DNA from: Tubulanus polymorphus
Taxonomy: Eukaryota; Animalia; Nemertea
NCBI RefSeq assembly: GCF_964204645.1
Contig: NC_134028.1
Coordinates: forward strand, 13,895,653 to 13,959,652
Reading direction: 5' to 3'
Length of the DNA: 64,000 nucleotides
This document shows, piece by piece, positions 1 to 64,000 of the stretch. A model generated the notes under the pieces. That model saw only the letters and a list, made by a program, of their open reading frames with translations, was not told where the DNA came from and ran no database searches. How positions within the stretch are numbered: the first letter of the stretch is position 1; each line of letters begins with the position of its first letter. A program made the position numbers and the translations under genes.

Positions 1-3000
1 TTTCATCAAATATTCTGTTACCTAAAAACTTAGGATATGATTGTAAATGCCTTATCCTTTTGCCATTACTTACTAACTCAATATCATTTCTGTTTCTAAT
101 ATTTTCACCAGTCTTACCATAGAATGCATTGTTCATTAGTTTGAAGAAATCTTTCTCAAAATAAGTTTTAGCTTCAGTTCTCTGTTTGGTGTTAAAATCT
201 ATATATTTTTCTAACCACTTAGATTGACTGAATGAAATATAACTATGTACTTTTTTAGGATCATTCCTTGTTTTTAAATAAAACTTTAACATTCTATAAT
301 GTACTACATAATTATATTTATCTTCTTGAGTTACCATTAACTTTTCTGTATGAATATGATTTTCGGGTTTAATTCTTTTTTGATAATTTGATAATTCTTC
401 ATGAGTTACAGTTTTATGTTCTGGACAGTATGCTAGATTTCTAGATTTAAATTTAATATGTTCAGGATATTCTAAATCTACAACAAAGAAGTAACCAGTA
501 TCTGAATCATCTGCAATATCTAGGATTCTTTTCTTCCAATCAAATTTATCATTATTTTCATGTTGTGAAACTTCAGTTATTTCAAATACTCCATAAGGTT
601 GTGGTTCCATCATTGCCCAACCATACAAATTATTTGTATCTATATATAATAACTTATATCCGGGGTTATCATTTACATTGAAATATCTATCACCTAATAC
701 ACCTGAAACTCCTCCTCTTATAGATTTTTCAAATAATAATAATTGATCTATATTTGTTAACAAATCCATTTTTATATCTGTAAATTTTAATCCACAATCC
801 CATGTTAATCCTGGACTTGAATAACAATGACAAGGATCAATATTAAAATATTTTAGGTTTACATCTCTAAACCTTTCAAATATATCGGTTAATAATAATA
901 CATCTGATTTTAGATATGAATCTACTAATTGCCCATGATTTTCTATTTTGAAATGATTCCAAATATTCAATGTTCTATTATAGACTTCATCTTTAACATA
1001 TTCATTTTTTAATTCATCATAGAATTGTTCTTTCAATAATTCAGTTATGTTTAAATCATCATGATTTTTATAGAAAGAATATGGAATTGCGCCTTTATAT
1101 CTCATTAATTGGAAATCATCATTATTTGGGTAGTGTTGCTTTAATATTTTTAATTCATCATCAACTAATGATTTTGATAAGTTATCTAATGGACTATTTA
1201 AAAATCTATATGATTCTATAAATCTTAGGCAACCAAATTGGAATGATATATAATTCTCAGATGTTCTAGCTAACATTTTAAATTTATAAGTTGGTATTTT
1301 ATCCTTTGATCTATTTGAATTTAATCTTTCTATTTCATTATTAATTTCTTCTATTTTATGACATAACTGTTTGATGAATAAATGTGCATCATATCCTGAT
1401 AGATTATGAAATATAACTGGTACAAAGTTAATTTTCTTAGCTTGTAAGTTACAATTCTCATGTGCAGCACCTCTAAACTTTCCATTCAAATGATCATGGT
1501 CTCTTACTTTTTTATCTTTGAAATTAAATATCTTTTCACAATAATAACATTTATCTGCAAACTCAAATGCTTCTTTATCTTCTTCTGTCATTATAATTTC
1601 TATATTTTTATTTAACTTTTCATTAAATCTTATTTCATATTCAATTAATAAGTCACAAAAATGATTGATAACATTTTCATTTCTATAATGATAATATTCA
1701 CTTTTAATTAGTTCTGGATAATCAGATTTAATATATAATCCAAAAGCAGCAGCTGATTGATGAATCTTTTTAATAGTATTTGTTATTGGTGGTTCTTTTG
1801 AAAAATCAATTTCATTAGAATTTAATTTCTTTCTTTTATAATATATTTCTTTTCTATCTTGATCAGTTAATTCTTTATTTAATGATTCAAAATCTCCATA
1901 TATTACAAATGGAACTTTATTTTTGAAATCATATTTTTTGAATTCTAATATTTTATCCTTTTCATTTGGTAAAACTAATTTACAATAATCATGATTTTCT
2001 CATAATTGTTTACGATTTAAAAATGTACTTTCATTACTGAATGTATGTAAACATTTTCTACAAAGATATATTTTATGGTGATCATTTTCTGATTTAAAGA
2101 ATAATTCGATTTGTTTAATCCACATATAATGATTTTCATAATATAGTATATCTATAACATCATTTGAATCATAATCTTTTGATCGGTATAAAGGTTCTAA
2201 TGTATAAGGCTTTATATTGTTACCTTTTGTATTTGGTAATTTGATTAAATCAAATACATTAATTCTTAAATTATTATATCTTTCTATTTTGGGATATGTT
2301 TAATTCTAACAGGATACTTATCTATCTTATAATTATTTTCAAATTGTTTATAATTTGTTAATCTATAAGTATGTTTATTATAATCTTCAACTGGGTGTAA
2401 GCAACTTATAATTGCCCATAGAAAACATTTATCATCAAAATTTTGTACATTTATTACAGCATTAGTTTTAAATGGTAGTTTAATATAACTCGATGCTTCA
2501 ATATCTGGTTCTTTATAATATGATAAATTATTTTCATCAATTGGTTTTGATTTAGTTAACTTATTATATTTTGTGTTATACACATGTAAAGTCATAAATA
2601 TTATTTCATCAAATATTAAACAAGATCCTTCAAAATATTTCTCTTCTATTTTAGTTTTTACTTCATTATAACATTTATCTAATTTATCATCTATATGTTG
2701 TTTAGATATAATATGTTGTGGATGAGAATTGATATTATATATTGGTTTATCTTTAGATTTTATGAATTCAACTTGAGAAGATATACTAATTTTAGGGTAT
2801 TCAGCATCAGTTATTATTTTTATTATTTCTTTCATATTTTCTAAATGTTTTTTTATTTTCTTCTTATGTTTTTCCTTTATGAAATTTAAACTCGATAGCT
2901 GCTGGACCAATATCACTTTTAAATGCTTCGGTTATCTCTATATCTTTTTTATTATCTAATGAATTAATATAATTTCTTACATCTTCCATGTATGGTCTTT

Positions 3001-3346
3001 TATTGTTTAATTTATTTCTTATTCTTTTAATTGTCTTATGTTTCTTATCATTGTCATTATCAAAATAATCTTTACCTAAAATATCATTATTCATATTTCT
3101 AATATGGCTTTTAGATTTTAAATTTTTATTATAATATCTTTTATCACTGAATGATTGACTACAAGTATCACATTTGTATGTTTCTTTTTCATTCTTTAAT
3201 TCTTCTAATTTAGTTTCTAATATATCATCTTTATATTCTAATTTCAATTTATTCTCTAAATGTGTTTTAGTTTTATTGTGTCTTGATTTTTGGGATTTAT
3301 CTATATTGATATTACATGTTGGACAGTAGTACTTATTTGCTTCCAT
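1..3346 (-). pseudogene. Protein-primed family B DNA polymerase with N-terminal C2H2 zinc fingers and an inserted HNH/endonuclease-VII-like domain; disrupted near 2865 and 2284
   Basis: ORFs 2864-3346 (CPTC..H, CDTC..H) and 2284-2916 (DDKCFLWAI). Manual translation downstream: YGDFES (exonuclease I, ~1890), CYYC..VRDHDHLNGKFRGAAHENCN (~1450-1550), FHNLSGYDAHLF, YIDTNNLYGWAM (~630), EKDFFKLMNNAFYGK (~130). Confidence 0.9.
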
Positions 3347-3593
3347 TTTAATACTAAATTTTTTATTAAAATTGATTTTAGAAGTTCAATGATTTAAATA
3401 TGTATTATTTCAATCACACTTTACTAACACTTTTAATGTTTAAAAATCTAACTCATACAAATATAAATATTGAAATAATGTTTAAAATGTATCTATATAT
3501 CTATTATATAAGAGCTCACACTTTTATATTGAATAATCTGTCAATTTAAATGTTATTCATTTATATTTTATTCATGTATATGAATATTTTAAG

Positions 3594-3782
3594 AGTAATA
3601 GGGGTAATGGGCTTTCATGCTAAAGGTTGAAGGGGCGAGTGAGTAAAAAATGAAAGTAACAATAATTTCCATTTGAATTAGGAGTGTGCGCGACTAATTC
3701 AACTGGAAATTATTGTTATTTTCATTTTTTTGCGAGCTCGACCCTTCGACCTTTGGCCTGAAAGCCCATTACCCCTATTACT
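3594..3782. repeat. Terminal fold-back palindrome (189 bp) of Polinton-like copy 1
   Basis: AGTAATAGGGGTAATGGGCTTTCA... pairs with ...TGAAAGCCCATTACCCCTATTACT; loop GAGTGTGCGCGA. Confidence 0.92.
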
Positions 3783-5782
3783 AGTGTAGAATAAAACTCA
3801 TAGTCCAGTAGACATTTATTTAGGTTTTATCTAATGCCACAAATTCAAAACTAGTATTAACTGTTGTAAGACTTCTGGTATTACCCAGGGCTTACTCATA
3901 TTGAATTCAGTTTGGCCCCTGGCTTCAGTTTCAAGTTCCAGGTTAAAAATCCGACACCCGATGATCATTCTATAGCCTGAACAAGATTTGTGACGCAAAA
4001 AACCGTCAGGTTTACATGACAAAATTCTAAAACGGATTAGAGGTAACTCACCGTATGACATGGCAACCCAAGTTGCTTACATGTTTTTTCGTAAGTAGCT
4101 AAACCGGCATCTCTCCCTTTCAGTATAATAGTAGCGACAAGATCGGTCCGTGAAAAGTGATATGGCCCATGATATGCGTCTAAAATATATTGACATCGCT
4201 GAAGCCCCTCCCATTTTGAAAAGCATTATCCTCAACAAAGATATGAGGAAAAAGTTTACGAAAGAGTCTTCAATATTGAAAGCACAATTTCTATACCATT
4301 TCTTGCATTTTGAAAAACAGATATGGCTGTCTCCAGTTCAAAACACTTATAAAATGCCGACTATTTCTACCACTACCTCCCGTAAAATCCCCAGTGTTTA
4401 CTCACCACGTAGATCCCGCGACAAAATATGGTCAGCTGAACCCGCGCTTTGGTGTATAAGACCATCAATAATATCTTCAACTGAATTTTCAGATATTATT
4501 TTCTAAAAATTGAAGAATAGTCACCAGAATCTTTCAATAACAAAATAGGTTGTCATTTTGTTGAACGACGCGAATTCATCATCTTTACCTTGCAAAACCT
4601 CCACTTCCCTAATTGGAAAATCTTTTTTCCCATTGAACGAATCAAAGTGATTCGACGAGATTTTCTTTTTCATATACATCTTATTCAGTATACCGTTTAA
4701 TAAATATTTTGTACTATGAAATACCTGTGAATCCCAGTATGTATTGCAAACACGTCGATCATTATTTCGGCTAGAATAACGATGAATTTAATTTTAGCAT
4801 GGACTCAAAACAAGGAGTACATTCAATTGAGTACAGTAGGGGAGACGAGTTAGTTGTGCCACAAAAAAATTATGTACTAACTTCTTATGGGGGAGGGTTA
4901 AAGAAAGATGTACGTACTTTTCTGGTAGGGGCGGGGGGGGTTGGTGGGGTCTGTCAAACAGATGTACTAACTTAATGGACGAGAGATCCAAAATAACCTC
5001 AAATATATGTCTGAGAGGGAATGAATTACCGTAAACCGATCCTTATCTCATGTAATCCTACACTTTACTAAGTACCACAAACAACCTTGCGTAAAATCAT
5101 TGAGGTTGCGTCTAATTAACATAAAAGGTCAAAGAGTACTGTGTGTTTAAGTGTACTGCAAAGATGTTTCGTTACACTGAATTCATTAAACATTTTGTTG
5201 AGGCTTGAAGATATGGATTGAGATAACAGACAGAAATGATACGATCGATGCAAAATGGCAGAGCTGAGAGCAAAATCCTTAAAACGCAGGTCATCATTTA
5301 TCACGGGGCCAAGCTGCACAACAACCGGCGAAAAGCGACGACAATTGTCCCCGCAGGTAAATCAATTTCAAGCTATAGATCTCAATGATATTTCTCAAGC
5401 AAATCGAGACTTTATTAAACCCCCGTGAAGGTGGCTACCAGTTCGGCCGGTCCGGTTCGGCTCCCGCATCAAATTCATTTTGAATCGGTAGCCGAACCAG
5501 TAGCTGGCTCCCGATTTGGCTCCGAATTCAAAATGTCAATTTCCTATATATTCCGAACCAGAAGCTGAACCAGTAGTCGGTTTCCGATTCGGCTCCCAAT
5601 TCAAAATGTGAAGCTATCTACTTCTTATTCGATTCGACGATTGCCTAACCATGGTGTCTGCAATTAAGTGCTAGTCGCAGCCTTGACTTCGGCCACCAGG
5701 CTAAACGAGATGTTTAAATTGCCATCATTTCTCTACCGATTTCAGTAGTTTACGTGACTGTACCCGATTCATCTTACTCAGA

Positions 5783-6689
5783 AGTAATTGGAAAATCAGG
5801 GTATCATACCAAACGTCGAGAGGTCGGCACATCACTCATCACCACTCGTAATTTTTTCCTTATAAATGGGGGACAGAAAAGCATTCTTAGCAACAATGAA
5901 TAACAGAATAAAACCAGCAAAAAACAATATGAAATGAAAAAGTTAGTCGATGTTACAAACTAAATTGAACATAAATTATTAAAATTAGAAAAGAAAAACA
6001 CTAAATACGGATAAAAAATATCAGCAAATTAAAAAATGAAAATAAGTTTAAAGATTTAGAAAAATTTACCTTTTTTGCATTTTTACTCACTTTTATTATT
6101 GAAAAAAATTAATTATTGTTACTCACACTTTACTCACACATTTGATATCGTAAAATCTAAATTATTTTCAGTCACATTTTACTCGCACTTTAGATATTGA
6201 AAAATCAAAATTATTTTACTTACACTTTACTCACACTTTTAATATTGAAAAATCTAAATCATTTTACTAACTCTTTACTCACACTTTTAATATCGAAAAA
6301 TCTAAACCATTTTACTCACACTTTACTCACGCTTTTCATGTTTCGAATTTTATTATTTTATATTAAAAAGTTTGATCATTTTGGAAAAAAAGCAAAAAAA
6401 TGTGAATTTTTCTAAATCTTTAAACTCATTTTTATTTTTTAATTTGCTGATATTTTTTCTCCGTATTTAGTTTTTATCTTTTCTAATATTAATATGTATG
6501 TTCAATTTCTTTTGTAACATCGACTAACTTTTTTATTTCAAATTGTTTTTTGCTGGTTTTATTCTGTTATTTATTGTTGCTAAGAATGCTTTTCTGTCTC
6601 CCATTTATTAGGAAAAGAAATTACCAGTGGTGATGAGTGATGTCCCGACCTCTCGACCTCTGGTATGAAACCCTGATTTTTCAATTACT
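5783..6689. mobile_element. Non-autonomous Polinton-related mini-element (907 bp, ~290-bp TIRs, 6-bp TSD CTCAGA)
   Basis: Ends AGTAATT...AATTACT. CTCAGA at 5777-5782 and 6690-6695. Empty-site paralogue near 6958-6985. Internal TTACTCACACTTT repeats resemble 3412-3450. Confidence 0.85.
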
Positions 6690-7122
6690 CTCAGAATGTC
6701 AGTTTCAAAATCATTTTCAATCGGTTGCCGAATCGGGAACCGCAAAACCAGTGGCTGGCTCCCAATTCAAAATGTGAAGCTGGCTACTAATTGAGAAACA
6801 TATTCGATGCGACTCTATCGCAGACAGGTTAATGTGATGTGTCTGCTGTTAAGTGCTACCCGCAACCTTGACTTCGGCCACCAGGCAAATCGAGACGTCT
6901 AAATAACCATCATGTCTGTGCCGATTTCAGTAGTTTCACAGTCGCTACGCACTAGTTCCCGATTCATCTTCTTATTCAGAATGTCGATTTTTTAAGCAAC
7001 CATAATAGGTAATAGAAATGTATTGAATCGATTTCTGAACCGGGAACCACGAACCGGTAACTGGTTCCCAGTACAACTACCGATTCCCGGTTCCTGGTTC
7101 AAAATGTGAAGCTGGCAACTTA

Positions 7123-7422
7123 AGGCGAATCTATCTTGTCAAATCAGATTTGATTTTCCTAATTATGATTTGCTAGTCACGTGTAATCTAATCAAATAAG
7201 ATTTGCACAACGGGATGAATTTGACGACTTGTTCCAAACGGCTGACAAGGAAATGCTGCCCGGTTTTAGGGAATATTATTTCCTATGAATGAGTTTTAGT
7301 TTGTCTTTAAGTTTTGACCATTTACTCAACTTTTAATTCTGAAGTTAAACCAAATCAAATTTGATTATTCCAGGAACGATTTTACTTAAAATCAAATTTA
7401 ATTTGGCGTGATAAATTCGCCT
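7123..7422. mobile_element. PIF/Harbinger-type MITE (300 bp, TTA TSD)
   Basis: Imperfect TIRs AGGCGAATCTATC.../...GATAAATTCGCCT flanked by TTA on both sides. Confidence 0.75.
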
Positions 7423-10400
7423 TTATTGGGCAACTTAATCGAAACCGACTCTATTTCAGATACGTTAACATAATTGCTTTACCAACCATGTCGGCTGATA
7501 TGAGATAGGTAACTTGACCTCGGCCACCAGGCTAATCGAGACGTCTCAATTACCATCATGTCTGTTCCAGGTCCCAGCTTCATAATTTCGTAACCATGTC
7601 TGCTGACAAGAGCTTAACGCAACCTTGACCAACAGTCGATACGAGGCCAATCGAGACGTCTAAATAAAGGACCAATGGTCCAGTGTCTCGCTAAACTGGT
7701 GTGAAGTAAAAAATGTGTCATGTAGGCTACTAGTACGCGAAAATTCATTTCACTGAAAATTAAAAAAGAAGAAATATATCAAAAAAGACTTAATTTTGGT
7801 CAGTGATAACTGAGTTTTTAACGTAAATGAAATCTTCGAAAAATTCGTTATGGAAATTTTTGTCTCAACAAATTAATGTTTATTTTAATACATCCCTGAA
7901 ATGACATATAAAACAACTAAAACTATGAGTGACCAAGTTTATGCAAATTTGAGGCCAGTGCCGGTTACTGACGAAAGAAAGTTTATCTACTGCCATGTTT
8001 TTAATAATTTCACGATAGGATTGTTTTTAGTAGGTTGGCAAGCTTACATCTTTACTCAAGACAAATCATTGTTACGCGCGATATACACTGTGGCGCGTTG
8101 ACTTATACATACACGCAGAGAACACGAGAGTATATCGAGGCGATATCGTATACGCCACCGTACACGACTTTTTTCAACGCGAACACTCATCACTGTGCCG
8201 CGATTTAAAACTAATACAAATAATCAGTCTCCAAATCGGATCGTTAATGCGAACGTCAATATAATGACTTCAATTAATGATCATAAAACAACTATTCCAG
8301 TCGTGTAAATATCAAACTCATCTTTTTCTGCTTCGATGCTAACAGCTGATCAGTATCATCAGTGAATCAGCTGCGTGGCGAACACGGAAGTAAATTTCCG
8401 CAATTTGAAACAAGAATTTCGTCAGCTATCTCGATGCAACGTTACCTTATGCACGTTATTTCAAAACTAGATGAATCATTGAACACATCGCAATACAACA
8501 CAACACAATAAGTCGTTATATCATACGACTTGAGTATCAGTATTCGCACTAGAAATGGTGAATATGAACCTCTTCAAATTGTACCCCCATTTTGTTTAGC
8601 GAAATAATGCGCACCTGCTGATCCACCTAATTTACATATTCAGCGAATGCTATGAGGTCATGATGGAGTTCAAACCGGGTCAACACAAATTATATACAAC
8701 CGAGATTTTGGGGGTTTCGTCTTTGAAAGCCCACTACAGAACAAAGCATCGGATCTTTACGAGATAATGTCCTTCCGACGCAAATAACATTTAATTTTCA
8801 CGTGTTATTTTGAACAGCTAAAGATGCTGCATAAGAAAACGTGCTCAAATAAATCGAATTTTTGAATTTTGGTTAATTTCTCCAAAAATATGAAACCCAC
8901 GGCTTTCAACTTTTCGTATCATACGGGAAAACTAATTACGAAATATAATTTTGCTTAATCCGTTCAATTCGCCTATTAGTAGTGAAATTACATTCGTGAA
9001 ATTACAGGCCACTGAAATTGCGTTTGAATGTGCTAAAAATAGCTTTGAGCGTAGTTTATTAAGCCAAAAACCATCATGTCTGCTGATAAGAGATAGGAAA
9101 CCTGACCTCGGCCACCAGGCAAATCGGGACGTACGTCCGCTAAATTACCATCATGTCTGTGACGATTTCAGTAGTTTCACAGTCTGCTTCAAGGCCCATG
9201 GGCCTCTTGTTAATACTATTATTATTATTATTAAGCTTTTCATGTAGTTAAAGATGTGAAATATTATGAACCATTCGATATGACATTGTAGATATATATG
9301 GTTATGAACTATTCAACTTATGTCAGGGTGACATTTTAGTATTGTGAGTATCCGTTATTGTGAGGATTTTCTTTTTCCGATTAGTAAGTGTAGGTTTTTG
9401 ATGTAAGGTAGTAGGCAATCACAAATAATTGCCCAGTGGTACAGTAACTTTTAAAATTCCTGTTAATTCAATTAGAGTTTGGGGGGGGGGCTGTTCTCAA
9501 TATTATTGGGGACCTACGGATACATTAGACTCGCATACCTCGAAACTGTTGTGGCATCCTCGCTTAAGTGAATATAAGTCGTACTAAATTTCATATCCGA
9601 ACTAAGCAATAAAATGGCTAAAACGAGTCCGAGGTATGCAGCGCCAATGGCCTATATGAAATGTATGTTTGTATTGTGAATGGAAGGCAAAGACAAGGCT
9701 ACAGGCAGTTGCATGTTAAGTTTTGCAGAAAAATAAAAACAAATATACAAACACAAACACAAGGGGTATGATGTTTTTATAAAAATTAAAACCTGCCCGC
9801 ATAGCTGTATAGTGTATGACAGTGGCCTTTTTCAGTTGGCGTTTATATGTTCATCCTCGACGTACAGGTAATATCCACATCTTCGGTGACAAATACCACA
9901 CCACGTTCGTTTCCCCTTTCCTTCATTTCGCGGAAGCGTAAAAAAAAGCGAATATGATTGTCTCAATTTCGATTAAATGAGTCGATATAGTTTGAGTCTA
10001 CAGGTTTTAGGAAGCTACTTAATTCTAAATAAAGTTTTTGGCATATGTTTTACTTGCATTACTGGTATTTGTTTGGCATTAGTAAAAAAAGAAACTTCCC
10101 TCCCGCGTCTGTTCTTCAGTCTATGGTTGAGCTTTTTATTTCAACTTTTTATTTTTATTTAAAAAAGCAATAAAATAAAATTTGCCCTCGTCAATTTTGA
10201 GGAAAAAAAACAAATCTGATGAGAAACTAGGTGATTTCTTTGTGTGGCCTTATAGGAGTTGGAAGGTTTATAAAATTCAACCATCGCCAGAATGAAAAAT
10301 AGTATATACTCTCGGTGACAGGACACTAGTTTGGTGGTTTCGGACTATACGCTGGCAACAGTAGTCAATTGATTAAAAAGTGGCACAACTAACAATCGTT

Positions 10401-10440
10401 TACCCTACTATCTTTATTAGAATTATATATGAACCCTTAC

Positions 10441-10661
10441 CGAAGTCTGAGAAAATCGGGCATTAACGTCAAATACCACTTGCTAGCAGCTTCTGTGAAC
10501 AGTGGACTCGGGTTTGGATTTAAACGGAAATTATAAGTGCTGTATTTAGGTAGAGCCTTACTTACACCGCGTACCATTTCGACATGATCAGGGACGTAAA
10601 CGTTCGTTTCAGGACTGGCAATACCCAATAGAATTGGTAACCATTCATACAATATCACATT
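10441..10661 (-). CDS. Candidate internal exon of a host DUOX/animal haem peroxidase-like gene
   Basis: Translates NVILYEWLPILLG...LPKYSTYNFRLNPNPSPLFTEAASKWYLTLMPDFLRLR, resembling the DUOX segment NIxxYEWLP...LPxYxGY...P.IS..F..A...T..P. Pyrimidine tract plus AG before it; GTAAG donor after it. Confidence 0.7.
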
Positions 10662-10767
10662 CTTGAAGAAACAAACGAACAATCTAGGGTTCAAGGGACA
10701 CCACGGCCACTTGGTATGAGAGGTATGAAATGCTCAACAACATTTGTTGACAACTAAATGTAATAGG

Positions 10768-10934
<167 letters not shown>

Positions 10935-10943
10935 CTGTGTATT

Positions 10944-13900
10944 GATTACTGTGTATGTCATTTGTCTGGACATTAAACAGTAGACGACTTAGGATACTAC
11001 CTAGCGTGACTCCACTAGTTAGACCGACTTATTCCAAGATGAGGCGTTCCGTTGATTTTGGCTATAAGTTTTCGTTCAGAGATAACTGCTGAGCCATTTG
11101 GGCGACCTATCATTGATACTGTTTCCTAATAGCCTGTTTAGTTAGTAATGGCTGATGTTGTGCCTTGTCTAATGCTTTGTCGAAATCCACCGATGAACAG
11201 GATTCTAAGACAGCAGAAAACCCGTTATCGCTGCTTTGCAGCTATATTTATTATTATTTTATGTCACACTATTTTCGCTAAAAGAACTAAGGCTTTGTTA
11301 CCTTGCCGCTGTTGTCGATACAATCCGTATGATATCGTTCAGCTCACTGAGATCTTCAAATACATCGCGTGTTTTTTCACGAATCATCGTCACAAAAGCA
11401 CTGTCGGGCCGTAAACATCGTAAATTAAGCCCCATTCAATGGGGCGACATGTTTTTCGAGTCGTCATCCCGAATTCAACCCGCAGGCCGATTGTCACTTC
11501 GATTATCAATTCAAGTATAAATGAACGAATTAATTGCCACAGACTTCATATTCAGCCGCGGTCTTCGAACAGTAATTTTAACAATTGCCCATTTTCCTCA
11601 TCAAATCCGATACACAGGAAATTTACTACTTTAGATTTTAAAAGCACTGCCGAGCCGTAAACATCGACAAATCGACGTGTGTCACTACATCATCGTTCCG
11701 GGGATCAGCTGCGAGTTTCTCCTCATCATGAGAATCAAATCGAGTACAAATTAGTTTATTACTACCAGTGCCACGGGCTTCAAGCAGTTAGTTTAGCAAT
11801 ACCTGCTTTTCTTTACCAAATTAACCGTGTATTTACTAAGATAAATAATAAGTGTACCGGGGAGTCGTAGGCCTAAACTAAACACGCCGACGAGAAGCGG
11901 AGAAAAGCTGTTATGTCGACGAGGTATCAAAATAAAAGAATATATTACTTTATTGCGACTTTCAGCAACGCCAGTCACAAGGAGTCGCACGTGTTCTACT
12001 TTCTGCGACGCGACACGACTGTCACAACCAACCTACGCGCTCCTGCGACTGGCGGAAGCTAGTCGCACACAGTCGCTGACAATCGTTTCGCAGCCGACTT
12101 GCACCGAAACTTGCGATGCAACGCGAGAATCGCATCGCGTCACAAGGGGTCCTGCTAAAAGTTCGAAACTACGAAATTACGAAATGGAAATTTTTTTGCC
12201 AGTAGTGCTAAAATACGAACCGAAATACGAAACGAAATGGTCACATTTCAAACACTCGCCCATACTATGGTCAAAGCTCGTTATAACGCTACGGAACTCA
12301 AAAAATCTCGGCGGTGCATGTAAATGATCTTTTGAAAGTACCATATTCAAGAATTTATTTTCTTAAACTGGAGGGTTTTAAGAACGTCTACAATTAGTAG
12401 AAACTTGTAAGATGTTCTCAAAAACAAATAATGAATACGCTGCGCCATTTCCACGAACTCAGACGCGGTAAAGCATAGTGAAATGATAGGCCCTACACAT
12501 GGACTACATGACGATCTTTTTACCGCTTAACAGCGTAGTGACGAGCATTTTGAAAAAAATTCCGGCCGTGAATTTTCTTTTCGAATGCGCATCCCTTGCA
12601 AAATCCAGACAGGGTAAAGGTCTTAGTTTATTTCATTTTGATAATGGAAAATAAATGATACAGTGCGATACTGCTGACCACATGTATCAATTATTAACAT
12701 AACAGACGGGGGAAACATTATTGGCGTTTTATAACGAAAGTTTTTTCTAAGAGTTAGAATAGGACTGTATGATTTCATTGGCGTTATGGCGGAGGGTCGA
12801 GAGCTATTCCTTACATTCACAATTCAGGCTTCACAAACTGAACTGTGCACTAAAATCAAATTGATCCATAAGTGAATTTACATTTACTATGACGAACTTT
12901 GACTATTTCTCAGAACCATTACTACCGTACTTACGTATTCCAAAAATATGACGGAAGATGACACATTATGATATAATGACTTTTTCCTCCTTCGATTAAG
13001 AAGTATACAAGAAAAGTTTGATGTTTGTTCAATAAAAAAAGATTGAATTGAAAACTTGATGTTTGTTCAATGAAAACTAATTGAATTGAATTGAAAATTG
13101 GTAATTAGCATTTATTTTTCACTTACACAGACTATATTGTAGCGTATTTTTGATTTATCTGTTGCCGGCATAACGGGGTACGACTTACGCGAGGTATTTT
13201 GAATGAGATCAGAAGATTTGGAATTTATAATTGATCCGACTTACGTGAAAAAACGACTTCTAAAGTACGAGTTATAAGCATTATTTTATAAGGTTTAAAG
13301 AAGAAAAAAATCGGGACCAAAATAATTATACGAGAGATGTGATGATACGACTAATTCGATGACGACTTTGGGGTTGACTGTAGCAGAAAGGAAAGGCAAG
13401 CGCTTCACGCGACACCGAGCTCGTAACCGCGATAGGATTATCCCGTTCTTGGACACGGGCCGACATATCTGAACCTGTCTAGTATCGATCATTTAGCTCA
13501 GAAAAAATTAATGTAATGGGTCAACTTTTAAGCTCCTCAGCAGAGGAGAAACGAGGTATCCATTTTTTAGCCTAAACACTGCAGGATATATTTTAAGGCA
13601 CACTTCGTTCTCTAACCCGTAATTTATTAATCGCTACCTTCCAGTTGTATATGAGCATGCGCAGATCATTCCCCCTGATGGCATCGCTAAACTCAGTTGC
13701 GGCACGGAACCCAGCCACACTAGACCGGGTGCGCATGTTTAAGCCAGCTCCACGAATCCGCTGCTATAGCGCAAAAAATTACAAAATTTTCATTTCGTAT
13801 TACATTTTAAACTTCAGCAGAACCTGCGAAAAAATGACCATTTCGTTTCGTAGTTTAGCATTTCGTATAGTATTTCGTTTCTTTCTTTAGCATTTCTTAA

Positions 13901-15030
13901 TTTCGTTTCATATTTCGTAATTTCGTTGCATATTTCTTAATTTCGTAGTTTCGTAATTTAGAAGTAACCCGTCACAGGGCCAACCTGCGTCCGGCTTTAA
14001 GTTACTGTGGAGCCCCAGAAATATCTTTTTTTTTTCGTTCAAAAGACCTTTCGCTTGAAAATTCTTTCGTCGGAACAAAATTGATTTCGTTCCAACCAAT
14101 AATATTCTGTTCGATTGAACCAATTTGGAAAAATCGTTAGAACAAAGTTGAACAAACTTTTTTTGTCCAAACGAAAGGTTTTTCGTTCGAAACAATCGTT
14201 CCATCGAACAGAATCGTTTTAATTTGAACAGAATTTTCTTGTCAGAACATTAAGTTTTTCGTTCGAACAAGTATATTGTAAAAAGTTTTTTCTCCAAAAC
14301 AAAAGTATTAAGTATTTCGTTCAATCGAACAGAATTGTTTTCATTCAAACATTCGTTCGAAAAAATTGTTTTCGCTTAACCAAATTTTAATAAAAGTCAT
14401 AATTTTAATAAAAGTTTTTCATTTCAACAATAACAAAGCTTTCAGAATGAAGACAAGTTTTGGTTCAAACAAAATGCGTATTGTTCGATCAAACAGAATT
14501 GTTTTCATTCGAACAAGATTTTCTTGTCGGATCATTAAGTTTTTTGGTTGAACAGCGTGTTAAGGTCATTTTGGAAATTTACTCGGTCTGGTACATTTTG
14601 GATTACTGTGTATGTCATTTGTCAGGACATTAAACAGAAGACGACTTGGGATACTACCTTGCGTGACTCCACTAGTTAGACCGACTTATTCCAAGATGAG
14701 GCGCTCCGTTGATTTCGGCTACAAGCGTTCGTTCGGAGATAATGCTGAGCCATTTCGGCGACCTATCATTGATACTGTTTCCTTATAGCCTCGTTTTGTA
14801 ATGGCTGATGTTGAACCTTATCAAATGCTTTGTCGAAATCATTAAGAGAAATTATCGCCTAATAGTTGATTTTCCAGAGTCAAATAGGACCATCTGGTCC
14901 AGTTGTCCATGGTTTAAAGTATGTCTAATTGACTGTTTGTCGAGCTTCCTCTTATAAAACAGTGAGAACCATTGAACAGGATTCCAAGACTGTACAGAAA
15001 ACCCGTTATCGCTGCTTTGCAGCTATATTT
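10944..15030 (+). repeat. Composite repeat array, plus-orientation arm (unit with Helentron/HINE-like end ...CGCTGCTTTGCAGCTATATTT, a TCGAAC-rich segment and a Harbinger MITE)
   Basis: 10944-11250 recurs at 14602-15030. Segments match 17338-25245 in reverse complement. Confidence 0.8.
12147..13970. mobile_element. Non-autonomous TIR DNA transposon (1824 bp, ~8-bp TSD GTCACA(A/G)G, CGAAA sub-terminal repeats)
   Basis: Ends GGGTCCTGCT..CGAAACTACGAAATT / AATTTCGTAGTTTCG..GTAACCC. Empty site visible in the paralogue near 19240. Confidence 0.75.
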
Positions 15031-15034
15031 ATTA

Positions 15035-15909
<875 letters not shown>

Positions 15910-15927
15910 ATTATTATTGATAATGAA

Positions 15928-16787
15928 ATGATCATCTTTCTTCGTGGATTGAGTGAGCACATAAAAGGGGAGAAATGGTTTCAAAAGCAAAACAAGAGAT
16001 CGAATTTAGTAATTCATCACAACATTATAAAGACAGCTGCAAGCAGAATCAGAAAGGACTCTGAAGACATAGAAAATATCATAAGTACAATCTCCGAAAT
16101 AACGAATCCTTTCACCTTGAGAAAAAAAACAATTGTTAACCTTTCAACTGGTAGCTAGTTCAAAAAATCAATTACATTTTCGAAAAAAAACCTTTATTAA
16201 ATTCATATACTTAATGTTGAATGTTTTAGACTAGTTCATTATACACCTGATTTTGATTCACTGATGAATAAACATGGATGCATATTTTTGATATTTCAGG
16301 TATCTCACTTGAATTAAACGCAACTGAAAAGCTCGCGAATTTCCTTCCGATTGGGCAAACAAGGGTTATACAGTATGTAGAAGAAGGGCTGATAACAGGA
16401 AGAGTGGAGATTTCAGAAGTGATTAAAATAACAAACTTAAAAACATACGCAACTTCTACAAAACCACTGAATGTTGGGAAAAAGCCCTTCCGCCGGGAAG
16501 CAAGTGCACACGACATATTCTCTAGACTACTTGTTGCAGCCAAGGCTAGGGATGTTGATTTGAAAGATGTCTTCTATGAATTAGCCTCTGCACCAATGTC
16601 TAATTGCAGAAGTAGACGGGTCACACACAATGAATCCCCAAAGAGCAAGCTCATGAATGTGATAATTTCTGATATTGAAGACTTTCTAGTACCCGATGGG
16701 TTGGAATCGATTTATGAAGTTGTCGACGGCATGGTGATTCTTCATTCCTTGAATGTGGATGGCCTTCAGAAAATAATTGCAAGATAA
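15928..16787 (+). pseudogene. Fragment of an uncharacterised invertebrate mobile-element ORF (NPF..VNLSTG; FSRLLVAA..ELASAPMS..KSKLM..VVDGM)
   Basis: The motif string resembles large repeat-borne invertebrate ORFs, from memory; broken by stops. Confidence 0.45.
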
Positions 16788-19225
16788 AATTAAAAGAATA
16801 TAGAACATATGTTGATTCCAGAAGACTTACAAATTATAAATCCTCCTGACATGACTTCAAGGCGCAGATTTCTATAACTAAATGAACATTATTTTTCTAA
16901 TAACTCAGAACAAGAGTGACTCTCCCGAGGGAATCTCAAATGGTCGTCCCCGGGTAGAGGTCAAAACTTGGTTTACTTTCTCAACTTGCTGGAGACTACC
17001 ATCATGCCTCGATTTCTCTGGCCTATGAGAGTCGAACATTTCCCCATACAAAGGCCTGGCTTAAGTGTAGATGAAGGCTAGGCACTGCACAATGTGGATT
17101 AAATGGAACTCTAAACTCTCATAATTAAACGAGTCCACAGGAAAGATCCAATAATTGAACGTTCATCTTACTATATTAACAGATTCGCTTAGCTTGGGTT
17201 TGAATTCTGGTTCCATTGCTTCGTATTCTAATATAGCGTATCAGTGTTTCAGCTTTTTCAGCGATTTTCAGGAACCGAGCAGCTTTCATTTTCGGATTAT
17301 GAAGGGATTTTTATTTCCATTTTGTTTTGGAGTTTAATCCAATGACTGTTAATAAACGCAAGAATTATACTGTGTTTGTTTGAGACAGGAAAGCTCAGTA
17401 CCGGTAAGCCTAACGGTCGCGTACAACTCGATAAACACTTCAAGCGACTCGGCGAACGATCTCCTTTCCCCCGCGGCGAACGCTTACTCGGAATATCAAG
17501 CGTGAGTGCAGCTTACGGATGAGAGTATGTTATAAACTTGTATCAAGTAAATACATTGTGGATTTGACAATCACCGGTATGTACTGTAGGAAATATAGAG
17601 TATTGATAAATGGTTGAAGCCCGCGGCCGAATGAGATAATATATTCTTTTATTTTGATCCCTCGTCGACACAACAGCTTATCTCCGCTACATCTCTTCGG
17701 CATGTTTTGTTTAGGCCTACAACTCACCGGTACTCTAATGATTTATCCTAGCAAATACACGGTAAATTTGGTAAAGAAAAATAGGTATTGTTAAACTAAC
17801 TATTTTTAGCCCCAGCCCAATCACTGGTAGTAATAAATTTATTTGTACTTGATTTGATTCTCATGATGAGGAGAAACGCAGTGCTGATGCGGGAACGACG
17901 ATGTAGAGACACACGTCGATTCGTCGATGTTTACGGCTTGACAGTGCTTTTAAAATCTAGAGCAGTAAGTTTCCTGTGTATCAGTAATATGATTATGAGG
18001 AAGATGGTTAATTTTTAAAAATAGCTGTTTGAAAACCGTGGCTGAATGTGGAATCATGCGGCAATAAATGTGTTGATTTACACTTGAATTGGTAATCGAA
18101 GTGACGAGCAGCCTCCGTTGGATTTCGGGATGACAACTCATTGAATGGGGCCCAATTTTCGATGTTTTTCGACAAGGCTTTTGTAACGTTGATTTATCAA
18201 AATACGCACGGAGTATTTGTAGATCGAAGTGAGCTGAAGGATAGCATACGGATTGTATCGGCAACAGTGGCAAAGTAACAAAGCCTATGTCCTTTGAGTG
18301 ACAAGAGTGTGACTTAAATAATAATATTAAATATAGCTGCAAAGCAGCGATAACGGGTTTTCTGCACAGTCTTGGAATCCTGTTCAACGGTGGATTTCGA
18401 CAAAGCATTTGATAAGGCACAACATCAGGCATTACTAAACAGGCTTATTAGGAAACAGTATCAATGATAGGTCGCTCAAATGGCTCAGCAGTTATCTCTG
18501 AACGAAAATGTGTAGCCGAAATCAACGGAACACCTCATCTTGGAATAAGTCGGTCTAACTATTGGAGTCACGCAAGGTAGTATCCTAAGTCGTCTTCTGT
18601 TTAATGTCCTGACAAATGACATACACAGTAATCCAAAATATACCAGACCAAGTAAATTTCCAAATCGACCTTAACACGCTGTTCGACCAAAAAACTTAAT
18701 GTTCCAACCAGAAAATCTTGTTCGAATGAAAATAATTCTGTTTGATCGAACAATACGCTTTTTGCTTGAACCAAAAATTTTCTTTATTCTGACAAAAAAT
18801 GTGTTCGAATAAAAAGCAATGTTATTGTTGAAATGAACAATTTTGTTGAGCGAAAACAATTTTTTCGAACGAATGTTTGACTGAAAACAATTGTGTTCGA
18901 TTGAACGAAATACTTAATACTTTTGGTTCGGAGAAAAAACTTTTTTCAATATACTGGTTCGAACGAAAAACGTAATGTTCTGACAAGAAAATTCTGTTCA
19001 AATTAAAACGATTCTGTTTGATTGAACGATTGTTCGAACGAAAAACCTTTCGTTTGGACAAAAAAAGTTTGTTCAACTTTGTTCTAACGATTTTTTCGAA
19101 TTGGTTCAATCGAATAGAATATTATTGGTTCGAACGAAATAAATTTTGTTCCGATGAAAGAATTTTCAAGCGAAAAGTCTTTTGAACGAAAAAAAAGATA
19201 TTTCTGGTGCTCCGCAGTAACTTAA

Positions 19226-19849
19226 AGCCGGACGTAGGTTGGTCTTGTGACACGATGCGATCCTCGCGTTGCATCGCAAGTTTCGGTGCAAGTCGGTTGC
19301 GATAAGATTGTGTGCGACTAGTTTCTGCCAGTCGCAAGAGCGCGTCGGTTGGTTGTGACAGTCGTGTCGCGTCACAGAAAGTAGAACACGTGCGACTCCT
19401 TGTGACTGGCGTTGCCGAAAGTCGCAACCCGTCGCAAGGGAGTGTAGGTCGATGAATTGTGGCGACACAATCGTCGCTGGCAGTCGCAGTGATTGGCGTC
19501 GCTGGCGGTCGCAGTGATTGGTGTCGCAGTGAGTCACAAGCCGTCGTTAGGCCCAACTACGCCCTGCTTATCGTGTCGCATCGCAAGTTTCGGTTTAAGT
19601 CGGTTGTGATACGATTGTGTGCGACTAGTTTCTGCCAGTCGCAAGAGCGCGTCGGTTGGCTGTGACAGTCGTGTCGCGTCGCAGAACGTAGAACACATGC
19701 GACTCTTGTGACTGGCGTTGCTGAAAGTCGCAACCCCTTGCAAGGGAGCGTAGGTCTTTGAGTCGTTGCGATACAATCGTCGCTGGCGGTCGCTGTAACT
19801 CGTGTCGCAGTTAGTCACAAGCCGCCGCAAGGTCGACCTACGCCCAGCT
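19226..19849. mobile_element. PIF/Harbinger-type MITE with internal tandem duplication (GTCGC-rich)
   Basis: TIRs AGCCGGACGTAGGTTGG / CGACCTACGCCCAGCT; TAA / CAA flanks. Confidence 0.7.
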
Positions 19850-21554
19850 CAAGTCATTAGGAATTAATGAAATACCAGTTTCATTTATGATGAAATTTAT
19901 CATGAAATTTATGATGAAAAAACTCAAATGAAAAGTCTGGCTCATAAAGCTGTCTGCTCAGACGAAATTTTCAAAAAAATCTTCATTTTTGGCAATGAAA
20001 TTGATAATTGTGATTGATAGTTGCAAATCACAACCAGTTAATCACTAATTAACATGCATTTTAATAAATCTGATTCCTCCTTTACAGTGAACTTAGCTTT
20101 AACCTAGTAGAGGCTACTAGCCTATGCAGGCCTATGTACATGCGTAGGCCTAACATCCGGACAGATTGGTCGTAGGCCTATTGAATAACAACCCACCTAA
20201 ATATCGTAAATTTTGTTTTGAAGTTCAATCCAATGAGTCCGTTAATAAACGCAACAATTATGCTGTGTTTGTTTGAAACAGTAAAGCTCAGTACGGTAGG
20301 CCTAAAGCCACGAAAAACTCGATAAACACTTCAAGCGACACAGCGAACGATCTCCTTTCCCCCACAGCGAACGCTTACTCCGAATGTGACGAGTCCAGCA
20401 TACGGAAAGGAGTGTGTTATATACTTGTATTTAGTAAATACCTTGTGCATTTGACAGTGATCGGTATGTACTGTAGGAAATATCGAGTGTTGATGGTATT
20501 GATATAGAGGTTGAAGCCCGCGGCCGAATAAAGTAATTTATTCTTTTATTTTGATACCTCCCTGGTATACTTATGATTTATCTTAGTAAATACACGGTTA
20601 ATTTGGTAAAGAAAAAAAGGTATTGTTAAACTAACTGATGACGCCCGCAACCAAATCACTGGTAGTAATAAATTAATTTGTACTCGATTCGATTCTCATG
20701 ATGAGGAAAAACTCGCAGCTGATCCCCGGAACGACGATGTAGTGACACACGTCGATTCGTCGATGTTTACGGCTCGACAGTGCTTTTAAAATCTAAAGTA
20801 GTAAATTTCCTGTATATCGGTAATATGATTTGATGAGGAAAATGGGCTATTGTTAAAATTAGTTTTAAAAAACCGCGACAGACTGTGCAATCTCTGGGTA
20901 ATAATTTTTTAAATTTATGCTTGAATTGATAATCGATGTGACAAGAAACGTGCGGTAGATTTCGTAAAGACGACTTAAAAAAACATGTCGGCTCTTTGAA
21001 TGGGGGCACAATTTTCGATGTTTACGGCCCGACAGTGCTTTTGTAACGTTGATTCTTCAAAATTCGCACGGAGTATTTGTAGATCGAAGTGAGCTGAATG
21101 ATATCAGACGGATTGTATCGGCAACAGCGGTAATGTAAAAAAGCCTATGTACTTTTGACAAAAAAAGTGTGGAAAAAAATAATAATAATAGTAATAATAA
21201 TAAATATAGCTGCAAAGCAGCGATAACGGGTTTTCTGCACAGTCTTAGAATCCTTCGAAGAAAAAACTTTTTACAATATACTTGTTCGAACGAAAAACTT
21301 AATGTTCTGACAAAAAAATTCTCTTCAAATTAAAACGATTCTGTTCGATCGAATGATTGTTCGAACGAAATACCTTTCGTTTGGACAAAAAAAAGTTTGT
21401 TCAACTTTGTTCTAACGATTTTTTCAAATTGGGTCAATCGAAAAGAATATTAATGTTTGGAATGAAATAAATTTTGTTCCGACGAAAGAATTTTCAAGCA
21501 AAAGGTCCTATGAAAGAAAAAATAAGATATTTCTGGGGCTCCGCAGTAACTTAA

Positions 21555-21872
21555 AGCCGGGCGTAAGTTGGTCTTGAGACACGATGCAATCCTCGCGTTG
21601 CATCGCAAGTTTCGGTGCAAGTCGGTTGCAATACGATTGTGTGCGACTAGTTTCCGCCAGTGGCAAGAGCGCGTCGGTTGGTTGTGACAGTCGTGTCGCG
21701 TCGCAGAAAGTAGAAAACGTGCGACTCCTTGTGACTGGCGTTGCTGAAAGTCGCAACCCGTCGCAAGGGAGCGTAGGTCGATGAGTCGTTGCGACACAAT
21801 CGTCGCTGGCGGTCGCAGTGATTGGCGTTGCTATGAGTCACAAGCCGTAGCAAGGCCGACCTTCGCCCTGCT
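21555..21872. mobile_element. PIF/Harbinger-type MITE (TAA TSD), single-unit paralogue of 19226-19849
   Basis: TAA|AGCCGGGCG...CGCCCTGCT|TAA. Confidence 0.75.
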
Positions 21873-22308
21873 TAAGTCATTAGGAATTAATGAAATACCA
21901 GTTTCATTTATGATGAAAAAACGCAAATGAAAAGTCTGGCTTATAAAGCTGTCTGCTCAGACGAAATTTTCAAAAAAATCTTCATTTATGGCAATAAAAT
22001 TGATAATTGTGATTGATCGTTGCAAGACACAACCAGTTAATCACTAATTAACATGCATTTTAATAAATCTGATTCCTCCTTTACAGTGATCTTAGCGTTA
22101 ACCTAGTAGAGGCTACTAGCCTATGTAGGCCTATGTAGGACTATGTATATGCGTAGGCCTAACATCTGGACAGATTGGTCGTCGGCCTATTGAATAACAA
22201 CCCACCTAAATATCGTAAATTTTGTTTAGAAGTTCAATCCAATGAGTCCGTTAATAAACGCAACAATTTTATACTGTGTTTGTTTGAGACAGTAATGCTC
22301 AGTACCGG

Positions 22309-23596
22309 GCAAATGGTAGAAAGTTTCTTTTGTCCAATGTCGTATAGCGCCGCCGCGGTCGAAAATCGAACTAATCTGTCAAGTCGATAATTTTCTAAGT
22401 GAGAAGACGCCGCGTTCAGTTCGCGGTACACTGTACGTACAGTTTTTCGATACACTGCTGTTCAACAAATTTGTTTTGAAGTTGAAGTTCACAGCGCGCT
22501 ATTCAGTTTTCAGAAGTAGATGGCTAAAATAACATCATTCGTAAGATCTCAGATTGAATATTTTCATCGGATTCAGAGCTCAGTTCATTGTATAAAATGT
22601 GTCATTTCATGTATTAGACAGTTACTTCTATTACTCTGACAGGAGTTTTTATGTCATAATTTTTTTACCTCATGTGTAACTCAATTATAGCAGAGTTATC
22701 AATTATTCATTTATAAATAAATTAGTATTATTAATTTAATTATTGGATTGATTATTATTAAGAGATATGACATTATAAACATATATATATATAATGCACA
22801 TTAATGGATGTTATATAAAATGCAAAGATATGGATGTTATAATGATAATGTATTTCTACTCGCATAGAAATGAGACTAAAGTTTTCCTGTTTGGATATTC
22901 TAAAAGCCTATAAGTCCTTTGTCAAGGATATGAATGGTTTGTGATGATATTATGTTAACTAAATTCATTTGTTGGTCGAACGATTTCAATTAATATCGCA
23001 ATATTTAGCATTCGTGATATAATTAATATGATAGAGATATGGCCATTTGTCTATTGTTTATGTTAGCAAAAGATTGCGTTTGATATAGAAGGCTATAATG
23101 TTTTGATGTATGGTTGAGATTTTCAAAATAAATGTTATGCTTACATGAGATAATTGGAACTAGATGTTTTATTTCATTTTTATCAAGTATCGGTGGATGA
23201 GAAGTCTTTCGACGATGTGCAGTTAGCCCATTAGAGTTTGCCTTAAAATACTTTACTCTCAGTCTAAGCTGAATTTAATTCATACCGCCGTTACAGTACC
23301 ATAAAATTCACACAAAATCTTTAGCGTCATTGGAATAGGACGTCCCCTGTTTCACATCCGGCAGGTGTGTTGACGGTGGGTAAGTTTAATAAGGTACACC
23401 AAATCTATTAAAACGATCGCTATTTTAAAATCAAATCATCCCGAAGAAATTGGGGATTCGTACCTATCGGATATATACTGGTACTCGGCGTCTTTCCACT
23501 TAACAAAACATCGTCAATAACATTAGTTTTTATTATTGCTAAGTAGCGGCGCTACCGGTACTGTCGATCGGACATTAGAAACTTTCTACCTTTTGC
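22309..23596. mobile_element. Non-autonomous Mutator-like TIR element (1288 bp, 9-bp TSD CAGTACCGG)
   Basis: TIRs GCAAATGGTAGAAAGTTTCT / AGAAACTTTCTACCTTTTGC. TSD at 22300-22308 and 23597-23605. Empty site near 17396. Confidence 0.8.
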
Positions 23597-23849
23597 CAGT
23601 ACCGGTAGGCCTAAAGCCGCGTAAAACTCGATGAACACCTCAAGCGACACAGCGAACGATCTCCTTTCCTCCACAGCGAACGCTTACTCCGAATGTCAAT
23701 TGTGAGTCCAGGATACGGAAAGGAGTGTGTTATATACTTGTGTTTAGTAAATACCTTGTGTATTTGACAACGATCGGTATGTACTGTAGGAAATAAAGAG
23801 TATTGATGGTATTGATATAGAGGTTGAAGCCCGCGGCCAAATAAAGTAA

Positions 23850-25113
23850 TGATCCACAGCTAGATTTTCGTAGTATTTGAAAATGTTTCGTAGTATTTAG
23901 AAATGTTCTTAGTGTTGTTTCCGTATGCGTGGGGGTTACGTTAAAGCCGTCAGACAAGAACGTACTAGTAGTAAGAATTACGAAAGTTCTTGTTTGATGC
24001 TTTCATCTACCAACGCAAACCATAAATCAGTCTATAAACAACAATTCTTTCTCGGTTCTTCTGCTGTGAGATCTGGCAAACATTCAGAAAATCTTTATAT
24101 AAAAGTTTTAAATAGTTGGAACCATATTCGGTTGGGTCGGAACAATGGAGTGTATTTATAATGAGGCTCGTGAAGGGATCACGCTGATACTTGATGATAT
24201 TCCCGGCTACTTTCCGTAAAAGGAAAAACCGGAAGTTTAGGAAGATGTGGTTGTTTTGCTTATCCTGTATTAAAATAGAATAAGTTAAATTGTAGATAAA
24301 ATAATTAGTATAAGTATTTCAAATAATTTAAGAATTGATAATCAATCACAATGTATTCTGAATCGTAGTTAATTATAATAATTAAAAAAAAGAAACAATG
24401 AATTTGTACTGTAATTAGAAAAGAAAACAAAGTTTTGAAAAGATATTTAATTTTAGTAATCTAGATGTTGTTTAAGAACAAATTGTTAATAATCGCTAAT
24501 GTTTTAGAAAAATTAATTTGTGTTAAATGTTAAAACTAGCTGTCTGAAGTTTCTGTTGTCTGTATGCGCTCGTTGGTAATTCATAGACAATAGCTGCTCT
24601 CTCAACAACGACTAGCAAGCTGTGAGTAAATCACAACGCGTCATGACAGGAGGGTTGGAAAAAAAAGTTAGTTTAGCAAATCAGTTTTGAAAATAATTTT
24701 AGATCAGCGAAACATTAAGGCCAAATTCTATATGACCAAAACAGTAATGACAGTAAGGTTGCTGCTCCTTGCCAAAAGTCGAGTGGGAGAGTCGGTATTT
24801 TAAGAATGCCGATTCTTTCTATAAAAGGGACCCGCATCTTGAGAGAGCAGTCAATCGAGAGAATCTGTACCTTAGTAAGACGAGTGTCGACAGCAGGACA
24901 GGAGAAGCTTCGGAACGATAGGGATTTTATATACAATAGGGATTAGGAAAATCATTCTTTGTTCAAGGTAAATAAAATATATTATCTTCAATATTATCAT
25001 CCGGTATTTCAATTTATTCATTCGGATTTGTGCACGGACACGTTCTCTCGCCAGGGCCTTACTCAAGTATTTTATAGATAACGATTAAAGAGAGGATTGT
25101 GACCGGTGTATCA
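23850..25113 (+). mobile_element. Solo LTR (1264 bp, TG...CA, 4-bp TSD GTAA), related to the LTR at 27940
   Basis: GTAA|TGATCCACAGCT...GTGTATCA|GTAA. TATAAAAGGG near 24820, AATAAA near 24971. Empty site near 20530. Confidence 0.85.
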
Positions 25114-25322
25114 GTAATATATTATTTTATTTTGATACCTCGTCGACATAACAGCTTATCTCCGCTATATCTCTTCGGCGTGTTCCGTTTAGGCCTACGA
25201 CTCCCCGGTACACTTATGATTTATCTTAGTAAATACACGGTTAATAAGATAAAATCCCACTATTTACAGATTAAAAGAATTTAAAAACAAGAATTTATTT
25301 ATTAAATCTAAAATATTTAAAA

Positions 25323-25366
25323 GACACGACGTTTCGATCTCACCCTAGAGATCATCGTCAGGTGTG
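25323..25366 (-). ncRNA. Minimal type I hammerhead ribozyme in a Penelope-like terminal repeat fragment (~25243-25490)
   Basis: Minus strand ACAC-CTGACGA-T-GATCTC-TAGGGT-GAGATC-GAAAC-GTC-GTGT: CUGANGA and GAAA core, stem II, GUC cleavage triplet. Confidence 0.8.
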
Positions 25367-25596
25367 AGAAATAGACTTAAAACAGGGGTATATATACAGA
25401 GGAGGACAGGTTAATTGAGTAAATTGGTGAGTGAGTAAATAATTAGTGTTTGGCAAGGCAAGAAGTAATATACTTAGAAAGAAGGGAATTATGCGGAGAA
25501 AAGCTGTCAACGTTTCATGTACTAGTTTTATAATTCTGAAATCAGGTGAAGATATTGCAACATGGTTGATGGGGAAATATTAAATTACTGGCATAC

Positions 25597-25926
25597 TCAG
25601 TGAGTATTTTATACTATTTGCAGTGTTAATTTAGTAGATTATGGTGTAATAACATAAAAGAATATTCCGTAGTACAAGAGTATAACATAAATCAGTGAAA
25701 TAGAGAAGTAATTCCATTAAATTAAGGTGAAATGTTTTGATGCAAGATAAAGGTTTATTTTGTATTGCGCAATCTAGAAATAGCTCAGATATTATAAGTT
25801 TGTATTATCTGTTTACAGATTTGAATCGTCCAAAATCCGTTGAATAAAGAAACATCAATTTGATATCCGGAGTTTGTTATTTGTCGGACGTATTCAAAAG
25901 CCACCACTTGAAAACCCATCGAGCCA
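25597..25926 (+). repeat. BEL/Pao 5' LTR (portion shared with the 3' copy)
   Basis: Near-identical direct repeat of 45553-45882, ending CA. Confidence 0.9.
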
Positions 25927-25959
25927 TTTGATTCAAATTGAGTCTCACCAAGCGTCATC

Positions 25960-27174
25960 ATGGTAGATCCTGAGAAGACAACAACAACAACACTTAAGAA
26001 TAAGTGTCGGGCAGCTATGTCAGCATTTACGCGTGTCGAAAATTCGCTGAGTGAGGCTATTGTGGCAAATCGTACGCCAGCCGAAATAAGTTTTAAGCTA
26101 GAAGTGTTGAGGGAGAAACTGTCAGCTGCGGAAAAAGCACACGAAAATTACACAGAAGATATGAATGATGACGAATACGAATTGGAAGAAGCGTGGATAA
26201 ATAATGTTCAGAAACAATTCGATGTCGCTCGAGTCCGGGTAACCGATTATTGTTCGAAATTTGCCGTGTCTCCGGTTAAAACAAGAAACGATGCGTTGAA
26301 TATGCCGAAAATTCCGATGCCGAAATTCTCGGGGAAAATCGACGATTCTTTAGCGTTTCGAAGTGACTGGCAAAGGATAGTCGAGCTTCGATACGGAATC
26401 GCCGATGATGTTTTGTATTTACTGCGAAATGCGTTGGAAAACACAAACCCGGCTTATAACGCGCGCAAGTGGATAGATGGCGTATTCGAATATGCAGAAG
26501 CATGGGCGAAACTGGATCAAGTTTACGGAAATCCACGTGAAACTAGCGATTTTGTTATTGGTGAACTGGAAAAGTCAAAATCGCTGGGTGAGAATGAATT
26601 TTCACGGTTTGTAGAGCTGTTCCATAAGATAAAAAAGGCTGAAATGATAATGTCCGAAATGGAACGAAAAGAAGATCTCGACAATTCAACGACGTTAGGG
26701 GTTCTTGAACGGAAACTGTGTAATAGTGATAAATTGAAATGGGCAGAATGTCAGCTCCGAGATCAAATCAGTCCGAATATTGATACGTTCTTGAATTGGA
26801 TGTGGAACCAGATTCAGATACACAAAATTGCTGGAGCCGATATCCGTAGTTCGACAAATATAAAGAAGGGTTCAATATTAGCCGTAGAAGTGGACAGTGG
26901 GTCAAGTACCGCTGCGAGAAATACCATGAACAATACTCAAGTTTTTCCGGGCTCTACACAAACGCCTTCGTGGCGTCCGCGACCGGAGGGTGCTCAGGGA
27001 AATTACTATGTGACGTCATTTTGGTATTGTAAAGGGGAACACAAAATAGATGACTGTCAGCGTTTCAAGTCATTGTCGTCGAATGTCCGTTTGGAGGAAG
27101 TACGTCGTGTTCATGCATGTTATTTTTGTCTGCGTAGACATAAACCCCCATGTCCTGCGCGAAGGGTAAGATAA
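25960..27174 (+). CDS. gag: BEL/Pao Gag (truncated by the LINE insertion)
   Basis: MPKFSG (DUF1759-like) region and knuckles CKGEHKIDDC and CYFCLRRHKPPC. The third knuckle CPEPACRYSHHILLH resumes near 41685. Confidence 0.9.
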   Translation: MVDPEKTTTTTLKNKCRAAMSAFTRVENSLSEAIVANRTPAEISFKLEVLREKLSAAEKAHENYTEDMNDDEYELEEAWINNVQKQFDVARVRVTDYCSKFAVSPVKTRNDALNMPKIPMPKFSGKIDDSLAFRSDWQRIVELRYGIADDVLYLLRNALENTNPAYNARKWIDGVFEYAEAWAKLDQVYGNPRETSDFVIGELEKSKSLGENEFSRFVELFHKIKKAEMIMSEMERKEDLDNSTTLGVLERKLCNSDKLKWAECQLRDQISPNIDTFLNWMWNQIQIHKIAGADIRSSTNIKKGSILAVEVDSGSSTAARNTMNNTQVFPGSTQTPSWRPRPEGAQGNYYVTSFWYCKGEHKIDDCQRFKSLSSNVRLEEVRRVHACYFCLRRHKPPCPARRVR

Positions 27175-27939
27175 TAATAATAATAATAATAATATTTATT
27201 TACAGTCCGTTACATAAAATATCTCAACAGACTTTACAAATTGACAAAAACATAAGACAGTTGACAGATATATAAAATATTACCCAATAAAATAGATATT
27301 TAATTTCAAACGGTTGCTTCAAGTAAAATCATTTGTAGTGCTGATTAAATAGGTGCGTTTTCAATTGCGAGGTAAAACTATTAAGGGAAGATAAATCGCG
27401 CATCGACTGTGGCAAAGCATTCCAAAGGAAAGCTCGAGAGCCATAAAATTCTTGGCGGTATCTCGGTTCAAATAATTTAGTTGCCACGGTCGAGCGCGTG
27501 TGTCTGGAAGGTGTAAGAGTGGTTAAAACAGACGAAAGATAGGCTGGTGCTTGGTCATGCAAAATTTTAAAAGTTAACAGGAGAATTTTGTATTCAATGC
27601 GCGATTGAACAGGGAGCCAATGTAGTTCATACAGTATAGGAGTGATATGCTCGTGCTTCTTAGTGTGACTAGGCGTGCGGCAGAATTTTGAAGCATTTGT
27701 AGGCGAGAAATATAACAATTCGGAAGACCGTAGAGAAGACTATTACAGTAATCTAATTTGGAAGTTATAAAAGCGTGAATCAATCTTTCGGTGCTAGTGC
27801 GATCTAAAAACTTGCGTATTTTACCAATGCGATGCAGGGAGTAAGAAATCGATCTACAGACGTAAGATATATGACAAGACATGGTAAAATTATGATCGAA
27901 ATAAAAGCCAAGATCTCTGACTGACTGACAAGTAGCTAT
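27171..27939 (-). mobile_element. L2/CR1-group LINE, 3' part with (TTA)n tail
   Basis: VRDLGFYFD...SKLDYCNSLLYG...HITPILYELHWLPV; AATAAA followed by (TTA)n on the minus strand. Confidence 0.92.
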
Positions 27940-29022
27940 TGATCCGCAGCTGAATTGTACTTTCAAAAAGATCAAACGATTAATATACGTAGGTTTCTTG
28001 GCATGGTCCTGGGAGAACACACGCATTGTTCCTTGTGTACGATAATACATTATCCGCCTTAATGGTTGTTTGTCTGAAACATTTATACTTGTATCAGACG
28101 AGCATTCTAAATCACTTTGAAGGTAATCACGGCGCTGTAGTCATGAGAAGAATTCGTGGAAATGAGCAATTATGAAATCAACTTATGAAACACTCGCTGA
28201 CCCTTAGTCTGATAATTCGATAATAAGGAGTAATATTAAAGAGTAATATTAAAAAGTAATATTAAAGAGTTTTATTATTTTAATTAATAAGAGTTTGTGT
28301 GTTTAAATTTGAATGTACTAATAATGATAAAGAATATAAATAAGAAAGATGATATTTCGGCTTACATTGTATATTACTATTTAGACAAAATTAAATACCA
28401 TTCATTGTGGGAATTGTAATCATTGGATAAGTTAAAATAAATGAGTTCGAGGGTTGGAAAAATAGTATATATGTAATCTCTTCGGTGCGGTTGAGAAGGA
28501 GAGCAGACCGGCAGGTATCATGACGTCGAGGGTCGGGTTAAAGTTAGCAGCGAATGAAAGGTCTAGGAATCAGGACCCCAGCTCTGCGTCGTGGTGCTGC
28601 GTTGGTTGCTCGTTCCCTTTTACGGCTGGCCGCAAGCAGGGTTCTGGATTTTTCTTGGGTGTGGACGCAGCCGTATAAAAGGGGCCGCACCTCGAGAGAG
28701 AGCGGACTCTTTTGGAAAGCATTTTCAGGGGAAGCATTAGAAGACTATAGAACAGATAACTTTCGGCTATCCGGTTGAATTGCATCTTCTTGTGTGCGGG
28801 ATTTGTAACAAAATTCTAAATTAAAAGGTAGGGAATTTTATAAATTGTTGAGACTTTAGTTCAGTTAAAATTGTAGAATTAAAGTTGAGTATTATCATAT
28901 TTAAATCCGGAGTTCCTTTTATTCCTTGGTTTTCGGGTTTCTGTGTTCGTGGTCGACTTTCTCGCCAGGGACCGGAGTTTGTAATAGAGGAAAAAGACAA
29001 TAGAGAAAGGGACCGCGGAACA
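27940..29022 (+). repeat. Inverted LTR copy (1083 bp) at the element's 3' end
   Basis: Reverse complement of 38713-39795 (one mismatch noticed, near 28856); TG...CA; TATAAAA at 28674-28680. Confidence 0.95.
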
Positions 29023-29061
29023 TATTGGAATATGTTCCGCGGTCCCTTTCTCTATTGTCTT
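28994..29061. repeat. Perfect 33-bp-stem hairpin at the inner edge of the inverted LTR
   Basis: AAGACAATAGAGAAAGGGACCGCGGAACATATT-GG-AATATGTTCCGCGGTCCCTTTCTCTATTGTCTT. Confidence 0.97.
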
Positions 29062-29406
29062 CGTCGCTATGATGACCCTACTCGTTTCATTGTTCGTTTA
29101 ATTAATTGTATAAATTAATGCGTAAACGTATATCCCACATAAATATCACCTAAAGTAACCACTTAAATACGCATAAAATATCATATATGGTTATTATATA
29201 TCGTATAACTATCCGTAAACGAAAATGACATGATCAGCCTGATCAAATAACAATTGCAAAATAATCTTATCACGACTATACTTACAAAGCCGTCTTATAA
29301 ATTCAGGAAAAAGTGCCCATAGGACACTCCTGCCAGAATATTAACATCGCGAGGAGAGTATAACACTAATTCCTCCAAATGCGATGCTACTAAGTGATTC
29401 AAAATC

Positions 29407-32046
29407 TCAATAAAGACGTGGATACAGACGACCCTCATTTGCCAACATCGATCGCCTAGGTATGTCGAAGGACGGAGGACCTGATGGCAAATGATTGGCC
29501 AACGACGATTCTAGGACCAGAATGCTCGGTTGTTGAGTGTCGGTCTGAGCTTCAACGTCAACAGCGACAATTTCAGGTTCAACTGATGACACTACGAGTT
29601 TCGCCGCTTCTCTCAGTTCCACACTCAACGAACGATAATTAGCCACAACGATTGCTTTACTAGATACCGATAACATCTGCCTCATTTCAAACAGACTTAT
29701 CTTCAGAGGCACCGAGCATGATTTCGGTAAATTATAAACCGTCCCCTGTGAACAGGTCATTTGTTTTTCGTGCCAAGTTAAATTCAATCGAGCAACCCCA
29801 CAAGTGACCTGTAAGGCGACTCTAGTAAGAGCTGGTGGCTCTAAATAACATTCAGATTTACATCCAGACAGCGTTAGTAAAGGTAAATCGAGCCTATGTA
29901 TTCCATTCTTAATTCGCAGCATCAATCTAACTGGATACTTACCAGGCGAGCATGCCGCAGGTAAACAATGCCTGCATCTATAAAATAAAGCACGTAACAA
30001 TGGTCGAAAAACAATTATCAAAATTCCCACTACGATTAACAAAAACAGAACAACATCCACCCGAATATTTTCAGCCATGACCACTTCCTTGATAACTGAA
30101 TTATTCCAACCTCCAGAACGTAAATCGTGAATAGAGGGGTGAATTGTGACCATGGCTTGAGCGGGCGGAAGAAATCCTGCTCCTAACACTGGTATTAATC
30201 CTTGAGATTTTAACAAAACAAATATCGACAGTAACATGCTACCTGCGGATAGACCTATTGCAAGCCAAGTCATCCAACCAGTGCTACCACCATTTGAAAT
30301 AACTGGCTCCTGGTGATCAAATAATGCATCGGCTTGGGAACGGTAAAGTTTTGACTCTTGACTGACAGTTTGGGCCAGTTTCTTAAAATCCATACTAAAT
30401 TTAGTATCAACTGCCGCTACCTTTGACCAATTGTTGGTTTTAAAATCCAAAACAGGCAGCGGTGCGTATGGTGTACCCTGGAACATCGTGGCTCCAGTAA
30501 CATTTGAAACTGCATTTTTCCCAAAGAAACTATGAAGGACGGGAAGGTTCACAGCGTGTGCAATAGTTACAGTGTCCTTTTTTATGCATTTATTAATTCG
30601 ACCAGGGACATAAAACGTTGAACCCCGCAATGCACATGCACAACCAATTTTTATTAAGCAAAAACGACATGCTGGAATCGCTTGTGGTGACTTGCCGGGG
30701 CATGCGAGAGTCCAAAAGTCATCACTGCCTGATACGAGGAAATAGCCGTCGCCCACATCAGCCGCTAGTTCGGCGAGGCCCCCGACCTCGTACCTTATGT
30801 GACATAGCGCTAACACCCGCGAGGGCCTGTCGAAGAAAAGACTACTTAGGCACGAATCAACGGTAATTTCGCGCATGGAGACGCGCTGCTGGCAAGTCAT
30901 CACATCAGTACCATGACAAGTGGAAAAGATATCATGACCCATTTCTGTATAATAGTTACCATCCCTGGTCGCGCCAAAATACGGGGGCGTCCCCACGATC
31001 ATTGAAGTGTTATATGATGTGGCGTTTATTGGGACCGGCATAAGGACCACGGAATACAAATCAAAATAGGTCTGACTAGACTGTAACGGAATTTTGACGG
31101 ATATATAAACATATTTATCTGACTTGGTGAAACAAACATCCTTGACCATATAATAGTACCCCACCTCTCTATTAGCTATAGAAAAGCCTGAGTGCATTCT
31201 ATTAAGTTTTTCCGACACGCCGTCAAGAACGGTAGACAACATTTTAGGGTTGACCAGGGCCCGTGGCAAATATCCCTCCAATAGTTTTTCAATCCCCTGT
31301 AGCCACTCGCCCGAAACTGTCGTCAACCTCTCCACTAAAATTATATTTCGTATCGTCATGTCGGCCGCCAATGCCAGCATGCTAGCATCAACGCTTCGAC
31401 TCAATAGTGCTCCTCGAATGGACTTTAACTCTTTAGAATTAGCAACGTACGCCGAAGTCAGACTACTGATCCGAGTGTCCGTCGCATTGATAAACGAGGA
31501 AAGTGTCCCCTGTATATGGGTAATCTGATCTGAATTGAGCTTGACAATCTTCTCGACTTTCTCTACGTGTGACTCTACTTGTTGGACTTCGTCCTCGGTA
31601 GCTGTACCGAACAAGGAAGAAGAAATCGAACCTATCCAAGAAAGCGGTGCTCGTTTGACTCTTTGCACATTGGCGTGTCGTTTCTTTCGGGAACTGGCGT
31701 TTGCCGCATCCGGGATCATTCGCCTCACATCAGCTAATTGTCCCCTGATGTGAACTAACGTGTCCAACTGAAGACGATGTGCCTCTCGATACATCGCCGC
31801 ATAACCGGTGCAATGAGCGCGAATGTTAGGTTGTACAAGCGAACAGCGTAGTCGCAGACCTTTACTTGGCGGGTCGTCGACTACCAGCCACGGTATTGCA
31901 AACGTGTGGAACCACGCACTATCCCCGTTATGCACTCCACCTATTCTGTGAAAAGCCGCACCGTAGTTCGGCCTCAAAACTGTAGCTGGCGTTGACCCAT
32001 AAGCTTGGGCGAACCAAAGAACCAGTAGTACGAGCGCAACCTGCAT
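29407..32046 (-). CDS. env: Envelope glycoprotein of the baculovirus-F/errantivirus type, intact
   Basis: Signal peptide MQVALVLLVLWFAQA; furin site RVKR followed by fusion peptide APLSWIGSISSSLFGTAT; heptad region; Cys-rich ectodomain; TM segments. Splice acceptor TTATCTTTTCAG immediately before the ATG. Confidence 0.92.
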   Translation of the reverse strand: MQVALVLLVLWFAQAYGSTPATVLRPNYGAAFHRIGGVHNGDSAWFHTFAIPWLVVDDPPSKGLRLRCSLVQPNIRAHCTGYAAMYREAHRLQLDTLVHIRGQLADVRRMIPDAANASSRKKRHANVQRVKRAPLSWIGSISSSLFGTATEDEVQQVESHVEKVEKIVKLNSDQITHIQGTLSSFINATDTRISSLTSAYVANSKELKSIRGALLSRSVDASMLALAADMTIRNIILVERLTTVSGEWLQGIEKLLEGYLPRALVNPKMLSTVLDGVSEKLNRMHSGFSIANREVGYYYMVKDVCFTKSDKYVYISVKIPLQSSQTYFDLYSVVLMPVPINATSYNTSMIVGTPPYFGATRDGNYYTEMGHDIFSTCHGTDVMTCQQRVSMREITVDSCLSSLFFDRPSRVLALCHIRYEVGGLAELAADVGDGYFLVSGSDDFWTLACPGKSPQAIPACRFCLIKIGCACALRGSTFYVPGRINKCIKKDTVTIAHAVNLPVLHSFFGKNAVSNVTGATMFQGTPYAPLPVLDFKTNNWSKVAAVDTKFSMDFKKLAQTVSQESKLYRSQADALFDHQEPVISNGGSTGWMTWLAIGLSAGSMLLSIFVLLKSQGLIPVLGAGFLPPAQAMVTIHPSIHDLRSGGWNNSVIKEVVMAENIRVDVVLFLLIVVGILIIVFRPLLRALFYRCRHCLPAACSPGKYPVRLMLRIKNGIHRLDLPLLTLSGCKSECYLEPPALTRVALQVTCGVARLNLTWHEKQMTCSQGTVYNLPKSCSVPLKISLFEMRQMLSVSSKAIVVANYRSLSVELREAAKLVVSSVEPEIVAVDVEAQTDTQQPSILVLESSLANHLPSGPPSFDIPRRSMLANEGRLYPRLY

Positions 32047-32106
32047 TCTGAAAAGATAACAATGAGCCACGTCAATATGGCAAACTTTGGAACAGTCGTC
32101 GTCCTT

Positions 32107-35100
32107 CTATCGGCGCCTATTTTTAGTTTTCCGGCCCCTGGACTTGGACCTAGCCGCTAAGTCATCCCAATAGGCTCTAATAACTTCTGGGTTCAAGTTT
32201 TCAGCTGGCTCAAACGTATTGTCCTTGTTGTCATAACCAACCCATTTGATGAGATATTTCAAAATTCCCTTTTCTTTCTTGTGACGAATAATCTTTTCTA
32301 CGTAGTAGACAGGCTCCACGTCACTCGTAGTTGGTTTGTCTGGCAGAGCCTGTCCGGGATATTCATTTGATCCCCCATGGTCGTCTGTCAAATTATTTGG
32401 CCGGTCGTCTTGGTGATCCTCGTCCTGGTCACCATCGTTTCCATTATCGATATCGTCGTCGATCCTGTCCAACGGTCGAATGTCAGTAGAGAAGAAGTAT
32501 TTCATCCGATTACAATGAATCGGCACTGCTAATTCCTTATTGTTTTCGTCCTCTAAGATGAAAGAAACAGGAGAAAGCTTTCGAACAACCCGATATGGAC
32601 CAGTCCATTGATGTAAGAGTTTCTTACTCAGCCCTTTTACTTTCTTTGGTGTGAAAACTAAGACTTGGTCACCTACGTCAAAAGTTGGCGGGACTGCCGT
32701 TCTATCAAAACGTTCCTTCATCCTTTCTTGAGCCCTTTTGATGTTATCTCTGGCTAATTCCCTGGCTTCTTTCAATTTCGGTAACATGGCCTGAACAAAA
32801 CCTCCTGCGTCAAAGTAGACATCTTTCGGGTTGAGAAGAGCAACATCCATTGGAAGCTTTGGCTCTCGACCGTACATTAAAAAGAACGGAGAATATTGTG
32901 ATGTGTCTGACGCTGGACTAACCCTGTACGCAAAAAGAATTGGATCTAAGTACGTATCCCAATCTGTCTGACGGTCGTTACAATACATGCTTAGGGCCTT
33001 GACTATAACCAAATTCATGTGCTCAACTTGACCTTGAGTCTGTGGTCTATAAGCACTAGAGCGAGCCCGAGGCGTATTACAGAGTCGCGACACCTCATTC
33101 ATCAACTTACTCAAGAAATTGGTTCCGCGATCGCTCTGTAACACAGATGGGGCCCCGTGTCGGCAAATGATTTGCTCATAAAATATTCTAGCAACTGTGG
33201 CTGCCTCTTGGTCTTTCATAGCAAATGCTTCGACCCATTTTGTAAGATAATCAACGAAAACTAGAATATACTTATTCCCTGAAATAGTTGTTGGAAATGG
33301 ACCACATACATCCATTGAGACCCTGTCCCATGGTCCAGTGACAGCGATCGGATTAACTGGGGCTCGTATGGGCTTTCCCGGCTTATTTTTGGTTGCACAG
33401 TCTCTACAAGATTTGATCCACTTTTCTACGTCTTTGTACATACCCGACCAATAATACCTAGCCCTTAATGTCTCATAGGTCCTCTTATGTCCCAAGTGAC
33501 CACCGGTCATTGAATCATGACCTGCTTCTAGAATTTCGGTGCGCATATTTTTGGGGATCACTAGTTGTCGCGGACCATCTGCCTCTATCTTTTTCTTTGT
33601 GTCTACATGATAGAGTAGCCCTTCGTCATCCAAGAAGTAGTAGTCTGACGACAACAGGATTTCTCTGGCCTCCTTGTCCTCTTCCGGTAAGGAGCCGTCG
33701 GCTAGATAATTAATGATATTCAGCAGATTCGGATCAGACCGTTGATTTACAGACATGTCGTTTGGAATCGGATCTCGATTTTCGGCTTGTACCGCGCATG
33801 CCTCAATCGTGTCCTCTTCGATCTGGGGCTCAGGATACGGTCTCCGCGATAGACCGTCAGCATTGCCGTGCGATTTCCCCGGACGATGAGAGATAGAATA
33901 ATCAAACTGTTCAAGATAAAGCGCTATGCGACCCAAACGACCCGACAAATTCTTCATTGATTTTAGATATTGGAGACAGCTATGGTCAGTTATTATTTCA
34001 AAGTGATATCCCCTCAGATAGGGTTCGAATTTCCGAACTCCTGCCGCTACTGCGAGAAGTTCACGGTCCGTGGTGGAGTAATTCTTTTCGGCTTTTGTTA
34101 ACCCACGCCCTGCATATGCGATTGCTCTCTCAGTGCCCTCCTGAACCTGTGCTAATACCATGCCAATGCCATCGTCAGAGGCATCCGTATATAGTAAAAA
34201 TGGAGCTCCCCCATATATGGGATAGGCCAGAATAGGAACTTCGAGCATTGCGTGTTTCAAGGTGTCAAACGCTCGTTGACATGCAGCATCCCATTTATAT
34301 GGAACACTTTTCTTGGTTAGATTATGGAGCGGCGCGGCTATAGTACTATACCCCTTACAGAATCGCCTATAGTAATTGGTAAACCCAAGAAAGCTGCGCA
34401 GTTGTTTTAGGGTGGTTGGAATGGGCCAGTTCTGGACCGCTGCTACTTTTTCGGGGTCGGTAGCAATGCCGTCTTATGATAAACGGTGACCTAAGAAGTT
34501 GATTTCCTTGAGTGCGAAGTAGCACTTCTTAGGGTTCAGACGAAGCCCTGACGCTCGGAAACGATCAAAAATTCGCGCCAAATGTTCTAAGTGGGAGTCG
34601 AACGAGTCTGAATAGCAGATAATATCATCTAGGTATACAAGGCAAAACTTCCCGATCAAATTCCTAAGAAGACCACCCGTAAGTCTTTGAAAAGTCGATG
34701 GAGCTGATTTCAAACCGAAAGGCAATACCTTGAATTCTAGCAGACCAGTTATAAATGCAGTCTTTTCTCTGCTAGCTTCATCTACACCAACCTGCCAATA
34801 ACCGCTCAAGAGGTCAAGTGAGCTAAAATATCTCGGTGATGCCTGTCCAACTTGAGCTAATAAATCGTCAATCCTCGGCAAGGGAAAAGAATCAGTCCGA
34901 GTGACAGCATTGAGTGCTCTATAATCTACACAAAATCGCCACTTGACCTCACCGTCTGGGCTCTTTTTCTGTACTAACACCACTGGGGCAGCCCAAGGGC
35001 TCGTACTATATTGAACAATTCCATTGTCCAACATTTGTTTTACATGAGTGTCGATGACTTCCTGCATACGAGGGGTTGCCCTATATGGCCTCTTCCGAAT

Positions 35101-37143
35101 AGGGGGTGCATCTCCAGTGTCTATAACGTGTTTGACAAAGTCCGTCTTACCCAATTCCTCTGGGGACCTAGCAAAAACATCTTTGTACGAGTGCAGTAAC
35201 TTAAGAAGTTTTGTTCGTTGTGACGGCATCAGGTCAGACTTGACTAGATCGATCTCAGGTAGTCCTATGTCAGCTGATGTCTGCGGCTCGTTAACCTGAG
35301 TAAAATTGACCTCTGGTGGCCTTGGAAGCTGGCCAAAATCCCCCTTAGTTGACAGCGTCCATCCCTCTGTCCATAAATGACCCAAGCACGTACCCTCATA
35401 CAAGGTCACATGTCGGGATGTAGGGTTCATGACCCTAATGGGAATCCCTGTTGAAGTGACATCAACTACTGACCTAGCGCCTAACAAATCCTGAGTGCGA
35501 AGATGGTTAGATGGCTCAAATACAGCAAACGGCGCTGGAGGTTTGTCCGACAAACAGTTCCCGTTCACAATTACTTCACACGAAGGTGGGACAATTGTCA
35601 TTTCGGTCACTTTAACTGTCGAGGGTTTTCCTAGATTGACTGTATTGCTACTAAAATGGATTGTGTCGGCACCTGGCAGCAGGAGAGCTTTCTTGCCGTA
35701 ATCAATAACAGCATGTTGCTGTTCTAGGAAGTCTGCTCCGAGAATAACATCGGAGCTCACGTCATCGACAACATACATAGAATGGGTGAGATCTAGATTA
35801 CCCAGCTGAAAGTTTATGTCTACTAATCCTCTCAAGTTAAACTTACTTCCATCTACCCCACGAGCGGAATGGAATAGTCCTTCTCGCGTTTCACCTGACT
35901 GAATCTGCGGATTTCTATGTAAACAACCACTATTTAAAACGGATATTTCCGCGCCGGTGTCAATAAGAATATTAAGTGGTATACCAGAATGATGACCAAC
36001 TACCCGATTAGCAACAGTAGCCATTATTGACGGAAAATAGTTCTGGGTAACCCCGTCCTGTTCGTCGATTGTGGAGGCAGAAACTCCACTAAAAACCTCT
36101 GTATTACGTGTCGACTCGTCCTTTTCGGCCTCTGAGTCTACGACAACCTCGTCTTGAACCAAGTCACTTCCCTCGTTACACCCATACAACCCATTATCCG
36201 AACTCTCATTCGGTCGAGAAAAATTAAAAGATTCTTCCTGCGAAAATGTGTTAGCTAATTCAGCCTCTTTTTGGCAGAAGGCAGCTTCCGCTGACCTTGG
36301 TGACTTCAATTCGGACTGATTTGTATCTTCGACCACACCCTGATTTAGTATTTTACTCTCTGAGTATTTTACCTTGTGATTAATTTTATTTGATGGCATA
36401 ATTTCGCATTGTACCGCTGATTCAACTGTCGCAGGGCAACTCTGTTGCGCGACTTCATGCCCCTTAATTATCGGAGAACCCTGTTCCCGCATACCGTCGC
36501 CAGTCGTCGAATTCCCCGGATCGACATTCAGACTGCAGCGCGGCCTACTATCATAACACACATTAAGGCATGATTTATTCGTTTGAATCTCATCTATAAC
36601 CACCGGATCACAAAATGTGACTTTTTTATGCCCTTCTCCATAGAATTTATCCCCAAATCGAACTTCATCTTCTTTTAAGTCATTTTCAAATTCAGATTCT
36701 TTGTCTTGACCGTTATAAAAATGATCTGCCCCCCACGAGGGTGTACGACACTCAGAGAACGTTCCAGAATAATCTTTAAGTTCAGTTTCATCAAAATAAT
36801 AAGAATCAGTCCAATCAGTTTTCAAGTCTTGATCATATTCTGATGGATCAAATAATTCGCAATCATCTAGACACGATTGCGACGACAAATACATGTCCTC
36901 ATTATAAAAATCACCATTTCTACAGGAAGAATCATCGTAATACCAGTGTTGATAGTAGTGACTATCATCCCACCAGAAATCAGATTCCCCTAGCGACGCA
37001 TTTGTTGCGGGCCGTATTGTCGATTCGTCACTGGGCGGCCATTCCTCATAGGATGTTCGTTGGCTACACTGGGGCGACCATTTGTGGTGGTTCGACCCCA
37101 CCCTTGCTGGTCTCCTACAGGATGAGGTCCCATGGCGTTTCCC
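32107..37143 (-). pseudogene. pol: Gypsy Pol (PR-RT-RNaseH-IN-chromodomain) with one in-frame stop at 34474-34476
   Basis: LIDTGA, YLDD, YTDAS/ITDH, GH..H/C..C, SMDVCGP/QSDRG/GQVE, WTGPY, and chromodomain YYVEKII..YLIKWVGY..TFEPAENL. ORFs 34474-37155 and 32107-34260 are in the same frame. Confidence 0.93.
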
Positions 37144-38165
37144 TGATTTGGCCAATTCAACCCTGGGCGTTGATTGCTAAATCTTCTATTGTTGTAATAA
37201 CGTCTAGAGTTTGCCGGGCTAGAATTATTAAGATTTCTGTCGTCTGGGCGCCTCTGATATCCCTGATCCACTTGCCAGGTAGGGCAGTTACGGGCGTAAT
37301 GTCCCGGGGCGTGGCAGCGGTAACAAATCACGCTCCCTCCGCTTGATCTCTGTAGAGATCGCCTTTCATCTGGAGATACTCCCCTCTCATGCTGGTCATG
37401 GCGTCTAGGGTTCGAATCCCTATTTTGAGTTGACATGAGTTGTTTAAACATGTCACGCAATTCAGCCATGACTTCTCGTACCTCCTGATTCGGGCTTGCC
37501 TCAAGCTGATTAACCGAGGGGGCAGTTTTCTTCTTTTTTTCTATGTGTTCTGCCATCCTACCGGCCTCCCAGGCATCTCTAAAAGTAGCGGGCCGCTGGG
37601 ACAGCAGATAAAAGGAAATTTCCGGTTTCGAGTTGTTAATTAACAACATTTTCTTCTGGTGATCAGAGAACTTTAAGCTAGAAGCCAACCGATCGATGTC
37701 CTCAGCAAATTGGTCAATCGGTTGCCCCTCCCCCTGTTTCATGGTTGTCAGGGCAGATTCCCTGACTATGGCCCAAGTTGTCGGGCTAAACTGTTTTATG
37801 AAAGCAGCAACGATATCATCCCAAGGGGTAATTTTTAAGTTGCCAGCCGCATCGGTCTCTTGATCGATGTGCAGATCGTTGAAAAGGACCAAAGCAGGTC
37901 CGGACAGAAACCAGAAAATCTGTTTCTTTTTGTCCTCAGTGGTCCAGCCTCTGAGGTCAGCGAGCCTATCATATCCCCTAAACCATTCATCCACATCTTG
38001 ATTGTCCCGGCCTGTGAATTTCGGAAGGAGGCTGTAATTTACAAACGCTGCTGCTGAGCCCATCTGCTCCTGAAGCCCGGTCAGCGCCCGCATGACTGTG
38101 TCATTGCTGACCGAACTATCAGCAGCCGTACCCGGATCCCCTTGGGCCCGACTTCGAGTCGTCAT
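36990..38165 (-). CDS. gag: Gypsy Gag with CCHC knuckle
   Basis: LPKFTG..W, MKQGEGQPI capsid motifs, CYRCHAPGHYARNC. Confidence 0.93.
   Translation of the reverse strand: MTTRSRAQGDPGTAADSSVSNDTVMRALTGLQEQMGSAAAFVNYSLLPKFTGRDNQDVDEWFRGYDRLADLRGWTTEDKKKQIFWFLSGPALVLFNDLHIDQETDAAGNLKITPWDDIVAAFIKQFSPTTWAIVRESALTTMKQGEGQPIDQFAEDIDRLASSLKFSDHQKKMLLINNSKPEISFYLLSQRPATFRDAWEAGRMAEHIEKKKKTAPSVNQLEASPNQEVREVMAELRDMFKQLMSTQNRDSNPRRHDQHERGVSPDERRSLQRSSGGSVICYRCHAPGHYARNCPTWQVDQGYQRRPDDRNLNNSSPANSRRYYNNRRFSNQRPGLNWPNQGNAMGPHPVGDQQGWGRTTTNGRPSVANEHPMRNGRPVTNRQYGPQQMRR
37091..37143 (-). promoter_or_regulatory. Putative -1 ribosomal frameshift signal (G GGA AAC plus downstream stem-loop)
   Basis: Pol is in the -1 frame relative to gag. 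Heptamer at 37137-37143; GACCTCATCC pairs with GGGTGGGGTC starting about 7 nt downstream. Confidence 0.75.
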
Positions 38166-38317
38166 TGTAAAAAAAATTCATTCAAAATTTCTATTGTTAA
38201 AATCATTATTACTATTACCGATATTCTAACTGATATTACTATTATTATTATTCTTATTATTATCTTATTATTATTATTATCCCTAAAATTCGTAGGAATA
38301 ATGCCAATGTATGGAAT

Positions 38318-38584
38318 TTATTGAAAGATCATGGCATAAAACCTAGAGCTTTCCGCCCATGAGGGGTCTTTGTGCTCTTTTCCCAGCACTTCCGCGGTTT
38401 CTACGAGGCAATTTCGAAGGTGCCTTAACTTTGGCCCATTAGCATTTACAATAAGCTCAAATGTTTCCTCGTCACCGGATGCGTTCGCATCCTGCTCCGC
38501 CCAATAGAGACCGTATAGGCCATCCGTGAATACTTCTAACAGAAAATCATAGGTTTCTTGGGCCTCTATGATCTCTTCATCCAT
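38318..38584 (-). CDS. Small acidic leader ORF (88 aa) between PBS and gag, function unknown
   Basis: ATG-initiated, GC-richer island within an AT-rich leader. Confidence 0.55.
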   Translation of the reverse strand: MDEEIIEAQETYDFLLEVFTDGLYGLYWAEQDANASGDEETFELIVNANGPKLRHLRNCLVETAEVLGKEHKDPSWAESSRFYAMIFQ

Positions 38585-38691
38585 AATTCAGAAATTATAT
38601 ATAATACTATCGTATTAGAAATTCAGAAATTTTTTTGTGTTATTTAAATTGGAATTTAAAGTAGCTAATTTATTATATATTATTCCGGAGT

Positions 38692-38709
38692 TCCCGGGTT
38701 TCGGCACCA
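38692..38709 (-). promoter_or_regulatory. Primer binding site complementary to the tRNA-Phe 3' end
   Basis: TGGTGCCGAAACCCGGGA, 3 nt after the LTR's terminal CA. Confidence 0.9.
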
Positions 38710-38712
38710 ATA

Positions 38713-39795
38713 TGTTCCGCGGTCCCTTTCTCTATTGTCTTTTTCCTCTATTACAAACTCCGGTCCCTGGCGAGAAAGTCGACCACGAACACAGAAACCC
38801 GAAAACCAAGGAATAAAAGGAACTCCGGATTTAAATATGATAATACTCAACTTTAATTCTACAATTTTAACTGAACTATAGTCTCAACAATTTATAAAAT
38901 TCCCTACCTTTTAATTTAGAATTTTGTTACAAATCCCGCACACAAGAAGATGCAATTCAACCGGATAGCCGAAAGTTATCTGTTCTATAGTCTTCTAATG
39001 CTTCCCCTGAAAATGCTTTCCAAAAGAGTCCGCTCTCTCTCGAGGTGCGGCCCCTTTTATACGGCTGCGTCCACACCCAAGAAAAATCCAGAACCCTGCT
39101 TGCGGCCAGCCGTAAAAGGGAACGAGCAACCAACGCAGCACCACGACGCAGAGCTGGGGTCCTGATTCCTAGACCTTTCATTCGCTGCTAACTTTAACCC
39201 GACCCTCGACGTCATGATACCTGCCGGTCTGCTCTCCTTCTCAACCGCACCGAAGAGATTACATATATACTATTTTTCCAACCCTCGAACTCATTTATTT
39301 TAACTTATCCAATGATTACAATTCCCACAATGAATGGTATTTAATTTTGTCTAAATAGTAATATACAATGTAAGCCGAAATATCATCTTTCTTATTTATA
39401 TTCTTTATCATTATTAGTACATTCAAATTTAAACACACAAACTCTTATTAATTAAAATAATAAAACTCTTTAATATTACTTTTTAATATTACTCTTTAAT
39501 ATTACTCCTTATTATCGAATTATCAGACTAAGGGTCAGCGAGTGTTTCATAAGTTGATTTCATAATTGCTCATTTCCACGAATTCTTCTCATGACTACAG
39601 CGCCGTGATTACCTTCAAAGTGATTTAGAATGCTCGTCTGATACAAGTATAAATGTTTCAGACAAACAACCATTAAGGCGGATAATGTATTATCGTACAC
39701 AAGGAACAATGCGTGTGTTCTCCCAGGACCATGCCAAGAAACCTACGTATATTAATCGTTTGATCTTTTTGAAAGTACAATTCAGCTGCGGATCA
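38713..39795 (-). repeat. 5' LTR of the Gypsy element (1083 bp)
   Basis: TGATCC...GGAACA on the minus strand, followed by the PBS; TATA at 39055-39061. Confidence 0.95.
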
Positions 39796-41665
39796 CTATA
39801 CTGTCATCTCCTATTCTAATACTTGATAGCTTGTCTCCCTTACGAAATTTTGACGTAAAATGTATAACCTCTGTCTTACTATCATTAAAAACAAGTCTAT
39901 TGCACTTCAACCATTCCTTTATTTCGTCAACACACTTCTCAACTCTTGATTTAGAAGCTGCACAACTCTTGCAGACGAAATAAATCTGGGTATCATCGGC
40001 ATATAACATTTAGTCGAGTTTATGTTTAATAATAATTTCTTCGATTGGTGCAAGATATAAACTGAAAAGTGTAGGGCCTAGTACACTCCCCTGAGGTACA
40101 CCACACATGAGTTTAACATTTTGAGATGACGATCTGTCAATCACGACACGCTGATACCTATTTTCTAAATATGACCTAAACCATTCTAAAGGAACATCTT
40201 TCACTCCATACCGATTCTGTAATCTATTCAATAGAATACCGTGATCTATGGTGTCAAAAGCCGCAGTTAGATCTAATAAGACGAGCACTACTTCATCGTG
40301 ATTATCAAGAGCTAACAAAATATCATTGTGTACTTTTAAAACTGCCGTTTCGGTGCTATTGAACTTCCTATAGGCAGACTGAAATGTTGAGAAGAGGTTA
40401 TTATCGGATAAATACTGACTCAAATCATTCAATACATGCCGCTCTATAGCTTTACTGATAAAAGGTAGATTAGAGACAGGTCGATAGTTACATAAAACAT
40501 TTGAATTAAGACCTGGCTTTTTCAACATTGGCCTGACTGTTGCTATTTTGAAAGAGTCAGGAACTGTGCCCTCAGTGAGGGACAAGTTAAAAATATCGAC
40601 TAACTTTGGTAAAACTTCAGGTAAACATTGTTTTAGAAAAGTAGTGGGAATCGGATCAATTGAACATGACTTATTGGTCATTGAAGTGATAATGTCGTTG
40701 AGAGACTTTTCAGTAACCGTACTAAAACTATTGAAGGAATGACCAAGATCTATAAAAGGAAAACGAGGGAGTGGTACATCAATAAAAGAATTACATAGTT
40801 TGGCAATTTTCACAACAAAAAAAATCGATTAGCCAGTTCTTTGGGATTGCTGTGCTCTGGCAGCGCGGAAATTACAGACTTCTTATCACTTGTCCATTCA
40901 TCGACAAGGGTGAATAACTTTCTCTGATCGGTACAGTCTGCTATCCAACCGCGATGATAGGATCTTGAGGCTTCTTGCAACAAACTATGGTACTCAATCC
41001 GATTGGCATGATAAATCTGTTTATCGACCTCTAATTTGGATGAGATCCACTTCCGTTCGTGGCTACGTAAAACACGCCTAGCAGCCTGGAGATTGGGTCC
41101 ATACCATGGAGCGCGAGGCTTATCGGTGAAAGTTTTAGTCTTTTCTGGCGCTAGATAGTCCAAAACTGACTTCATCTTAGCATCATAGTCATTCGCCAAA
41201 GAATTAACAGTCCCGGTCTCGGTATTCTCAAAAGATATGTTGCGAACTGTTTCCAGTAACACGTTCTTATCCACCGCTCGGAGGTTCCTGGACACACGTT
41301 CGACCGTCAACGGAAACGGTTTAGATAAAAACGAATTAAATACAATAAGACTATGATCTGACGGCAATGACGTATCAACGATAAAATTTGATACACATTT
41401 ATCGGTTTCACGAGTGATCACTAAGTCTAGGGTGTGGCCCTTCTGATGGGTCGGTCCTTGTAAATGTTGTAAGAACCCAAAACTGCGTAATAGATCAAGA
41501 AACTGTTGGGCATCGCGTCGCACGGTATCGTCAACGTGAAAATTGAAATCACCAACTATTATCAAACAACCTGGCGATATCAAAAAAGTCTCAAGGAACG
41601 TTGAAAATTCAACAAGAAATGTCTTTGTGGTCTGAGCAGGTGGACGATAAACAACTACTAAATTA
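39796..41665 (-). mobile_element. L2/CR1-group LINE, 5'-truncated part (APE C-terminus and RT, frameshifted)
   Basis: VYRPP, GDFN, GHTLDLV, SDH; NYRPVS, AFDTIDH, GVPQGSVLGP, YADD. Confidence 0.93.
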
Positions 41666-41679
41666 ATGAGCTGGCTGAA

Positions 41680-44600
41680 CCTGCATGTCCTGAACCTGCA
41701 TGTCGATACTCACATCATATTCTGTTACATGGAGCAAACTTCGAGAAGACTTCGGGAACCGAAAACGACCCTGGTCAGACAGTAAGCGGAACGGTCGGAA
41801 ATTGTCGAAATCAAAAAGGAGAATGTCTACTACCGATTTTGCCGGTAGTGGTAGCAAATGAACGCGTGCGCTGCCTCCTAGATAGTGGATCACAGTTAAC
41901 ACTAATTCGTCAAGATTTGGCTGAAGAGTTGGATTTAGAAGGCGACGAAATCGAAGTGGAGATTGTCACGGTTGGAGATTCAGTGCAAAAATTAAAAACG
42001 AAACTATACGAAATTGAAATTTCAGCAATCTCCGGAGATAAAGTCGTAAAATTGAAGCGATTGGCTTTCCGAAAATCTGTGAAAATTTGTATCGTGTTGA
42101 CAAAGCGGAAATATGCGATTTGTTTATGATTCAGTCGGAAGATATTGATACTGAACCTGGTTCGGTTGACATTTTAATCGGCGTCGACAATATCGAATTT
42201 CATACTGGTTTTATAATTCACAAGGGTGATTATGGTTTGCGTGAAACAATATTCGGTCCTGTAGTGTTTGGTCGTTCTGATAAAGAAGATAAACGTTGTA
42301 GTCCGGGAAAAGTAATTTTGACTAAATAACACGACCCTACAGACATGTCGAGATTCTGGGAAACCGAAGAAATGGGTGTTTGTTTGAACTGGTGCTGTCA
42401 AGAAAGACAACTGGGCGAAAAAATCAAAACTGCGATCGAAGGGAAAGAAGAATTAGAGATTCGTTCGTCCGCCATTCGAATCGGAAATCGGTGGCAAATT
42501 CCGTTACCGTGGAAAAAGGATCCAAATCAGCTACTAGATAATTATTATCAAGCATTTGCGAAATTGCGCGGTTTGGAACAACGATTGCAGAAATCCCCGA
42601 AATTAGCTGAGATTTATAATGAGCAAGTTGAGCAACTAGTGAAGTCCGGTTCGGCAAAGAAAATGACGGCTGAAGAAATCGAAAATTATCGTGGGCCTGT
42701 TCATTATATGAGTCACCATGCTGTAGTTCGACCAGATAAACCAACTCATCCGTGCCGTATGGTCTTCAATCAAGCTGAGAACTATAGAGGTCATGTGATA
42801 AATGATTATTTGAGTAAATGCGGTGATCATCTCAACAATTTACTCGGAGTGTTGATTCGCTGGCGTGAAAGAGAGTATGTATTGGTCGGAGATGTCAAAA
42901 AGATGTACCATCAAGTTCTCGTTAGCCCAGGTTTCGATACTCAAACGCATCGATTCTTATGGCGAAATTATGAGTCGAATCGAGATCCAGATATTTACGT
43001 CAAGATGGTCTTAACATTTGGAGATGTATCGTCACCAGCTCTCGCAAATATTGCAATGGATATGACTGCGGATCAATATAAAACACAGTATCCAGATGCC
43101 GTCGCAACGATTAAGCAATGTCGATATATGGATGACATCGCAGATAGTGTGAATACCGTTTTCGATTTAGAAAAGCGAAGATGTGAGATCGATAAAATTT
43201 TGGAATCGGGACATTTCCAGATCAAGCATTGGTACTCGAATGCATAATTATCGGGCCGGGAGGATGAAGACAACAATGAAGACAACGTTGAGAAAGTGCT
43301 CGGAGTCATTTGGTATCGAGACGAGGATAAGATCTCAATTCATATGTCCATTTTACATCAGATTTGGTGCGCCTGTCATTGTTAAAGGGAAAATCGGACT
43401 GCAGGAATTATGGCGAGAAAATCTTGATTGGGATCAACCGATACCAGAGAAGGTGCAAGACAAATGGTTAAGATGGATTGAGGAAATTCGTAAGCTGGAA
43501 ACACGGAAGTTTGATCGATGTCTAACTCCGGCAAATGCGGCGTCAGATCCAGACCTTGTCATTTTATGTGATGCATCAAATGTCGCTTTCGGGAGTGTTG
43601 CATATTTACGTTGGATATGTGGAGATGGAAAGGTGGAGATAAAGTTTGCGTTGGCGAAGTCGAGGATTGCACCTATTCGTACGATAAGTCTTCCACGAAA
43701 AGAACTACAATCATTGGTATTGGGCTGTAGAATTTATGAGACTATCAAGGTTGAATCGAGACTTGAGATCAAGAACGTTCACATTTTCACTGATTCGATG
43801 ATTGCTTACTCGTGGATTCAGAATGACTCGCGGGTATATAAAACATTTGTTGCGAATAGGATCGGCGAAATTCTGTCTAAAACTGAGCGTAGTTATTACG
43901 GCCATTGTCCGTCGACTGAGAATGTGGCCGATGATATTAGCCGTGGAATCAATGAATCCGATTTAGATGTTCGCTTGGTTGGTGGGCCAGAATTTCTGCG
44001 TCAACCGAAAGATGAATGGCCAGTGTCGTATCCTACCGAAACAACCGAGATAAATGATTCCGAACAAAAACTAGGGTGCGTTATGGTCACAAAACCAAGA
44101 TTCGAGATAAGTGCGTTGCAGAAATTTAGCACGTTGAATCGTCTGATACGCCTCGTTGCAATGGTTCTTCGATTTGTGAAAAATTTGCAGGCGAGAGTTC
44201 GGAATAAGAAAGAACAACTTCAAACGGGAGAAGTTACTGCAGCCGAATTAAAGTGCGCGAAAAGCACAATCGTGAAGTTAGAAATCGGAAATATGAAGTG
44301 GAATTTCGGAAATTATCGCCGTTTGTAGATGCTGCAGGGATTATCCGAGTGGGAGGTCGACTTGGAAACGCTGATGTAGCTTATGATCAGAATCATCCCG
44401 TTCTATTACCAAAGGATCATTTCATATCGAAACTTATCGCGGAACATCAGCATCGATATGGTCATCCTGGAGTTGCAGCGACAACCGCGAAGGTCCGACG
44501 AGGATTCTGGATAATCGGGTTGAATCGGTTAGCTAAATCGGTAGTGCGCAGTTGTTTATTTTGTCGTGAAATGTGTGCAAAAGTGGAGGATCAGTACATG

Positions 44601-45505
44601 GCTGACCTTCCGAGTATTCGATTGAATCCGAGCCCTCCGTTTCAACACACCGCGTGCGATCTTTTTGGACCGTTTAACGTCCGAATCAAGCGAATGACAA
44701 CAATGAAAGTTTGGGGGGTTATTTTCACCTGTCTCGCGACTCGTGCAGTGTATTGCGATATCGCGCTTGATTACTCGGCACAGGAATTTATTCAAACCTT
44801 TCGACGTTTTCTATCTGTAAGAGGAAAACCGGAATCGATGTTGAGTGATAATGGGTCTCAACTAGTAGCTGCACAAAAGGAAATTCGGTTCTGGTGCGCA
44901 AATCGCGAAATTTCGTGGCAGTTCATTACACCGTTAGCGCCGCATCAGAACGGTTGCGCTGAAGCATTGGTGAAATCCGTTAAAATGAATTTGAAAATTG
45001 TGATTGGAGAAAAAGTACCTGCGCCGTTTTAACTTCAAACTATTAAATTTGAAGTAGCAAATCTCGTTAACGAACGGCCAATTGGAGTGAACTCCAGTGA
45101 TCCAAATGATGGCAGTTACATTTGTCCGAACGGAATTTTGTTGGGCAGAGCATCCGATGACGTACCGCATGGTCCATTTGCCGAGACGCGAAATCCGTAG
45201 AATATTGCGTAGGATATTGTCAAAAAATCCTTGATGCGTGGTGGAAAAAATGGTATCGAGATGTGTTTCCTCATCTTGCTCCACGGAGGAAATGGAATAC
45301 TGCGAAACGTGATGTGAAAGTGGGGGATATCGTGTTACTCCACGAACCGAATCCGATCCGTAGTAAATGGTGTAAGGGCCGAATATCACATGTATTTCCG
45401 AGCGATGATGGACTTATTCGAAATGTAGAAGTGAAAACCGTGACCGGATCGTATCAGCGTGCAATCACTAGAATAGCTGTATTACTTCCCGTGGAGGAAC
45501 AATAA
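41680..45505 (+). pseudogene. pol: BEL/Pao Gag tail and Pol (PR, RT, RNase H, IN), multiply frameshifted
   Basis: LLDSGS, YMDD, LCDAS/FTDS, H..GH..C..C, CDLFGP/SDNG/QNGCAE, C-terminal VKVGDIVL..W..GRI. Confidence 0.92.
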
Positions 45506-45552
45506 TTAGTAGTGAAATGTCGTATCATGAGGTGTATACATGGGATTTAAAT

Positions 45553-45882
45553 TCAGTGAGTATTTTATACTATTTGCAGTGTTAATTTAGTAGATTATGG
45601 TGTAATAACATAAGAGAATATTCCGTAGTATAAGAGTATAACATAAATCAGTGAAATAGAGAAGTAATTCCATTAAATTAAGGCGAAATATTATGATGCA
45701 AGATAAAGGTTTATTTTGTATTGCGCAATCTAGAAATAGCTCAGATATTATAAGTTTGTATTATCTGTTTACAGATTTGAATCGTCCAAAATCCGTTGAA
45801 TAAAGAAACATCAATTTGATATCCGGAGTTTGTTATTTGTCGGACGTATTCAAAAGCCACCACTTAAAATCCCATCGAGCCA
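45553..45882 (+). repeat. BEL/Pao 3' LTR (portion shared with the 5' copy)
   Basis: Direct repeat of 25597-25926. Confidence 0.9.
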
Positions 45883-45884
45883 CA

Positions 45885-47305
45885 CGCGAATCTCAATAGG
45901 GTTTTCTGTGATGTAACAGAAAACCCTAAATATAGCTGCAAGCAGCGATAACGGGTTTCTGCCTTTCTGGATAGAATGTCGTTCAGGGATGCGAGCAAAG
46001 ATTTCACCCGAAATCAGTTCGTTACATTCCGTTTTTCGAAAGAGTGCCACCTAGGGGTCAACTCACAACATGGATATGTTGACCCACATGTGCTACTACG
46101 CGCATGTGCTACTACGCGCAAAGTACTAATGTGCCGGGTTTTGGGGGAAATAACATCGAGAAGAACGTAGCTACGGTGTTTTTACCATTCCCTAGTGACA
46201 GTTTAAGCGCATATTCGGTTATTATTAGTTCCGAAAAAAGTCGACTAAATGAGAAAACCTTATTTGGCCCAAAGCACAAATTTGGCTTATAGGGTAAACT
46301 ATGCAGGCCTTATAGTGTTACTATTAGTTAAGGAGTGACAAGTCAGTCTGACATGTGAAGCGATCAGATGGGGACTACAATTCACATATGAAATTGACGT
46401 CCAATAACCATTATAAAAACATAATCACGAACGGTACCATCACTCCCCATTACTGACTGTCACTGGTCTCTGGCTAGCAATCATTCTTTATCGGTGCAGT
46501 GGGTAGGTATTTTCAACTGACTATGTTCTTCTATGACATTACCATCACCGCTGCGCCACGATGTGATGTACGTGTACAAGGGACCTCCAATTTGTAATGT
46601 ATGTGATGTATAAACTGACTTTAGACCGTTTAATATCGACGATAACAAGGTATCACCGACGCTGACATTTTCTGAGGCTAACTAGTATGACCCGCCTTTT
46701 GGACCGGACCAATTAAATTCAATTAACAAAACGCGTACCGGTACAATAAATAAATAAACCGCTGTTGATTTTTCGAAGTATTGATATCCATGAACAAAAC
46801 TATACTATTATAGAATGTTTAAAAGGAACTGCTTTTAATAACAGTATGAATAAACTTACCTCACAAACAAGGAAGTACATTTTTAACTTGTGAATGGTCG
46901 AACCCCAGTTATTCACACTAACCTGTGATTTGGATATTCTCGGAGCATTCCTTCTTTATTTATTTATGAAAAGACGTCACAAACTTTCAGATTCGCGCCA
47001 GTATGCGCGCCATGATTGATGATTGCTATGTCCACCGGTGTTATATTAAGGTAACTTCACGTAAATAGGAAGCACAGTACATCCATAGAAACTACGCGCA
47101 GAAAGAGACTGTTATATTATTATCAGAGTTTAGCATTTCGTTTCAAAGTTGTTAGTAGTCGAATCTGATAGAAGATGATTTTTATGTGACGAAACTCAGT
47201 AAAAATATGTTAAAATAATAATCAGCAGGAATCAAGCAGCAGAAACCCTAATAAGAAACTCGCGAATCTCAATACGGTTTTCTGTGAAGTAACAGAAAAC
47301 CCTAA
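45885..47305. mobile_element. Helentron/HINE-like non-autonomous segment bounded by duplicated hairpin ends
   Basis: CGCGAATCTCAATA(G/C)GGTTTTCTGTGA(T/A)GTAACAGAAAACCCTAA at 45885 and 47261; AAATATAGCTGCAAGCAGCGAT motif shared with the array. Confidence 0.55.
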
Positions 47306-47374
47306 TTATGTTATCATTTTATAGTGTTAAAATTTTATCTAAATCAAGGAATGATATCAAAATTAGTATATGGA

Positions 47375-47492
47375 AAGAGTCAATAAATCAATCAAATGGT
47401 TGGAAAAATATATCGATTTCAATACAAAACAAAGAACCTATACTAAAACAGATTTCGAAAAAGATTTTTTTCAAATTATTAAAAATGCATTC
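47375..47492 (+). pseudogene. Isolated pPolB fragment from a third Polinton-like copy
   Basis: KWLEKYIDFNTKQRT..KTDFEKDFF..NAF, matching the reverse complement of ~122-230. Confidence 0.8.
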
Positions 47493-47787
47493 TGCTCGCC
47501 GCCTTATTTCAAAGTCCAAAATAAAACAAGCTCGACGACGATCTTCGGGATCTAAAATTTACAGCCGAGTTATCTTGTTGCCAGCCAAATCCAAACTAAA
47601 ACTAAACGTTTTCGCGTGTGTGCTCTTTGTGAGATGTCGCCCATTAAGAATTATTTATGGGACAGCTTTGTGCAGTTTTTGCCCCGTACTGTAATTAAAA
47701 AGTGTGACTCATCATGTGACTCATCATCTCAAACACTGCAACCAAAACTATAACTAATTCCAATGATTAATTTGCTATCATCCCCCA
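47493..47787 (-). repeat. Candidate 3' LTR (47493-47780) plus PPT of the second env-bearing Gypsy
   Basis: Minus strand ...AAGCCTGGGGGA|TGATAG...GGCGAGCA. It ends exactly where the pPolB fragment breaks. Confidence 0.5.
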
Positions 47788-47860
47788 GGCTTATTTTTTT
47801 TCGCCCCGAAAAAACTGGTGGAAACAATCAACCGACATCTACTTTATTACTGACAATATC

Positions 47861-47966
47861 AGTATTAGGGATAATAGGGGTTCAGGCCAAAGGTCGAAAA
47901 ATAAATTCTCGCACACTCGAATTTATTTTTCGACCTTTGACCTGAACCCCTAGTATCCCTGTTACT
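47861..47966. repeat. Left terminal hairpin (106 bp)
   Basis: AGTATTAGGGATAATAGGGGTTCAGG...TCGCACACTC...CCTGAACCCCTAGTATCCCTGTTACT. Confidence 0.92.
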
Positions 47967-48017
47967 CTCAAAATATTCATATCAAAAATCAATTTTAATA
48001 AAAAATTTGATATTAAA

Positions 48018-50049
48018 ATGGAAGCAAATAAGAAGTACTACTGTCCAACATGTAAAATCAATAAAGATAAATCTCAAAAAGCAAGACATAATAAAACTAA
48101 ATCTCACTTAGAAAATAGATTAAACTTAGAATATAAAGATGATATATTAGAAACTAAATTCGATGAATTAAAGAATGAAAAAGAAATATACAAATGTGAT
48201 ACATGTGATCAATCATTCAGTAACAAAAGATTTCATAAAGAACATTTAAAATCTAAAAGTCATATTAGAAATATTAATAATGATATTTTAGGTGAAGAAT
48301 ATTTTGATAATGATAATGATAATGATAAGAAACAGAAGACAATTAGAAGAATAAAAAATAAAATAAACAATAAAAGGCCATACATGGAAGATGTTAGAAA
48401 TTATATTAATTCATTAGATAATCAAAAAGATATTGAAATAACCGAAGCATTTAAAAGTGATATTGGACCAGCTGCTATCGAGTTTAAATTTTATAAAGGT
48501 AAAACATTAGAAGAAAATTAAAAACATTTAGAAAATAAGAAAAATATTATAAAAATAATTACAGACGTAGAATACCATAAAATTAGCATATCATTTAAAG
48601 TTAAATTTATAAAATCTGAAGATAAACCAATATATAATATAAATTCTCATTCACAACATATTATTTCAAAACAACATATAGATGATAAATTAGATAAATG
48701 TTATAATGAAATAAAAACTAAAATAGAAGAGAAATATTTTGAAGGATCTGGTATAATATTTGATGAAATAATATTTATGACTTTACATATTTATAACACA
48801 AAATATAATAAGTAAACTAAATCAAAACCAATAGATGAAAATAATTTATCATGTTATGAAGATGATAATATAAATGGATCAAGTTATATCAAATTACCAT
48901 TAAAAACTAATGCTGTTATAAATGTACAAATTGAAGATGATTAATGTTTTCTATGGTCAATAATTAGTTGCTTACATCCAGTTGAAGATTATATTCAACA
49001 TATTTATAGATTAACAAATAAGAAACAATTTGAAAATGATTATAAGATGGATAATTATCCAGTTAGAATTAAAGATACACCAAAAATAGAAAGAGATAAT
49101 AATCTAAAGATAAATGTATTCGATTTAATCAAATTACCAAATACAAAAGGCAATAAAATTGAACATTTTACATTAGAGCCTTTGTATTCAAAATATTATG
49201 ATTCAAATGGTGTTATAGATATAGTATAATGTGAAAATCATTATATGTGGATTAAACAAATAGATTTATTTTTTAGAACAGAAAATAATCACAATAAAAT
49301 ATATCTATGTAGAAAATGTATAACTAAATTCAGTAATGAAAGGGCATTATTAAATCATAAGCAATTATGCGATAATCATGATTATTGTAAAATGATTTTA
49401 CCAAATAAAAAGGATAAAATATTAGAATTTAAAAAATATGATTACAAAAATAATCTGTAATGATATGAGAACTTCTATGAAATTTAATAAACCAATTTAT
49501 GTTGGAGCAACAGTTTTAGAAATATTATTATTATTAATGTATCAATTCTATTATAACGTATTAAAACCTCATTTTGGAGAAAAGCATATAGAAATCTTAT
49601 ATTTTGATACTGACAGTTACATATTAAAGATAAAAACTAATAACATAACAGATGATTTAAAAACATTGAAACATCATTTTGATTTCAGTAATTATCCTAA
49701 AGATCATGAATTGTTTAACAATGATAATAAAAAGGTGCCAGGGAAGTTTAAGGACATGAAGAAATGATTGAATTCATAGGTATTAGATCTAAAATGTATT
49801 CACATAAAACTAAAACTCATAAATCAAAGAAATTGAAAGGAATTACCAAAAGTGTAGTCGAAAAAACATTCATTTTAAAGATTACATCAATTGTATATTC
49901 AATGAAAAAGTTAGAAAACATAAGATGAAATGTTTATGATCTCAAGATCACGAGATGTTCATTGAAGAGATAGAGAAGATAAGTTTGAATCCTTTCGATG
50001 ATAAAGGATATATTCTCGATGATTGTATACACACAGTTGTTAATGGTTG
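48018..50049 (+). pseudogene. ZnF-pPolB with a large internal deletion near 49455 and many stops
   Basis: Collinear with copy 1 up to KKYDYKN, then jumps to the C-terminal NKPIYVG..YFDTDS..KKVPGKFKD. Confidence 0.9.
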
Positions 50050-50536
50050 AAATTTAGAAGAAAACTTAAAATTTAAAAGAGAAGAGTCAAAAGAGAATGA
50101 GATTATGAAAAGGATTATTACATGTTAATCGGCTTTAATTCAATTTTAATAAAAATTTGTTATTAAAATGGAGAGAAAACAAGTACACAGTGAGAACAAC
50201 AAATCATTTCTAGATAGAATTAAGATACTACAAATGTAAAATCTGTAGATTATAAATTTAAGAAGTTAAATGAATTAACAATTCATAAGAAATATCTAAT
50301 TACAAATATTGATACAGCTACTAACAAATATGGAGATAGATTAATAATTCACTCAAAATATGAAGGATTAAAAGGAAAAAATATAAATTTAGAACATATT
50401 TACCAGATAGATTTCATAGATTATCTAGTGAAGATTTAGAAGAATTATGTTCTGGCGATTTCTATTTCATATATAAGGGTAAGAATGAAAAAGGGCACCA
50501 TGAAATAGATTTTGAATAAAAAAATATGTAAAATAA

Positions 50537-51300
50537 ATGGTAGAATTAAAAGAATATAGAATATTTGTTGATTCTAGAAAACTGATAAATTCTAAATAAC
50601 ATAATTTACCAGTACAATTAGATAGAGAATTTAAGAATTGCGTAGATTTGAAATTAGTAAATGTAAGTTTATGTAACTCATTTTACGATATATCGGATAA
50701 AACTATTGATCATAGACTGTTTATGATTCATGTTAGAAATATAAATAAATGGTTTCATCTATTTTTAAAACCAGGATTATATAATTTAGAAACATTAGCT
50801 CAAGAAATTAACAGAAGAGCCCGATTAAAACTTAGAAGTGAAGATAAATGTTCAATTAGATTTATAAAAAGTAATAGTTCTGATAAAATTAAAATAAAGT
50901 TAGATGATGAAACCAAACACGCATTTATGGTACACAAACCAATAGCTAAAATGTTAGGAATTAAACCATATACTGTTACAGGAAACTCAGACGGTAATTC
51001 AAATTTAATGCCTTTAACACACTTTTATATCTATTGCAATTTAATTGATCCTACAAAAACTTTCGAAGCAACTAAAGATAAAATTTGTAATTCTAGTATA
51101 TTAAATATTTTACCATAAAAAAATGTTAAACAATTTGGAACGCAAATAAGTTATAATTTAGCTGAATGTGATTTCAAACCTTGTATTCCAAAATTCAATA
51201 ATTTTACATTAGAAATTAGAAATCATAATGGATACTTAATTGATTTTAAAAAATTTTACTGTAATTTATGAATTAGTAATAATAATATGTGGAGAATAAG
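50537..51300 (+). pseudogene. Minor capsid (penton)-like protein
   Basis: PGLYN, FYIYCNLID..SSILNILP, ..FTLEIRNHNGYLIDF pattern typical of Polinton/PLV pentons. Confidence 0.6.
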
Positions 51301-51802
51301 TTTTTAACTATATAAATGAATATAACAGCAGGACCGAGTATATGTTTTGGATTTTATTTTAAACGTGAGAAAGAAATGAAACTTAACATTAATGATGTAA
51401 TAACATATATTAAAAATATTACATTTTTTAATGAAACATTTGATTTTGAAAAAATCTATAAATAAAGAAACTTTTAATGTAGAAAAGATTACTGATTTAA
51501 TTAGAGAGTCTTTAAGATTTTATGAATTAGATGAAGATTATAATATCATAAATGTTGAAATAATCATAAATAAGATAACTAAATATTTATATATAATCGA
51601 GCATTACTATCAGTTGGAACTTTTGGTTATACAATGGTATTAAAAAGTATTTATGATGGGAAGTGTAAATGTTGATAGATTTGATATAAATGACATTTTA
51701 AAATTAACATTAGCAGTTACTTTATCTAATTTAACTATTGATTATTTGGAAAAACAAAAGTATATTCCTCCTATATAAATGCGTAATTTTTTTACTAAAT
51801 AA

Positions 51803-52228
51803 ATGGCTTCTGCAATTATAACTATTATAGGATCGGCAATTGTTAACGCTTTAGCATTTACAGGTGGTGGGTATTTATTTAAGCATGTTGATAAAAATAG
51901 TTCATTAGCAGAAAAAAGAAGACATAACTTAGCATTAGAAAAATATAATAAAGCAGCAGAAGAATATAGAGAAAAAAGACAAAATTATATGGATTACATC
52001 AATAAAGAATTATATATTCAGAAATTTACACATAGAGATTTTCAATCAGTTGATGAAGCTATGACTTTATATTTATAAAATGCAGTAACAAATCGTGAAA
52101 AATCACAATTGTACAAACCTAAATGATCAGATTATTATACCCCAAGTAATGAACAGAAGAAATATGAAATAATTTGGATTTTAGGTGGAACAGTTATTGT
52201 ATTATTTGTTGCTTATAAATTTACTAAT
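51803..52228 (+). pseudogene. Small protein with N-terminal hydrophobic helix, coiled coil and C-terminal TM segment
   Basis: MASAIITIIGSAIVNALAFTGG..EKRRHNLALEKY; downstream EIIWILGGTVIVLFVAYKF. Confidence 0.6.
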
Positions 52229-52715
52229 TAGTAATTTCTTTTCTTAATAAATGGTTGATAAAATTGATAATGTTGATATTATTATTCCTCATGATATAAA
52301 TAAAACTAAATTAAAATTATATTCGGAAAAATAAATATTAGAATTTGAAAATGATTTAAAAATTAAAAAGAAAAAATATTTAAAAAGTATTTATAAAGTA
52401 AAATTATATATTATTTTATTATTAGTAGTTCTGTTACAATTAGTTCTGTAATAACATTTCTAGCATTATTCTCACCATTAACACCTTTATCTATCTCAAT
52501 TGGAGCTTTAGGTTTAAGTTCAAGTGTATTAACCGGGATAGGTTCAAAAATAAATATACAAAGTTATAAAGAAAAAATTAAATCTAATATATAAGAAATT
52601 AATAACCTACAAAATACATTAGATTATATAATAAGTTTAAATGGTAATATAACAGTTGAAGAACAAGATAAATTATTTAAAAAATTAATAAATTAATAAT
52701 TTTTTTATTATATAA

Positions 52716-54023
52716 ATGCTAGATAGTTTTCCAAAAGCTTTTCAATATAATGACTCGATTTAATATAATATTCCTGCAATAGATTTTAATAAAGATATTT
52801 CATATAGAAATGAAGTTTTGAATTCATCATATATTTTAGATATTAATGTTACTGAAACTAATAATTTTAATGCAAAGTTGGAAAATATATTCAATATTTA
52901 CGTAATTAATTTTAAAAATTTAAATGAGGCAAAACAATGATTATTAAAATCTAATATGAAGTATTGACAGAACCAATTTAATTTTGCAGTTTATTGTGCA
53001 ACAAGAGCGTGTGGTATAAGTTGGAATGATCATTTAAATAAACCAAGTTTACCATTAAAATTACATTTTTTAGATGTCATACATATTTTCAAATAAAATT
53101 AATATTAAATGAATTAGAGTGCCCTTTACCAGGTTAAAAATATTTTAATGAACTAAACGATAATATTAATTTTCTCAAAGTTTTATAAAATATGTAATGA
53201 ATTTAATCTTAATTCAAATAATGATTTTAGAGCAATAATTGGTACAATGGGTGGATTAGGAATATTATATACTAAAGCGTTTGGAAAAATAATGACAAAT
53301 ACAGACAGGAGAACACTAAATTGGAAAGAATTACCAAAATATCATAATAATATACAACAAAATAATAATGGATGGATTAATTTCATTTTAGAAAATAGTG
53401 AAGGATTTACTAAAGCTGGGATACAGAGAATAAATAAATCTATTAGAACTTATTTGATATGTATTCTAGGTGCACAAATTGAAAAAAGATCCACAATAGT
53501 TGGAAATGATAACACTTCATTTGACGCGCAGAAACAATTTAAAGTTTTATTTGAAGATTCAATTCATAATGATAAAAATAGATCGATTCCAGAAAACATT
53601 GTAAGATATCAAAATTAGTTAGATAAATCTCATGTAAGATTAAATTATTGTATAGGTTCTAATCTATTTATTATTTCAAATGATTTAGTATTAAAGATGG
53701 GAAATATAAGTGGTTATAATAATTTAATTAAGACTGCAACAATAAATAATTCATTTGGATTAAATGACATAAATAAAAAGATTATTACTGCTCCAAAACT
53801 AATGAAAGGTGAAAAAATTAAAAAACATATTCAATCAACAGAATATTAGATGGATAATGATTCTAACATAAAAGATTACAATACATCAGAAAATATTGAA
53901 ACTGATAATATTCAGCATGAAATAATTAAAAGTAATAATGATAATAAATCACATGAAAATACTAAATTAGCAATAACTTGTATAGGAATTGTAATTGGAG
54001 GGATATTATATTTTAAATTTTAA
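52716..54023 (+). pseudogene. Uncharacterised Polinton-associated protein with C-terminal TM anchor
   Basis: GFTKAGIQRINKSIRTY..FDAQKQF segment; ends HENTKLAITCIGIVIGGILYFKF. Confidence 0.6.
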
Positions 54024-54659
54024 TTTTTTATTATATAAATGGAAGAAGATATTCCAATGGATACTTTTGGTGACGCCCCTGGTATAAGTGATGAACCACA
54101 ACCTGATTTTAATGAAACTAATATTGATAATGATGATGGATCAGCATATAATACTAATTACTAACTACTAGGTGAGGATGATTCTAGTGGGCCTATATTA
54201 TATGATTATGATGAATTTAAAGATGATACTGAAACAAGTGAAAAACTAATAGATTATTTAAGAACCCACGATGAGATAATAATTAAAACTAGACCAGAAA
54301 GAAAAGATTCAATTAATAGATTAGAAAGAACAGAACACTCTGAATTGAAAAAGAATTATTATACATAAAACATAGTGTAACAAATACAGGCCTATTGAAG
54401 AATTATTACCAAAACATGTAACAGATAACATTGAACCAGAAGATATTTCAGAACAAATTAGAAAAGATGACATACATTTCATGAATAATTTTGAATTTAA
54501 AAATGATTCATTGTATTAAAATGTTGAATTAAATAACAAAACTGTATCAATTCAATTATCTGAAATGGGACAAGAAGATCTGTACCATCCAAGAATTCTT
54601 TTTTCTTGGCAAGAATCTTGGTTTCTTACTCGTACGTCTCGTACATAGATATATAAATA

Positions 54660-55451
54660 GTTATTTTATAAATTTATATTCATAAGGAAATTGTAGTCTC
54701 AGTAATAATTCTGAACCTTTATTACTTTTTAATTTATTCATATATTCATCATGTAATTCAGTAGGTATAATTTTATTTTCTTCCAATGATTGTTGCATAG
54801 ATTTCCTATCTTTATTGTAGAATAAAACTAGAAATCTAATGTTTTCTCTAAAATCTTTAACAATTCAATTATATTTTTGATTTAAAACCCAAGTTGTTAT
54901 CCCAAAATGTCTCCCAGAGAAAGCTAGATAACATAACACAACTCTAACTTTTGAATCATGGAAATTTGCACAATCATCTACATTGAATAATGTATTTGAT
55001 CCTTTATAGATACCATGCGCTATTTTTATACAATTATCTAAATCCTAATAGTCATCTTCAGGAATAAGACTTATTCCTGAAGATGACTATTAGGATATAG
55101 TCGAAACGTTGAAATAAACTACTATCTCGAAGTTTCATTTTCGGACTTTTTATTATCATTGTGGGATTCTCTCCTCATCGCGTCAACACGGATATAGTGT
55201 TCTACCAATCGTAATTATCTAAATTTTGTTTTACTGTTTTAGGATCTAATATAATAAACTTTTTTATCTTAACTATATCCCTATTATATGTTTTATTCAT
55301 TTCATAAGTAGGACAGAATAATATTATATTATCAAAATGATTTTTATAAAATAGTTTCTAACAAATCTAATATGAAATGCGTTTTACCATAATTTGTTAC
55401 CCCAGTAACTAACATATTATGCGGTTCAAATATAAATAAATCTTTATTCAT
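54660..55451 (-). pseudogene. A32/FtsK-like packaging ATPase, interrupted by a Penelope fragment
   Basis: Walker A LVTGVTNYGKT, ILFCPT, Walker B LFNVDDC, SGRH..TWVLNQ. Confidence 0.85.
55044..55212 (+). mobile_element. Penelope-like terminal fragment with a hammerhead core and a 5' inversion; ~12-bp TSD AATTATCTAAAT
   Basis: CTGAAGA-TGACTAT..ATAGTC-GAAAC at 55077-55107; palindrome 55042-55096; duplication at 55032-55043 and 55213-55224. Confidence 0.75.
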
Positions 55452-56505
55452 TGATTCTTTTACTTTTACTAGATAAAATCCATTCATTAAATTTAACATC
55501 ATACCCTTTATATTTCACCAAAGAATACTTTTTTCCTTTAAGAGTTTTTGTTTTCAATACTTTTTCTACTTGTATTCTATTTCATCTGGATTTGGTACAA
55601 GTGATAATTCTTGTTCATAGAAATAACCTAATATTTCTCCATCGTTTAAATCTTCTTATTTATAAACAAAAGGTTTAGTTAATATTATCTTTTTAATTTT
55701 GAATATTTCTTCTGTAAAATTTGGAGTATAACCTTTATAAAATGTTTTTCGATATTTAGATATTCTAACATGTTGCCCTATTTTAAATTTAGGTTCACCA
55801 AAACATGTGTAACAAACGCTCCATATAAATTATTCCAAACTATTTCTGAATTATCTTCTTTTCTAGCTTGTATAGGTTTCAAACCAATACTTGAATGTTT
55901 AGAATTATAATAACCTTTCACTAAATCATCTAATACATCGATATATTTATATGTTTCATTGGCAGTTAAATATTTCCACTTTCTAGTTTTCAATGTTTTA
56001 TTAAATCTTTCTATGATAGATGCTTTTTTTATCTGAATGCGTTGAAAAATACTCTACATCGTTATCAGATAATAATTTTTTAAAATTCATCAAATTGTAT
56101 CTTACCTGGAATAGCTTCTTTTAATATATTTATAAAAGCATTTGTTACTTCTATACCAGTTTTATTTTTGATTGGAATTGACCATGCGTATCTACTGAAT
56201 ATATCTATAACATTCAATATCCAGAAATATCCTTTGTTGTATTCTTCTAAGTTCTTCATGTCTATTAAATCTCCTTGCCATTGTTGATCAACATATGAAA
56301 CCGTAACTTTTCTTGTTAAATAATTTTTATCCATTTTCTTATGGATTTGATATGTTGGTTGATTTTGTAACCATAATCTTAGTTCACTATATTTTACATT
56401 TTCTTTATCAAATTTCATTTCATCCCATAATTCTGAAACACTAGAATATGATACTTCAATCTCTGGGTTATAATATAAATCTCTTAGATATTGTTCTTTT
56501 TTCAT
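55448..56505 (-). pseudogene. Retroviral-type (rve) integrase with C-terminal chromodomain
   Basis: WQGDLIDM, VIDIFSRYAW, ASIIERFNKTLK, FKIGQHVRI..KGYTPNF, EKVLK..LVKYKGY..EWI. Confidence 0.9.
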
Positions 56506-56511
56506 CTTATT

Positions 56512-56856
56512 TTAATCCATCAATAATAATCTTGGTTTATTTACAATGATTTTATCATTTGATTTATTTTCTGGTATAATAGGTTTATCATCAAAATAAT
56601 TATTATTAGATTTGAATCTAGATTTATATATTACACCAGAGAATATAATTACTGTGATAAACCCAAATGCTATATATAAGTAATTATTTCTTCCACTATT
56701 AAAAAGAATTAGATTTGAATTAATATCAGGTGATTCATTTATATCAGTGAATGTCTTTTTCTTAGCTCTTTTTAACTCTGAAGATCTTTTACCTAATTCC
56801 CTTGCCCATTTAATTTGTTTCTCAGATCTAGGCTTCTTCTTAATACCATCACTCAT
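56512..56856 (-). CDS. Uncharacterised basic protein with one TM segment (114 aa)
   Basis: Intact ORF in very AT-rich DNA; TAAATG start. Confidence 0.6.
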   Translation of the reverse strand: MSDGIKKKPRSEKQIKWARELGKRSSELKRAKKKTFTDINESPDINSNLILFNSGRNNYLYIAFGFITVIIFSGVIYKSRFKSNNNYFDDKPIIPENKSNDKIIVNKPRLLLMD

Positions 56857-56861
56857 TTATT

Positions 56862-57452
56862 TTAGTTAATTTTTGTTCTGATTCGTTTTCTGTTTCGCCG
56901 TGTGGGTGTCACACCATCTGTTTCGTTCTTACCTGATTTATATTCTTTAGGTTTGATATTCGAAAATGTTATGACACCAGTAGAGATTAATGTCATAACC
57001 GATCCTAATTGGAATGAAGCATATCCAACCCATTTTTGTAATTCAGTCATAACTAAGTAGTCATTTTTTAATTCAATATATAATTTATTTTCATCATTAA
57101 TTGACATTAACCGGTTACATAATTTTGAATAACATTTGACAATACCATCAGAAATATAATCATTTATTCTAGCTAATCTTGACTCTTCATTAATCTTAAG
57201 ATATTTTATTACTTTTTCTTTGTTCATATTATCTAATTTTTGAAAAGTTATAATTTTAGTTAGAAATTCTTTACACTTTCCGCTAGCAATTAGTAACTCA
57301 AGATGATGCTTACAGTATAAATAGCATTCGTAATCAATATTATTATCAACTTGAGCACAATCAATAAAAACTGTATCATTATTGCCAGTAATGCCCAAAT
57401 CCTCAATTGTCTTTTCAATATCAATACTATTCTTATTCAATTTCTTTGACAT
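56862..57452 (-). CDS. Uncharacterised Polinton-associated protein (196 aa)
   Basis: Intact ORF; TAAATG start. Confidence 0.65.
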   Translation of the reverse strand: MSKKLNKNSIDIEKTIEDLGITGNNDTVFIDCAQVDNNIDYECYLYCKHHLELLIASGKCKEFLTKIITFQKLDNMNKEKVIKYLKINEESRLARINDYISDGIVKCYSKLCNRLMSINDENKLYIELKNDYLVMTELQKWVGYASFQLGSVMTLISTGVITFSNIKPKEYKSGKNETDGVTPTRRNRKRIRTKIN

Positions 57453-57719
57453 TTATATTAGAGAAAAAAAAACAAAAAAAATATTATACTTATTCTTCAA
57501 ATGATACTAGTAACTCTTTAGTTAATACTAGCTTAGTTAAGTTAAAGAATTCTAGTATTAACTAGATTTGAATAGCTACGTGAAGATAAAGAATTTCTAT
57601 TCGAATATATTCAAAATATAAAGTATTCTCTTTTGAAAAGAAATATTAGATTTTGAAAAATATCTAATATCTAGTTGAAGTTATGTAATTTTTAATATAT
57701 TTTTATTTAAATTAGGATT

Positions 57720-58435
57720 TAATACCTCACTAATTTTGTCTATCTATGCGGAGCAATTAAATCGTCCAAATAAGTCATTTCGGATTCTCGGTATTGAATC
57801 ATATTCCATAATTGTATAAATCTTTTAGCTTTAATTATTTGATTATTATATAATTCATTATAAATTTTATCATGTTTAATTCTATTTTCTGTTTTCGATA
57901 AAGAATAATATTCTTCCAATTACATATTGTTTTTATTTCAGATTCATCTTCTATTGATGATAATGGGATAACATGATCTAACTCCCAATATTCTCCATGA
58001 TTCTCAAAGTTCATGTTATTATCGAACTGATATTCTATCCATGCTTTAAAGAATTCTATAGAACACCCTAAATAACCAATTGATCTATCAGATTTTATAA
58101 AATTTTTGGAAAACCCTGTTCAAACTAATTCTGTTAGTATGCTTTAATTTGAATAATGGATCTGAATTATATTTTACTTTTTGGTAATTATTGATATGTT
58201 CACGGTTATCTTTTATCCAATCTCTCATGTATTCTGGGTTATTTTCTCGATATTGTGCATTATTTTGTTTCCAACATGTTTTACAAATATTTCGTAAATC
58301 ATCTTTTTAAAACTTTTGTTTACAATATTCTGAAGATTGTTAATTTAATTCACACTTAGAACATATCTTATGATAAATATTTATAACACCAGCGTTATTT
58401 GTAATATTAATAATTTGTGGCTGTTTACTTTCCAT
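57720..58435 (-). pseudogene. HNH-type endonuclease of the kind common in large DNA viruses
   Basis: Manual translation: ICSKC.., YLGCSIEFFKAWIEYQFDNNMNFENHGEYWELDHVIP..CNWKN. Confidence 0.7.
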
Positions 58436-59707
58436 TTACAATATATGAATTTTTTTTATTTTATTTGAAATATATTTGATAATTTCCGTCTGTTCGTCTT
58501 CGACTTACGTCATCCTTTTTCATTCCTCGCTACTTTTGATAAGTCATTTCGGATCCTTGATATCAAAATCATACCAGTTGCAATATCCAAGGCGGGCCTA
58601 AATGACCGCTTTTGCTCAGTAGGCGCCAATCATAATTATATATTTATTCTGTAAAATTGAAACGACCGAACATAGAACATTCACACGTATGTGCACTGAT
58701 CAAAACCAGTCCTAAATGGCCCCTTTTGATCAGTGCGCGTGCGCCAATCAAAATTATATATTTATTCTGCAAATTGAAACAACCGAACATAGAACATTCA
58801 CCAAACAGATTTACACAATACATATACAAGTATGTTCGGTCGTTTCATCCAATGCATCATTTTATTTCTATATATAAAATTGATAATTACGAACATTTTT
58901 TCATTTTCCGGTTTATATTTAACTACATCAACAAATGTCAAACTTAATAATTGGAATTTTTGGAGTAGTCTAAATGTTTCTGAAATTCTTATATAGTTTC
59001 TTCGTCGATCTTTTGTGTTTCTTGTGCTTCTACACCCATTTCTATTGGTTCGACTTTCAGTGCTGTTGATTCCTCAGAAAGACTATCTTGAGTTGATCTA
59101 TCGCTTCTTGATGCGTATGACGTTTTATTAATCTAAAAGATATCGGCGGTAACTCTAGCTATCTAAAAGATATACTAAATATAAACATATTTAAAGGTTT
59201 CATATTTAGTAGCCTCAATAACAACAAAAGTACTTACATTTAACTCGCGAACTGTTATATCCGAAATGGGATAGATATTATAACTGTATATGTATGTCTG
59301 TTTGAGGGAGCGGTCTCTGGTTCAGTGTTAATACGTCATGTGAATGTACTAGCGCACACGAAACTTTCAGTTATTAAATTAACAAGCACCATCTGTCACC
59401 GTTTGCAGTAAACGATCGTTAATAATTCCGCGCGTAAGTAGGCAACAGGTGTTTTTGCAGTTTTACAGTGTTGTATGATATAATGTTAGATATCAACTGG
59501 TAGTATGAATATGGCTCAATCCTTATCTCACTACTTTGTCTATCTAAATGTGTTCTAGTTTTATTGTGTCTTGGTTTTTGAGATTTATCTATATTCATTT
59601 TACATGTCGGACAGTAGTACTTCTTATCTGCTTCCATTTTAATATTAAATTTTTTATTAAAATTGATTTTAGAAGTTATTCATATTCATATATATGAATA
59701 TTTTAAG

Positions 59708-59829
59708 AGTAATAGGGATAATAGGGGTTCAGGTCAAAGGTAGAAAGGTCGAAAAATAAATTCGAATGTGCGAGAATTTATTTTTCGACCTTTCGACCTT
59801 TGGCCTGAACCCCTATTATCCCTATTACT
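59708..59829. repeat. Right terminal hairpin (122 bp)
   Basis: AGTAATAGGGATAATAGGGGTTCAGG...GAATGTGCGA...CCTGAACCCCTATTATCCCTATTACT. Confidence 0.93.
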
Positions 59830-60301
59830 AATATCAATTAGCATCCCATAAACATTCAATACAAATATCTAAAATGACAATACAATATAGTGTGTTCATT
59901 ACATACACTTATACAGATATTTCATCACAAGAAGCAAAGAAAATACAATAGATTATTTAACATCGGAAAATTGACGTATTCAGTAGATTACAATAGTTTA
60001 CAAAATATTTATTCAAGTCCAGACATTTGATCATAGTATCCTGCAACTAAATGCAACTAATGTCCGACACAGTCCTTTCAAATGCAAACAAACACGTCCA
60101 ACAAAACGAATGTTCCGCCACATCCAGCGACCAAATACATGACGAATATAGATTACCAGCGACAAGTTCATAAACACCACACAGCGAAAAATAAACGACG
60201 AATAGAACACCATATAAAACAGCGACATTACAAATACGCGATATAACCGCACTCGACAAATATATCCCGGAACAGTGTAGAGATTTCGACAGCAATCCTT
60301 A

Positions 60302-61095
60302 AGGCTGGCTTATATCGACAAGTAACGCGACGCCTACCGACTCCTACCGACGCAACTGAGAGCAACCGCGATCGCAGGCCAGCTTATATCAACTGCGCTC
60401 CGATTCGCAGCAACTGAGGCCGACTAGCGGGATATGCGATCCTCCCAGTTGCTTCCCTGCTTATGTCGGTTGCGATTACTAGCAACTGCAACGGCTCAAA
60501 TAGTGACGTGATAAGCATTTTGAGAATAAATTTGAGTTATTAGGAAATATATTTCTATTAGAAAAGTTATTTCTTTAAGACTTTGATCTTTCTGATTCTG
60601 TTTTGAATACAACGTGCTAGCGACATCATATAAAGATGGCCGCTCACACCATAATTCTACCAATTTCGTTTCTAGATCATCGGTCCAGTCCTCTGCCGTG
60701 CTGAAGGTTTGGTTTACGTTTTGAACTACTTGAATTTGAAAGTTTATGACTATTTACGAATGACGATAACTAGCGGTGATAAATTTTACGATGTATATGC
60801 GGTCTCTCATTGGCTGGAACCCCTGCGCTCAGTTACGTCGCGTCGCAGATGAGCTTATGTCGGCTGCGATCGAAAGCAACTGTCCGCATACCGTAGGCCG
60901 GAGTAGAACATGGGCAACTAGCCGGATACGGCTTGCGACGAGTCGGTAGGCGTCGAGTTGCCGTCGCAAACCGGCTTATGTCGAACCGATAGAGCAGCAA
61001 CTGGCGGCCTCTCGTAGTACGCTAGTTGCCGCTAATCGGTGATAAACCCAGTTGCGTCGGTAGGCGTCGCGTTGCTTGTCGACATATGCCAGGCT
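60302..61095. mobile_element. PIF/Harbinger-type MITE (794 bp, ~40-bp TIRs, TTA TSD)
   Basis: TTA|AGGCTGGCTTATATCGACAAG...CTTGTCGACATATGCCAGGCT|TTA. Confidence 0.85.
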
Positions 61096-61704
61096 TTACG
61101 ACATCAAAACACGCAGTGAATCATACACCATTATCTCTGCAAAACGCACACTTGACTCAGAACAGTGGATGACAAGAGAAATAGTTTATAGACTTCGGAG
61201 GATTATCAACGCGTGTCCTCAGTTTCTACACAACGAACGTTCGCGTACCAAGCATAATACAGGATAATATTTCCACACGAAGAATGTTCTCGTAGCAATC
61301 ACAAGACATCACATATAGTTCACGAATACAGCCAGACACTAACAACTGGGCGTTTCGCGATGACTATGACGATGTTTACTGGGTGCACATTGAGAGATAC
61401 CTTCAAAACTTCGCAAATTGACACTCACCACCCAACCGATGAGCAGAATCAGAATGAAATAGATTATGAATTCCGCTGGTTTAATCCCACAAAATTAAAC
61501 CAACCAAATTACTAAATAAACCTTATTCAACCCTTACTACGTTTTAGTCATTGAGAATTAGGTACTAACGAAGCAATGTAAATAGTAGCAACCCCTATTA
61601 TGTCATAGCCAATAGAGTAAAGACACGCTAACAGAGCAAGACAGCAATTTCAATTCCATTAATCATACGTCAACTAATATATGGTAAAAAAGGGACTATT
61701 ACAA

Positions 61705-64000
61705 CTACGGCCGATAATCTGGCAATCGTGGATATTGGTGAGCTACATTATCAGATGTATCATGAACCTCATAACTATTCGGAGCCTCAACCTCCCGAAC
61801 CAACGGGATGGATCTGTGACCATCAGGATTTACCATCAGCGGGATCAACAGAACATGGTGCTTTGTGTATAATCTTAAGGAAGATGGAGATTTTATTAAT
61901 AAAGAAACCTGTCTATAGGGCGAATACTTCACGGCTATCTTATCTTGCAAATCCACACTTTTACTTTCATAATAGATTTTACAGGGAACCACTCACTGGA
62001 AAGTAATAAATAATCTAAAGAAATGCGACGCACAATCTTTCTTTCTAAGAGCCGGTGAATCCATAATAGATTCGTTCCCAGGACATGTAGCCACATCTAT
62101 CAGTGGAAGTAAAATGCACCGCTTAGAATCAGATATTTCTAGAATGACTTCTGATTTACAACTGTCCACTAAATGTTGTCTACCCCTTAAGAAAGATATT
62201 ATGGGCATAAAATCAGAATACAAAAAATGTAATGCACAGTACAATACGGCCACTTAAACAAACGTATCCAGTGATCTGTCGTATTCCACATCAGCCAATG
62301 CGTGACTAACGTTAGCGCTTGTTTAAAGGAAAGAAATAGTTCTAGTTTAATCAATTATTGTCGCACCAACCCTTGGGACTCCTTGATGAACTAATGCAAC
62401 CAAGGGAAAAAGTGCTCCTGGATTAAACCGCATCATAAAGAAAAGATAAACTGTCATAGCAATAGTGACTATACTAAGTATAGTTGGTATGGATAGTATC
62501 TCTATAGACGATGGCGAAAAAGACGACTCTAGTCTATCATTAGCAAGTTCCTGCTTTAAGGCTTCTGCCTTTGATGAAAATAATTTAACATTTTCCGTTG
62601 CTAATTTCTTCACGTCAGCAGAATACTTCGTATCTTTGGCTGCAACCGTGTCCCAGGACCCTTTATCAAATTTAAACGTCGGCATTTGAACCTTTGGTGC
62701 CTCAGCCAATTCATTACCCCGAATCGCTTCAATGATAGAGCAGAAACACGGAATACTCATGACACACAGTTTACACGCCGTTACTGACTTCACTTGTCTG
62801 TTAAAACAATGCATTGTCCATACCTAATCACTTGAAGAAAGAAGATAACGGCCATCTGAAAGTTCATAACTCCCCTCAAATAATAAAGCTTCCTCATATC
62901 GAATATCACGTAATTTCATAAACTCATCCGGCTGATCCCAAAATAAAGCCGAATCACAAATCAATTTATTTCTGGAATTGAGAGATTTAGCAGTCGAACA
63001 AATCTTTAAATCCCTCCCCTGACAGGATAACAAAAAATCACTATTGAATGTAGTATAGTACTCGCTATCCCGAGTTACCGCCAAATACTGATGTAGACCA
63101 ACGATTTTAGTAGTGTTCGCGGTCGTTGCATTTGATGGTAATGGCAACGTGTCGATATGGTAAACATCCATAAGGCCTGCTATACTATGAATAGGAATGG
63201 CTATCGTGATATATGATATTTCTCAGTTTGAGTGAAAGTAATATCTCTCATCTGATAATTAAAGCTCGGCTGATTATGAGTGACCTTGAAACTAGGATGA
63301 TGGTCACTCAAAATGTCTTGGACATCATCAATAACCTTGCTAATTTGATCCGGGCCGACTAATGCAATGGGTAAAAAGGCATCCAGTAATAATTGGGTGG
63401 CTTGTAGAAAGCTCTCAGGGTGTCCAACCACAACACTAAACCTATACTGATAATCTACTAGATTCTTGAGCAGAATTGCCATAGAAGAAACAGTCACGTT
63501 CAATCGAGCTAACTTTTCTGCCAAAAATTTTCTGTGAATTTAGATACCTCTCTGAAAGGCTTTTATAAAAATCGTCAAATTTCTTCATCAGATCATGAGT
63601 CTGATTGATTGCTTCCATAGCATTATCTATTCTTTTACTCGTAGTGTTCATGAACGAATTTAAAGTTTTTCCTGCTTGAACTATCTGATCAGCCACAGCG
63701 CTTACCCCAGATTCAACCTTCAAAACGTACTGACGAAGGGCTTCAACGTCATCAACAGTAGCCGTGCCGAACAGAGATTTCATGAAATTCCTTACGGAAC
63801 TAAGAGCCGCGCGTTTTTTTCTGCCAGATAGGGTGACAGGAATCAAAGACTTAATCGTATCAATATTGGTCGTTGAACGAGTTCTAGTTTCTTTAATTTG
63901 TCCGGCCGTTCAGTTTATCAATGACTAAGTTCAACATACCGCACCGCACCCATTATACGGGTGGTCGTGGTGATGTCGTGGACAGCTCAATTGTGATATA
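61705..64000 (-). pseudogene. env: Second F-type env gene, frameshifted (decayed env-bearing Gypsy running off the window's right edge)
   Basis: RKKR-AALS..SLFGTAT, CQGRDLKIC, PCFCSI, TM segments; collinear with the env at 29407-32046. Confidence 0.85.

Follow-up and report, generated by a model that had tools for sequence, protein, structure and literature searches.

Long, co-varying and mostly one-way terminal palindromes on a Polinton family with an endonuclease VII-type pPolB

In the adenovirus panhandle, protein priming takes place on an origin re-formed by pairing of the inverted terminal repeats. A panhandle origin is described in the available text of PMC4046053, and in the standard model of Polinton replication, as presented in the accessible parts of that source and of 10.64898/2026.07.28.741278, the excised single strand pairs TIR to TIR. 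Unlike in the adenovirus panhandle, the pairing considered in the present study would be local, within one end, and not between ends.

The elements analysed here share pPolB, an rve integrase, an ATPase, TIRs, AGT...ACT ends and a 6-bp target-site duplication (TSD) with the Polintons or Mavericks (adintoviruses) that carry an HNH/EndoVII pPolB (accessible portions of PMC8097293 and PMC12747079). Unlike in described Polintons, the outer 106–189 nt of each TIR are palindromic and contain a second tip sequence. Terminal palindromes or hairpins are not mentioned in PMC8097293 or 10.1101/2023.08.22.554363, nor palindromes in PMC8502044, and nothing on Polinton end hairpins appears in the text available for PMC11296320, 10.1101/2022.05.25.493380, PMC12747079 and 10.64898/2026.10.13.758929. 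Terminal palindromes as such have already been described, mostly on non-pPolB elements, in a 2026 preprint on Halocafeteria seosinensis virophages and PLV subtype 4 (10.64898/2026.07.28.741278, available text). Those elements have palindromes inside their TIRs, beside the TSD, and rve integrases, as here. Their palindromes, however, measure 52 nt in the figured subtype, are preferentially associated with non-pPolB replicases and are read as hairpin primers, whereas the present ones are longer and lie beside a TP-bearing pPolB. The text of the preprint makes no mention of orientation, mismatch, compensation, covariation or wobble.

Two more distant systems offer comparison. In the telomeres of Streptomyces linear replicons (Tpg/Tap; PMC5449611, in part), the 3' strand folds on terminal palindromes, with TP priming, fold-back repair and a fixed polarity; those replicons differ in being bacterial, with an internal origin, several short palindromes, the primase Tap and no integration, and the likeness is drawn without a claim of homology. 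Parvovirus telomeres (the AAV ITR and the left end of MVM and LuIII; PMC1185569, in part) share a terminal palindrome, and at the left end of MVM a mismatch bubble goes together with asymmetric resolution. Unlike in parvoviruses, no Rep/NS1 was detected in the 18 element frames scanned, which come from incomplete copies, flip and flop are not near 1:1, and the pPolB has a TP-like domain.

The polarity of end palindromes was not found in the literature searched; earlier mention may exist in subscription journals, Repbase reports and preprint supplements, which lay beyond its scope. What appears to be new is the occurrence of long, co-varying, one-way terminal palindromes on a TP-bearing pPolB Polinton.

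Terminal palindromes of two Polinton copies

The window (the whole 64,000-nt stretch of Tubulanus polymorphus DNA under analysis) contains one end of a first element and a second element between two TSD copies (Table 1). Judged by pPolB, rve, TIRs, AGT ends and the 6-bp TSD, the family is Polinton; the Polinton features present are pPolB, an rve integrase (in element 2; element 1 leaves the window), TIRs with AG/AGT ends, the 6-bp TSD and a packaging ATPase. Queries from relatives (three putative MCP, one protease and two penton) gave no capsid or protease match at E ≤ 0.1; element 2 is 12 kb long and internally deleted. A weak DUF5901 match (E 0.006) lies at 50600–51115 in element 2.

Table 1 Coordinates of the two elements, their palindromes and coding remnants in the window
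Feature	Position	Strand	Basis or remark
hp1, terminal palindrome of element 1	3594..3782	+ (strand carrying the element's 3' end)	fold and reads
hp1 inner arm	3594..3680	+	starts AGT, second copy of the tip sequence
hp1 loop	3681..3694	+	likely internal-loop halves joined after loss of the apical hairpin, inferred from read departures
hp1 outer arm	3695..3782	+	ACT at host junction
AT-rich spacer, palindrome to pPolB start	3347..3593	.	length differs among copies; deletion joints in reads
Element 1 pPolB, running off the window	2..3346	-	four broken frames, Pfam and motifs
Left target-site duplication AATATC	47855..47860	+	sequence
hp2, element 2 left terminal palindrome	47861..47966	-	arms 48/48, loop 47909-47918
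Element 2, decayed and internally deleted Polinton, 11,969 bp	47861..59829	.	TIRs, TSD
Element 2 pPolB remnant, several frames	48018..50125	+	tblastn; without about residues 482-1142 of relative L017
Element 2 packaging ATPase remnant	54667..55044	-	tblastn E 1e-22 to Walker-A ATPase ORF of L035
Element 2 rve integrase remnant	55590..56511	-	PF00665 E 1.6e-4 (below Pfam cut-off); tblastn E 1.5e-95 to L018 integrase
hp3, element 2 right terminal palindrome	59708..59829	+	arms 56/56, loop 59764-59773
Right target-site duplication AATATC	59830..59835	+	sequence

The first palindrome, hp1, is imperfect and 189 nt long, with 77 Watson-Crick pairs between an 87-nt and an 88-nt arm and a loop of 14 nt. 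The segment 3585–3795 has a folding energy of -76.9 kcal/mol, where shuffles average -17.4 (z -19.1), and none of 200 shuffles was as good. hp1 closes an AT-rich block that encodes a broken pPolB on the minus strand, and on sequence grounds this end of element 1 is that of a Polinton with an endonuclease VII-type pPolB. In element 2, 44 of 48 pairs are Watson-Crick in hp2 and 54 of 56 in hp3; its TIRs take in palindrome, spacer and pPolB start (inverted repeat 91% alike over 131 nt), and both palindromes end flush against the TSD. Since hp1, hp2 and hp3 each start with AGT and finish with ACT, every end has two copies of the tip sequence. The initial annotation had described hairpins of two Polinton copies. 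The termini are indeed related, but there are three hairpins, and its second copy comprises both ends of a single element bracketed by AATATC.

Reads for comparison came from Illumina run X4, which bears the same species label and belongs to a separate study; ~12 in 100 of the run was sampled, and 12,802 reads mapped on hp1 and 5,772 on hp3. The hp1 palindrome forms the extreme tip of an integrated Polinton: past 3782/3783, 1692 and 548 reads continue into mutually unlike letters (agreement 0.34 and 0.36), as do 1021 reads of the hp3 mapping past 59829. Depth was 2,700–3,200 on the hp1 stems versus a mean of 6.4 in the host flank, and inner-flank depth divided by single-copy depth gave a count of ~340–720 termini. 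Palindromes are a known class of assembly and library artefact. A fold-back artefact is nevertheless refuted as the source of these: the arms are imperfect and differ between copies, the TSD brackets element 2, and in the reads of a separate study depth is similar over the inner arm, the apex and the outer arm.

Other features of the window were noted alongside. At the ATPase remnant of element 2 lies a 63-nt palindrome that is nearly perfect (55038–55100), unrelated to the terminal hairpins and possibly an insertion footprint. A Gypsy-type gag/pol with chromodomain, together with an 887-aa orphan frame (29407–32070), occupies 27937–39798 and is flanked by 1092-nt repeats (99.8% alike) that are inverted, not direct, the left one having a 68-nt palindrome (28994–29061) at its inner edge; a template-switch inverted LTR, an assembly error or an unusual element are alternative accounts of this arrangement. 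At 5591–6943, a fold-back-like block has nested inverted repeats (5783–6084 and 6386–6689) around a 48-nt tandem repeat. Fragments at 62347–63846 show weak similarity to baculovirus F (envelope fusion; E 3e-4 to 8e-3) and may be what is left of a retroelement env. Two 330-nt direct repeats, 98% alike and 20 kb apart (25597–25926 and 45553–45882), bracket BEL/Pao remnants with nested LINE and Gypsy insertions.

Mirrored change, apical structure and strand polarity

The stems that the initial annotation had compared between copies were found at 3601/3759 in hp1 and 59715/59806 in hp3, and the outer arm of hp2 at 47868 has the same stem as hp3. Over the outer 23 pairs, hp1 and hp3 differ at pairs 11, 16, 19 and 20, on both arms in each case (4 of 4 mirrored; overlap p 1.1e-4). 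Covariation analysis of the three hairpins of the window gave four double-sided changes, a number reached by 5 of 500 shuffles and not by slid controls (0–1), although pair counts from three related rows are more a description than a test. Length changes are mirrored too: hp3 exceeds hp2 by 8 nt on both arms, and thus two ends that were integrated together differ by a mirrored indel. In the reads, letter shares at mirror positions were 73/81, 78/81, 52/45, 49/38 and 33/38%, values inflated by the fact that a read can map to either arm. Mirrored substitutions, pair counts and read shares together bear out the earlier proposal that the structure is kept by change on both sides. Its other proposal, that one arm is templated from the other, fails in the form of wholesale copying in each cycle. 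The arms of hp1, hp2 and hp3 also have positions that stay unpaired or as wobbles, with a fixed direction. The T·G wobbles, present in most reads, would be lost under such copying; because these polar mismatches persist, the arms are not wholesale re-copied each cycle.

The loops stand as originally quoted, but the 14-nt loop of hp1 proved atypical, with reads showing further stem and an apical loop in many copies. Depth over the hp3-type apical hairpin was 0.97 of that in the middle of the inner arm, so most ends carry such a hairpin; two apical-loop positions vary between C and T (891/1766 and 595/1770 reads). At 59750, 605 reads were continuous against ~1,770 on the loop, which indicates stems longer than that of hp3 in most copies. 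From hp1, 395 reads depart in mid-loop at 3686, while 565 and 552 reads extend the hp3-type apical hairpin on either side with further stem. Because reads leave at 3686 and the apical hairpin is flanked by further stem, the hp1 loop probably consists of joined internal-loop halves; in many copies the two halves are likely an internal loop below further stem and an apical loop of hp2/hp3 type. The GAGT and GCGAG motifs of the loop recur lower in the hp1 stem (3636–3644 and 3731–3740) as an asymmetric internal loop, and the reads suggest nested modules built on this pair. Stem length is very variable among copies, with nested modules and deletions.

Rolling-hairpin and poxvirus-type telomeres are long, AT-rich, imperfect terminal hairpins, and the ends described here resemble them. 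Symmetric resolution of that kind would yield flip and flop equally, and the initial annotation had envisaged a tally of such isomers. All three ends in the window face one way, with the same loop direction relative to the element interior, and the reads allow at most ~10% inverted ends. At pair 27, the inner arm has T in ~90% of reads (59734) versus G in ~87% on the outer arm; inner T was found in 1498/1738 reads (86%) at 59742 and 1007/1765 at 59735, their G partners being unchanged among the variants listed (40 of 65). At a subfamily wobble (59746/59791), inner T and outer G reached 38% and 37%. Inner-flank depth was 92% of inner-arm depth, so inner-arm reads are mostly true inner arms, and reads placed on the wrong arm would only blur the T/G asymmetry. 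A joint from 59829 to the inner boundary, as expected of an inverted end, was absent among the 12 joints listed, and the A>C changes of the loop are insufficient: inversion would need two, and one lies outside the variants listed (40 of 65). Letters expected of an inverted end do occur in ~10–13% of reads at 59734, 59742 and 59803, and 25 reads support five opposite-strand joints; however, the minority letters of 59734 and 59742 are also present in hp1 and hp2, neither of which is inverted. Logan contigs X1–X3 held no information on orientation. A 50:50 mixture is thus contradicted by the raw reads, with room for a minority of up to ~10%, and we regard symmetric resolution as largely refuted and very improbable.

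The polarity extends to folding. The strand with the element's 3' end tolerates T·G pairs, whereas the other would have C·A at the same positions. The 3'-terminal strand folded better in all five end palindromes examined, two of them from relatives treated below: by 5.9 kcal/mol in hp1, 1.6 in hp2 and 3.1 in hp3, with -42.2 vs -33.3 and 5 vs 0 G·T pairs in L118, and -85.6 vs -80.6 without wobble bias in L047. Mismatches over these five hairpins numbered 8 of G·T type vs 3 of A·C type (p about 0.11 by hand, hp2 and hp3 not being independent). Strand-biased C-to-T change could mimic the wobbles. Post-insertion CpG decay as their sole cause was rejected, the partner sites showing no matching change among the variants listed (40 of 65). 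The palindrome likely folds on one strand only, the one with the element's 3' end.

The polymerase and the ends of related elements

The pPolB is broken in both window copies, with exonuclease and polymerase motifs found. In element 1 it falls into frames 2867–3385, 2287–2931, 2003–2299 and 2–1999, which contain zinc fingers, a TP-like domain, vOTU, exonuclease, an EndoVII-type insert and polymerase motifs, with Pfam matches to PF03175 (E 1.1e-12) and PF02945 (endonuclease VII, E 3.2e-5). The nearest named PolB is that of a Corynactis coral adintovirus (34%); the EndoVII-type insert and the names of homologues point to the pPolB2 or Beta adintovirus class.

A sequence search of solved structures matched zinc fingers only. 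The N-terminal region was modelled on residues 93–474 of relative L017, not on the broken gene of the window (58-row alignment, pLDDT 80.5), and the model has a beta-alpha-beta-beta-alpha-beta domain of four strands and two helices. Its top Foldseek matches were Y-family polymerases, including an isolated little-finger domain, at a best E of 2.4e-3 and none at 0.001; this class of fold match is what defines the PRD1-like TP domain according to Krupovic et al. (10.1101/2024.03.18.585575, available text). The predicted linking residue, a Ser between the second helix and the last strand, is present in 56/58 rows (Thr in 2), the vOTU Cys and His in 58/58, and both window copies keep all three. The evidence, weak but consistent, suggests that the family pPolB keeps a terminal-protein-like domain with a predicted linking Ser and still looks protein-primed. 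The idea of a hairpin substituting for a lost terminal protein was rejected, as TP-like fold, Ser and vOTU are all kept.

We examined 119 relative loci, and the palindrome counts among them are not a prevalence because most of the contigs are without an element end. Self-palindromes of at least 80 nt occurred in 5 of 96 pPolB loci: at the contig start (L047), in subterminal position (L028), inside a truncated gene (L041) and as internal repeats (L009 and L010). Among 23 further loci there were three (L118, L097 and L101), that of L101 being an inverted duplication of apparent pPolB coding DNA. Locus L118, whose pPolB is 33% identical to P0001, has a 129-nt palindrome (5614–5742) with a similar tip, ~150 nt upstream of pPolB and adjoining 5.6 kb without a frame of 100 aa, a putative flush element end. 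The L118 contig is filed in an archaeal MAG and is likely eukaryotic and mis-binned. In L047 (33%), a 249-nt palindrome at the contig start is taken as the element end, and ATPase-, capsid- and integrase-like genes are present. L020, with 64% pPolB identity, has one outer-arm-like stretch upstream of pPolB (160–202, E 0.003) without a partner arm, and the hairpin may thus be dispensable in close relatives. A degenerate outer-arm pattern gave 0 matches in viral contigs and 0 in metagenome contigs, and a single-protein scan of viral contigs gave none. The 184-nt palindrome of L097 (4657–4840) has rve on one side and an EndoVII-type pPolB on the other, and at its base Polinton-like tip repeats point towards each other; it is possibly a circle or tandem junction of element ends.

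The palindromes might be by-products of occasional fold-back template switching, mechanically homogenised and without function, with which the family has expanded. The great variability of stem length, with its nested modules and deletions, and the single arm of L020 agree with this, and accidental annealing is offered as an alternative in the accessible text of the Halocafeteria preprint (10.64898/2026.07.28.741278). Against it, most of several hundred ends have kept the apical hairpin and the polar wobbles, a relative at 33% identity (L118) has a palindrome, putatively flush, that matches in strand bias and resembles these in its tip, and fresh fold-back copying would be expected to give perfect arms. 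We consider a functionless by-product quite improbable.

Extrusion of cruciforms is hindered by mismatches and internal loops, both of which occur in these arms. This weighs on a further account, in which each palindrome in the chromosome would extrude a four-way junction based at the exact element end, to be cut by the EndoVII-type domain of pPolB; the cut would release the element with a precise nicked fold-back end, of one orientation and fit for protein priming, opened without inversion by TP-pPolB or strand displacement. In its favour, the palindromes directly abut the TSD, element 1 has an intact EndoVII-type motif, which 110/120 homologues also contain, the loci with long palindromes L118, L047 and L097 all match PF02945, and an unligated cut would, by reasoning, keep orientation; T4 endonuclease VII cuts junctions, bulges and mismatches (PMC10956419, in part). 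Yet the domain is common in relatives whose ends are single-armed or unassessed, so no correlation emerges (L020 has the EndoVII motif without a Pfam match at E 0.001), the Pfam match spans only ~50 of 82 positions, and solo palindromes left in the host amount to at most ~8% of ends by the depth step. Such nuclease inserts are, moreover, read as homing-endonuclease relics in the text available of 10.1101/2024.03.18.585575. Excision through a cruciform is distinctly unlikely on this balance; if true, it would supply the missing Polinton excision step and a role for the nuclease insert.

Fold-back of the 3' strand as a candidate origin

For the palindromes as a whole we favour, at about even confidence, a fold-back of the 3' strand from which the element's own polymerase would start protein-primed copying, the local duplex being both its origin and a template for repair. 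The 3' arm of the displaced or excised strand would pair with the neighbouring inner arm, not with the far TIR, and TP-pPolB would copy the linear genome end to end, with arms, loop and mismatches keeping their polarity. Linear TP-primed copying of this sort preserves orientation and mismatches and so fits the observed pattern. With pairing confined to one end, each end could work alone and the two ends of one element would be free to drift apart; local fold-back repair would thus keep the two arms of an end alike and let the two ends of one element diverge. Selection for pairing on the 3'-end strand, combined with occasional short-patch correction (3' trimming and refill, or nick and fill), would yield substitutions and indels mirrored on both arms and yet leave G·T wobbles and internal loops in place. 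By analogy, such an origin may resemble TP priming and repair on the 3' fold-back in Streptomyces (PMC5449611, in part). Cruciform excision can coexist with it.

A paired 3'-OH beside a single-stranded template should also prime itself, which counts against the fold-back origin. In a rival account, hairpin self-priming with asymmetric resolution, second-strand synthesis would start from the folded 3' end and only one side of the dimer bridge would be cut; minute virus of mice resolves its left end in this manner and there, too, retains a single orientation and a mismatch bubble. The fold places a paired 3'-OH next to template, the single orientation and polar mismatches reproduce the parvovirus left-end pattern (PMC1185569, in part), and hairpin priming has been proposed for the Halocafeteria elements (10.64898/2026.07.28.741278, available text). 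However, a Pfam scan of 18 element frames found no Rep/HUH nickase, albeit in incomplete copies with element 2 deleted, and the TP-like domain, Ser and vOTU are all kept, which a self-priming element would not need. Self-priming is accordingly unlikely in our judgement.

A 3' fold-back origin would bear on the way in which a Polinton, once integrated, recovers the free ends used in protein-primed replication. Strand and polarity can be read from the several hundred natural variants of the end structure in this family. They speak against both symmetric flip/flop and the wholesale copying of arms, and supply short substrates for tests of priming, repair and junction cutting. With the present ends, terminal palindromes, so far described mostly on non-pPolB protist elements, also occur on a TP-bearing pPolB Polinton whose host, judged by neighbouring retroelements and homologue names, is likely an animal.

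Follow-up and report, generated by a model that had tools for sequence, protein, structure and literature searches.

The window, that is, the whole stretch of 64,000 nucleotides analysed here, carries an env-bearing retroelement of the Ty3/Gypsy type whose two long terminal repeats (LTRs) are inverted, lodged within the reverse transcriptase (RT) frame of a LINE; the features of this insertion are collected in Table 1. Gag lies upstream of pol and an env-like fusogen downstream, and Pfam matches order the pol domains as protease, RT, RNase H and DDE (rve) integrase, followed by a chromodomain (PF00385, E 6.5e-13), with no recombinase family among the Pfam matches of the element's four ORFs. 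The primer-binding site (PBS) for tRNA adjoins the 5' LTR across a 3-nt spacer and matches the 12-nt tRNA end labelled Phe_GAA_His_GUG in PMC13524379 supplement 1. Assignment of env rests on homologues rather than on the query by itself, which yielded no significant Pfam match: eight homologues were found among 7,996 scored candidates, the closest (43% identical) being Baculo_F-positive, and a profile of env with these homologues (nine sequences) matches the solved "fusion protein" 9w4d (E 1.2e-13). Judged from its domains, the family is an env- and chromodomain-bearing (errantivirus-like) Ty3/Gypsy, a known kind. The present copy has an in-frame stop falling in RT, and it has neither direct LTRs nor a polypurine tract (PPT) ahead of a 3' LTR; it is therefore a defective derivative rather than a canonical member.

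Table 1. Features of the insertion and of its host LINE, in window coordinates
Feature	Position	Strand	Evidence
Host LINE 3' half: RT C-terminus, TAA-repeat tail; outer end approximate	27172..27939	-	ORFs, frame
TSD CTAT, left copy	27936..27939	.	Sequence; single CTAT in uninterrupted LINE reads
Inverted LTR, copy of 5' LTR, U3-R-U5 inward; TATA-like sequence at 28674	27940..29022	+	1 mismatch in 1,083 nt
Perfect 33-bp hairpin; arms 28994-29026 and 29029-29061, 2-nt centre	28994..29061	.	Sequence; sibling depth 0 at 29029-29058
TATTGG: 3-nt spacer and first 3 nt of PBS	29023..29028	+	Identical to 38712-38707, minus strand
33-nt direct (sense) copy: last 29 nt of U5 and TATT	29029..29061	-	100% match to 38709-38741
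3-nt microhomology, cut 3' UTR to U5 remnant	29059..29061	-	Sibling reads and contigs match down to 29059, then diverge
Truncated 3' UTR; PPT and direct 3' LTR absent here	29062..29406	-	Siblings have at least 247-255 more nt
env, F-type fusogen-like, 899 codons stop to stop; first in-frame ATG 32046	29407..32106	-	ORFs, homologues
pol: protease, RT, RNase H, DDE integrase, chromodomain; in-frame stop 34474-34476	32107..37176	-	Pfam, ORFs
gag with CCHC knuckle; overlaps start of pol frame	36990..38165	-	ORFs, Pfam
PBS, tRNA-Phe type	38692..38709	-	12-nt match to PMC13524379 supplement 1
True 5' LTR	38713..39795	-	48 sibling reads pass from U5 into PBS
TSD CTAT, right copy	39796..39799	.	Sequence
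Host LINE 5' half: endonuclease, RT; outer end approximate	39800..41709	-	Pfam Exo_endo_phos, RVT_1

Further features of the coding region and its surroundings were recorded in passing. The env frame is in phase with pol after a single TAG (32046-32109) and has its own ATG and a signal-peptide-like stretch 20 codons on; expression by read-through or from a subgenomic RNA would both be open to it. The long stretch of the pol frame between gag and protease (35200-36400) has no Pfam match, and there sibling reads are rich in indels and stand at excess depth. Two direct repeats of 330 nt (25597-25926 and 45553-45882), 97.9% identical, bound what we take to be, from protein features and with no family match, a BEL/Pao-like LTR element, for which no clear target-site duplication (TSD) was seen. 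The interval 25597-45882 would then hold three nested levels, the BEL/Pao-like element enclosing the LINE and the LINE enclosing the Gypsy copy, and repeat divergence (2.1% for the outer pair, 0.09% for the inner) agrees with this order. Elsewhere in the window are an array of ATC/GTC triplets, low in complexity and about 900 nt long (15000-15930), dense dispersed repeats in both orientations, 85-96% identical and likely fragments of one other transposon family (10944-25253), and an older inverted pair of about 1.4 kb with 84-89% identity, likely two copies of one repeat (1917-3337 and 48030-49453).

Read inward, both outer ends of the Gypsy copy give the same sequence, TGATCCGCAGCTG, and the left LTR is the reverse complement of the right one over its full length, with a single mismatch (28856/38879). 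The outer border of the left and of the right LTR alike is the TG end, the one farthest from the PBS, which is taken as U3; the U3/R/U5 order of the inverted LTR was assigned from the position of the PBS and the TATA-like sequence. The CTAT on either flank would be matched by chance in about 1 of 195 cases given local composition, and both the TG..CA termini and the length of the duplication are present as in Ty3/Gypsy elements, for which PMC12440569 gives a TSD range of 4-6 bp. When the two sides are translated separately, the RT frame of the LINE stops at 39800 (..IGDDS) and picks up in phase at 27939 (IATCQSVRDLG..). The uninterrupted LINE, with a single CTAT, is represented by 44 reads and by a contig in each of three same-species runs (X1, X2 and X3; see below) that pass from 27939 into sequence matching 39800-39829; these may derive from paralogous LINE copies rather than from an empty allele. 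Several of these points had been claimed in a preliminary description of this DNA (ends reading the same sequence inward, a flanking CTAT duplication, a LINE frame that rejoins, and the right-hand LTR as the true 5' LTR by virtue of its tRNA-Phe PBS), and each of those is borne out in the sequence. Divergence between the arms is 0.0009 (95% range 0.00002-0.005), one mismatch in all, and the Gypsy insertion is therefore young on this measure. As a separate observation, the LTR termini (27940-27949 and 29013-29022) form an inverted repeat in which 8 of 10 nt agree, and spacers of 3 nt occur on the PBS side and, among siblings, on the PPT side; the likeness of the termini and the two spacers may reflect 3-nt end processing.

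At the inner junction, read on the element strand, env is followed by a cut 3' UTR, by 29 nt of U5 with TATT, and then by the inverted LTR; the junction with the U5 remnant sits 345 nt past the env stop. The 6 nt after the left LTR are those found after the 5' LTR, which marks the left LTR as likely a copy of the plus-strand strong-stop type. The short direct U5 remnant and the end of the inverted LTR together form a perfect hairpin (z -12.2; none of 200 shuffles as good); at its centre, one side reaches a single base into the primer site, the other three. Only the inner U5 end recurs internally among the terminal sequences, and there is no internal complementary region (ICR) repeating both outer termini. 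The earlier statement that neither a PPT nor a direct 3' LTR follows env stands as regards the PPT, no purine tract of at least 11 nt being found from the env stop to the junction except inside the U5 duplicate, and must be amended as regards the LTR, of which a direct 29-nt U5 remnant (with 4 nt more) does follow env. Antisense AATAAA signals lie at 28923 and 28276.

Sibling copies were sought in five (X1-X5) of ten listed runs bearing the same species label, X5 consisting of raw Illumina reads (about 12% of the run) and X1-X4 of contigs; the survey spans at most three samples and two studies per analysis, and X6-X10 are nearly without matching words. The second arm of the hairpin (29029-29058) has a depth of 0 in X5, X1, X2 and X4, four of four runs in 30-nt bins, between adjoining X5 bins at 207 and 53. 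Depth along the 3' UTR in X5 is flat (49-54) right up to the junction, so that hairpin-bearing reads were not selectively lost, and mixed letters along the sibling UTR show that several copies were sampled. A departure at 29059 into other 3' UTR sequence, over at least 247-255 nt, is seen in 44 reads (agreement 0.96) and in a single contig from each of X1, X2 and X4, and the last three matching bases fit both sides, which constitutes the 3-nt microhomology. Hairpin forms number 0 against 44 normal reads, with a 95% upper bound of about 7% of the reads crossing that point.

Other sibling junctions resemble those of a canonical family. From the U5 end, 125 reads exit into mixed flanks (agreement 0.46) against 48 that enter the PBS, and ahead of U3 a G-rich purine tract ending 3 nt before TG is seen in 66 reads (agreement 0.63) and an X1 contig. 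LTR depth is about five times that of the 3' UTR, an excess that points to solo LTRs. No read or contig in X1-X5 bridges the 3' UTR to U3, and the direct orientation of sibling 3' LTRs is deduced from these junctions. With a PPT-like tract, a longer 3' UTR and U5-flank junctions, the siblings look canonical. On the element strand, the TSD of this copy opens with three letters that also open the flanks beyond the U5 ends of siblings in X5, X1 and X2, in weak agreement with a target preference of the family. Internally deleted derivatives also occur among the sibling reads (30712-35242), with joints skipping 3,001 and 4,163 nt in 5 and 15 reads, respectively.

The insertion itself was seen in no listed run, and the private variants of this copy are absent from X1-X5 at the sites named here, all X5 reads differing from it at 29956 (74/74), 31667 (59/59) and 32760 (62/62). 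Variants common to both arms are rare among siblings (reads differing at 28035, 192/198; at 28560, 242/261; at 28714, 244/254), and both arms thus likely stem from one template. At 28856 the left arm differs by a substitution from the right arm, whose letter is shared by 237 of 244 sibling reads.

Wider searches returned no second example. Among 80 related Gypsy loci from metagenomes (the best 80 of 584, 28-55% identity), 13 contain long-range repeats (at least 60 nt, at least 2.5 kb apart), all direct and none inverted, a weak control in that 6 of the 13 look like contig-end overlaps and the relatives are distant; the other 67, including the four closest (L001-L004), have no such repeat. Seven pattern matches in viral contigs included no relative, and the exact U5-end pattern had no match in metagenome contigs. 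In the literature searched, most subscription journals being outside its scope, no description was found of an LTR element that has U3 at both ends and a clean TSD, or of a two-U3 provirus in vivo; PMC2939329 and PMC12789967 likewise gave nothing further on the use of two U3 ends.

The anatomy, the duplicated 4 bp, the sequence of the junction and the lack of this junction among sibling copies are observed; from them we consider it probable that the copy is a single accident, an aberrant cDNA carrying U3 at both ends that the element's own integrase inserted, a judgement made jointly for two routes. Borders that lie exactly at TG, with 4 bp duplicated on either side, argue, from established retroviral integration, for one concerted integrase reaction with two U3 ends. 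The preliminary description had left the choice between a lineage with a non-canonical course of reverse transcription and a rare aberrant cDNA accepted through two U3 att sites; the latter fits the sequence, and the former is contradicted, in the runs surveyed, by a hairpin depth of 0 in all four and by a 3' UTR that continues into other sequence. It had also reasoned that direct LTRs with a PPT in sibling copies, together with solo LTRs, would mark this copy as an accident, and X1-X5 agree, with a PPT-like tract, U5 ends in many flanks, the roughly fivefold LTR depth and a direct orientation deduced as above.

Of the two routes, the one we tentatively favour, plausible without being probable in its own right, yields a single dead env-bearing Ty3/Gypsy copy from one cDNA by two RT template jumps followed by concerted integration through two U3 ends. 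In a first step, synthesis would skip from the 3' UTR to a point 33 nt before the U5 end at the 3-nt microhomology, so that the PPT and almost the whole 3' LTR would be lost; a plus-strand skip and an early minus-strand jump would have the same outcome in sequence. In a second, RT at the end of its template, one base into the primer site, would make an end-to-end switch to a plus-strand strong-stop DNA, at the 3' end where this had stopped three bases into the primer site, possibly through a 2-base clamp at the GG centre, and would copy back to the U3 end of that molecule. RNase H can leave one primer base, and strong-stop DNA ends are ragged. In a third step, integrase would insert both U3 ends in one normal concerted reaction. 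RTs of LTR retroelements clamp templates end-to-end with about two base pairs after non-templated addition, according to 10.1101/2021.05.13.443781, and such clamping could account for the 2-nt centre of the hairpin. The product is predicted to be a dead end, since no known route would let it rebuild U3 and its RT is interrupted by a stop. Against this route, the structure rests on one assembly, and snap-back repair by the host fits the junction about equally well.

That repair belongs to the second route, possible and on balance unlikely, in which two cDNAs of one particle would each supply a U3 end to one integrase complex, and a polymerase-theta-type snap-back joining by the host would close the inner ends, making the 33-nt inverted insert and the 3-nt microhomology. 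The same outer-junction evidence, exact TG and 4-bp duplication, speaks for it, and a short inverted templated insert ending in microhomology is the outcome of snap-back SD-MMEJ described in PMC5728401. Snap-back as described there requires a pre-existing inverted primer repeat, and here there is none, the PBS continuing TGGT where the junction has TGGA; moreover, a chromosome break must be survived, with at least 1.3 kb lost from one end. Both the RT-jump route and the two-cDNA route need one step without pre-existing homology, and sequence alone cannot separate them.

Two further readings are, to an equal degree, improbable. In one, host repair rearranged a normal or one-ended insertion, the truncated end priming on its own 5' LTR, turning back and joining the left flank. 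Aberrant HIV and ASLV proviruses with one normal end and the other extended by copying either viral strand are precedents (PMC5041404), and the LTR termini, alike at 8 of their first 10 nt, could guide such a switch; these products usually bear long duplications or deletions of host DNA, whereas the left junction here is exact at TG with a 4-bp stagger, a border that would have to be exact by chance, and three template switches would be needed. The other is an artefact of assembly or library, either an amplification chimera or a fold-back read. Inverted repeats of 1 kb are prone to such artefacts, and the junction is in none of four runs; these runs, however, are also without the private variants of the copy, and absence of the junction from them is thus expected. 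An artefact would further have to produce the exact TG border, the TSD and an inner junction composed of primer-site ends, and the left arm differs from the right at 28856, a substitution that a single consensus error could also yield.

It is very doubtful that two copies inserted tail-to-tail at one site, one being reduced to a solo LTR and the other losing its 3' end. Inverted tandems of LTR elements exist, for example two Rover insertions with the target motif in their junction (PMC5932611), yet a double insertion, as described there, leaves a target-site copy in the junction, where here TATTGG from the PBS side rather than CTAT follows U5; with private variants common to both arms as well, this reading is largely refuted. 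Scarcely credible is a subfamily confined to the source population that replicates with inverted LTRs, the 33-nt repeat replacing R, a panhandle rebuilding U3 and integrase routinely using two U3 ends: the 33-nt repeat, being the first 33 nt of the primed minus strand, could in principle accept the first jump, but no hairpin reads were found against 44 continuing normally and there is no second example, no heritable primer lies at the outer U3 border, the antisense AATAAA signals and the RT stop are adverse, and all 13 related loci with long-range repeats (of 80; distant, a weak control) have them direct. Within the runs surveyed, from at most three samples, a replicating family is refuted by the same-species reads and contigs, in which the hairpin junction has depth 0.

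The copy is thus likely a rare copying accident, and a new way of replicating is likely not indicated; were the replicating subfamily real, it would represent a new replication scheme for LTR retroelements. If long reads confirm the structure, the locus would capture, in the germ line, an event suggesting that two U3 ends are usable by a Gypsy integrase in vivo, and that integration of fold-back by-products of cDNA synthesis can leave a clean TSD. Such copies would likely escape LTR finders that demand direct repeats. The predicted promoter of the left LTR points into env in antisense, and accidents of this kind could seed small-RNA silencing of their family.

Known systems share parts of this anatomy. 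Like DIRS-1, the copy is a retroelement with inverted terminal repeats and a short internal repeat of terminal sequence; according to PMC7192593, DIRS-1 has a tyrosine recombinase, non-identical inverted repeats and an ICR repeating both outer ends, whereas this copy has a DDE integrase, identical arms, a tRNA PBS and an internal repeat of the inner (U5) end only. Membership of DIRS was rejected on the DDE integrase without tyrosine recombinase and on the lack of such an ICR. The inversion circles of autointegration (PMC7197481) are likewise aberrant cDNA with an inverted segment between LTRs, but autointegration consumes att ends to give non-functional circles, whereas here both U3 ends are in host DNA and the inner end is unprocessed; this origin was set aside since the inner junction does not have the form of a processed CA end. 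In the Rover inverted tandems of PMC5932611, outer LTR ends face each other in one site as they do here, and the present junction differs in holding primer-site bases and a 33-bp hairpin instead of a target-site copy.

Env-bearing Ty3/Gypsy elements with a chromodomain ("ancient errantiviruses") are known from Cnidaria, Mollusca and Annelida (PMC13524379; the word "inverted" is absent from its main text). With these the element shares the gag-pol-env order, PR-RT-RH-IN with a C-terminal chromodomain, an F-type-like env and a tRNA PBS, the Phe type being among those listed; unlike them, this copy lacks a PPT, has its LTRs inverted and carries a stop in RT. Aberrant proviruses of HIV-1 and ASLV offer the parallel of a truncated viral end joined to more viral sequence in either orientation (PMC5041404); there, one end is made by the host with irregular duplication or deletion, whereas here integrase seems to have made both outer ends, each of them U3, and the TSD is exact.

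Follow-up and report, generated by a model that had tools for sequence, protein, structure and literature searches.

A Ty3/gypsy element integrated between inverted LTRs, with a hairpin at its U5-U5 joint that is likely the scar of a one-off copying error

Ty3/gypsy elements that carry an env gene have been described as 'ancient errantiviruses', with a chromodomain clade reported from Cnidaria, Mollusca and Annelida (PMC13524379). Inverted termini are described for DIRS-1, which has inverted terminal repeats, an internal complementary region (ICR), which repeats the outer ends and is conserved and essential, and a tyrosine recombinase (PMC7192593). They are also described for Ginger1, a many-copy group classed as a DNA transposon, with terminal inverted repeats (TIRs) of 40-270 bp, and with CCGG or CCGT targets; these TIRs were suggested to derive from two oppositely oriented LTRs (PMC2836005). 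Other relevant observations concern retroviral cDNA ends. Integrase takes off two or three bases after the CA (PMC5329712), and in HIV-1 the primer tRNA is reported to be removed save for its last ribonucleotide, with pieces of the primer-binding site (PBS) found at unintegrated cDNA ends (PMC5618025). Host end-joining of such unintegrated ends gives two-LTR junctions (PMC7197481). In one HIV-1 data set, 24 of 88 proviruses combined a complete 5′ LTR with a 3′ LTR into which a deletion extended from upstream; these were ascribed to misalignment of reverse transcriptase (RT) together with strong-stop DNA from a second genome (PMC9278108).

The locus described here lies in a 64,000-nucleotide stretch of the Tubulanus polymorphus genome (the window; contig NC_134028.1, positions counted from its first letter) and holds a Ty3/gypsy element of 11.9 kb on the minus strand, with an env-like gene and with two 1083-nt LTRs that are inverted, both U3 ends facing outward. 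The left copy of the target site duplication (TSD), CTAT (27936..27939, plus strand), lies inside a LINE reverse-transcriptase frame and abuts the inverted LTR (27940..29022, plus strand; TG...CA), whose U3 end is at the host junction. Beyond the joint that is the subject of this study come, all on the minus strand, a truncated 3′UTR (29062..29406), an env-like ORF of 899 aa from stop to stop (29407..32106), pol (32107..37176), gag with a zinc knuckle (36990..38177), which overlaps pol in a different frame, the 18-nt PBS (38692-38709), the spacer TAT (38710-38712) and the 5′ LTR (38713..39795), again with its U3 end at the host junction and followed by the right TSD copy (39796..39799, plus strand). 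The gag and pol assignments come from Pfam, which in pol identified protease, RT, RNase H, integrase and chromodomain; pol also carries one in-frame stop (34474-34476).

The insertion is clean at both sides. CTAT is the sole match between the flanks, as the 3-, 5- and 6-mers at the two sides disagree, and both host junctions are exact TG (U3) tips. The LINE frame stops at ...IGDDSI on one side and picks up IATCQSV... on the other, with the two flanks translated separately. The empty LINE site itself was seen in 44 reads of one public DNA run (X5) and in contigs of three others (X1, X2 and X3), which pass from 27939 directly into the right-flank letters when compared by eye. The inverted LTR is identical to the 5′ LTR at 1082 of 1083 positions, the single mismatch being at 28856, and self-BLAST of the window revealed no third LTR. 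The remaining 3′UTR (29062..29406) contains no run of 8 or more purines, and thus no candidate polypurine tract (PPT). Rfam gave no matches across 27900-39900 and ARAGORN no tRNA genes in the window.

By gene content the element resembles the env-carrying Ty3/gypsy elements, with which it shares gag, a protease-RT-RNase H-integrase-chromodomain pol, a putatively F-related env-like ORF, a tRNA PBS and TG...CA LTRs (PMC13524379). The order protease-RT-RNase H-integrase was recovered from two pieces of pol, each scanned separately, and TG...CA LTRs, a tRNA PBS after the 5′ LTR and a short TSD are likewise present, as expected of Ty3/gypsy. In contrast to the errantiviruses, the second LTR of the window copy is inverted, the PPT is missing and pol contains a stop; direct LTRs with a PPT, the remaining hallmark of the group, were not found in this copy, which is a rearranged derivative and not a canonical member. 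The env-like protein has no Pfam match of its own, but it is 43% identical over 847 aa to a protein (P0121) that matches Baculo_F (E 6.6e-09), so that the ORF would be F-type by relationship. A second, decayed env-like gene occupies 61700-63910 (minus strand), is 31-45% identical to the first and has a weak Baculo_F match; near 61590, TG comes after a short tract rich in G, and the two may represent the PPT and 3′ LTR start of that second element. The full 18-nt PBS presumably fits tRNA-Phe. Its first 12 nt match the tRNA end labeled Phe_GAA_His_GUG in the supplement of PMC13524379, where elements with that 12-mer come from springtails and a crane fly (5 rows listed; the summary counts 12 elements). 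Separately, the minus strand is predicted to form a long imperfect stem-loop at the U5 end and PBS of the 5′ LTR (38680-38816), in which the PBS would pair with upstream U5.

At its inner end the inverted LTR does not stop at CA. An earlier note on this DNA had described it as running on into TATTGG and then turning into AATA plus 29 nt of reverse-complement U5, and we confirmed this. The plus strand reads, in order, the LTR end (29022), TAT, TGG, AATA, 26 nt of reverse-complement U5, CTT and the 3′UTR. TAT and TGG (29023..29028, plus strand) are the spacer and the first three PBS bases, so that the sequence copies the 5′ LTR/PBS junction up to 29028 and no further. The result is the perfect 33-bp stem that had been claimed: arm 1 (28994..29026, plus strand), made of the final 29 nt of the LTR followed by TATT, and arm 2 (29029..29061, plus strand), made of AATA plus the reverse complement of those 29 nt, are complementary at all 33 positions around a GG loop (29027-29028). 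In each of 40 mononucleotide shuffles of the element, the best perfect stem measured 7-10 bp, and the only longer perfect stem in the window is a (TA)n run. Folded with a physical loop, the structure has 32 bp and a 4-nt loop (-38.2 kcal/mol, DNA parameters). The turn is blunt, with zero overlap and zero added bases, and the inner 33 nt are the only internal LTR match within the element. Other hairpins lie elsewhere in the window: a perfect 27-bp inverted repeat with a 1-nt spacer lies in AT-rich DNA at 55042-55096, and two related repeat copies (47856-48112 and 59543-59834), which resemble MITE or Helitron ends by appearance only, contain a long hairpin that at 59708-59829 has 56-nt arms (96%) and a 10-nt loop.

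The letters at the turn are informative about its origin because integrase trims after CA, and TATT is therefore expected only at a chromosomal 5′ LTR/PBS or at unintegrated cDNA ends; it is not found beyond the CA of a normal 3′ LTR, and the target here would supply other letters. Both arms keep these bases, which agrees with the earlier note in pointing to unintegrated cDNA ends. Arm 2 starts at the base that pairs with the last A of the tRNA, and the turn lies within 1-3 nt of the tRNA/DNA boundary. The same note had read a CCA footprint of the tRNA at this position. The letters do fit such a footprint, but any 5′ LTR is followed by the same three bases at the start of its PBS, and they therefore do not by themselves prove tRNA copying. 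Beyond the symmetrical TATT only the 2 loop bases are informative, with a chance PBS match of 1 in 8 to 1 in 16. Three other origins were considered and rejected. Autointegration or a nested insertion would join a processed CA to the target, yet both arms retain TATT; if the 3′ LTR had simply been inverted between the short inverted repeats at its ends, TATTGG would not have come along; and two opposite alleles fused in the assembly would yield neither AATA nor the deletion.

To compare the joint with sibling copies, we used public runs from the same species label. Ten runs were considered, of which four, from one study, carry the stretch and X5 is a DNA run with the same species label; the other five (X6-X10) contain almost none of it. 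X5, about 12 in 100 of which was examined, is the only raw-read DNA run, while X1, X2 and X4 are contigs, and each four-run comparison below represents at most 3 samples and 2 studies. The depth was zero at 29029-29058, that is, across arm 2, in all four of these runs (X5, with 551 reads placed on 28879-29178, and X1, X2 and X4), although sibling sequence covered both sides, with an X5 depth of about 51 on the 3′UTR side and about 120-290 on the LTR side. On the 3′UTR side, 44 X5 reads track the window copy to 29059 and then diverge jointly (agreement 0.96), and the contigs run on beyond this point for 247 (X1), 129 (X2) and at least 255 letters (X4); thus, the family 3′UTR is longer than that of the window copy. 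The comparison with siblings that the earlier note had proposed therefore gave both the breakpoint and a 3-nt microhomology, AAG (29059..29061, minus strand), between U5 and the 3′UTR, as the same 3 nt are also present in the family 3′UTR. The chance of a 3-nt microhomology is roughly 5%.

The LTR ends of the siblings look ordinary. At the LTR end, 125 X5 reads exit at 29022 into mixed flanks, 48 continue from 29028 into the PBS and, with the internal region added, 40 pass from 29028 on one strand to 38706 on the other. The LTR start is left by 66 reads, at 27940, mostly into one common G-rich purine tract (agreement 0.63). Both exit points coincide with the ends of the inverted LTR in the window. 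The reads from 5′ LTR to PBS (48) and those running on in the 3′UTR (44) are similar in number, and among the X1, X2, X4 and X5 matches listed, no read or contig joined the longer 3′UTR to an LTR. These counts fit a mixture of normal 5′ LTRs, of 3′ LTRs that have a PPT and of solo LTRs, and it is strongly implied that the siblings carry direct LTRs. Several 3′UTR columns are polymorphic in the sibling reads, which indicates more than one sibling type. Two further features of the sibling reads are that LTR-end-to-host-flank reads (125) exceed 5′ LTR-PBS reads (48), suggesting many solo LTRs, and that internal LTR deletions recur, for example 28722-28953 in three runs.

These data bear most directly on the proposal, made in the earlier note, that the hairpin is a programmed region analogous to the ICR of DIRS-1, which would here belong to a lineage whose LTRs are inverted. 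There is a real likeness, since in both the terminal repeats are inverted and part of the LTR recurs internally (PMC7192593), and the 33-nt sense repeat might in principle take a short minus strand. However, arm 2 is absent from siblings, and the proposal is therefore refuted at the family level; the LTR starts of siblings are mostly preceded by the purine tract, and their LTR ends continue into mixed flanks. The internal repeat also copies the inner end and not the outer ends of the two repeats, to which a DIRS-1 ICR is complementary, and it is not common to family copies. In further contrast to DIRS-1, the element has a DDE integrase (Pfam matches to rve, H2C2 and p58_C on the integrase side), a PBS and a 4-bp TSD, and no tyrosine recombinase was matched by Pfam in the 4 main ORFs, out of 7 of at least 100 aa, the remainder being 3 antisense ORFs (112-188 aa). 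For the family as sampled, we regard a programmed region as barely credible.

Because arm 2 has zero support in all four runs, we considered whether the joint is an assembly or amplification artefact in which pieces of a normal provirus were fused. A blank is expected here, however. X5 does not contain the window copy, as 9 of the 40 positions listed, all internal, have no X5 read bearing the window letter (for example, 0 of 46 reads at 29166 and 0 of 74 at 29956), and contigs drop rare variants; zero depth therefore refutes a signal common to the family and leaves the locus itself neither confirmed nor refuted. An artefact would, in addition, require three coordinated false joins to place U3 tips at both flanks with a matching TSD, and the two LTRs differ at one base. 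We consider this explanation improbable. Scanning metagenomes with the RNase H-integrase piece yielded 2 loci from 147 candidate stretches, which at 1.6 and 2.5 kb were too short for LTRs.

The number of LTR differences was also used to ask when the inverted LTR arose. From the at least 9 private internal positions about 2 differences between the LTRs would be expected, versus 1 seen (P(≤1) 0.40, a rough estimate), which fits both LTRs dating from insertion. An alternative is chromosomal template switching after a normal insertion, in which synthesis would have passed from the 3′UTR to the U5 of the 5′ LTR at AAG, folded back at the PBS edge and returned to the flank at the LTR tips, which are nearly identical. 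Every junction letter is indeed available at the chromosomal 5′ LTR/PBS, and the letters at 28035, 28560 and 28714 are common to both LTRs and absent from most X5 reads. These shared letters are not fully private, however, as non-majority letters occur in 6 of 198, 19 of 261 and 10 of 254 X5 reads; the LTR divergence is no lower than expected; and three switches would be needed, of which one must have hit the tRNA boundary by chance and another the exact position of the TSD. Such a sequence of events strikes us as decidedly improbable.

The explanation that we favor, and which in our judgment just tips towards probable, is that a plus-strand strong-stop DNA became fused end to end, by its 3′ end, with the 5′ end of a minus strand that had jumped early, and that the product was inserted by its two U3 ends. 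Inside the particle, a tRNA-primed minus strand would have copied ATA and about 29 nt of U5, stalled within an A-run and jumped early to the 3′UTR at the 3-nt match, and so would lack R, U3 and the PPT; the departure from U5 after 29 nt does fall within a run of five A. The 5′ LTR would have come from plus-strand strong-stop DNA of an intact genome packaged alongside, which would also have primed the plus strand, and RNase H would have stripped the tRNA save for its last A. The plus strand could then have reached that end (...GGAACA-TAT-T), crossed end to end to the 3′ end of a second strong-stop LTR (TGG) and copied it back to the U3 start. Identical letters would be left by a 2-nt clamp of RT, by a GG overhang sealed onto the minus strand or by host end-joining. 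Read in this way, 29023..29028 would be the 3′ end of a strong-stop DNA of the plus strand, stopped 3 nt into the tRNA, and arm 2 would be the 5′ end of the tRNA-primed minus strand with the last A of the tRNA kept. Finally, integrase would use both U3 ends of the product. As the U3 and U5 tips differ at only 1 of 8 bases, integrase should accept either.

Several of these steps have counterparts in other systems. HIV-1 RT switches templates in vitro on 2-nt overlaps, for which GG works best and CC well, also after non-templated addition, and a clamp was shown with Mn2+ for the MLV and Tf1 RTs (PMC3035444). The asymmetric HIV-1 proviruses share with this locus a complete 5′ LTR and a deletion that enters the 3′ LTR from upstream, and rescue by strong-stop DNA from a second genome copy was proposed for them, as we propose here; in those proviruses the remaining 3′ LTR is at the host junction, whereas here the U5 stub is unprocessed and is followed by a whole inverted LTR (PMC9278108). 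Retroviral two-LTR circle junctions likewise include unprocessed U5 with the last base of the tRNA, and PBS fragments, but these junctions are U5-U3 and extrachromosomal, whereas that of the window element is U5-U5 and integrated (PMC5618025). Against the end-to-end join stand the need for two errors and two strong-stop molecules and the fact that the clamp data come from in vitro work with RTs other than a gypsy RT of this kind. The GG loop could also be filler, and the reads do not vouch for the joint, as no run contains the window copy. We found no paper on in vivo insertion by two U3 ends.

Two other cDNA accidents would end in the same insertion. The earlier note had suggested that two U5 ends were ligated tail to tail and that one arm was lost later, which gives the same letters at the turn but fits less well than a join after an early jump. 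In its fuller form, the right end of a normal cDNA would have been joined, or sealed, to a second LTR end (TGG), the product inserted by two U3 ends, and a palindrome of about 1.1 kb or more then reduced by a deletion at the 3-nt microhomology that removed the greater part of one arm together with the PPT and the 3′UTR end. Host end-joining is known to make two-LTR junctions (PMC7197481, PMC5618025). Long perfect palindromes are unstable. Their collapse usually removes the center, however, and here the center is intact; the outer breakpoint is 255 letters or more past the end of this copy's 3′UTR, outside the arm; and a full dimer would require a second deletion. We therefore hold joining first and trimming later to be possible but unlikely.

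The earlier note had also proposed snap-back priming, in which plus-strand strong-stop DNA would have folded on itself or replaced the tRNA, copied 33 nt, jumped to the 3′UTR and made the whole minus strand, with U3 finished on the strand's own 5′ part. It has the merit that a single strong-stop molecule suffices for one continuous plus strand that reads LTR, turn, U5′, 3′UTR′, genes′, PBS′ and LTR′. As written, however, it is weak: the turn offers no priming base pairs, with a blunt joint and an unpaired 3′ GG, the new strand would have to begin exactly at the base of the last A of the tRNA, and the resulting panhandle has one double-stranded end and no PPT for the second strand. We judge it very unlikely. 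The sequence does not separate the joining routes, nor a deletion before insertion from one after it. What these three accounts have in common, a cDNA accident inserted by two U3 ends, is in our view likely to be correct.

We conclude that this locus is an aberrant, defective provirus with an unusually legible joint, one copy and not a working system, and that its hairpin probably records a single copying accident instead of serving as a programmed signal. No paper describing an integrase-encoding element inserted with inverted LTRs was found, in a searched literature that is sparse in subscription journals. If the joint is real, it is a germline record of a gypsy integrase inserting cDNA by two U3 ends, in which cDNA tips that are normally removed stay preserved in the middle of an element, and it would mark the tRNA cut point and the plus-strand strong-stop end for this gypsy family. 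Annotation tools that require direct LTRs would miss such copies.

A real joint would, moreover, offer a one-step route to inverted termini around a gypsy integrase, as against the two-insertion idea put forward for Ginger1 (PMC2836005). Like Ginger1, the element has a gypsy-type integrase between inverted termini that start with TG, and a 4-bp TSD (PMC2836005). Unlike Ginger1, which has short TIRs, many copies and no RT, it is a single whole retroelement with RT and RNase H between 1083-nt inverted LTRs, in a form unseen in siblings. A more speculative extension, which we think very unlikely, is that the welding of strong-stop LTRs to minus-strand starts is a recurring one-step route to inverted, integrase-competent ends and that a copy such as this could found a heritable inverted-repeat lineage. 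If so, the copy might be mobilized in trans, its 33-nt repeat acting as a small acceptor for strand transfer, or be excised like a DNA transposon, and we would be looking at an intermediate stage in the proposed Gypsy-to-Ginger1 transition. A search of PMC2836005 for tRNA found no mention, and a tRNA remnant in the Ginger1 TIRs is accordingly not assumed here.

The surroundings of the element are themselves rich in repeats. The element is the innermost of three nested insertions (25597-45882), lying inside a LINE (about 27170-41700), with RT and endonuclease matches, that in turn lies inside a BEL/Pao element. The latter has direct LTRs (25597-25926 and 45553-45882) that are 97.9% alike and matches to Pao peptidase, RT and integrase. 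The entire cluster lies within a pair of very AT-rich inverted repeats of 1.5 kb (1917-3382 and 47982-49453), 88% alike and about 45 kb apart, which could be two copies of a repeat or the arms of a large fold-back. Between the left member of this pair and the BEL/Pao element, 10944-25253 holds numerous fragments of a single repeat family, rearranged, in either orientation and 79-93% alike, together with a long microsatellite of 9-nt units (about 15000-15980).

Follow-up and report, generated by a model that had tools for sequence, protein, structure and literature searches.

The window that we analyzed, a 64,000-nucleotide stretch of Tubulanus polymorphus contig NC_134028.1 (positions 13,895,653 to 13,959,652), holds at 47861–59829 a dead, internally deleted and decayed Polinton copy of 12 kb that has fold-back palindromes at both ends (Table 1). 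The element was recognized as a defective Polinton/Maverick based on its pPolB with terminal-protein (TP) and vOTU domains, RVE integrase, packaging ATPase, and TIRs with a 6-bp TSD. The polymerase gene has a deletion ahead of its C-terminal remnant, equivalent to residues 482–1142 in P0002 numbering, a stretch that covered the exonuclease, EndoVII and most polymerase motifs. The small conserved gene that follows is located upstream of pPolB in relatives; in the element, the AT-rich start-site repeat recurs ahead of it. We take the first of the two accessory genes to be PW-like and the second to be PZ/gasdermin-like. The rve match of the integrase, on one piece (E 1.6e-4), is below the cut-off; the gene is 76–84% similar to an ORF of relative L030 that passes it. 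A 63-bp hairpin was also observed within the packaging ATPase gene (55038–55100). No match to a double jelly-roll major capsid gene was found inside the element in a comparison with 642 ORFs of relatives, DJR capsids included, and the element, apparently lacking such a gene, is for that reason not classed as a complete polintovirus/adintovirus virus. An adenain-type protease was not detected in the element either, the queries being distant and relative L081 also having none among its ORFs listed. The element's ORFs and six frames gave no Pfam match to an HUH Rep/NS1 endonuclease, a search whose sensitivity is lowered by decay, and no RuvC-type resolvase was found in the element.

Table 1. Features of the 12-kb element, of copy 1 and of the 907-bp fold-back (window coordinates).
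Feature	Position	Strand	Remarks
Copy 1 pPolB	2..3346	-	frameshifted near start; continues beyond window
Endonuclease_7 domain (PF02945) inside copy 1 pPolB	1442..1588	-	24.2 bits, cut-off 23.6
Copy 1 terminal palindrome, 189 bp	3594..3782		different stem, related loop, same orientation
Gene-less fold-back, 907 bp	5783..6689		two outer-type tips; own 6-bp TSD CTCAGA
Left TSD AATATC	47855..47860		outside left palindrome
Left terminal palindrome, 106 bp	47861..47966		8-bp repeat: one unit per arm
Left TIR	47861..48112		palindrome, promoter-like AT tract and pPolB codons 1-32
pPolB N-terminal part (zinc fingers, terminal-protein and vOTU domains)	48018..49457	+	four in-frame stops
pPolB C-terminal remnant, frameshifted	49468..50125	+	similarity to open relative P0002
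Small conserved gene, broken	50170..50520	+	121-128 aa in relatives
Possible minor capsid gene, broken	50558..51256	+	inferred: 23% to L034 ORF, weak DUF5901
Conserved Polinton accessory gene, broken	51803..52222	+	similarity to relatives
Conserved Polinton accessory gene, broken	52722..53813	+	similarity to relatives
A32-type packaging ATPase, broken	54676..55424	-	36-43% to L081 ORF (Pox_A32 E 5.5e-13)
Retroviral-type integrase with chromodomain, broken	55468..56505	-	rve and L030 similarity
Two genes of unknown function common to relative L030	56512..57452	-	
HNH-like gene, broken	57803..58417	-	
Right TIR	59543..59829		includes right palindrome
Right terminal palindrome, 122 bp	59708..59829		8-bp repeat: two units per arm
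Right TSD AATATC	59830..59835		outside right palindrome

An earlier note on this DNA had described the ends of the element, and one end of a further copy (copy 1), as fold-back palindromes, and folding confirmed this with z-scores of about -15 to -20. The left palindrome has 48-bp arms and a 10-nt loop (-42.3 kcal/mol, z -14.9), the right one has 56-bp arms and the same loop (-58.9 kcal/mol, z -18.7), and the copy 1 palindrome reaches -76.4 kcal/mol (z -19.5); for each of the three, 0/200 shuffles folded as well. As that note had also stated, both palindromes of the 12-kb element directly adjoin the 6-bp TSD, support that covers this element only, the other end of copy 1 being outside the window. 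The TIRs are equal at 235 of 252 aligned bases, with gaps of 8, 8 and 19 (left versus right). The end motif is present at both edges of each palindrome, which upholds the claim that AGTAAT occurs twice per terminus, except that the left copies carry one change each (AGTATT, AGTAAC). A degenerate tip pattern matched eight times across the window versus 0.43 expected, six times within the three palindromes and twice at 5783/6689. Compared with (AGT)2 or (AG)3 as Polinton end motifs, the tip AGTAAT is one base off the motif given in the accessible text of PMC8097293. This imperfection of the (AGT)2 repeat may weaken the case for classical jump-back priming.

The 907-bp fold-back at 5783–6689 has arms of ~300 bp (276/301 matched) and a spacer of 48-bp repeats related to the copy 1 inner TIR (87% over 53 nt), and its tips most resemble those of the hairpin-less element L033; the spacer and tips fit an ordinary derivative that arose by internal deletion. 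The occurrence in the window of a related fold-back that has its own TSD fits the idea that the hairpin is an independent MITE inserted at the element ends. This explanation is highly improbable and largely refuted, as the hairpin is found at both ends, within the TIR and with a single TSD outside, its inner edge has no further tip or TSD, and its position is shared by three relatives. In addition, the depth of the loop core in run X1 (53,000–74,000) did not exceed that of the inner TIR (up to 174,000), depth not being copy number.

Comparison of the two arms revealed both matched changes and a consistent polarity. Over four ends, 92% of the outer 28 pairs were paired, and both-sided changes were observed in 12 of the 28 across close relatives, a value reached by 0/500 shuffles, although kinship among the sequences can by itself beat shuffles. 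Arm-versus-arm mismatches amounted to 3/78 columns at bases 1–26 versus 14/58 in the motif zone (Fisher 5e-4; three subfamilies only, with zones chosen post hoc). The motif, at bases 27–44, was conserved on outer arms and degraded on inner arms: likeness between subfamilies was 78–94% for the outer motif, 45–72% for the inner motif and 48–80% for the tip zone. The outer-type motif was found on the outer arm of every complete palindrome (4/4) and on no inner arm (0/5), the loop orientation was identical in 3/3 window ends, and flip and flop isomers were absent among these three loops and the four complete palindromes, a small sample. A circle with one palindrome, resolved as a cruciform, predicts opposite loop orientations; both ends share one, and this model was therefore not retained as the usual route. 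The left and right ends differ by one 8-bp unit, and this difference affects the two arms together; each of the end forms recurs in one other contig of run X1, which suggests that an end tracks itself and not the opposite end. Since the hairpins occur at the level of the family, have a fixed polarity and are maintained by paired changes of the two arms, a role at genome ends is likely.

The hairpin, with different stems, recurs in close relatives and in one distant lineage. Its presence is patchy on the tree, and stems and lengths vary (106, 122, 189 and 257 bp). Such free variation would fit a by-product, given as an alternative in the accessible text of the Halocafeteria preprint (bioRxiv 10.64898/2026.07.28.741278), in which occasional fold-back template switches copy the tip and the copies are tolerated and spread with the TIR, so that complementarity reflects recent re-copying and not selection. 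We consider this improbable, because fresh copying predicts that inner equals outer throughout, whereas four subfamilies each show different lesions in the inner motif, with the flanking bases still paired.

Every hairpin-bearing element here carries pPolB, and all were found through pPolB, so that these numbers are no measure of frequency. The hairpin is missing in the sister element L033, which has an open 1336-aa pPolB and the same tip motif, and in six further loci. In relative L136, a palindrome of 184 bp lies between blocks of genes, immediately upstream of the pPolB gene. Several other candidates were set aside: the fold-back of L061, at a contig start and inside the pPolB gene, is probably an assembly or amplification chimera, and those of L079, L089 and L090 are not located at a definable end and are probably host repeats. 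In viral contigs, the outer-motif pattern matched eight GC-rich loci without fold-backs, judged to be chance, and a single-protein scan found no relative. The G003 contigs stop short of an element end, and the whole G001 record had no TIR.

That each palindrome begins exactly at the TSD raises the possibility of an excision device. The palindrome would extrude as a cruciform based at the host-element junction, and a cut by EndoVII or a host resolvase would free the element and leave a solo palindrome between TSDs; the freed ends would keep their original polarity. The palindromes would also turn the TIRs into direct repeats, making pop-out possible. The gene-less fold-back, which has two outer tips and its own TSD, and the L136 palindrome are in keeping with this reading. 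We regard this as unlikely: the spacer and tips of the 907-bp fold-back point to an ordinary deleted derivative, the 106–189-bp hairpins were not found as solo copies within the window, and EndoVII does not follow the hairpin, being also present in L033 and L036, both of which are without one. It is decidedly doubtful that several Polinton lineages independently gained cruciform ends that their own pPolB EndoVII cuts at the host junction, leaving a solo-palindrome scar. If true, EndoVII cutting of cruciform ends would be the missing Polinton excision step, and one enzyme would combine hairpin resolution with protein priming.

The pPolB is of the type TP-vOTU-Exo(EndoVII)-Pol, and a 666-aa open stretch of copy 1 pPolB carries DNA_pol_B_2. 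In the pPolB of the 12-kb element, the TP domain spans about residues 150–263, with the EGSG serine kept, and the vOTU domain about residues 295–416, with its Cys and His kept. The earlier note had proposed modelling the N-terminus for a terminal-protein domain. The model of the element's own N-terminus gave a TP fold, with Y-polymerase little-finger matches (Z 7.2–8.4, six rows), and a vOTU fold beside it (Z 6.3), which is the signature of the Polinton polymerase in the accessible text of Krupovic et al. Foldseek found nothing in the PDB at E <= 0.001, folding of the TP region from one sequence alone was uninformative (pLDDT 34), and the N-terminal pPolB alignment had no usable pattern. Among aligned relatives, the predicted priming serine, in the loop before beta-4, is kept in 80/80, and the vOTU Cys and His in 79/80 each. 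As the TP domain is kept and this serine is invariant, protein priming is predicted not to have been lost in the hairpin-bearing family.

These data bear on the suggestion of the earlier note that the family self-primes or resolves its ends through hairpins. In such a hybrid mode, the folded 3' end would prime, closed monomers and palindromic dimers would be resolved by the pPolB EndoVII, and TP would act at open ends only. The palindrome geometry does yield a base-paired 3' end, and a model of this kind has been proposed for virophages and PLVs (bioRxiv 10.64898/2026.07.28.741278, accessible text). The EndoVII motif columns (His-Me finger, zinc knuckle) are kept in 78–80 of 80 relatives, and T4 EndoVII resolves Holliday junctions (PMC5714182). 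However, sequence searches of the PDB gave no link between the domain and T4 EndoVII, its Pfam family (PF02945) also contains a restriction enzyme, and Krupovic et al. favour homing endonucleases as the reading of such inserts, as far as the text available goes. The domain also occurs in the hairpin-less L033 and L036, flip-flop is absent, and no strand-switch joint was seen at the left hairpin (run X1 contigs only, a weak test). The suggestion is partly supported: it held for hairpins that are family-level, polar and co-changing between arms, and was countered by the retained TP and vOTU domains, the single orientation, the hairpin-less L033 and the 907-bp fold-back with a TSD of its own; we consider the hybrid mode somewhat unlikely.

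We tentatively favour that the palindromic ends serve as a local panhandle and as a tip-repair template, working together with the predicted protein priming; on this view the hairpins are likely to protect and restore the tips and not to take the place of protein priming. Each end of a displaced (or excised single-stranded) strand would fold on itself, making the tip duplex with no need for the far genome end. The TP-polymerase (or integrase) would then read the outer-arm motif and begin at the genuine end. If the 3' tip is nibbled, the inner arm would serve as the template for its restoration, so that bases 1–26 of both arms would stay in step, and the inner motif may be left to decay, or be selected dead so as not to act as a false end. 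The palindromes probably originated, more than once, through fold-back template switching by a strand-displacing polymerase. A precedent is found in the TP-capped telomeres of Streptomyces, whose truncated tips are repaired via fold-back (PMC5449611, accessible text). This reading is weakened by the expectation that a processive pPolB extends a paired 3' end, which is self-priming, and by the hairpin being dispensable elsewhere, as L033 and the six further loci show.

As short DNA substrates of defined sequence, the hairpin ends allow TP charging, self-priming and EndoVII cutting to be distinguished from one another. Since short-read assemblies break at palindromic ends (the L029 contig begins inside its own hairpin), such termini may be under-counted. 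To our knowledge, neither the exit of a Polinton from the chromosome nor the regeneration of free ends for protein priming has ever been shown.

Parvovirus and poxvirus termini are long imperfect hairpins that retain mismatches, as do those of the window element, and ends of one orientation exist in parvoviruses (the MVM left end). Unlike those viruses, the element integrates with a TSD, keeps its TP domain and shows neither flip-flop nor a detectable HUH Rep or RuvC-type resolvase.

The element shares with Polintons, Mavericks and adintoviruses the 6-bp TSD, TIRs, AGT-type tip, TP-vOTU-Exo-Pol polymerase, RVE integrase and A32 ATPase (PMC8097293, PMC8502044, PMC11131425, bioRxiv 10.1101/2023.08.22.554363, bioRxiv 10.1101/2024.03.18.585575; accessible texts), and its pPolB is related to the Corynactis coral adintovirus PolB (34%). 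It differs from described Polintons in the AGTAAT tip and in the missing detectable major capsid and protease of the window copy. The accessible texts of the Maverick, coral and nematode papers contain neither "hairpin" nor "palindrome", and that of the adintovirus paper does not contain "palindrome". The view that hairpin ends set this family apart from described Polintons is therefore borne out for those papers, and is narrowed by the TSD-side palindromes and self-priming published for virophages and PLVs.

Like the Streptomyces telomeres, the element combines terminal palindromes with a protein-primed linear end; the telomeres differ in that their palindromes are short, several in number and located on a 3' overhang, and in having a dedicated Tap primase, an internal origin and no integration (PMC5449611, accessible text). 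A close parallel lies in Halocafeteria seosinensis virophages (subtypes 1, 2, 5 and 6) and PLV subtype 4, RVE-integrase elements with a palindrome within each TIR, beside the TSD, for which a July 2026 preprint suggested hairpin priming on the model of parvo- and poxviruses (bioRxiv 10.64898/2026.07.28.741278, accessible text). Those protist palindromes, 52 nt in subtype 5, occur preferentially with non-pPolB replicases, whereas the palindromes here are 106–257 bp, show matched changes and outer/inner polarity, and belong to a pPolB Polinton that keeps TP and vOTU. TP-keeping elements with polar, co-varying palindromes contradict the simple pairing of palindromes with non-pPolB replicases suggested for protist virophages. 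TSD-adjacent palindromes and hairpin priming are thus already published for protist virophages and PLVs, as far as the accessible texts go, and what differs here is their presence in a pPolB-bearing, TP-keeping Polinton.

The element ends on both sides in fold-back palindromes, in which an outer arm, whose tip adjoins the target-site duplication (TSD), is followed by a loop and an inner arm. These, and the palindrome of copy 1 (the second, partial copy at the left edge of the window), were located where an earlier note had put them and folded far above shuffled sequences. A scan of the window, TA runs aside, returned five near-perfect palindromes, namely the three terminal ones and two short ones. 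The note's claim of a 6-bp TSD also held, as AATATC is present on either flank of the element. Each terminal inverted repeat (TIR; 252 bp on the left, 287 bp on the right) has the palindrome at its start and runs 32 codons into the polymerase gene. Aligned with each other, the TIRs agree at 235 of 252 positions; three gaps measure 8, 8, and 19 bases, and both 8-base gaps represent a single tandem-repeat unit lacking in each arm of the left hairpin.

Table. Features of the window and of two related metagenome contig loci (L132, L136)
Feature	Position	Observation
Left-end palindrome	47861-47966	z -14.9 vs shuffles
Right-end palindrome	59708-59829	z -18.7 vs shuffles
Copy-1 palindrome	3594-3782	z -19.5 vs shuffles
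Near-perfect hairpin, 63 bp	55038-55100	splits ATPase gene; no clear TSD
Short palindrome, 68 bp	28994-29061	at inner edge of one 1092-bp repeat; partial copy at the other
907-bp fold-back	5783-6689	no genes; two outer-type tips; own 6-bp TSD CTCAGA
AT-rich start-site repeat	47986-48032, 50137-50183	ends AAATG; common to genes
pPolB fragment, 190 bp	47303-47491	lone, from a further copy, just outside the element
Retroelement	27937-39798	gag, protease, RT, RNase H, chromodomain integrase, 879-aa ORF of unknown kind; flanking 1092-bp repeats inverted, 99.8%
Bel-Pao LTRs	25597-25926, 45553-45882	98%; retroelement nested between them
Triplet array and repeat block	15004-15960, 17400-25300	long GAT/GAC-type array; nested dispersed repeats
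L132 palindrome, 129 bp	5614-5742	AGTAGT...ACTACT; canonical AGTAGT tip
L136 palindrome, 184 bp	4657-4840	separates divergent gene blocks, immediately upstream of pPolB; AGTAGT motifs point outward into genes
L136 ORF	2740-4248	apparent protease-integrase fusion

By its predicted gene content the element is a Polinton, with pPolB, an integrase with chromodomain, an A32 ATPase, an HNH-like gene, and accessory genes common to its relatives. It is AT-rich (about 20–29% GC vs 34–44% in its surroundings), and no major capsid gene was found in it with 642 ORFs of related loci, DJR capsids included, as queries. Because its pPolB has four stops within the first 480 codons, and residues 482–1142 of the open relative P0002 have no match in it, the element is, as judged from its coding sequence, dead. 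Copy 1, on the minus strand and running beyond the window edge, remains open over 666 residues, in which DNA_pol_B_2 and Endonuclease_7 are recognised. Bel-Pao and Gypsy elements nearby, together with relatives linked to animals, would fit an animal host. Summed contig depth in one sequencing run (X1), which is not a copy number, was 4,470–178,740 within the element and 79–174 in its flanks, and suggests a large family. The start-site repeat, which may resemble poxvirus late promoters, is a possible shuffling point between genes. Gene order varies among close relatives (L029, L030, L032), with a small gene before or after pPolB and the integrase block inverted. For the nested retroelement, Gypsy enzymes combined with a DIRS-like arrangement of ends are one possible reading and an inverted LTR is another.

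Comparison of the arms revealed that they have changed together. In four ends (those of the element not being independent), 92% of cells in the 28 outermost pairs were paired and 12 of these pairs were altered on both sides, beyond all 500 shuffles and all slid controls. Differences between the arms affected 3 of 78 columns for bases 1–26, 14 of 58 for bases 27–44, and 15 of 105 further in. Outer-arm bases 27–44 (CCAAAGGTCGAAAGGTCG at the right end) are the best conserved zone between subfamilies (78–94%), the matching inner-arm zone is 45–72% alike, and bases 7–26 are variable (48–80%) with pairing kept. The motif-opening CC was present in 7/7 outer tips and 0/5 inner arms, and the loop, reading inward, has one orientation at all three window ends. 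Given this motif decay with retained pairing and uniform loop orientation, the inner arm looks complementary yet motif-dead, and the terminus of fixed polarity, across the three to four subfamilies compared and in zones picked after inspection. Run X1 contigs from other sites held a one-unit form (record 1) and a two-unit form (record 2) of the hairpin, and further stems around a common loop core.

The earlier note had named wide occurrence of the hairpin as an independent MITE among the findings that would refute its reading. The tips of the 907-bp fold-back are closest to L033, a sister locus (85% over 47 nt), and five 48-bp repeats in its spacer match the copy-1 inner TIR (87% over 53 nt); the most likely reading is therefore that it derives from a sister subfamily by internal deletion. 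Judging by it, two outer tips would be enough for insertion with a 6-bp TSD. The terminal hairpins are not thereby MITEs, since their inner edge has neither a third tip nor a TSD and the loop core is no deeper than the inner TIR in run X1 contigs, and we consider such an origin highly improbable.

The N-terminus of the window's own pPolB was modelled with X at the four stops (114 aligned sequences, mean pLDDT 79.8). Residues about 150–263 matched the Y-family polymerase little-finger domain (best row: Z 8.4, rmsd 2.8, 104 aligned) and residues 295–416 matched viral OTU proteases (Z 6.3, rmsd 3.5, 97 aligned), both scores being middling by the structure-search tool's own note. The same two matches are reported, in the available passages of Krupovic et al. 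(bioRxiv 10.1101/2024.03.18.585575), for the predicted terminal-protein (TP) and vOTU domains. Those passages place the TP linking residue in the loop that joins helix 2 to strand 4, a position with a serine in all 80 of the proteins aligned; the vOTU Cys and His were each kept in 79, and the EndoVII motif columns in 78–80, of these 80, picked for full coverage and from the top of 120 listed matches. In viral structures, the matches were to polymerases of the adintovirus, MELD, and bidnavirus-like types. Relative P0007 has intein and LAGLIDADG Pfam marks within pPolB.

The best reading, held tentatively, is that the palindrome would act as a local panhandle and template for the genome tip alongside TP priming. 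Streptomyces offers a precedent, as excerpts of PMC5449611 describe a fold-back palindrome that templates repair of truncated TP-capped ends. That the folded end self-primes and EndoVII resolves it is rather unlikely; EndoVII is also present in the hairpin-less loci L033 and L036 and so is, by domain content, not specific to hairpin ends, and its Pfam family holds a restriction enzyme as well as T4 resolvase (PMC5714182). The literature searched yielded no paper that ties the EndoVII insert to the processing of ends. Cruciform excision leaving solo scars and a tolerated fold-back accident are each less likely still, and these two and self-priming are mutually compatible. Overall, the sequence data support hairpin ends as real and family-level, and probably functional.

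Open relatives at 76–80% (P0001–P0003) could be placed in metagenome contigs (best 80 of 449 retained). L032 has a 257-bp palindrome with tips as in the element and another stem, and the L029 contig starts within a hairpin whose inner arm is visible. L033 lies on the sister branch (support 0.99–1.0), and its pPolB is open over 1336 residues. It carries the outer tip; its inner arm was not found in the one short-read contig, where collapse or deletion is possible. Five of 14 ends tested fold back (three window ends, L032, and the 907-bp element), and no fold-back was found at 9 ends of seven loci (L033, L036, L101, L096, and L006, L019, L005, whose contig starts were taken as ends). Two further screens (130 loci; tip-anchored, 135 loci, some redundant), in which most loci stop short of an end, added L132, a distant locus (35%) whose palindrome lies 150 bp upstream of a pPolB that is open over 1248 residues. 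Its branch lies closer to hairpin-less L036, L096, and L101 (FastTree, 56 rows, midpoint root, fragments among rows). With the hairpin in L032, L029, and L132 but not in L033 and six other loci, the trait is patchy as sampled, which implies two or more gains, or else losses. The L132 contig, filed under an archaeal MAG, is probably a eukaryotic contaminant; such Polinton contigs occur in several prokaryotic MAGs. The L136 palindrome may be a circle junction or an internal origin.

The earlier note's view of Polinton ends as simple TIRs is in keeping with the papers checked, in whose available portions we found no passage on a hairpin or palindrome (PMC8097293, PMC11131425, PMC12721341, bioRxiv 10.1101/2023.08.22.554363), on a palindrome (PMC8502044), or on a hairpin (Krupovic preprint, PMC4405056). 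In the parts available, bioRxiv 10.1101/2023.10.16.562556 names hairpins only for poxviruses, and a palindromic repeat is labelled in one figure legend of 10.64898/2026.10.13.758929. The single direct precedent in the literature searched, the Halocafeteria preprint (bioRxiv 10.64898/2026.07.28.741278), describes in its available passages palindromes that lie in TIRs and adjoin TSDs. They occur in four subtypes of virophages and one of PLVs, preferentially alongside replicases other than pPolB, and hairpin priming is put forward for them. The matched arm change and polarity described here would be the first evidence of either in such ends. Whereas those elements mostly have non-pPolB replicases, ours is a pPolB Polinton with its predicted TP retained, and a recently described kind of end is here extended to such Polintons.

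Follow-up and report, generated by a model that had tools for sequence, protein, structure and literature searches.

The window (the complete 64-kb stretch of DNA analysed here) carries an integrated Polinton/Maverick element at positions 47861-59829 (Table 1). The terminal inverted repeats measure 252 and 287 nt and are flanked by an identical hexamer, a hallmark of Maverick/Polinton integration. Most genes contain in-frame stops or frameshifts, and the window copy is a dead, decayed element. Core Maverick functions are nevertheless recognizable when the copy is read together with its relatives, in particular the intact relative L002. The L014 protein-primed DNA polymerase B (pPolB), which has a Pfam DNA_pol_B_2 match, retrieved window sequences by tblastn at E 6e-113 (a copy at 1-3346) and 2e-19 (49468-49755). 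The rve integrase match has an E-value of 1.5e-4 in the window, below the cut-off, and 41.7 bits in L002, above the cut-off. The Pox_A32 match of the A32/FtsK packaging ATPase reaches 43 bits in L002. The window copy lacks the remainder of gene G and almost the entire major capsid gene, and tblastn with the L002 capsid gave no match in the window. L002 itself encodes a double-jelly-roll capsid with a confidently predicted fold (pLDDT 85; Foldseek E 5e-16 to the SGIV and PBCV-1 capsids). This capsid shares 35% identity with that of the Maverick L014 and 8-12% by fold with those of mavirus and Sputnik. The combination of a Lavidaviridae-type capsid and a cysteine protease that marks the virophage taxon was not found. 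No adenain maturation protease was matched by Pfam among 16 ORFs of the partial L002 and six frames of the deleted and decayed window copy.

Table 1. Features of the integrated element, in window coordinates.
Feature	Position	Strand	Basis and remarks
Left target-site duplication (6 bp)	47855..47860		hexamer identical to 59830-59835
Left terminal inverted repeat	47861..48112	+	aligns to right end; pPolB start inside; first ~107 nt palindromic
pPolB (protein-primed DNA polymerase B), broken, internally deleted	48018..50050, end approximate	+	L014 pPolB tblastn 48711-49799; start TAAAATG
Gene A, function not assigned, broken	50168..50519	+	tblastn to L002:125-469; start TAAAATG
TAAATG and probable minor capsid gene, broken	50534..51290	+	40% to L002:565-1329; weak DUF5901
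TAAATG and gene B, broken	51313..51550, end approximate	+	residues 1-24 match L002:1333
Remnant of gene C, a small gene conserved in Mavericks	51589..51778	+	68-91% to L002:1733-1960
TAAATG and conserved Maverick gene (presumably PM-like), broken	51800..52231	+	75% to L002:2014-2433
TAAATG and gene D, predicted membrane protein, broken	52248..52700	+	73-84% to L002:2541-2975; position 10 without T
TAAATG and conserved Maverick gene (presumably PW-like), broken	52713..54023	+	62-67% to five intact relatives
TAAATG and 5' part of gene G	54036..54520, end approximate	+	residues 1-48 match L001:1388, E 9e-7
A32-type packaging ATPase, broken	54661..55451	-	72-79% to L002 ATPase; Pox_A32; start TCAATG, within 3' end of integrase gene
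rve integrase with chromodomain, broken	55447..56505	-	Pfam rve and Chromo; start TAAGATG
TAAATG and gene F (114 aa, open)	56512..56859	-	42% to L002:9951
TAAATG and gene E (196 aa, open)	56862..57455	-	58% to L002:9410; T-tract longest here
TAAATG and HNH nuclease gene, broken	57740..58438	-	N-terminus common to orthologue P0177
Right terminal inverted repeat	59543..59829	-	terminal ~121-nt palindrome
Right target-site duplication	59830..59835		pairs with left hexamer

The minor capsid label is probable and derives from synteny. The 35 nt upstream of gene A are near-identical to the 35 nt upstream of pPolB, and a single-sequence fold of gene A was poor (pLDDT 51), with no structural match at E 0.001. 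The hairpin ends described in the first-pass annotation are present at both termini, with a left-end hairpin of -42.5 kcal/mol (z -15.3) and a right-end hairpin at z -19.9. They had been taken to fit a poxvirus link, yet they are open palindromes within the terminal repeats, the element is integrated and its polymerase is protein-primed, and they thus do not point to a poxvirus.

The first-pass annotation had also listed nine ATGs preceded by TAA, and all nine are borne out (50537, 51316, 51803, 52251, 52716 and 54039 on the forward strand; 56856, 57452 and 58435 on the reverse strand). Homology to intact orthologues anchors eight of these starts, and 50537 is anchored from orthologue residue 7. 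The list was selective, as four more homology-anchored starts lack TAAATG, namely those of pPolB (48018), gene A (50168), the ATPase (55451) and the integrase (56505). TAAATG is hence found at 9/13 starts of the window element, with gene C left out of the counts because its start is ambiguous. Among non-start ATGs on the sense strand, 20/248 are preceded by TAA (a count that includes the gene A start; Fisher p 4e-7), which answers the earlier call for a comparison of starts with other ATGs. Shuffling the 30 nt upstream of each start produced a mean of 1.1/13 and a maximum of 6 over 5000 rounds. The longer pattern TTTT-N7-ATAAATG occurs five times in the 64 kb, always at element starts, compared to a shuffle mean of 0.36 and a maximum of 3 (100 shuffles).

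The TAAATG start is a clade trait. The clade was delimited by a tree of the PW-like gene, and its sample consists of five related elements, including four known from partial contigs. TAAATG forms the start context at all 15 starts of L002 and at 37/43 starts across the five elements, compared to 3/39 in other Mavericks (p 1e-13) and 2/20 in other Mavericks with AT-rich upstream DNA. The motif is largely absent from other Mavericks, a comparison that the first-pass annotation had asked for. In L003 and L004, the ATG of the two starts that do not match has shifted, and TAAAT persists 2-3 bases upstream of it, the behaviour expected of a promoter element. Across orthologous upstream positions, two blocks are conserved (-1 to -4 at 0.90-1.00 and -12 to -16 at 0.78-0.88), and the spacer at -5 to -11 drifts (0.35-0.60). 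Unrelated cargo genes carry the motif, a dNK in L002 and an HNH nuclease in the window. In L002, genes on both the polymerase side and the capsid side carry it, and such sharing between the two sides would be predicted for a satellite with late expression (PMC6428243). Among viral loci with at least five ORFs chosen blind to the motif, 0/149 reach 50% TAAATG starts. Protein scans of IMG/VR found no relatives of the element, and a scan of prokaryote genomes found one distant, GC-rich stray contig (L027).

The motif has a second part that the earlier reader missed, a run of Ts that has its peak at the 10th base upstream of TAAAT. A T occupies position 10 in 34/37 clade motifs, in 14/15 different genes of L002 and in 7/9 motifs of the window, compared to a fraction of 0.31 at 52 non-start TAAATG. 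In the vaccinia late promoter, a conserved T lies at the 10th base upstream and is flanked by weaker Ts (PMC11980589), and the consensus is T-N9-TAAATG (PMC11423596 Table 1). Set against this published consensus text, the clade shares both the TAAAT(G) initiator overlapping the start codon and the T at the 10th base within a T-rich core. The likeness to poxvirus late promoters is hence closer than first claimed. The clade differs from vaccinia by an A before TAAAT in 36/37 motifs and an A at position 15 at a frequency of 0.86. At the minor capsid start, the upstream DNA is A-rich and position 10 has no T. The A-rich class formed by pPolB, gene A and the minor capsid gene fits neither the poxvirus late consensus nor, by spacing, the intermediate consensus. 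A poxvirus early or pGKL-type reading of this class was rejected by eye, as TG lies ~10 nt from the ATG and is too close. The ASFV late promoter has a TATA initiator at +1 (PMC7163114). TATA appears in 18/37 clade motifs, another 18 read AATAAATG, and the invariant part is TAAATG.

We lean, if only somewhat, towards reading the two-part motif as a candidate promoter at which a cytoplasmic DNA virus, probably of poxvirus type, would supply RNA polymerase and late factors during co-infection. The motif, its position, conservation and clade restriction, the integration hallmarks and the predicted capsid fold in L002 form the sequence-level basis. RNA polymerase, TBP and TFIIB families had no match among the 16 L002 ORFs. 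Under this reading, the integrated copy would not be expressed in the nucleus, and infection by a compatible helper would allow element DNA to be transcribed in the viral factory. Transcription would start within the AAA of TAAAT and yield short 5' poly(A) leaders. The pPolB, capsid and ATPase of the element would produce particles, and the rve integrase would return copies to the chromosomes of the host, following the pattern known from mavirus and CroV. A counter-point is that pPolB, gene A, the ATPase and the integrase of the window start without TAAATG. The earlier proposal of a cytoplasmic pox-like helper gains from the enrichment at starts, the clade restriction and the match to the late consensus. 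The poxvirus identity of the putative helper did not fare as well, since iridovirus-like genomes favour TAAATG too. The HNH gene, which the first-pass annotation had taken to fit such a helper, sits in a family of >10,000 clusters and offers no pointer to poxviruses. Cargo genes failed as helper markers: the nearest IMG/VR relatives of HNH and dNK are 28-45% identical with no poxvirus named among them, and 70/1489 starts at those loci are TAAATG.

A virophage-like mechanism could instead rely on an iridovirus-like helper (Pimascovirales) with a TAAATG-type late start, which we regard as unlikely although it is the best-supported alternative. TAAATG is the commonest start context of iridovirus-like genomes, and the highest TAAATG fractions in an IMG/VR motif scan of 58 loci belong to L079, L069, L072 and L059. 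These four contigs were picked through their motif match, but 30/93 of their starts retain TAAATG once the selecting matches are removed, and iridovirus-like regions not selected by motif have it at 10/40 starts compared to 4.2% of all ATGs. Bins G001 and G002 carry NCLDV capsids, the latter nearest to grouper iridovirus (394 bits). The Rpb2 of L059 is far from that of vaccinia (193 bits vs 641 for Pol II), and this contig also has IAP and matrixin genes. Iridoviruses infect invertebrates and their late mRNA is believed to be cytoplasmic (PMC8400408), and dNK is frequent in NCLDV clusters. Against such a helper, T at position 10 is found in only 16/30 iridovirus-like starts vs 34/37 in the clade (p 5e-4; p 0.008 for L002 alone), and late timing of the iridovirus-like TAAATG genes is a presumption. 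Whole-bin pattern counts were weakly informative (G001 126 vs 72 in the control, G002 69 vs 50, G003 71 vs 78).

Mavericks are generally taken as nuclear, and transcription by the host RNA polymerase II would make the motif a poly(A) signal of the upstream gene, a TATA-like box or a short-leader initiator abutting the next ATG. Together with the A of the ATG, the motifs indeed read AATAAA (18/37) or TATAAA (18/37), and AT-rich starts also occur in other Mavericks. We consider this improbable for several reasons. The divergent dNK/ZnF pair of L002 carries the full motif at both starts and has no co-directional upstream gene, and a poly(A) signal requires no fixed register to the ATG. Under the 25-30 bp rule (PMC5294985), transcripts driven by a TATA box at -5 would begin within coding sequence. 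Sister Mavericks keep an A at -3 (29/39 starts). AATAAA is not depleted in clade coding strands (5.1-5.7 per kb vs 0.4 in host retroelement ORFs), though outgroups are not depleted either. In codon shuffling, the clade showed a deficit of TTTTTNT (z -3.1 and -2.6), as did AT-rich outgroups (z -2.0), and CpG was depleted in the AT-rich outgroups only (z -5.4). For AATAAA and TTTTTNT, the clade is not separable from other Mavericks, and none of these shuffles is decisive. A splice-acceptor reading was rejected, with AG within 12 nt upstream in 2/37 motifs only.

Poxvirus-derived polymerase or initiation factors might also be supplied by a cytoplasmic helper plasmid or by an unseen part of the element, as in yeast pGKL, whose promoters have a TAAAN initiator and 5' A leaders (PMC6211774). 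L002 is incomplete with a cluster mate on a 16.9-kb contig, yet the ~5 kb absent from it would be mostly filled by pPolB. No captured transcription gene was detected among the 16 L002 ORFs, in PDB searches of three ORFs without assigned function or in six X-read window frames, where broken genes lower the sensitivity. In pGKL, the ATNTGA box sits 20-40 nt upstream (PMC6211774), as opposed to the clade T-run at -12 to -16, and we find such a supply quite improbable. AT-richness or stop-start coupling of packed genes, the backgrounds that the first-pass annotation wanted excluded, is largely refuted and very improbable as the motif source. In its favour are the GC of 20-23% and three tight L002 junctions, one where stop and start truly abut and two spaced by 3 nt. 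However, 9/12 L002 junctions are separated by 16-325 nt or overlap by 80 nt, L002 shuffles gave at most 6/15 TAAATG, viral loci of GC up to 0.27 have it at only 22/270 starts, and the fixed T-run is left unaccounted for.

Late transcription by a poxvirus-type helper would bear on the question of how to view animal Mavericks, as autonomous viruses or as satellites of large DNA viruses. To our knowledge, no poxvirus virophage has so far been shown to use poxvirus transcription, and we found no paper reporting a helper-linked promoter of the T-N9-TAAATG type in Mavericks. We tentatively suggest, a little short of even confidence, that a lineage of animal Mavericks switched from nuclear host to poxvirus late transcription. 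Members would then be endogenous, integrase-bearing poxvirus virophages that mark an undiscovered poxvirus-like virus of the host group, with integrated copies possibly serving as an inducible antiviral defence. If infection activates integrated copies, heritable defence of the mavirus type would extend to animals. The 30-base candidate promoter provides a directly testable prediction. Start-codon context could serve as a cheap predictor of the helper of each Maverick lineage, and large DNA viruses could be inferred in hosts without known ones.

The yeast virus-like elements pGKL1/2 are not known to encode a capsid or an integrase. They share with the clade a linear, AT-rich constitution and a TAAA-type initiator of poxviral affinity, but differ by their own polymerase and the ATNTGA box (PMC6211774). 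Mavericks/Polintons (Polintoviricetes; 'adintoviruses', PMC8502044) have in common with the clade pPolB, the rve-chromo integrase, the A32 ATPase, terminal inverted repeats, the 6-bp duplication and the double-jelly-roll capsid of L002, and accessory genes are common with L014-type Mavericks. The clade differs by its clade-wide T-N9-TAAATG starts, which sister Mavericks lack, together with ~20% GC, palindromic termini and dNK or HNH cargo, and a maturation protease was not found in the window or the partial L002. The term promoter is absent from PMC8502044. Mavirus and Sputnik (Lavidaviridae) are likewise integrating, capsid-encoding elements, and virophage genes share a late motif with a cytoplasmic giant virus; mavirus also has an rve integrase (PMC6428243). 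The clade differs by a Maverick-type capsid, a likely animal host, no protease seen and another motif, with the CroV late motif TCTA being unlike TAAATG. Like the clade, mavirus and the Mavericks share pPolB. The entomopoxvirus-associated AHEV_PLV1/2, CBEV_PLV1 and Ca_PLV1 are also ~12 kb Polinton-like elements and proposed poxvirus hyperparasites (PMC11296320). The words promoter, motif, transcription and TAAAT do not occur in that report, which ties the elements to poxviruses on the grounds that they co-purify with occlusion bodies and have end modules in common. By their published description, these entomopoxvirus elements are set apart by a cysteine protease and a tyrosine recombinase or no integrase, whereas the clade carries rve.

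The first-pass annotation had claimed TAAATG, likened to the poxvirus late initiator, at nine ATGs of the Polinton/Maverick integrated in the window, and all nine are indeed preceded by TAA. Among starts anchored by homology, 9/13 read TAAATG, with gene C kept outside the count (start unresolved). The others are TAAAATG (pPolB and gene A), TCAATG (ATPase) and TAAGATG (integrase). Enrichment over internal ATGs is clear, as TAA precedes just 20 of 248 sense-strand non-start ATGs (p 4e-7). When the 30 nt upstream of every start were shuffled separately, TAAATG turned up 1.1 times on average and never more than 6 times, against the 9 observed. The first-pass claim thus holds, and more strongly than it was put. 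What the element retains are remnants: pPolB, an integrase of rve-chromo type, an A32-type ATPase, an HNH gene and a number of conserved Maverick genes, most genes being disrupted by stops or frameshifts; the major capsid gene is absent from this copy. PW and PM are presumed gene labels, and minor capsid is a label suggested by synteny. Pao, Gypsy and LINE remnants occupy the flanks; Pao elements are characteristic of animals, so an animal host is likely.

Alignment of the PW-like protein, a clade marker, found 26 metagenome loci. A tree of 18/27 elements and five database proteins grouped the window element with L001-L004 (support 100/99). The main intact relative, L002, is a partial element of 11.5 kb, with genes intact save for a stop in the integrase, a capsid predicted to adopt a double jelly roll fold, and a deoxynucleoside kinase (dNK). 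Three relatives of this kinase share 60-67% identity, the next at most 37%. TAAATG opens 15/15 genes in L002, 3/3 in L001 and 5/6 each in L003 and L004, whose exceptions keep TAAAT 2-3 bases upstream of a shifted ATG. Including the window, the clade has the motif at 37/43 starts versus 3/39 in other Mavericks (A at -3 in 29/39), the latter hand-picked from 14/22 outgroup loci after omission of eight that were fragments with unclear starts or near-duplicates. Because orthologous starts are not independent, L002 alone gives the cleanest count, where shuffles reached a mean of 1.3 and a maximum of 6 versus 15 observed at 15 different genes. The Maverick L005, outside the clade, carries TAAATG at its PW-like gene only (position 1584; 1/3 starts). 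Across 160 viral loci fetched regardless of motif, TAAATG stands at 70/1489 starts, and none of 149 motif-blind loci with at least five ORFs has it at half or more.

A second box, a T-run, lies upstream of TAAAT. T frequency peaks at 0.92 at the 10th base (neighbours 0.86 and 0.81), compared with 0.31 at 52 TAAATG sites that are not starts. Of the 111 bases at positions 9-11, 96 are T, versus 54 in shuffles and at most 71. Orthologue upstream identity is 0.90-1.00 at -1 to -4, 0.35-0.60 in the spacer between the boxes (-5 to -11) and 0.78-0.88 at -12 to -16. A second, A-rich start class is common to pPolB, gene A and the probable minor capsid gene.

The clade's start pattern fits the rule, known from virophages (PMC6428243), by which the genes of a satellite have the late promoter of its helper. 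We infer that a cytoplasmic helper would transcribe the element late during infection, putatively from TAAAT and with poly(A) leaders; the element would bring a polymerase, capsid, ATPase and integrase of its own and putatively depend on the helper. The 16 ORFs of the incomplete L002 yielded no polymerase subunit, TBP or TFIIB, and neither did PDB searches with three ORFs of unknown function. At the level of sequence, the helper-virus part of the earlier proposal is well supported, but a poxvirus identity is no more than favoured; we give slightly better than even chances to a pox-type cytoplasmic helper transcribing the element late in infection. Such transcription by an iridovirus-type helper is a less likely alternative. 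An IMG/VR motif scan (58 loci) placed the top TAAATG fractions in four NCLDV contigs; the capsid of one NCLDV bin is closest to an iridovirus, and the Rpb2 of another contig is distant from vaccinia's. Iridovirus-like genomes have TAAATG at 10/40 starts in regions not chosen by motif, versus 4.2% of all ATGs, and TAAATG alone is therefore not proof of a poxvirus. T at position 10 is scarcer in NCLDV TAAATG starts (16/30) than in the clade (34/37, p 5e-4), which favours a pox-type reader. Codon-shuffle tests singled out neither nuclear nor cytoplasmic life. The HNH gene, earlier called virus-type and said to fit a pox-like helper, gives no pointer to one, nor does the other cargo gene, dNK: the HNH family comprises 10,709 clusters, and in IMG/VR, which may hold no poxviruses, the closest viral relatives of HNH and dNK are 28-45% identical and none is named as a poxvirus. 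No start context is commoner than TAAATG (30/93) in the NCLDV contigs L059, L069, L072 and L079 and bins G001 and G002, which proved iridovirus-like wherever this was tested; it leads there alone or jointly, possibly as an undescribed late initiator.

A plasmid-type helper is possible, with a precedent in pGKL (PMC6211774). A poly(A) signal or TATA box is an unlikely reading of the motif, even though 36/37 motifs spell AATAAA or TATAAA: dNK and ZnF are divergent, so that neither has a gene in front of it whose transcript could need terminating, yet both carry the motif, and from a TATA box in this place transcripts would begin within the gene (PMC5294985). Stop-start coupling fails, with one abutment and two 3-nt gaps among 12 L002 junctions, as does a splice acceptor (AG in just 2/37 motif starts).

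Features of the window and of L002
Feature	Location	Strand	Details
Integrated Polinton/Maverick	window 47861-59829		252/287-nt terminal inverted repeats; identical 6-bp duplication on both flanks
Near-perfect terminal palindromes	window 47861-47967 and 59709-59829		107-121 nt, opening each element end (z -15 and -20)
A-rich start class	window 47985-48020, 50135-50170, 50510-50540; L002 535-567
Deoxynucleoside kinase gene	L002 10340-10981	-	in a Maverick
Second copy of element's left end	window 1-3770	-	about 89% identical
Two inverted 5' fragments of gene A homologue	window 5854-6616		ATG 5866 +, 6604 -
Gypsy-type element	window 27937-39798		chromodomain integrase and 879-aa F-like env ORF
Second env-like gene, broken	window 62347-63909	-

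The element's terminal sequence reappears inverted about 110 nt inside each end. In the left-end copy, pPolB is readable over a longer stretch and likewise starts with TAAAATG; this copy also has a terminal palindrome of its own. Both gene A fragments start with TAAATG and have 48-bp tandem repeats between them. The Gypsy-type element is nested within a Pao element, and the 1092-nt repeats at its two ends, given as 100% identical, are inverted instead of direct. Maverick capsid homologues that NCBI and UniRef assign to Bartonella sp. (P0064, P0168-P0175; 55% to L002) are likely mis-binned host DNA, and a Maverick fragment within an archaeal MAG (L027) is likely contamination.

Poxvirus-type promoters in Polintons were the subject of no paper in a literature search covering main texts outside subscription journals. 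Poxvirus hyperparasites are proposed by Barth et al. 2024 (PMC11296320); the terms promoter, motif and TAAAT are absent from the portion consulted, as are promoter and helper from that of Starrett et al. 2021 (PMC8502044). Among known systems, the TATA initiator of ASFV late genes (PMC7163114) is a poorer fit to the clade motif. Entomopoxviruses (PMC3061580) and salmon gill poxvirus (PMC4542343) use TAAATG. In vaccinia late promoters, as described in PMC11980589, TAAAT(G) is situated at the start codon, and T is conserved at the 10th base upstream, amid weaker Ts. The late consensus T-N9-TAAATG, as tabulated in PMC11423596, is matched by 34/43 clade starts. The A-rich start class resembles vaccinia's intermediate class, with a spacing shorter than vaccinia's.
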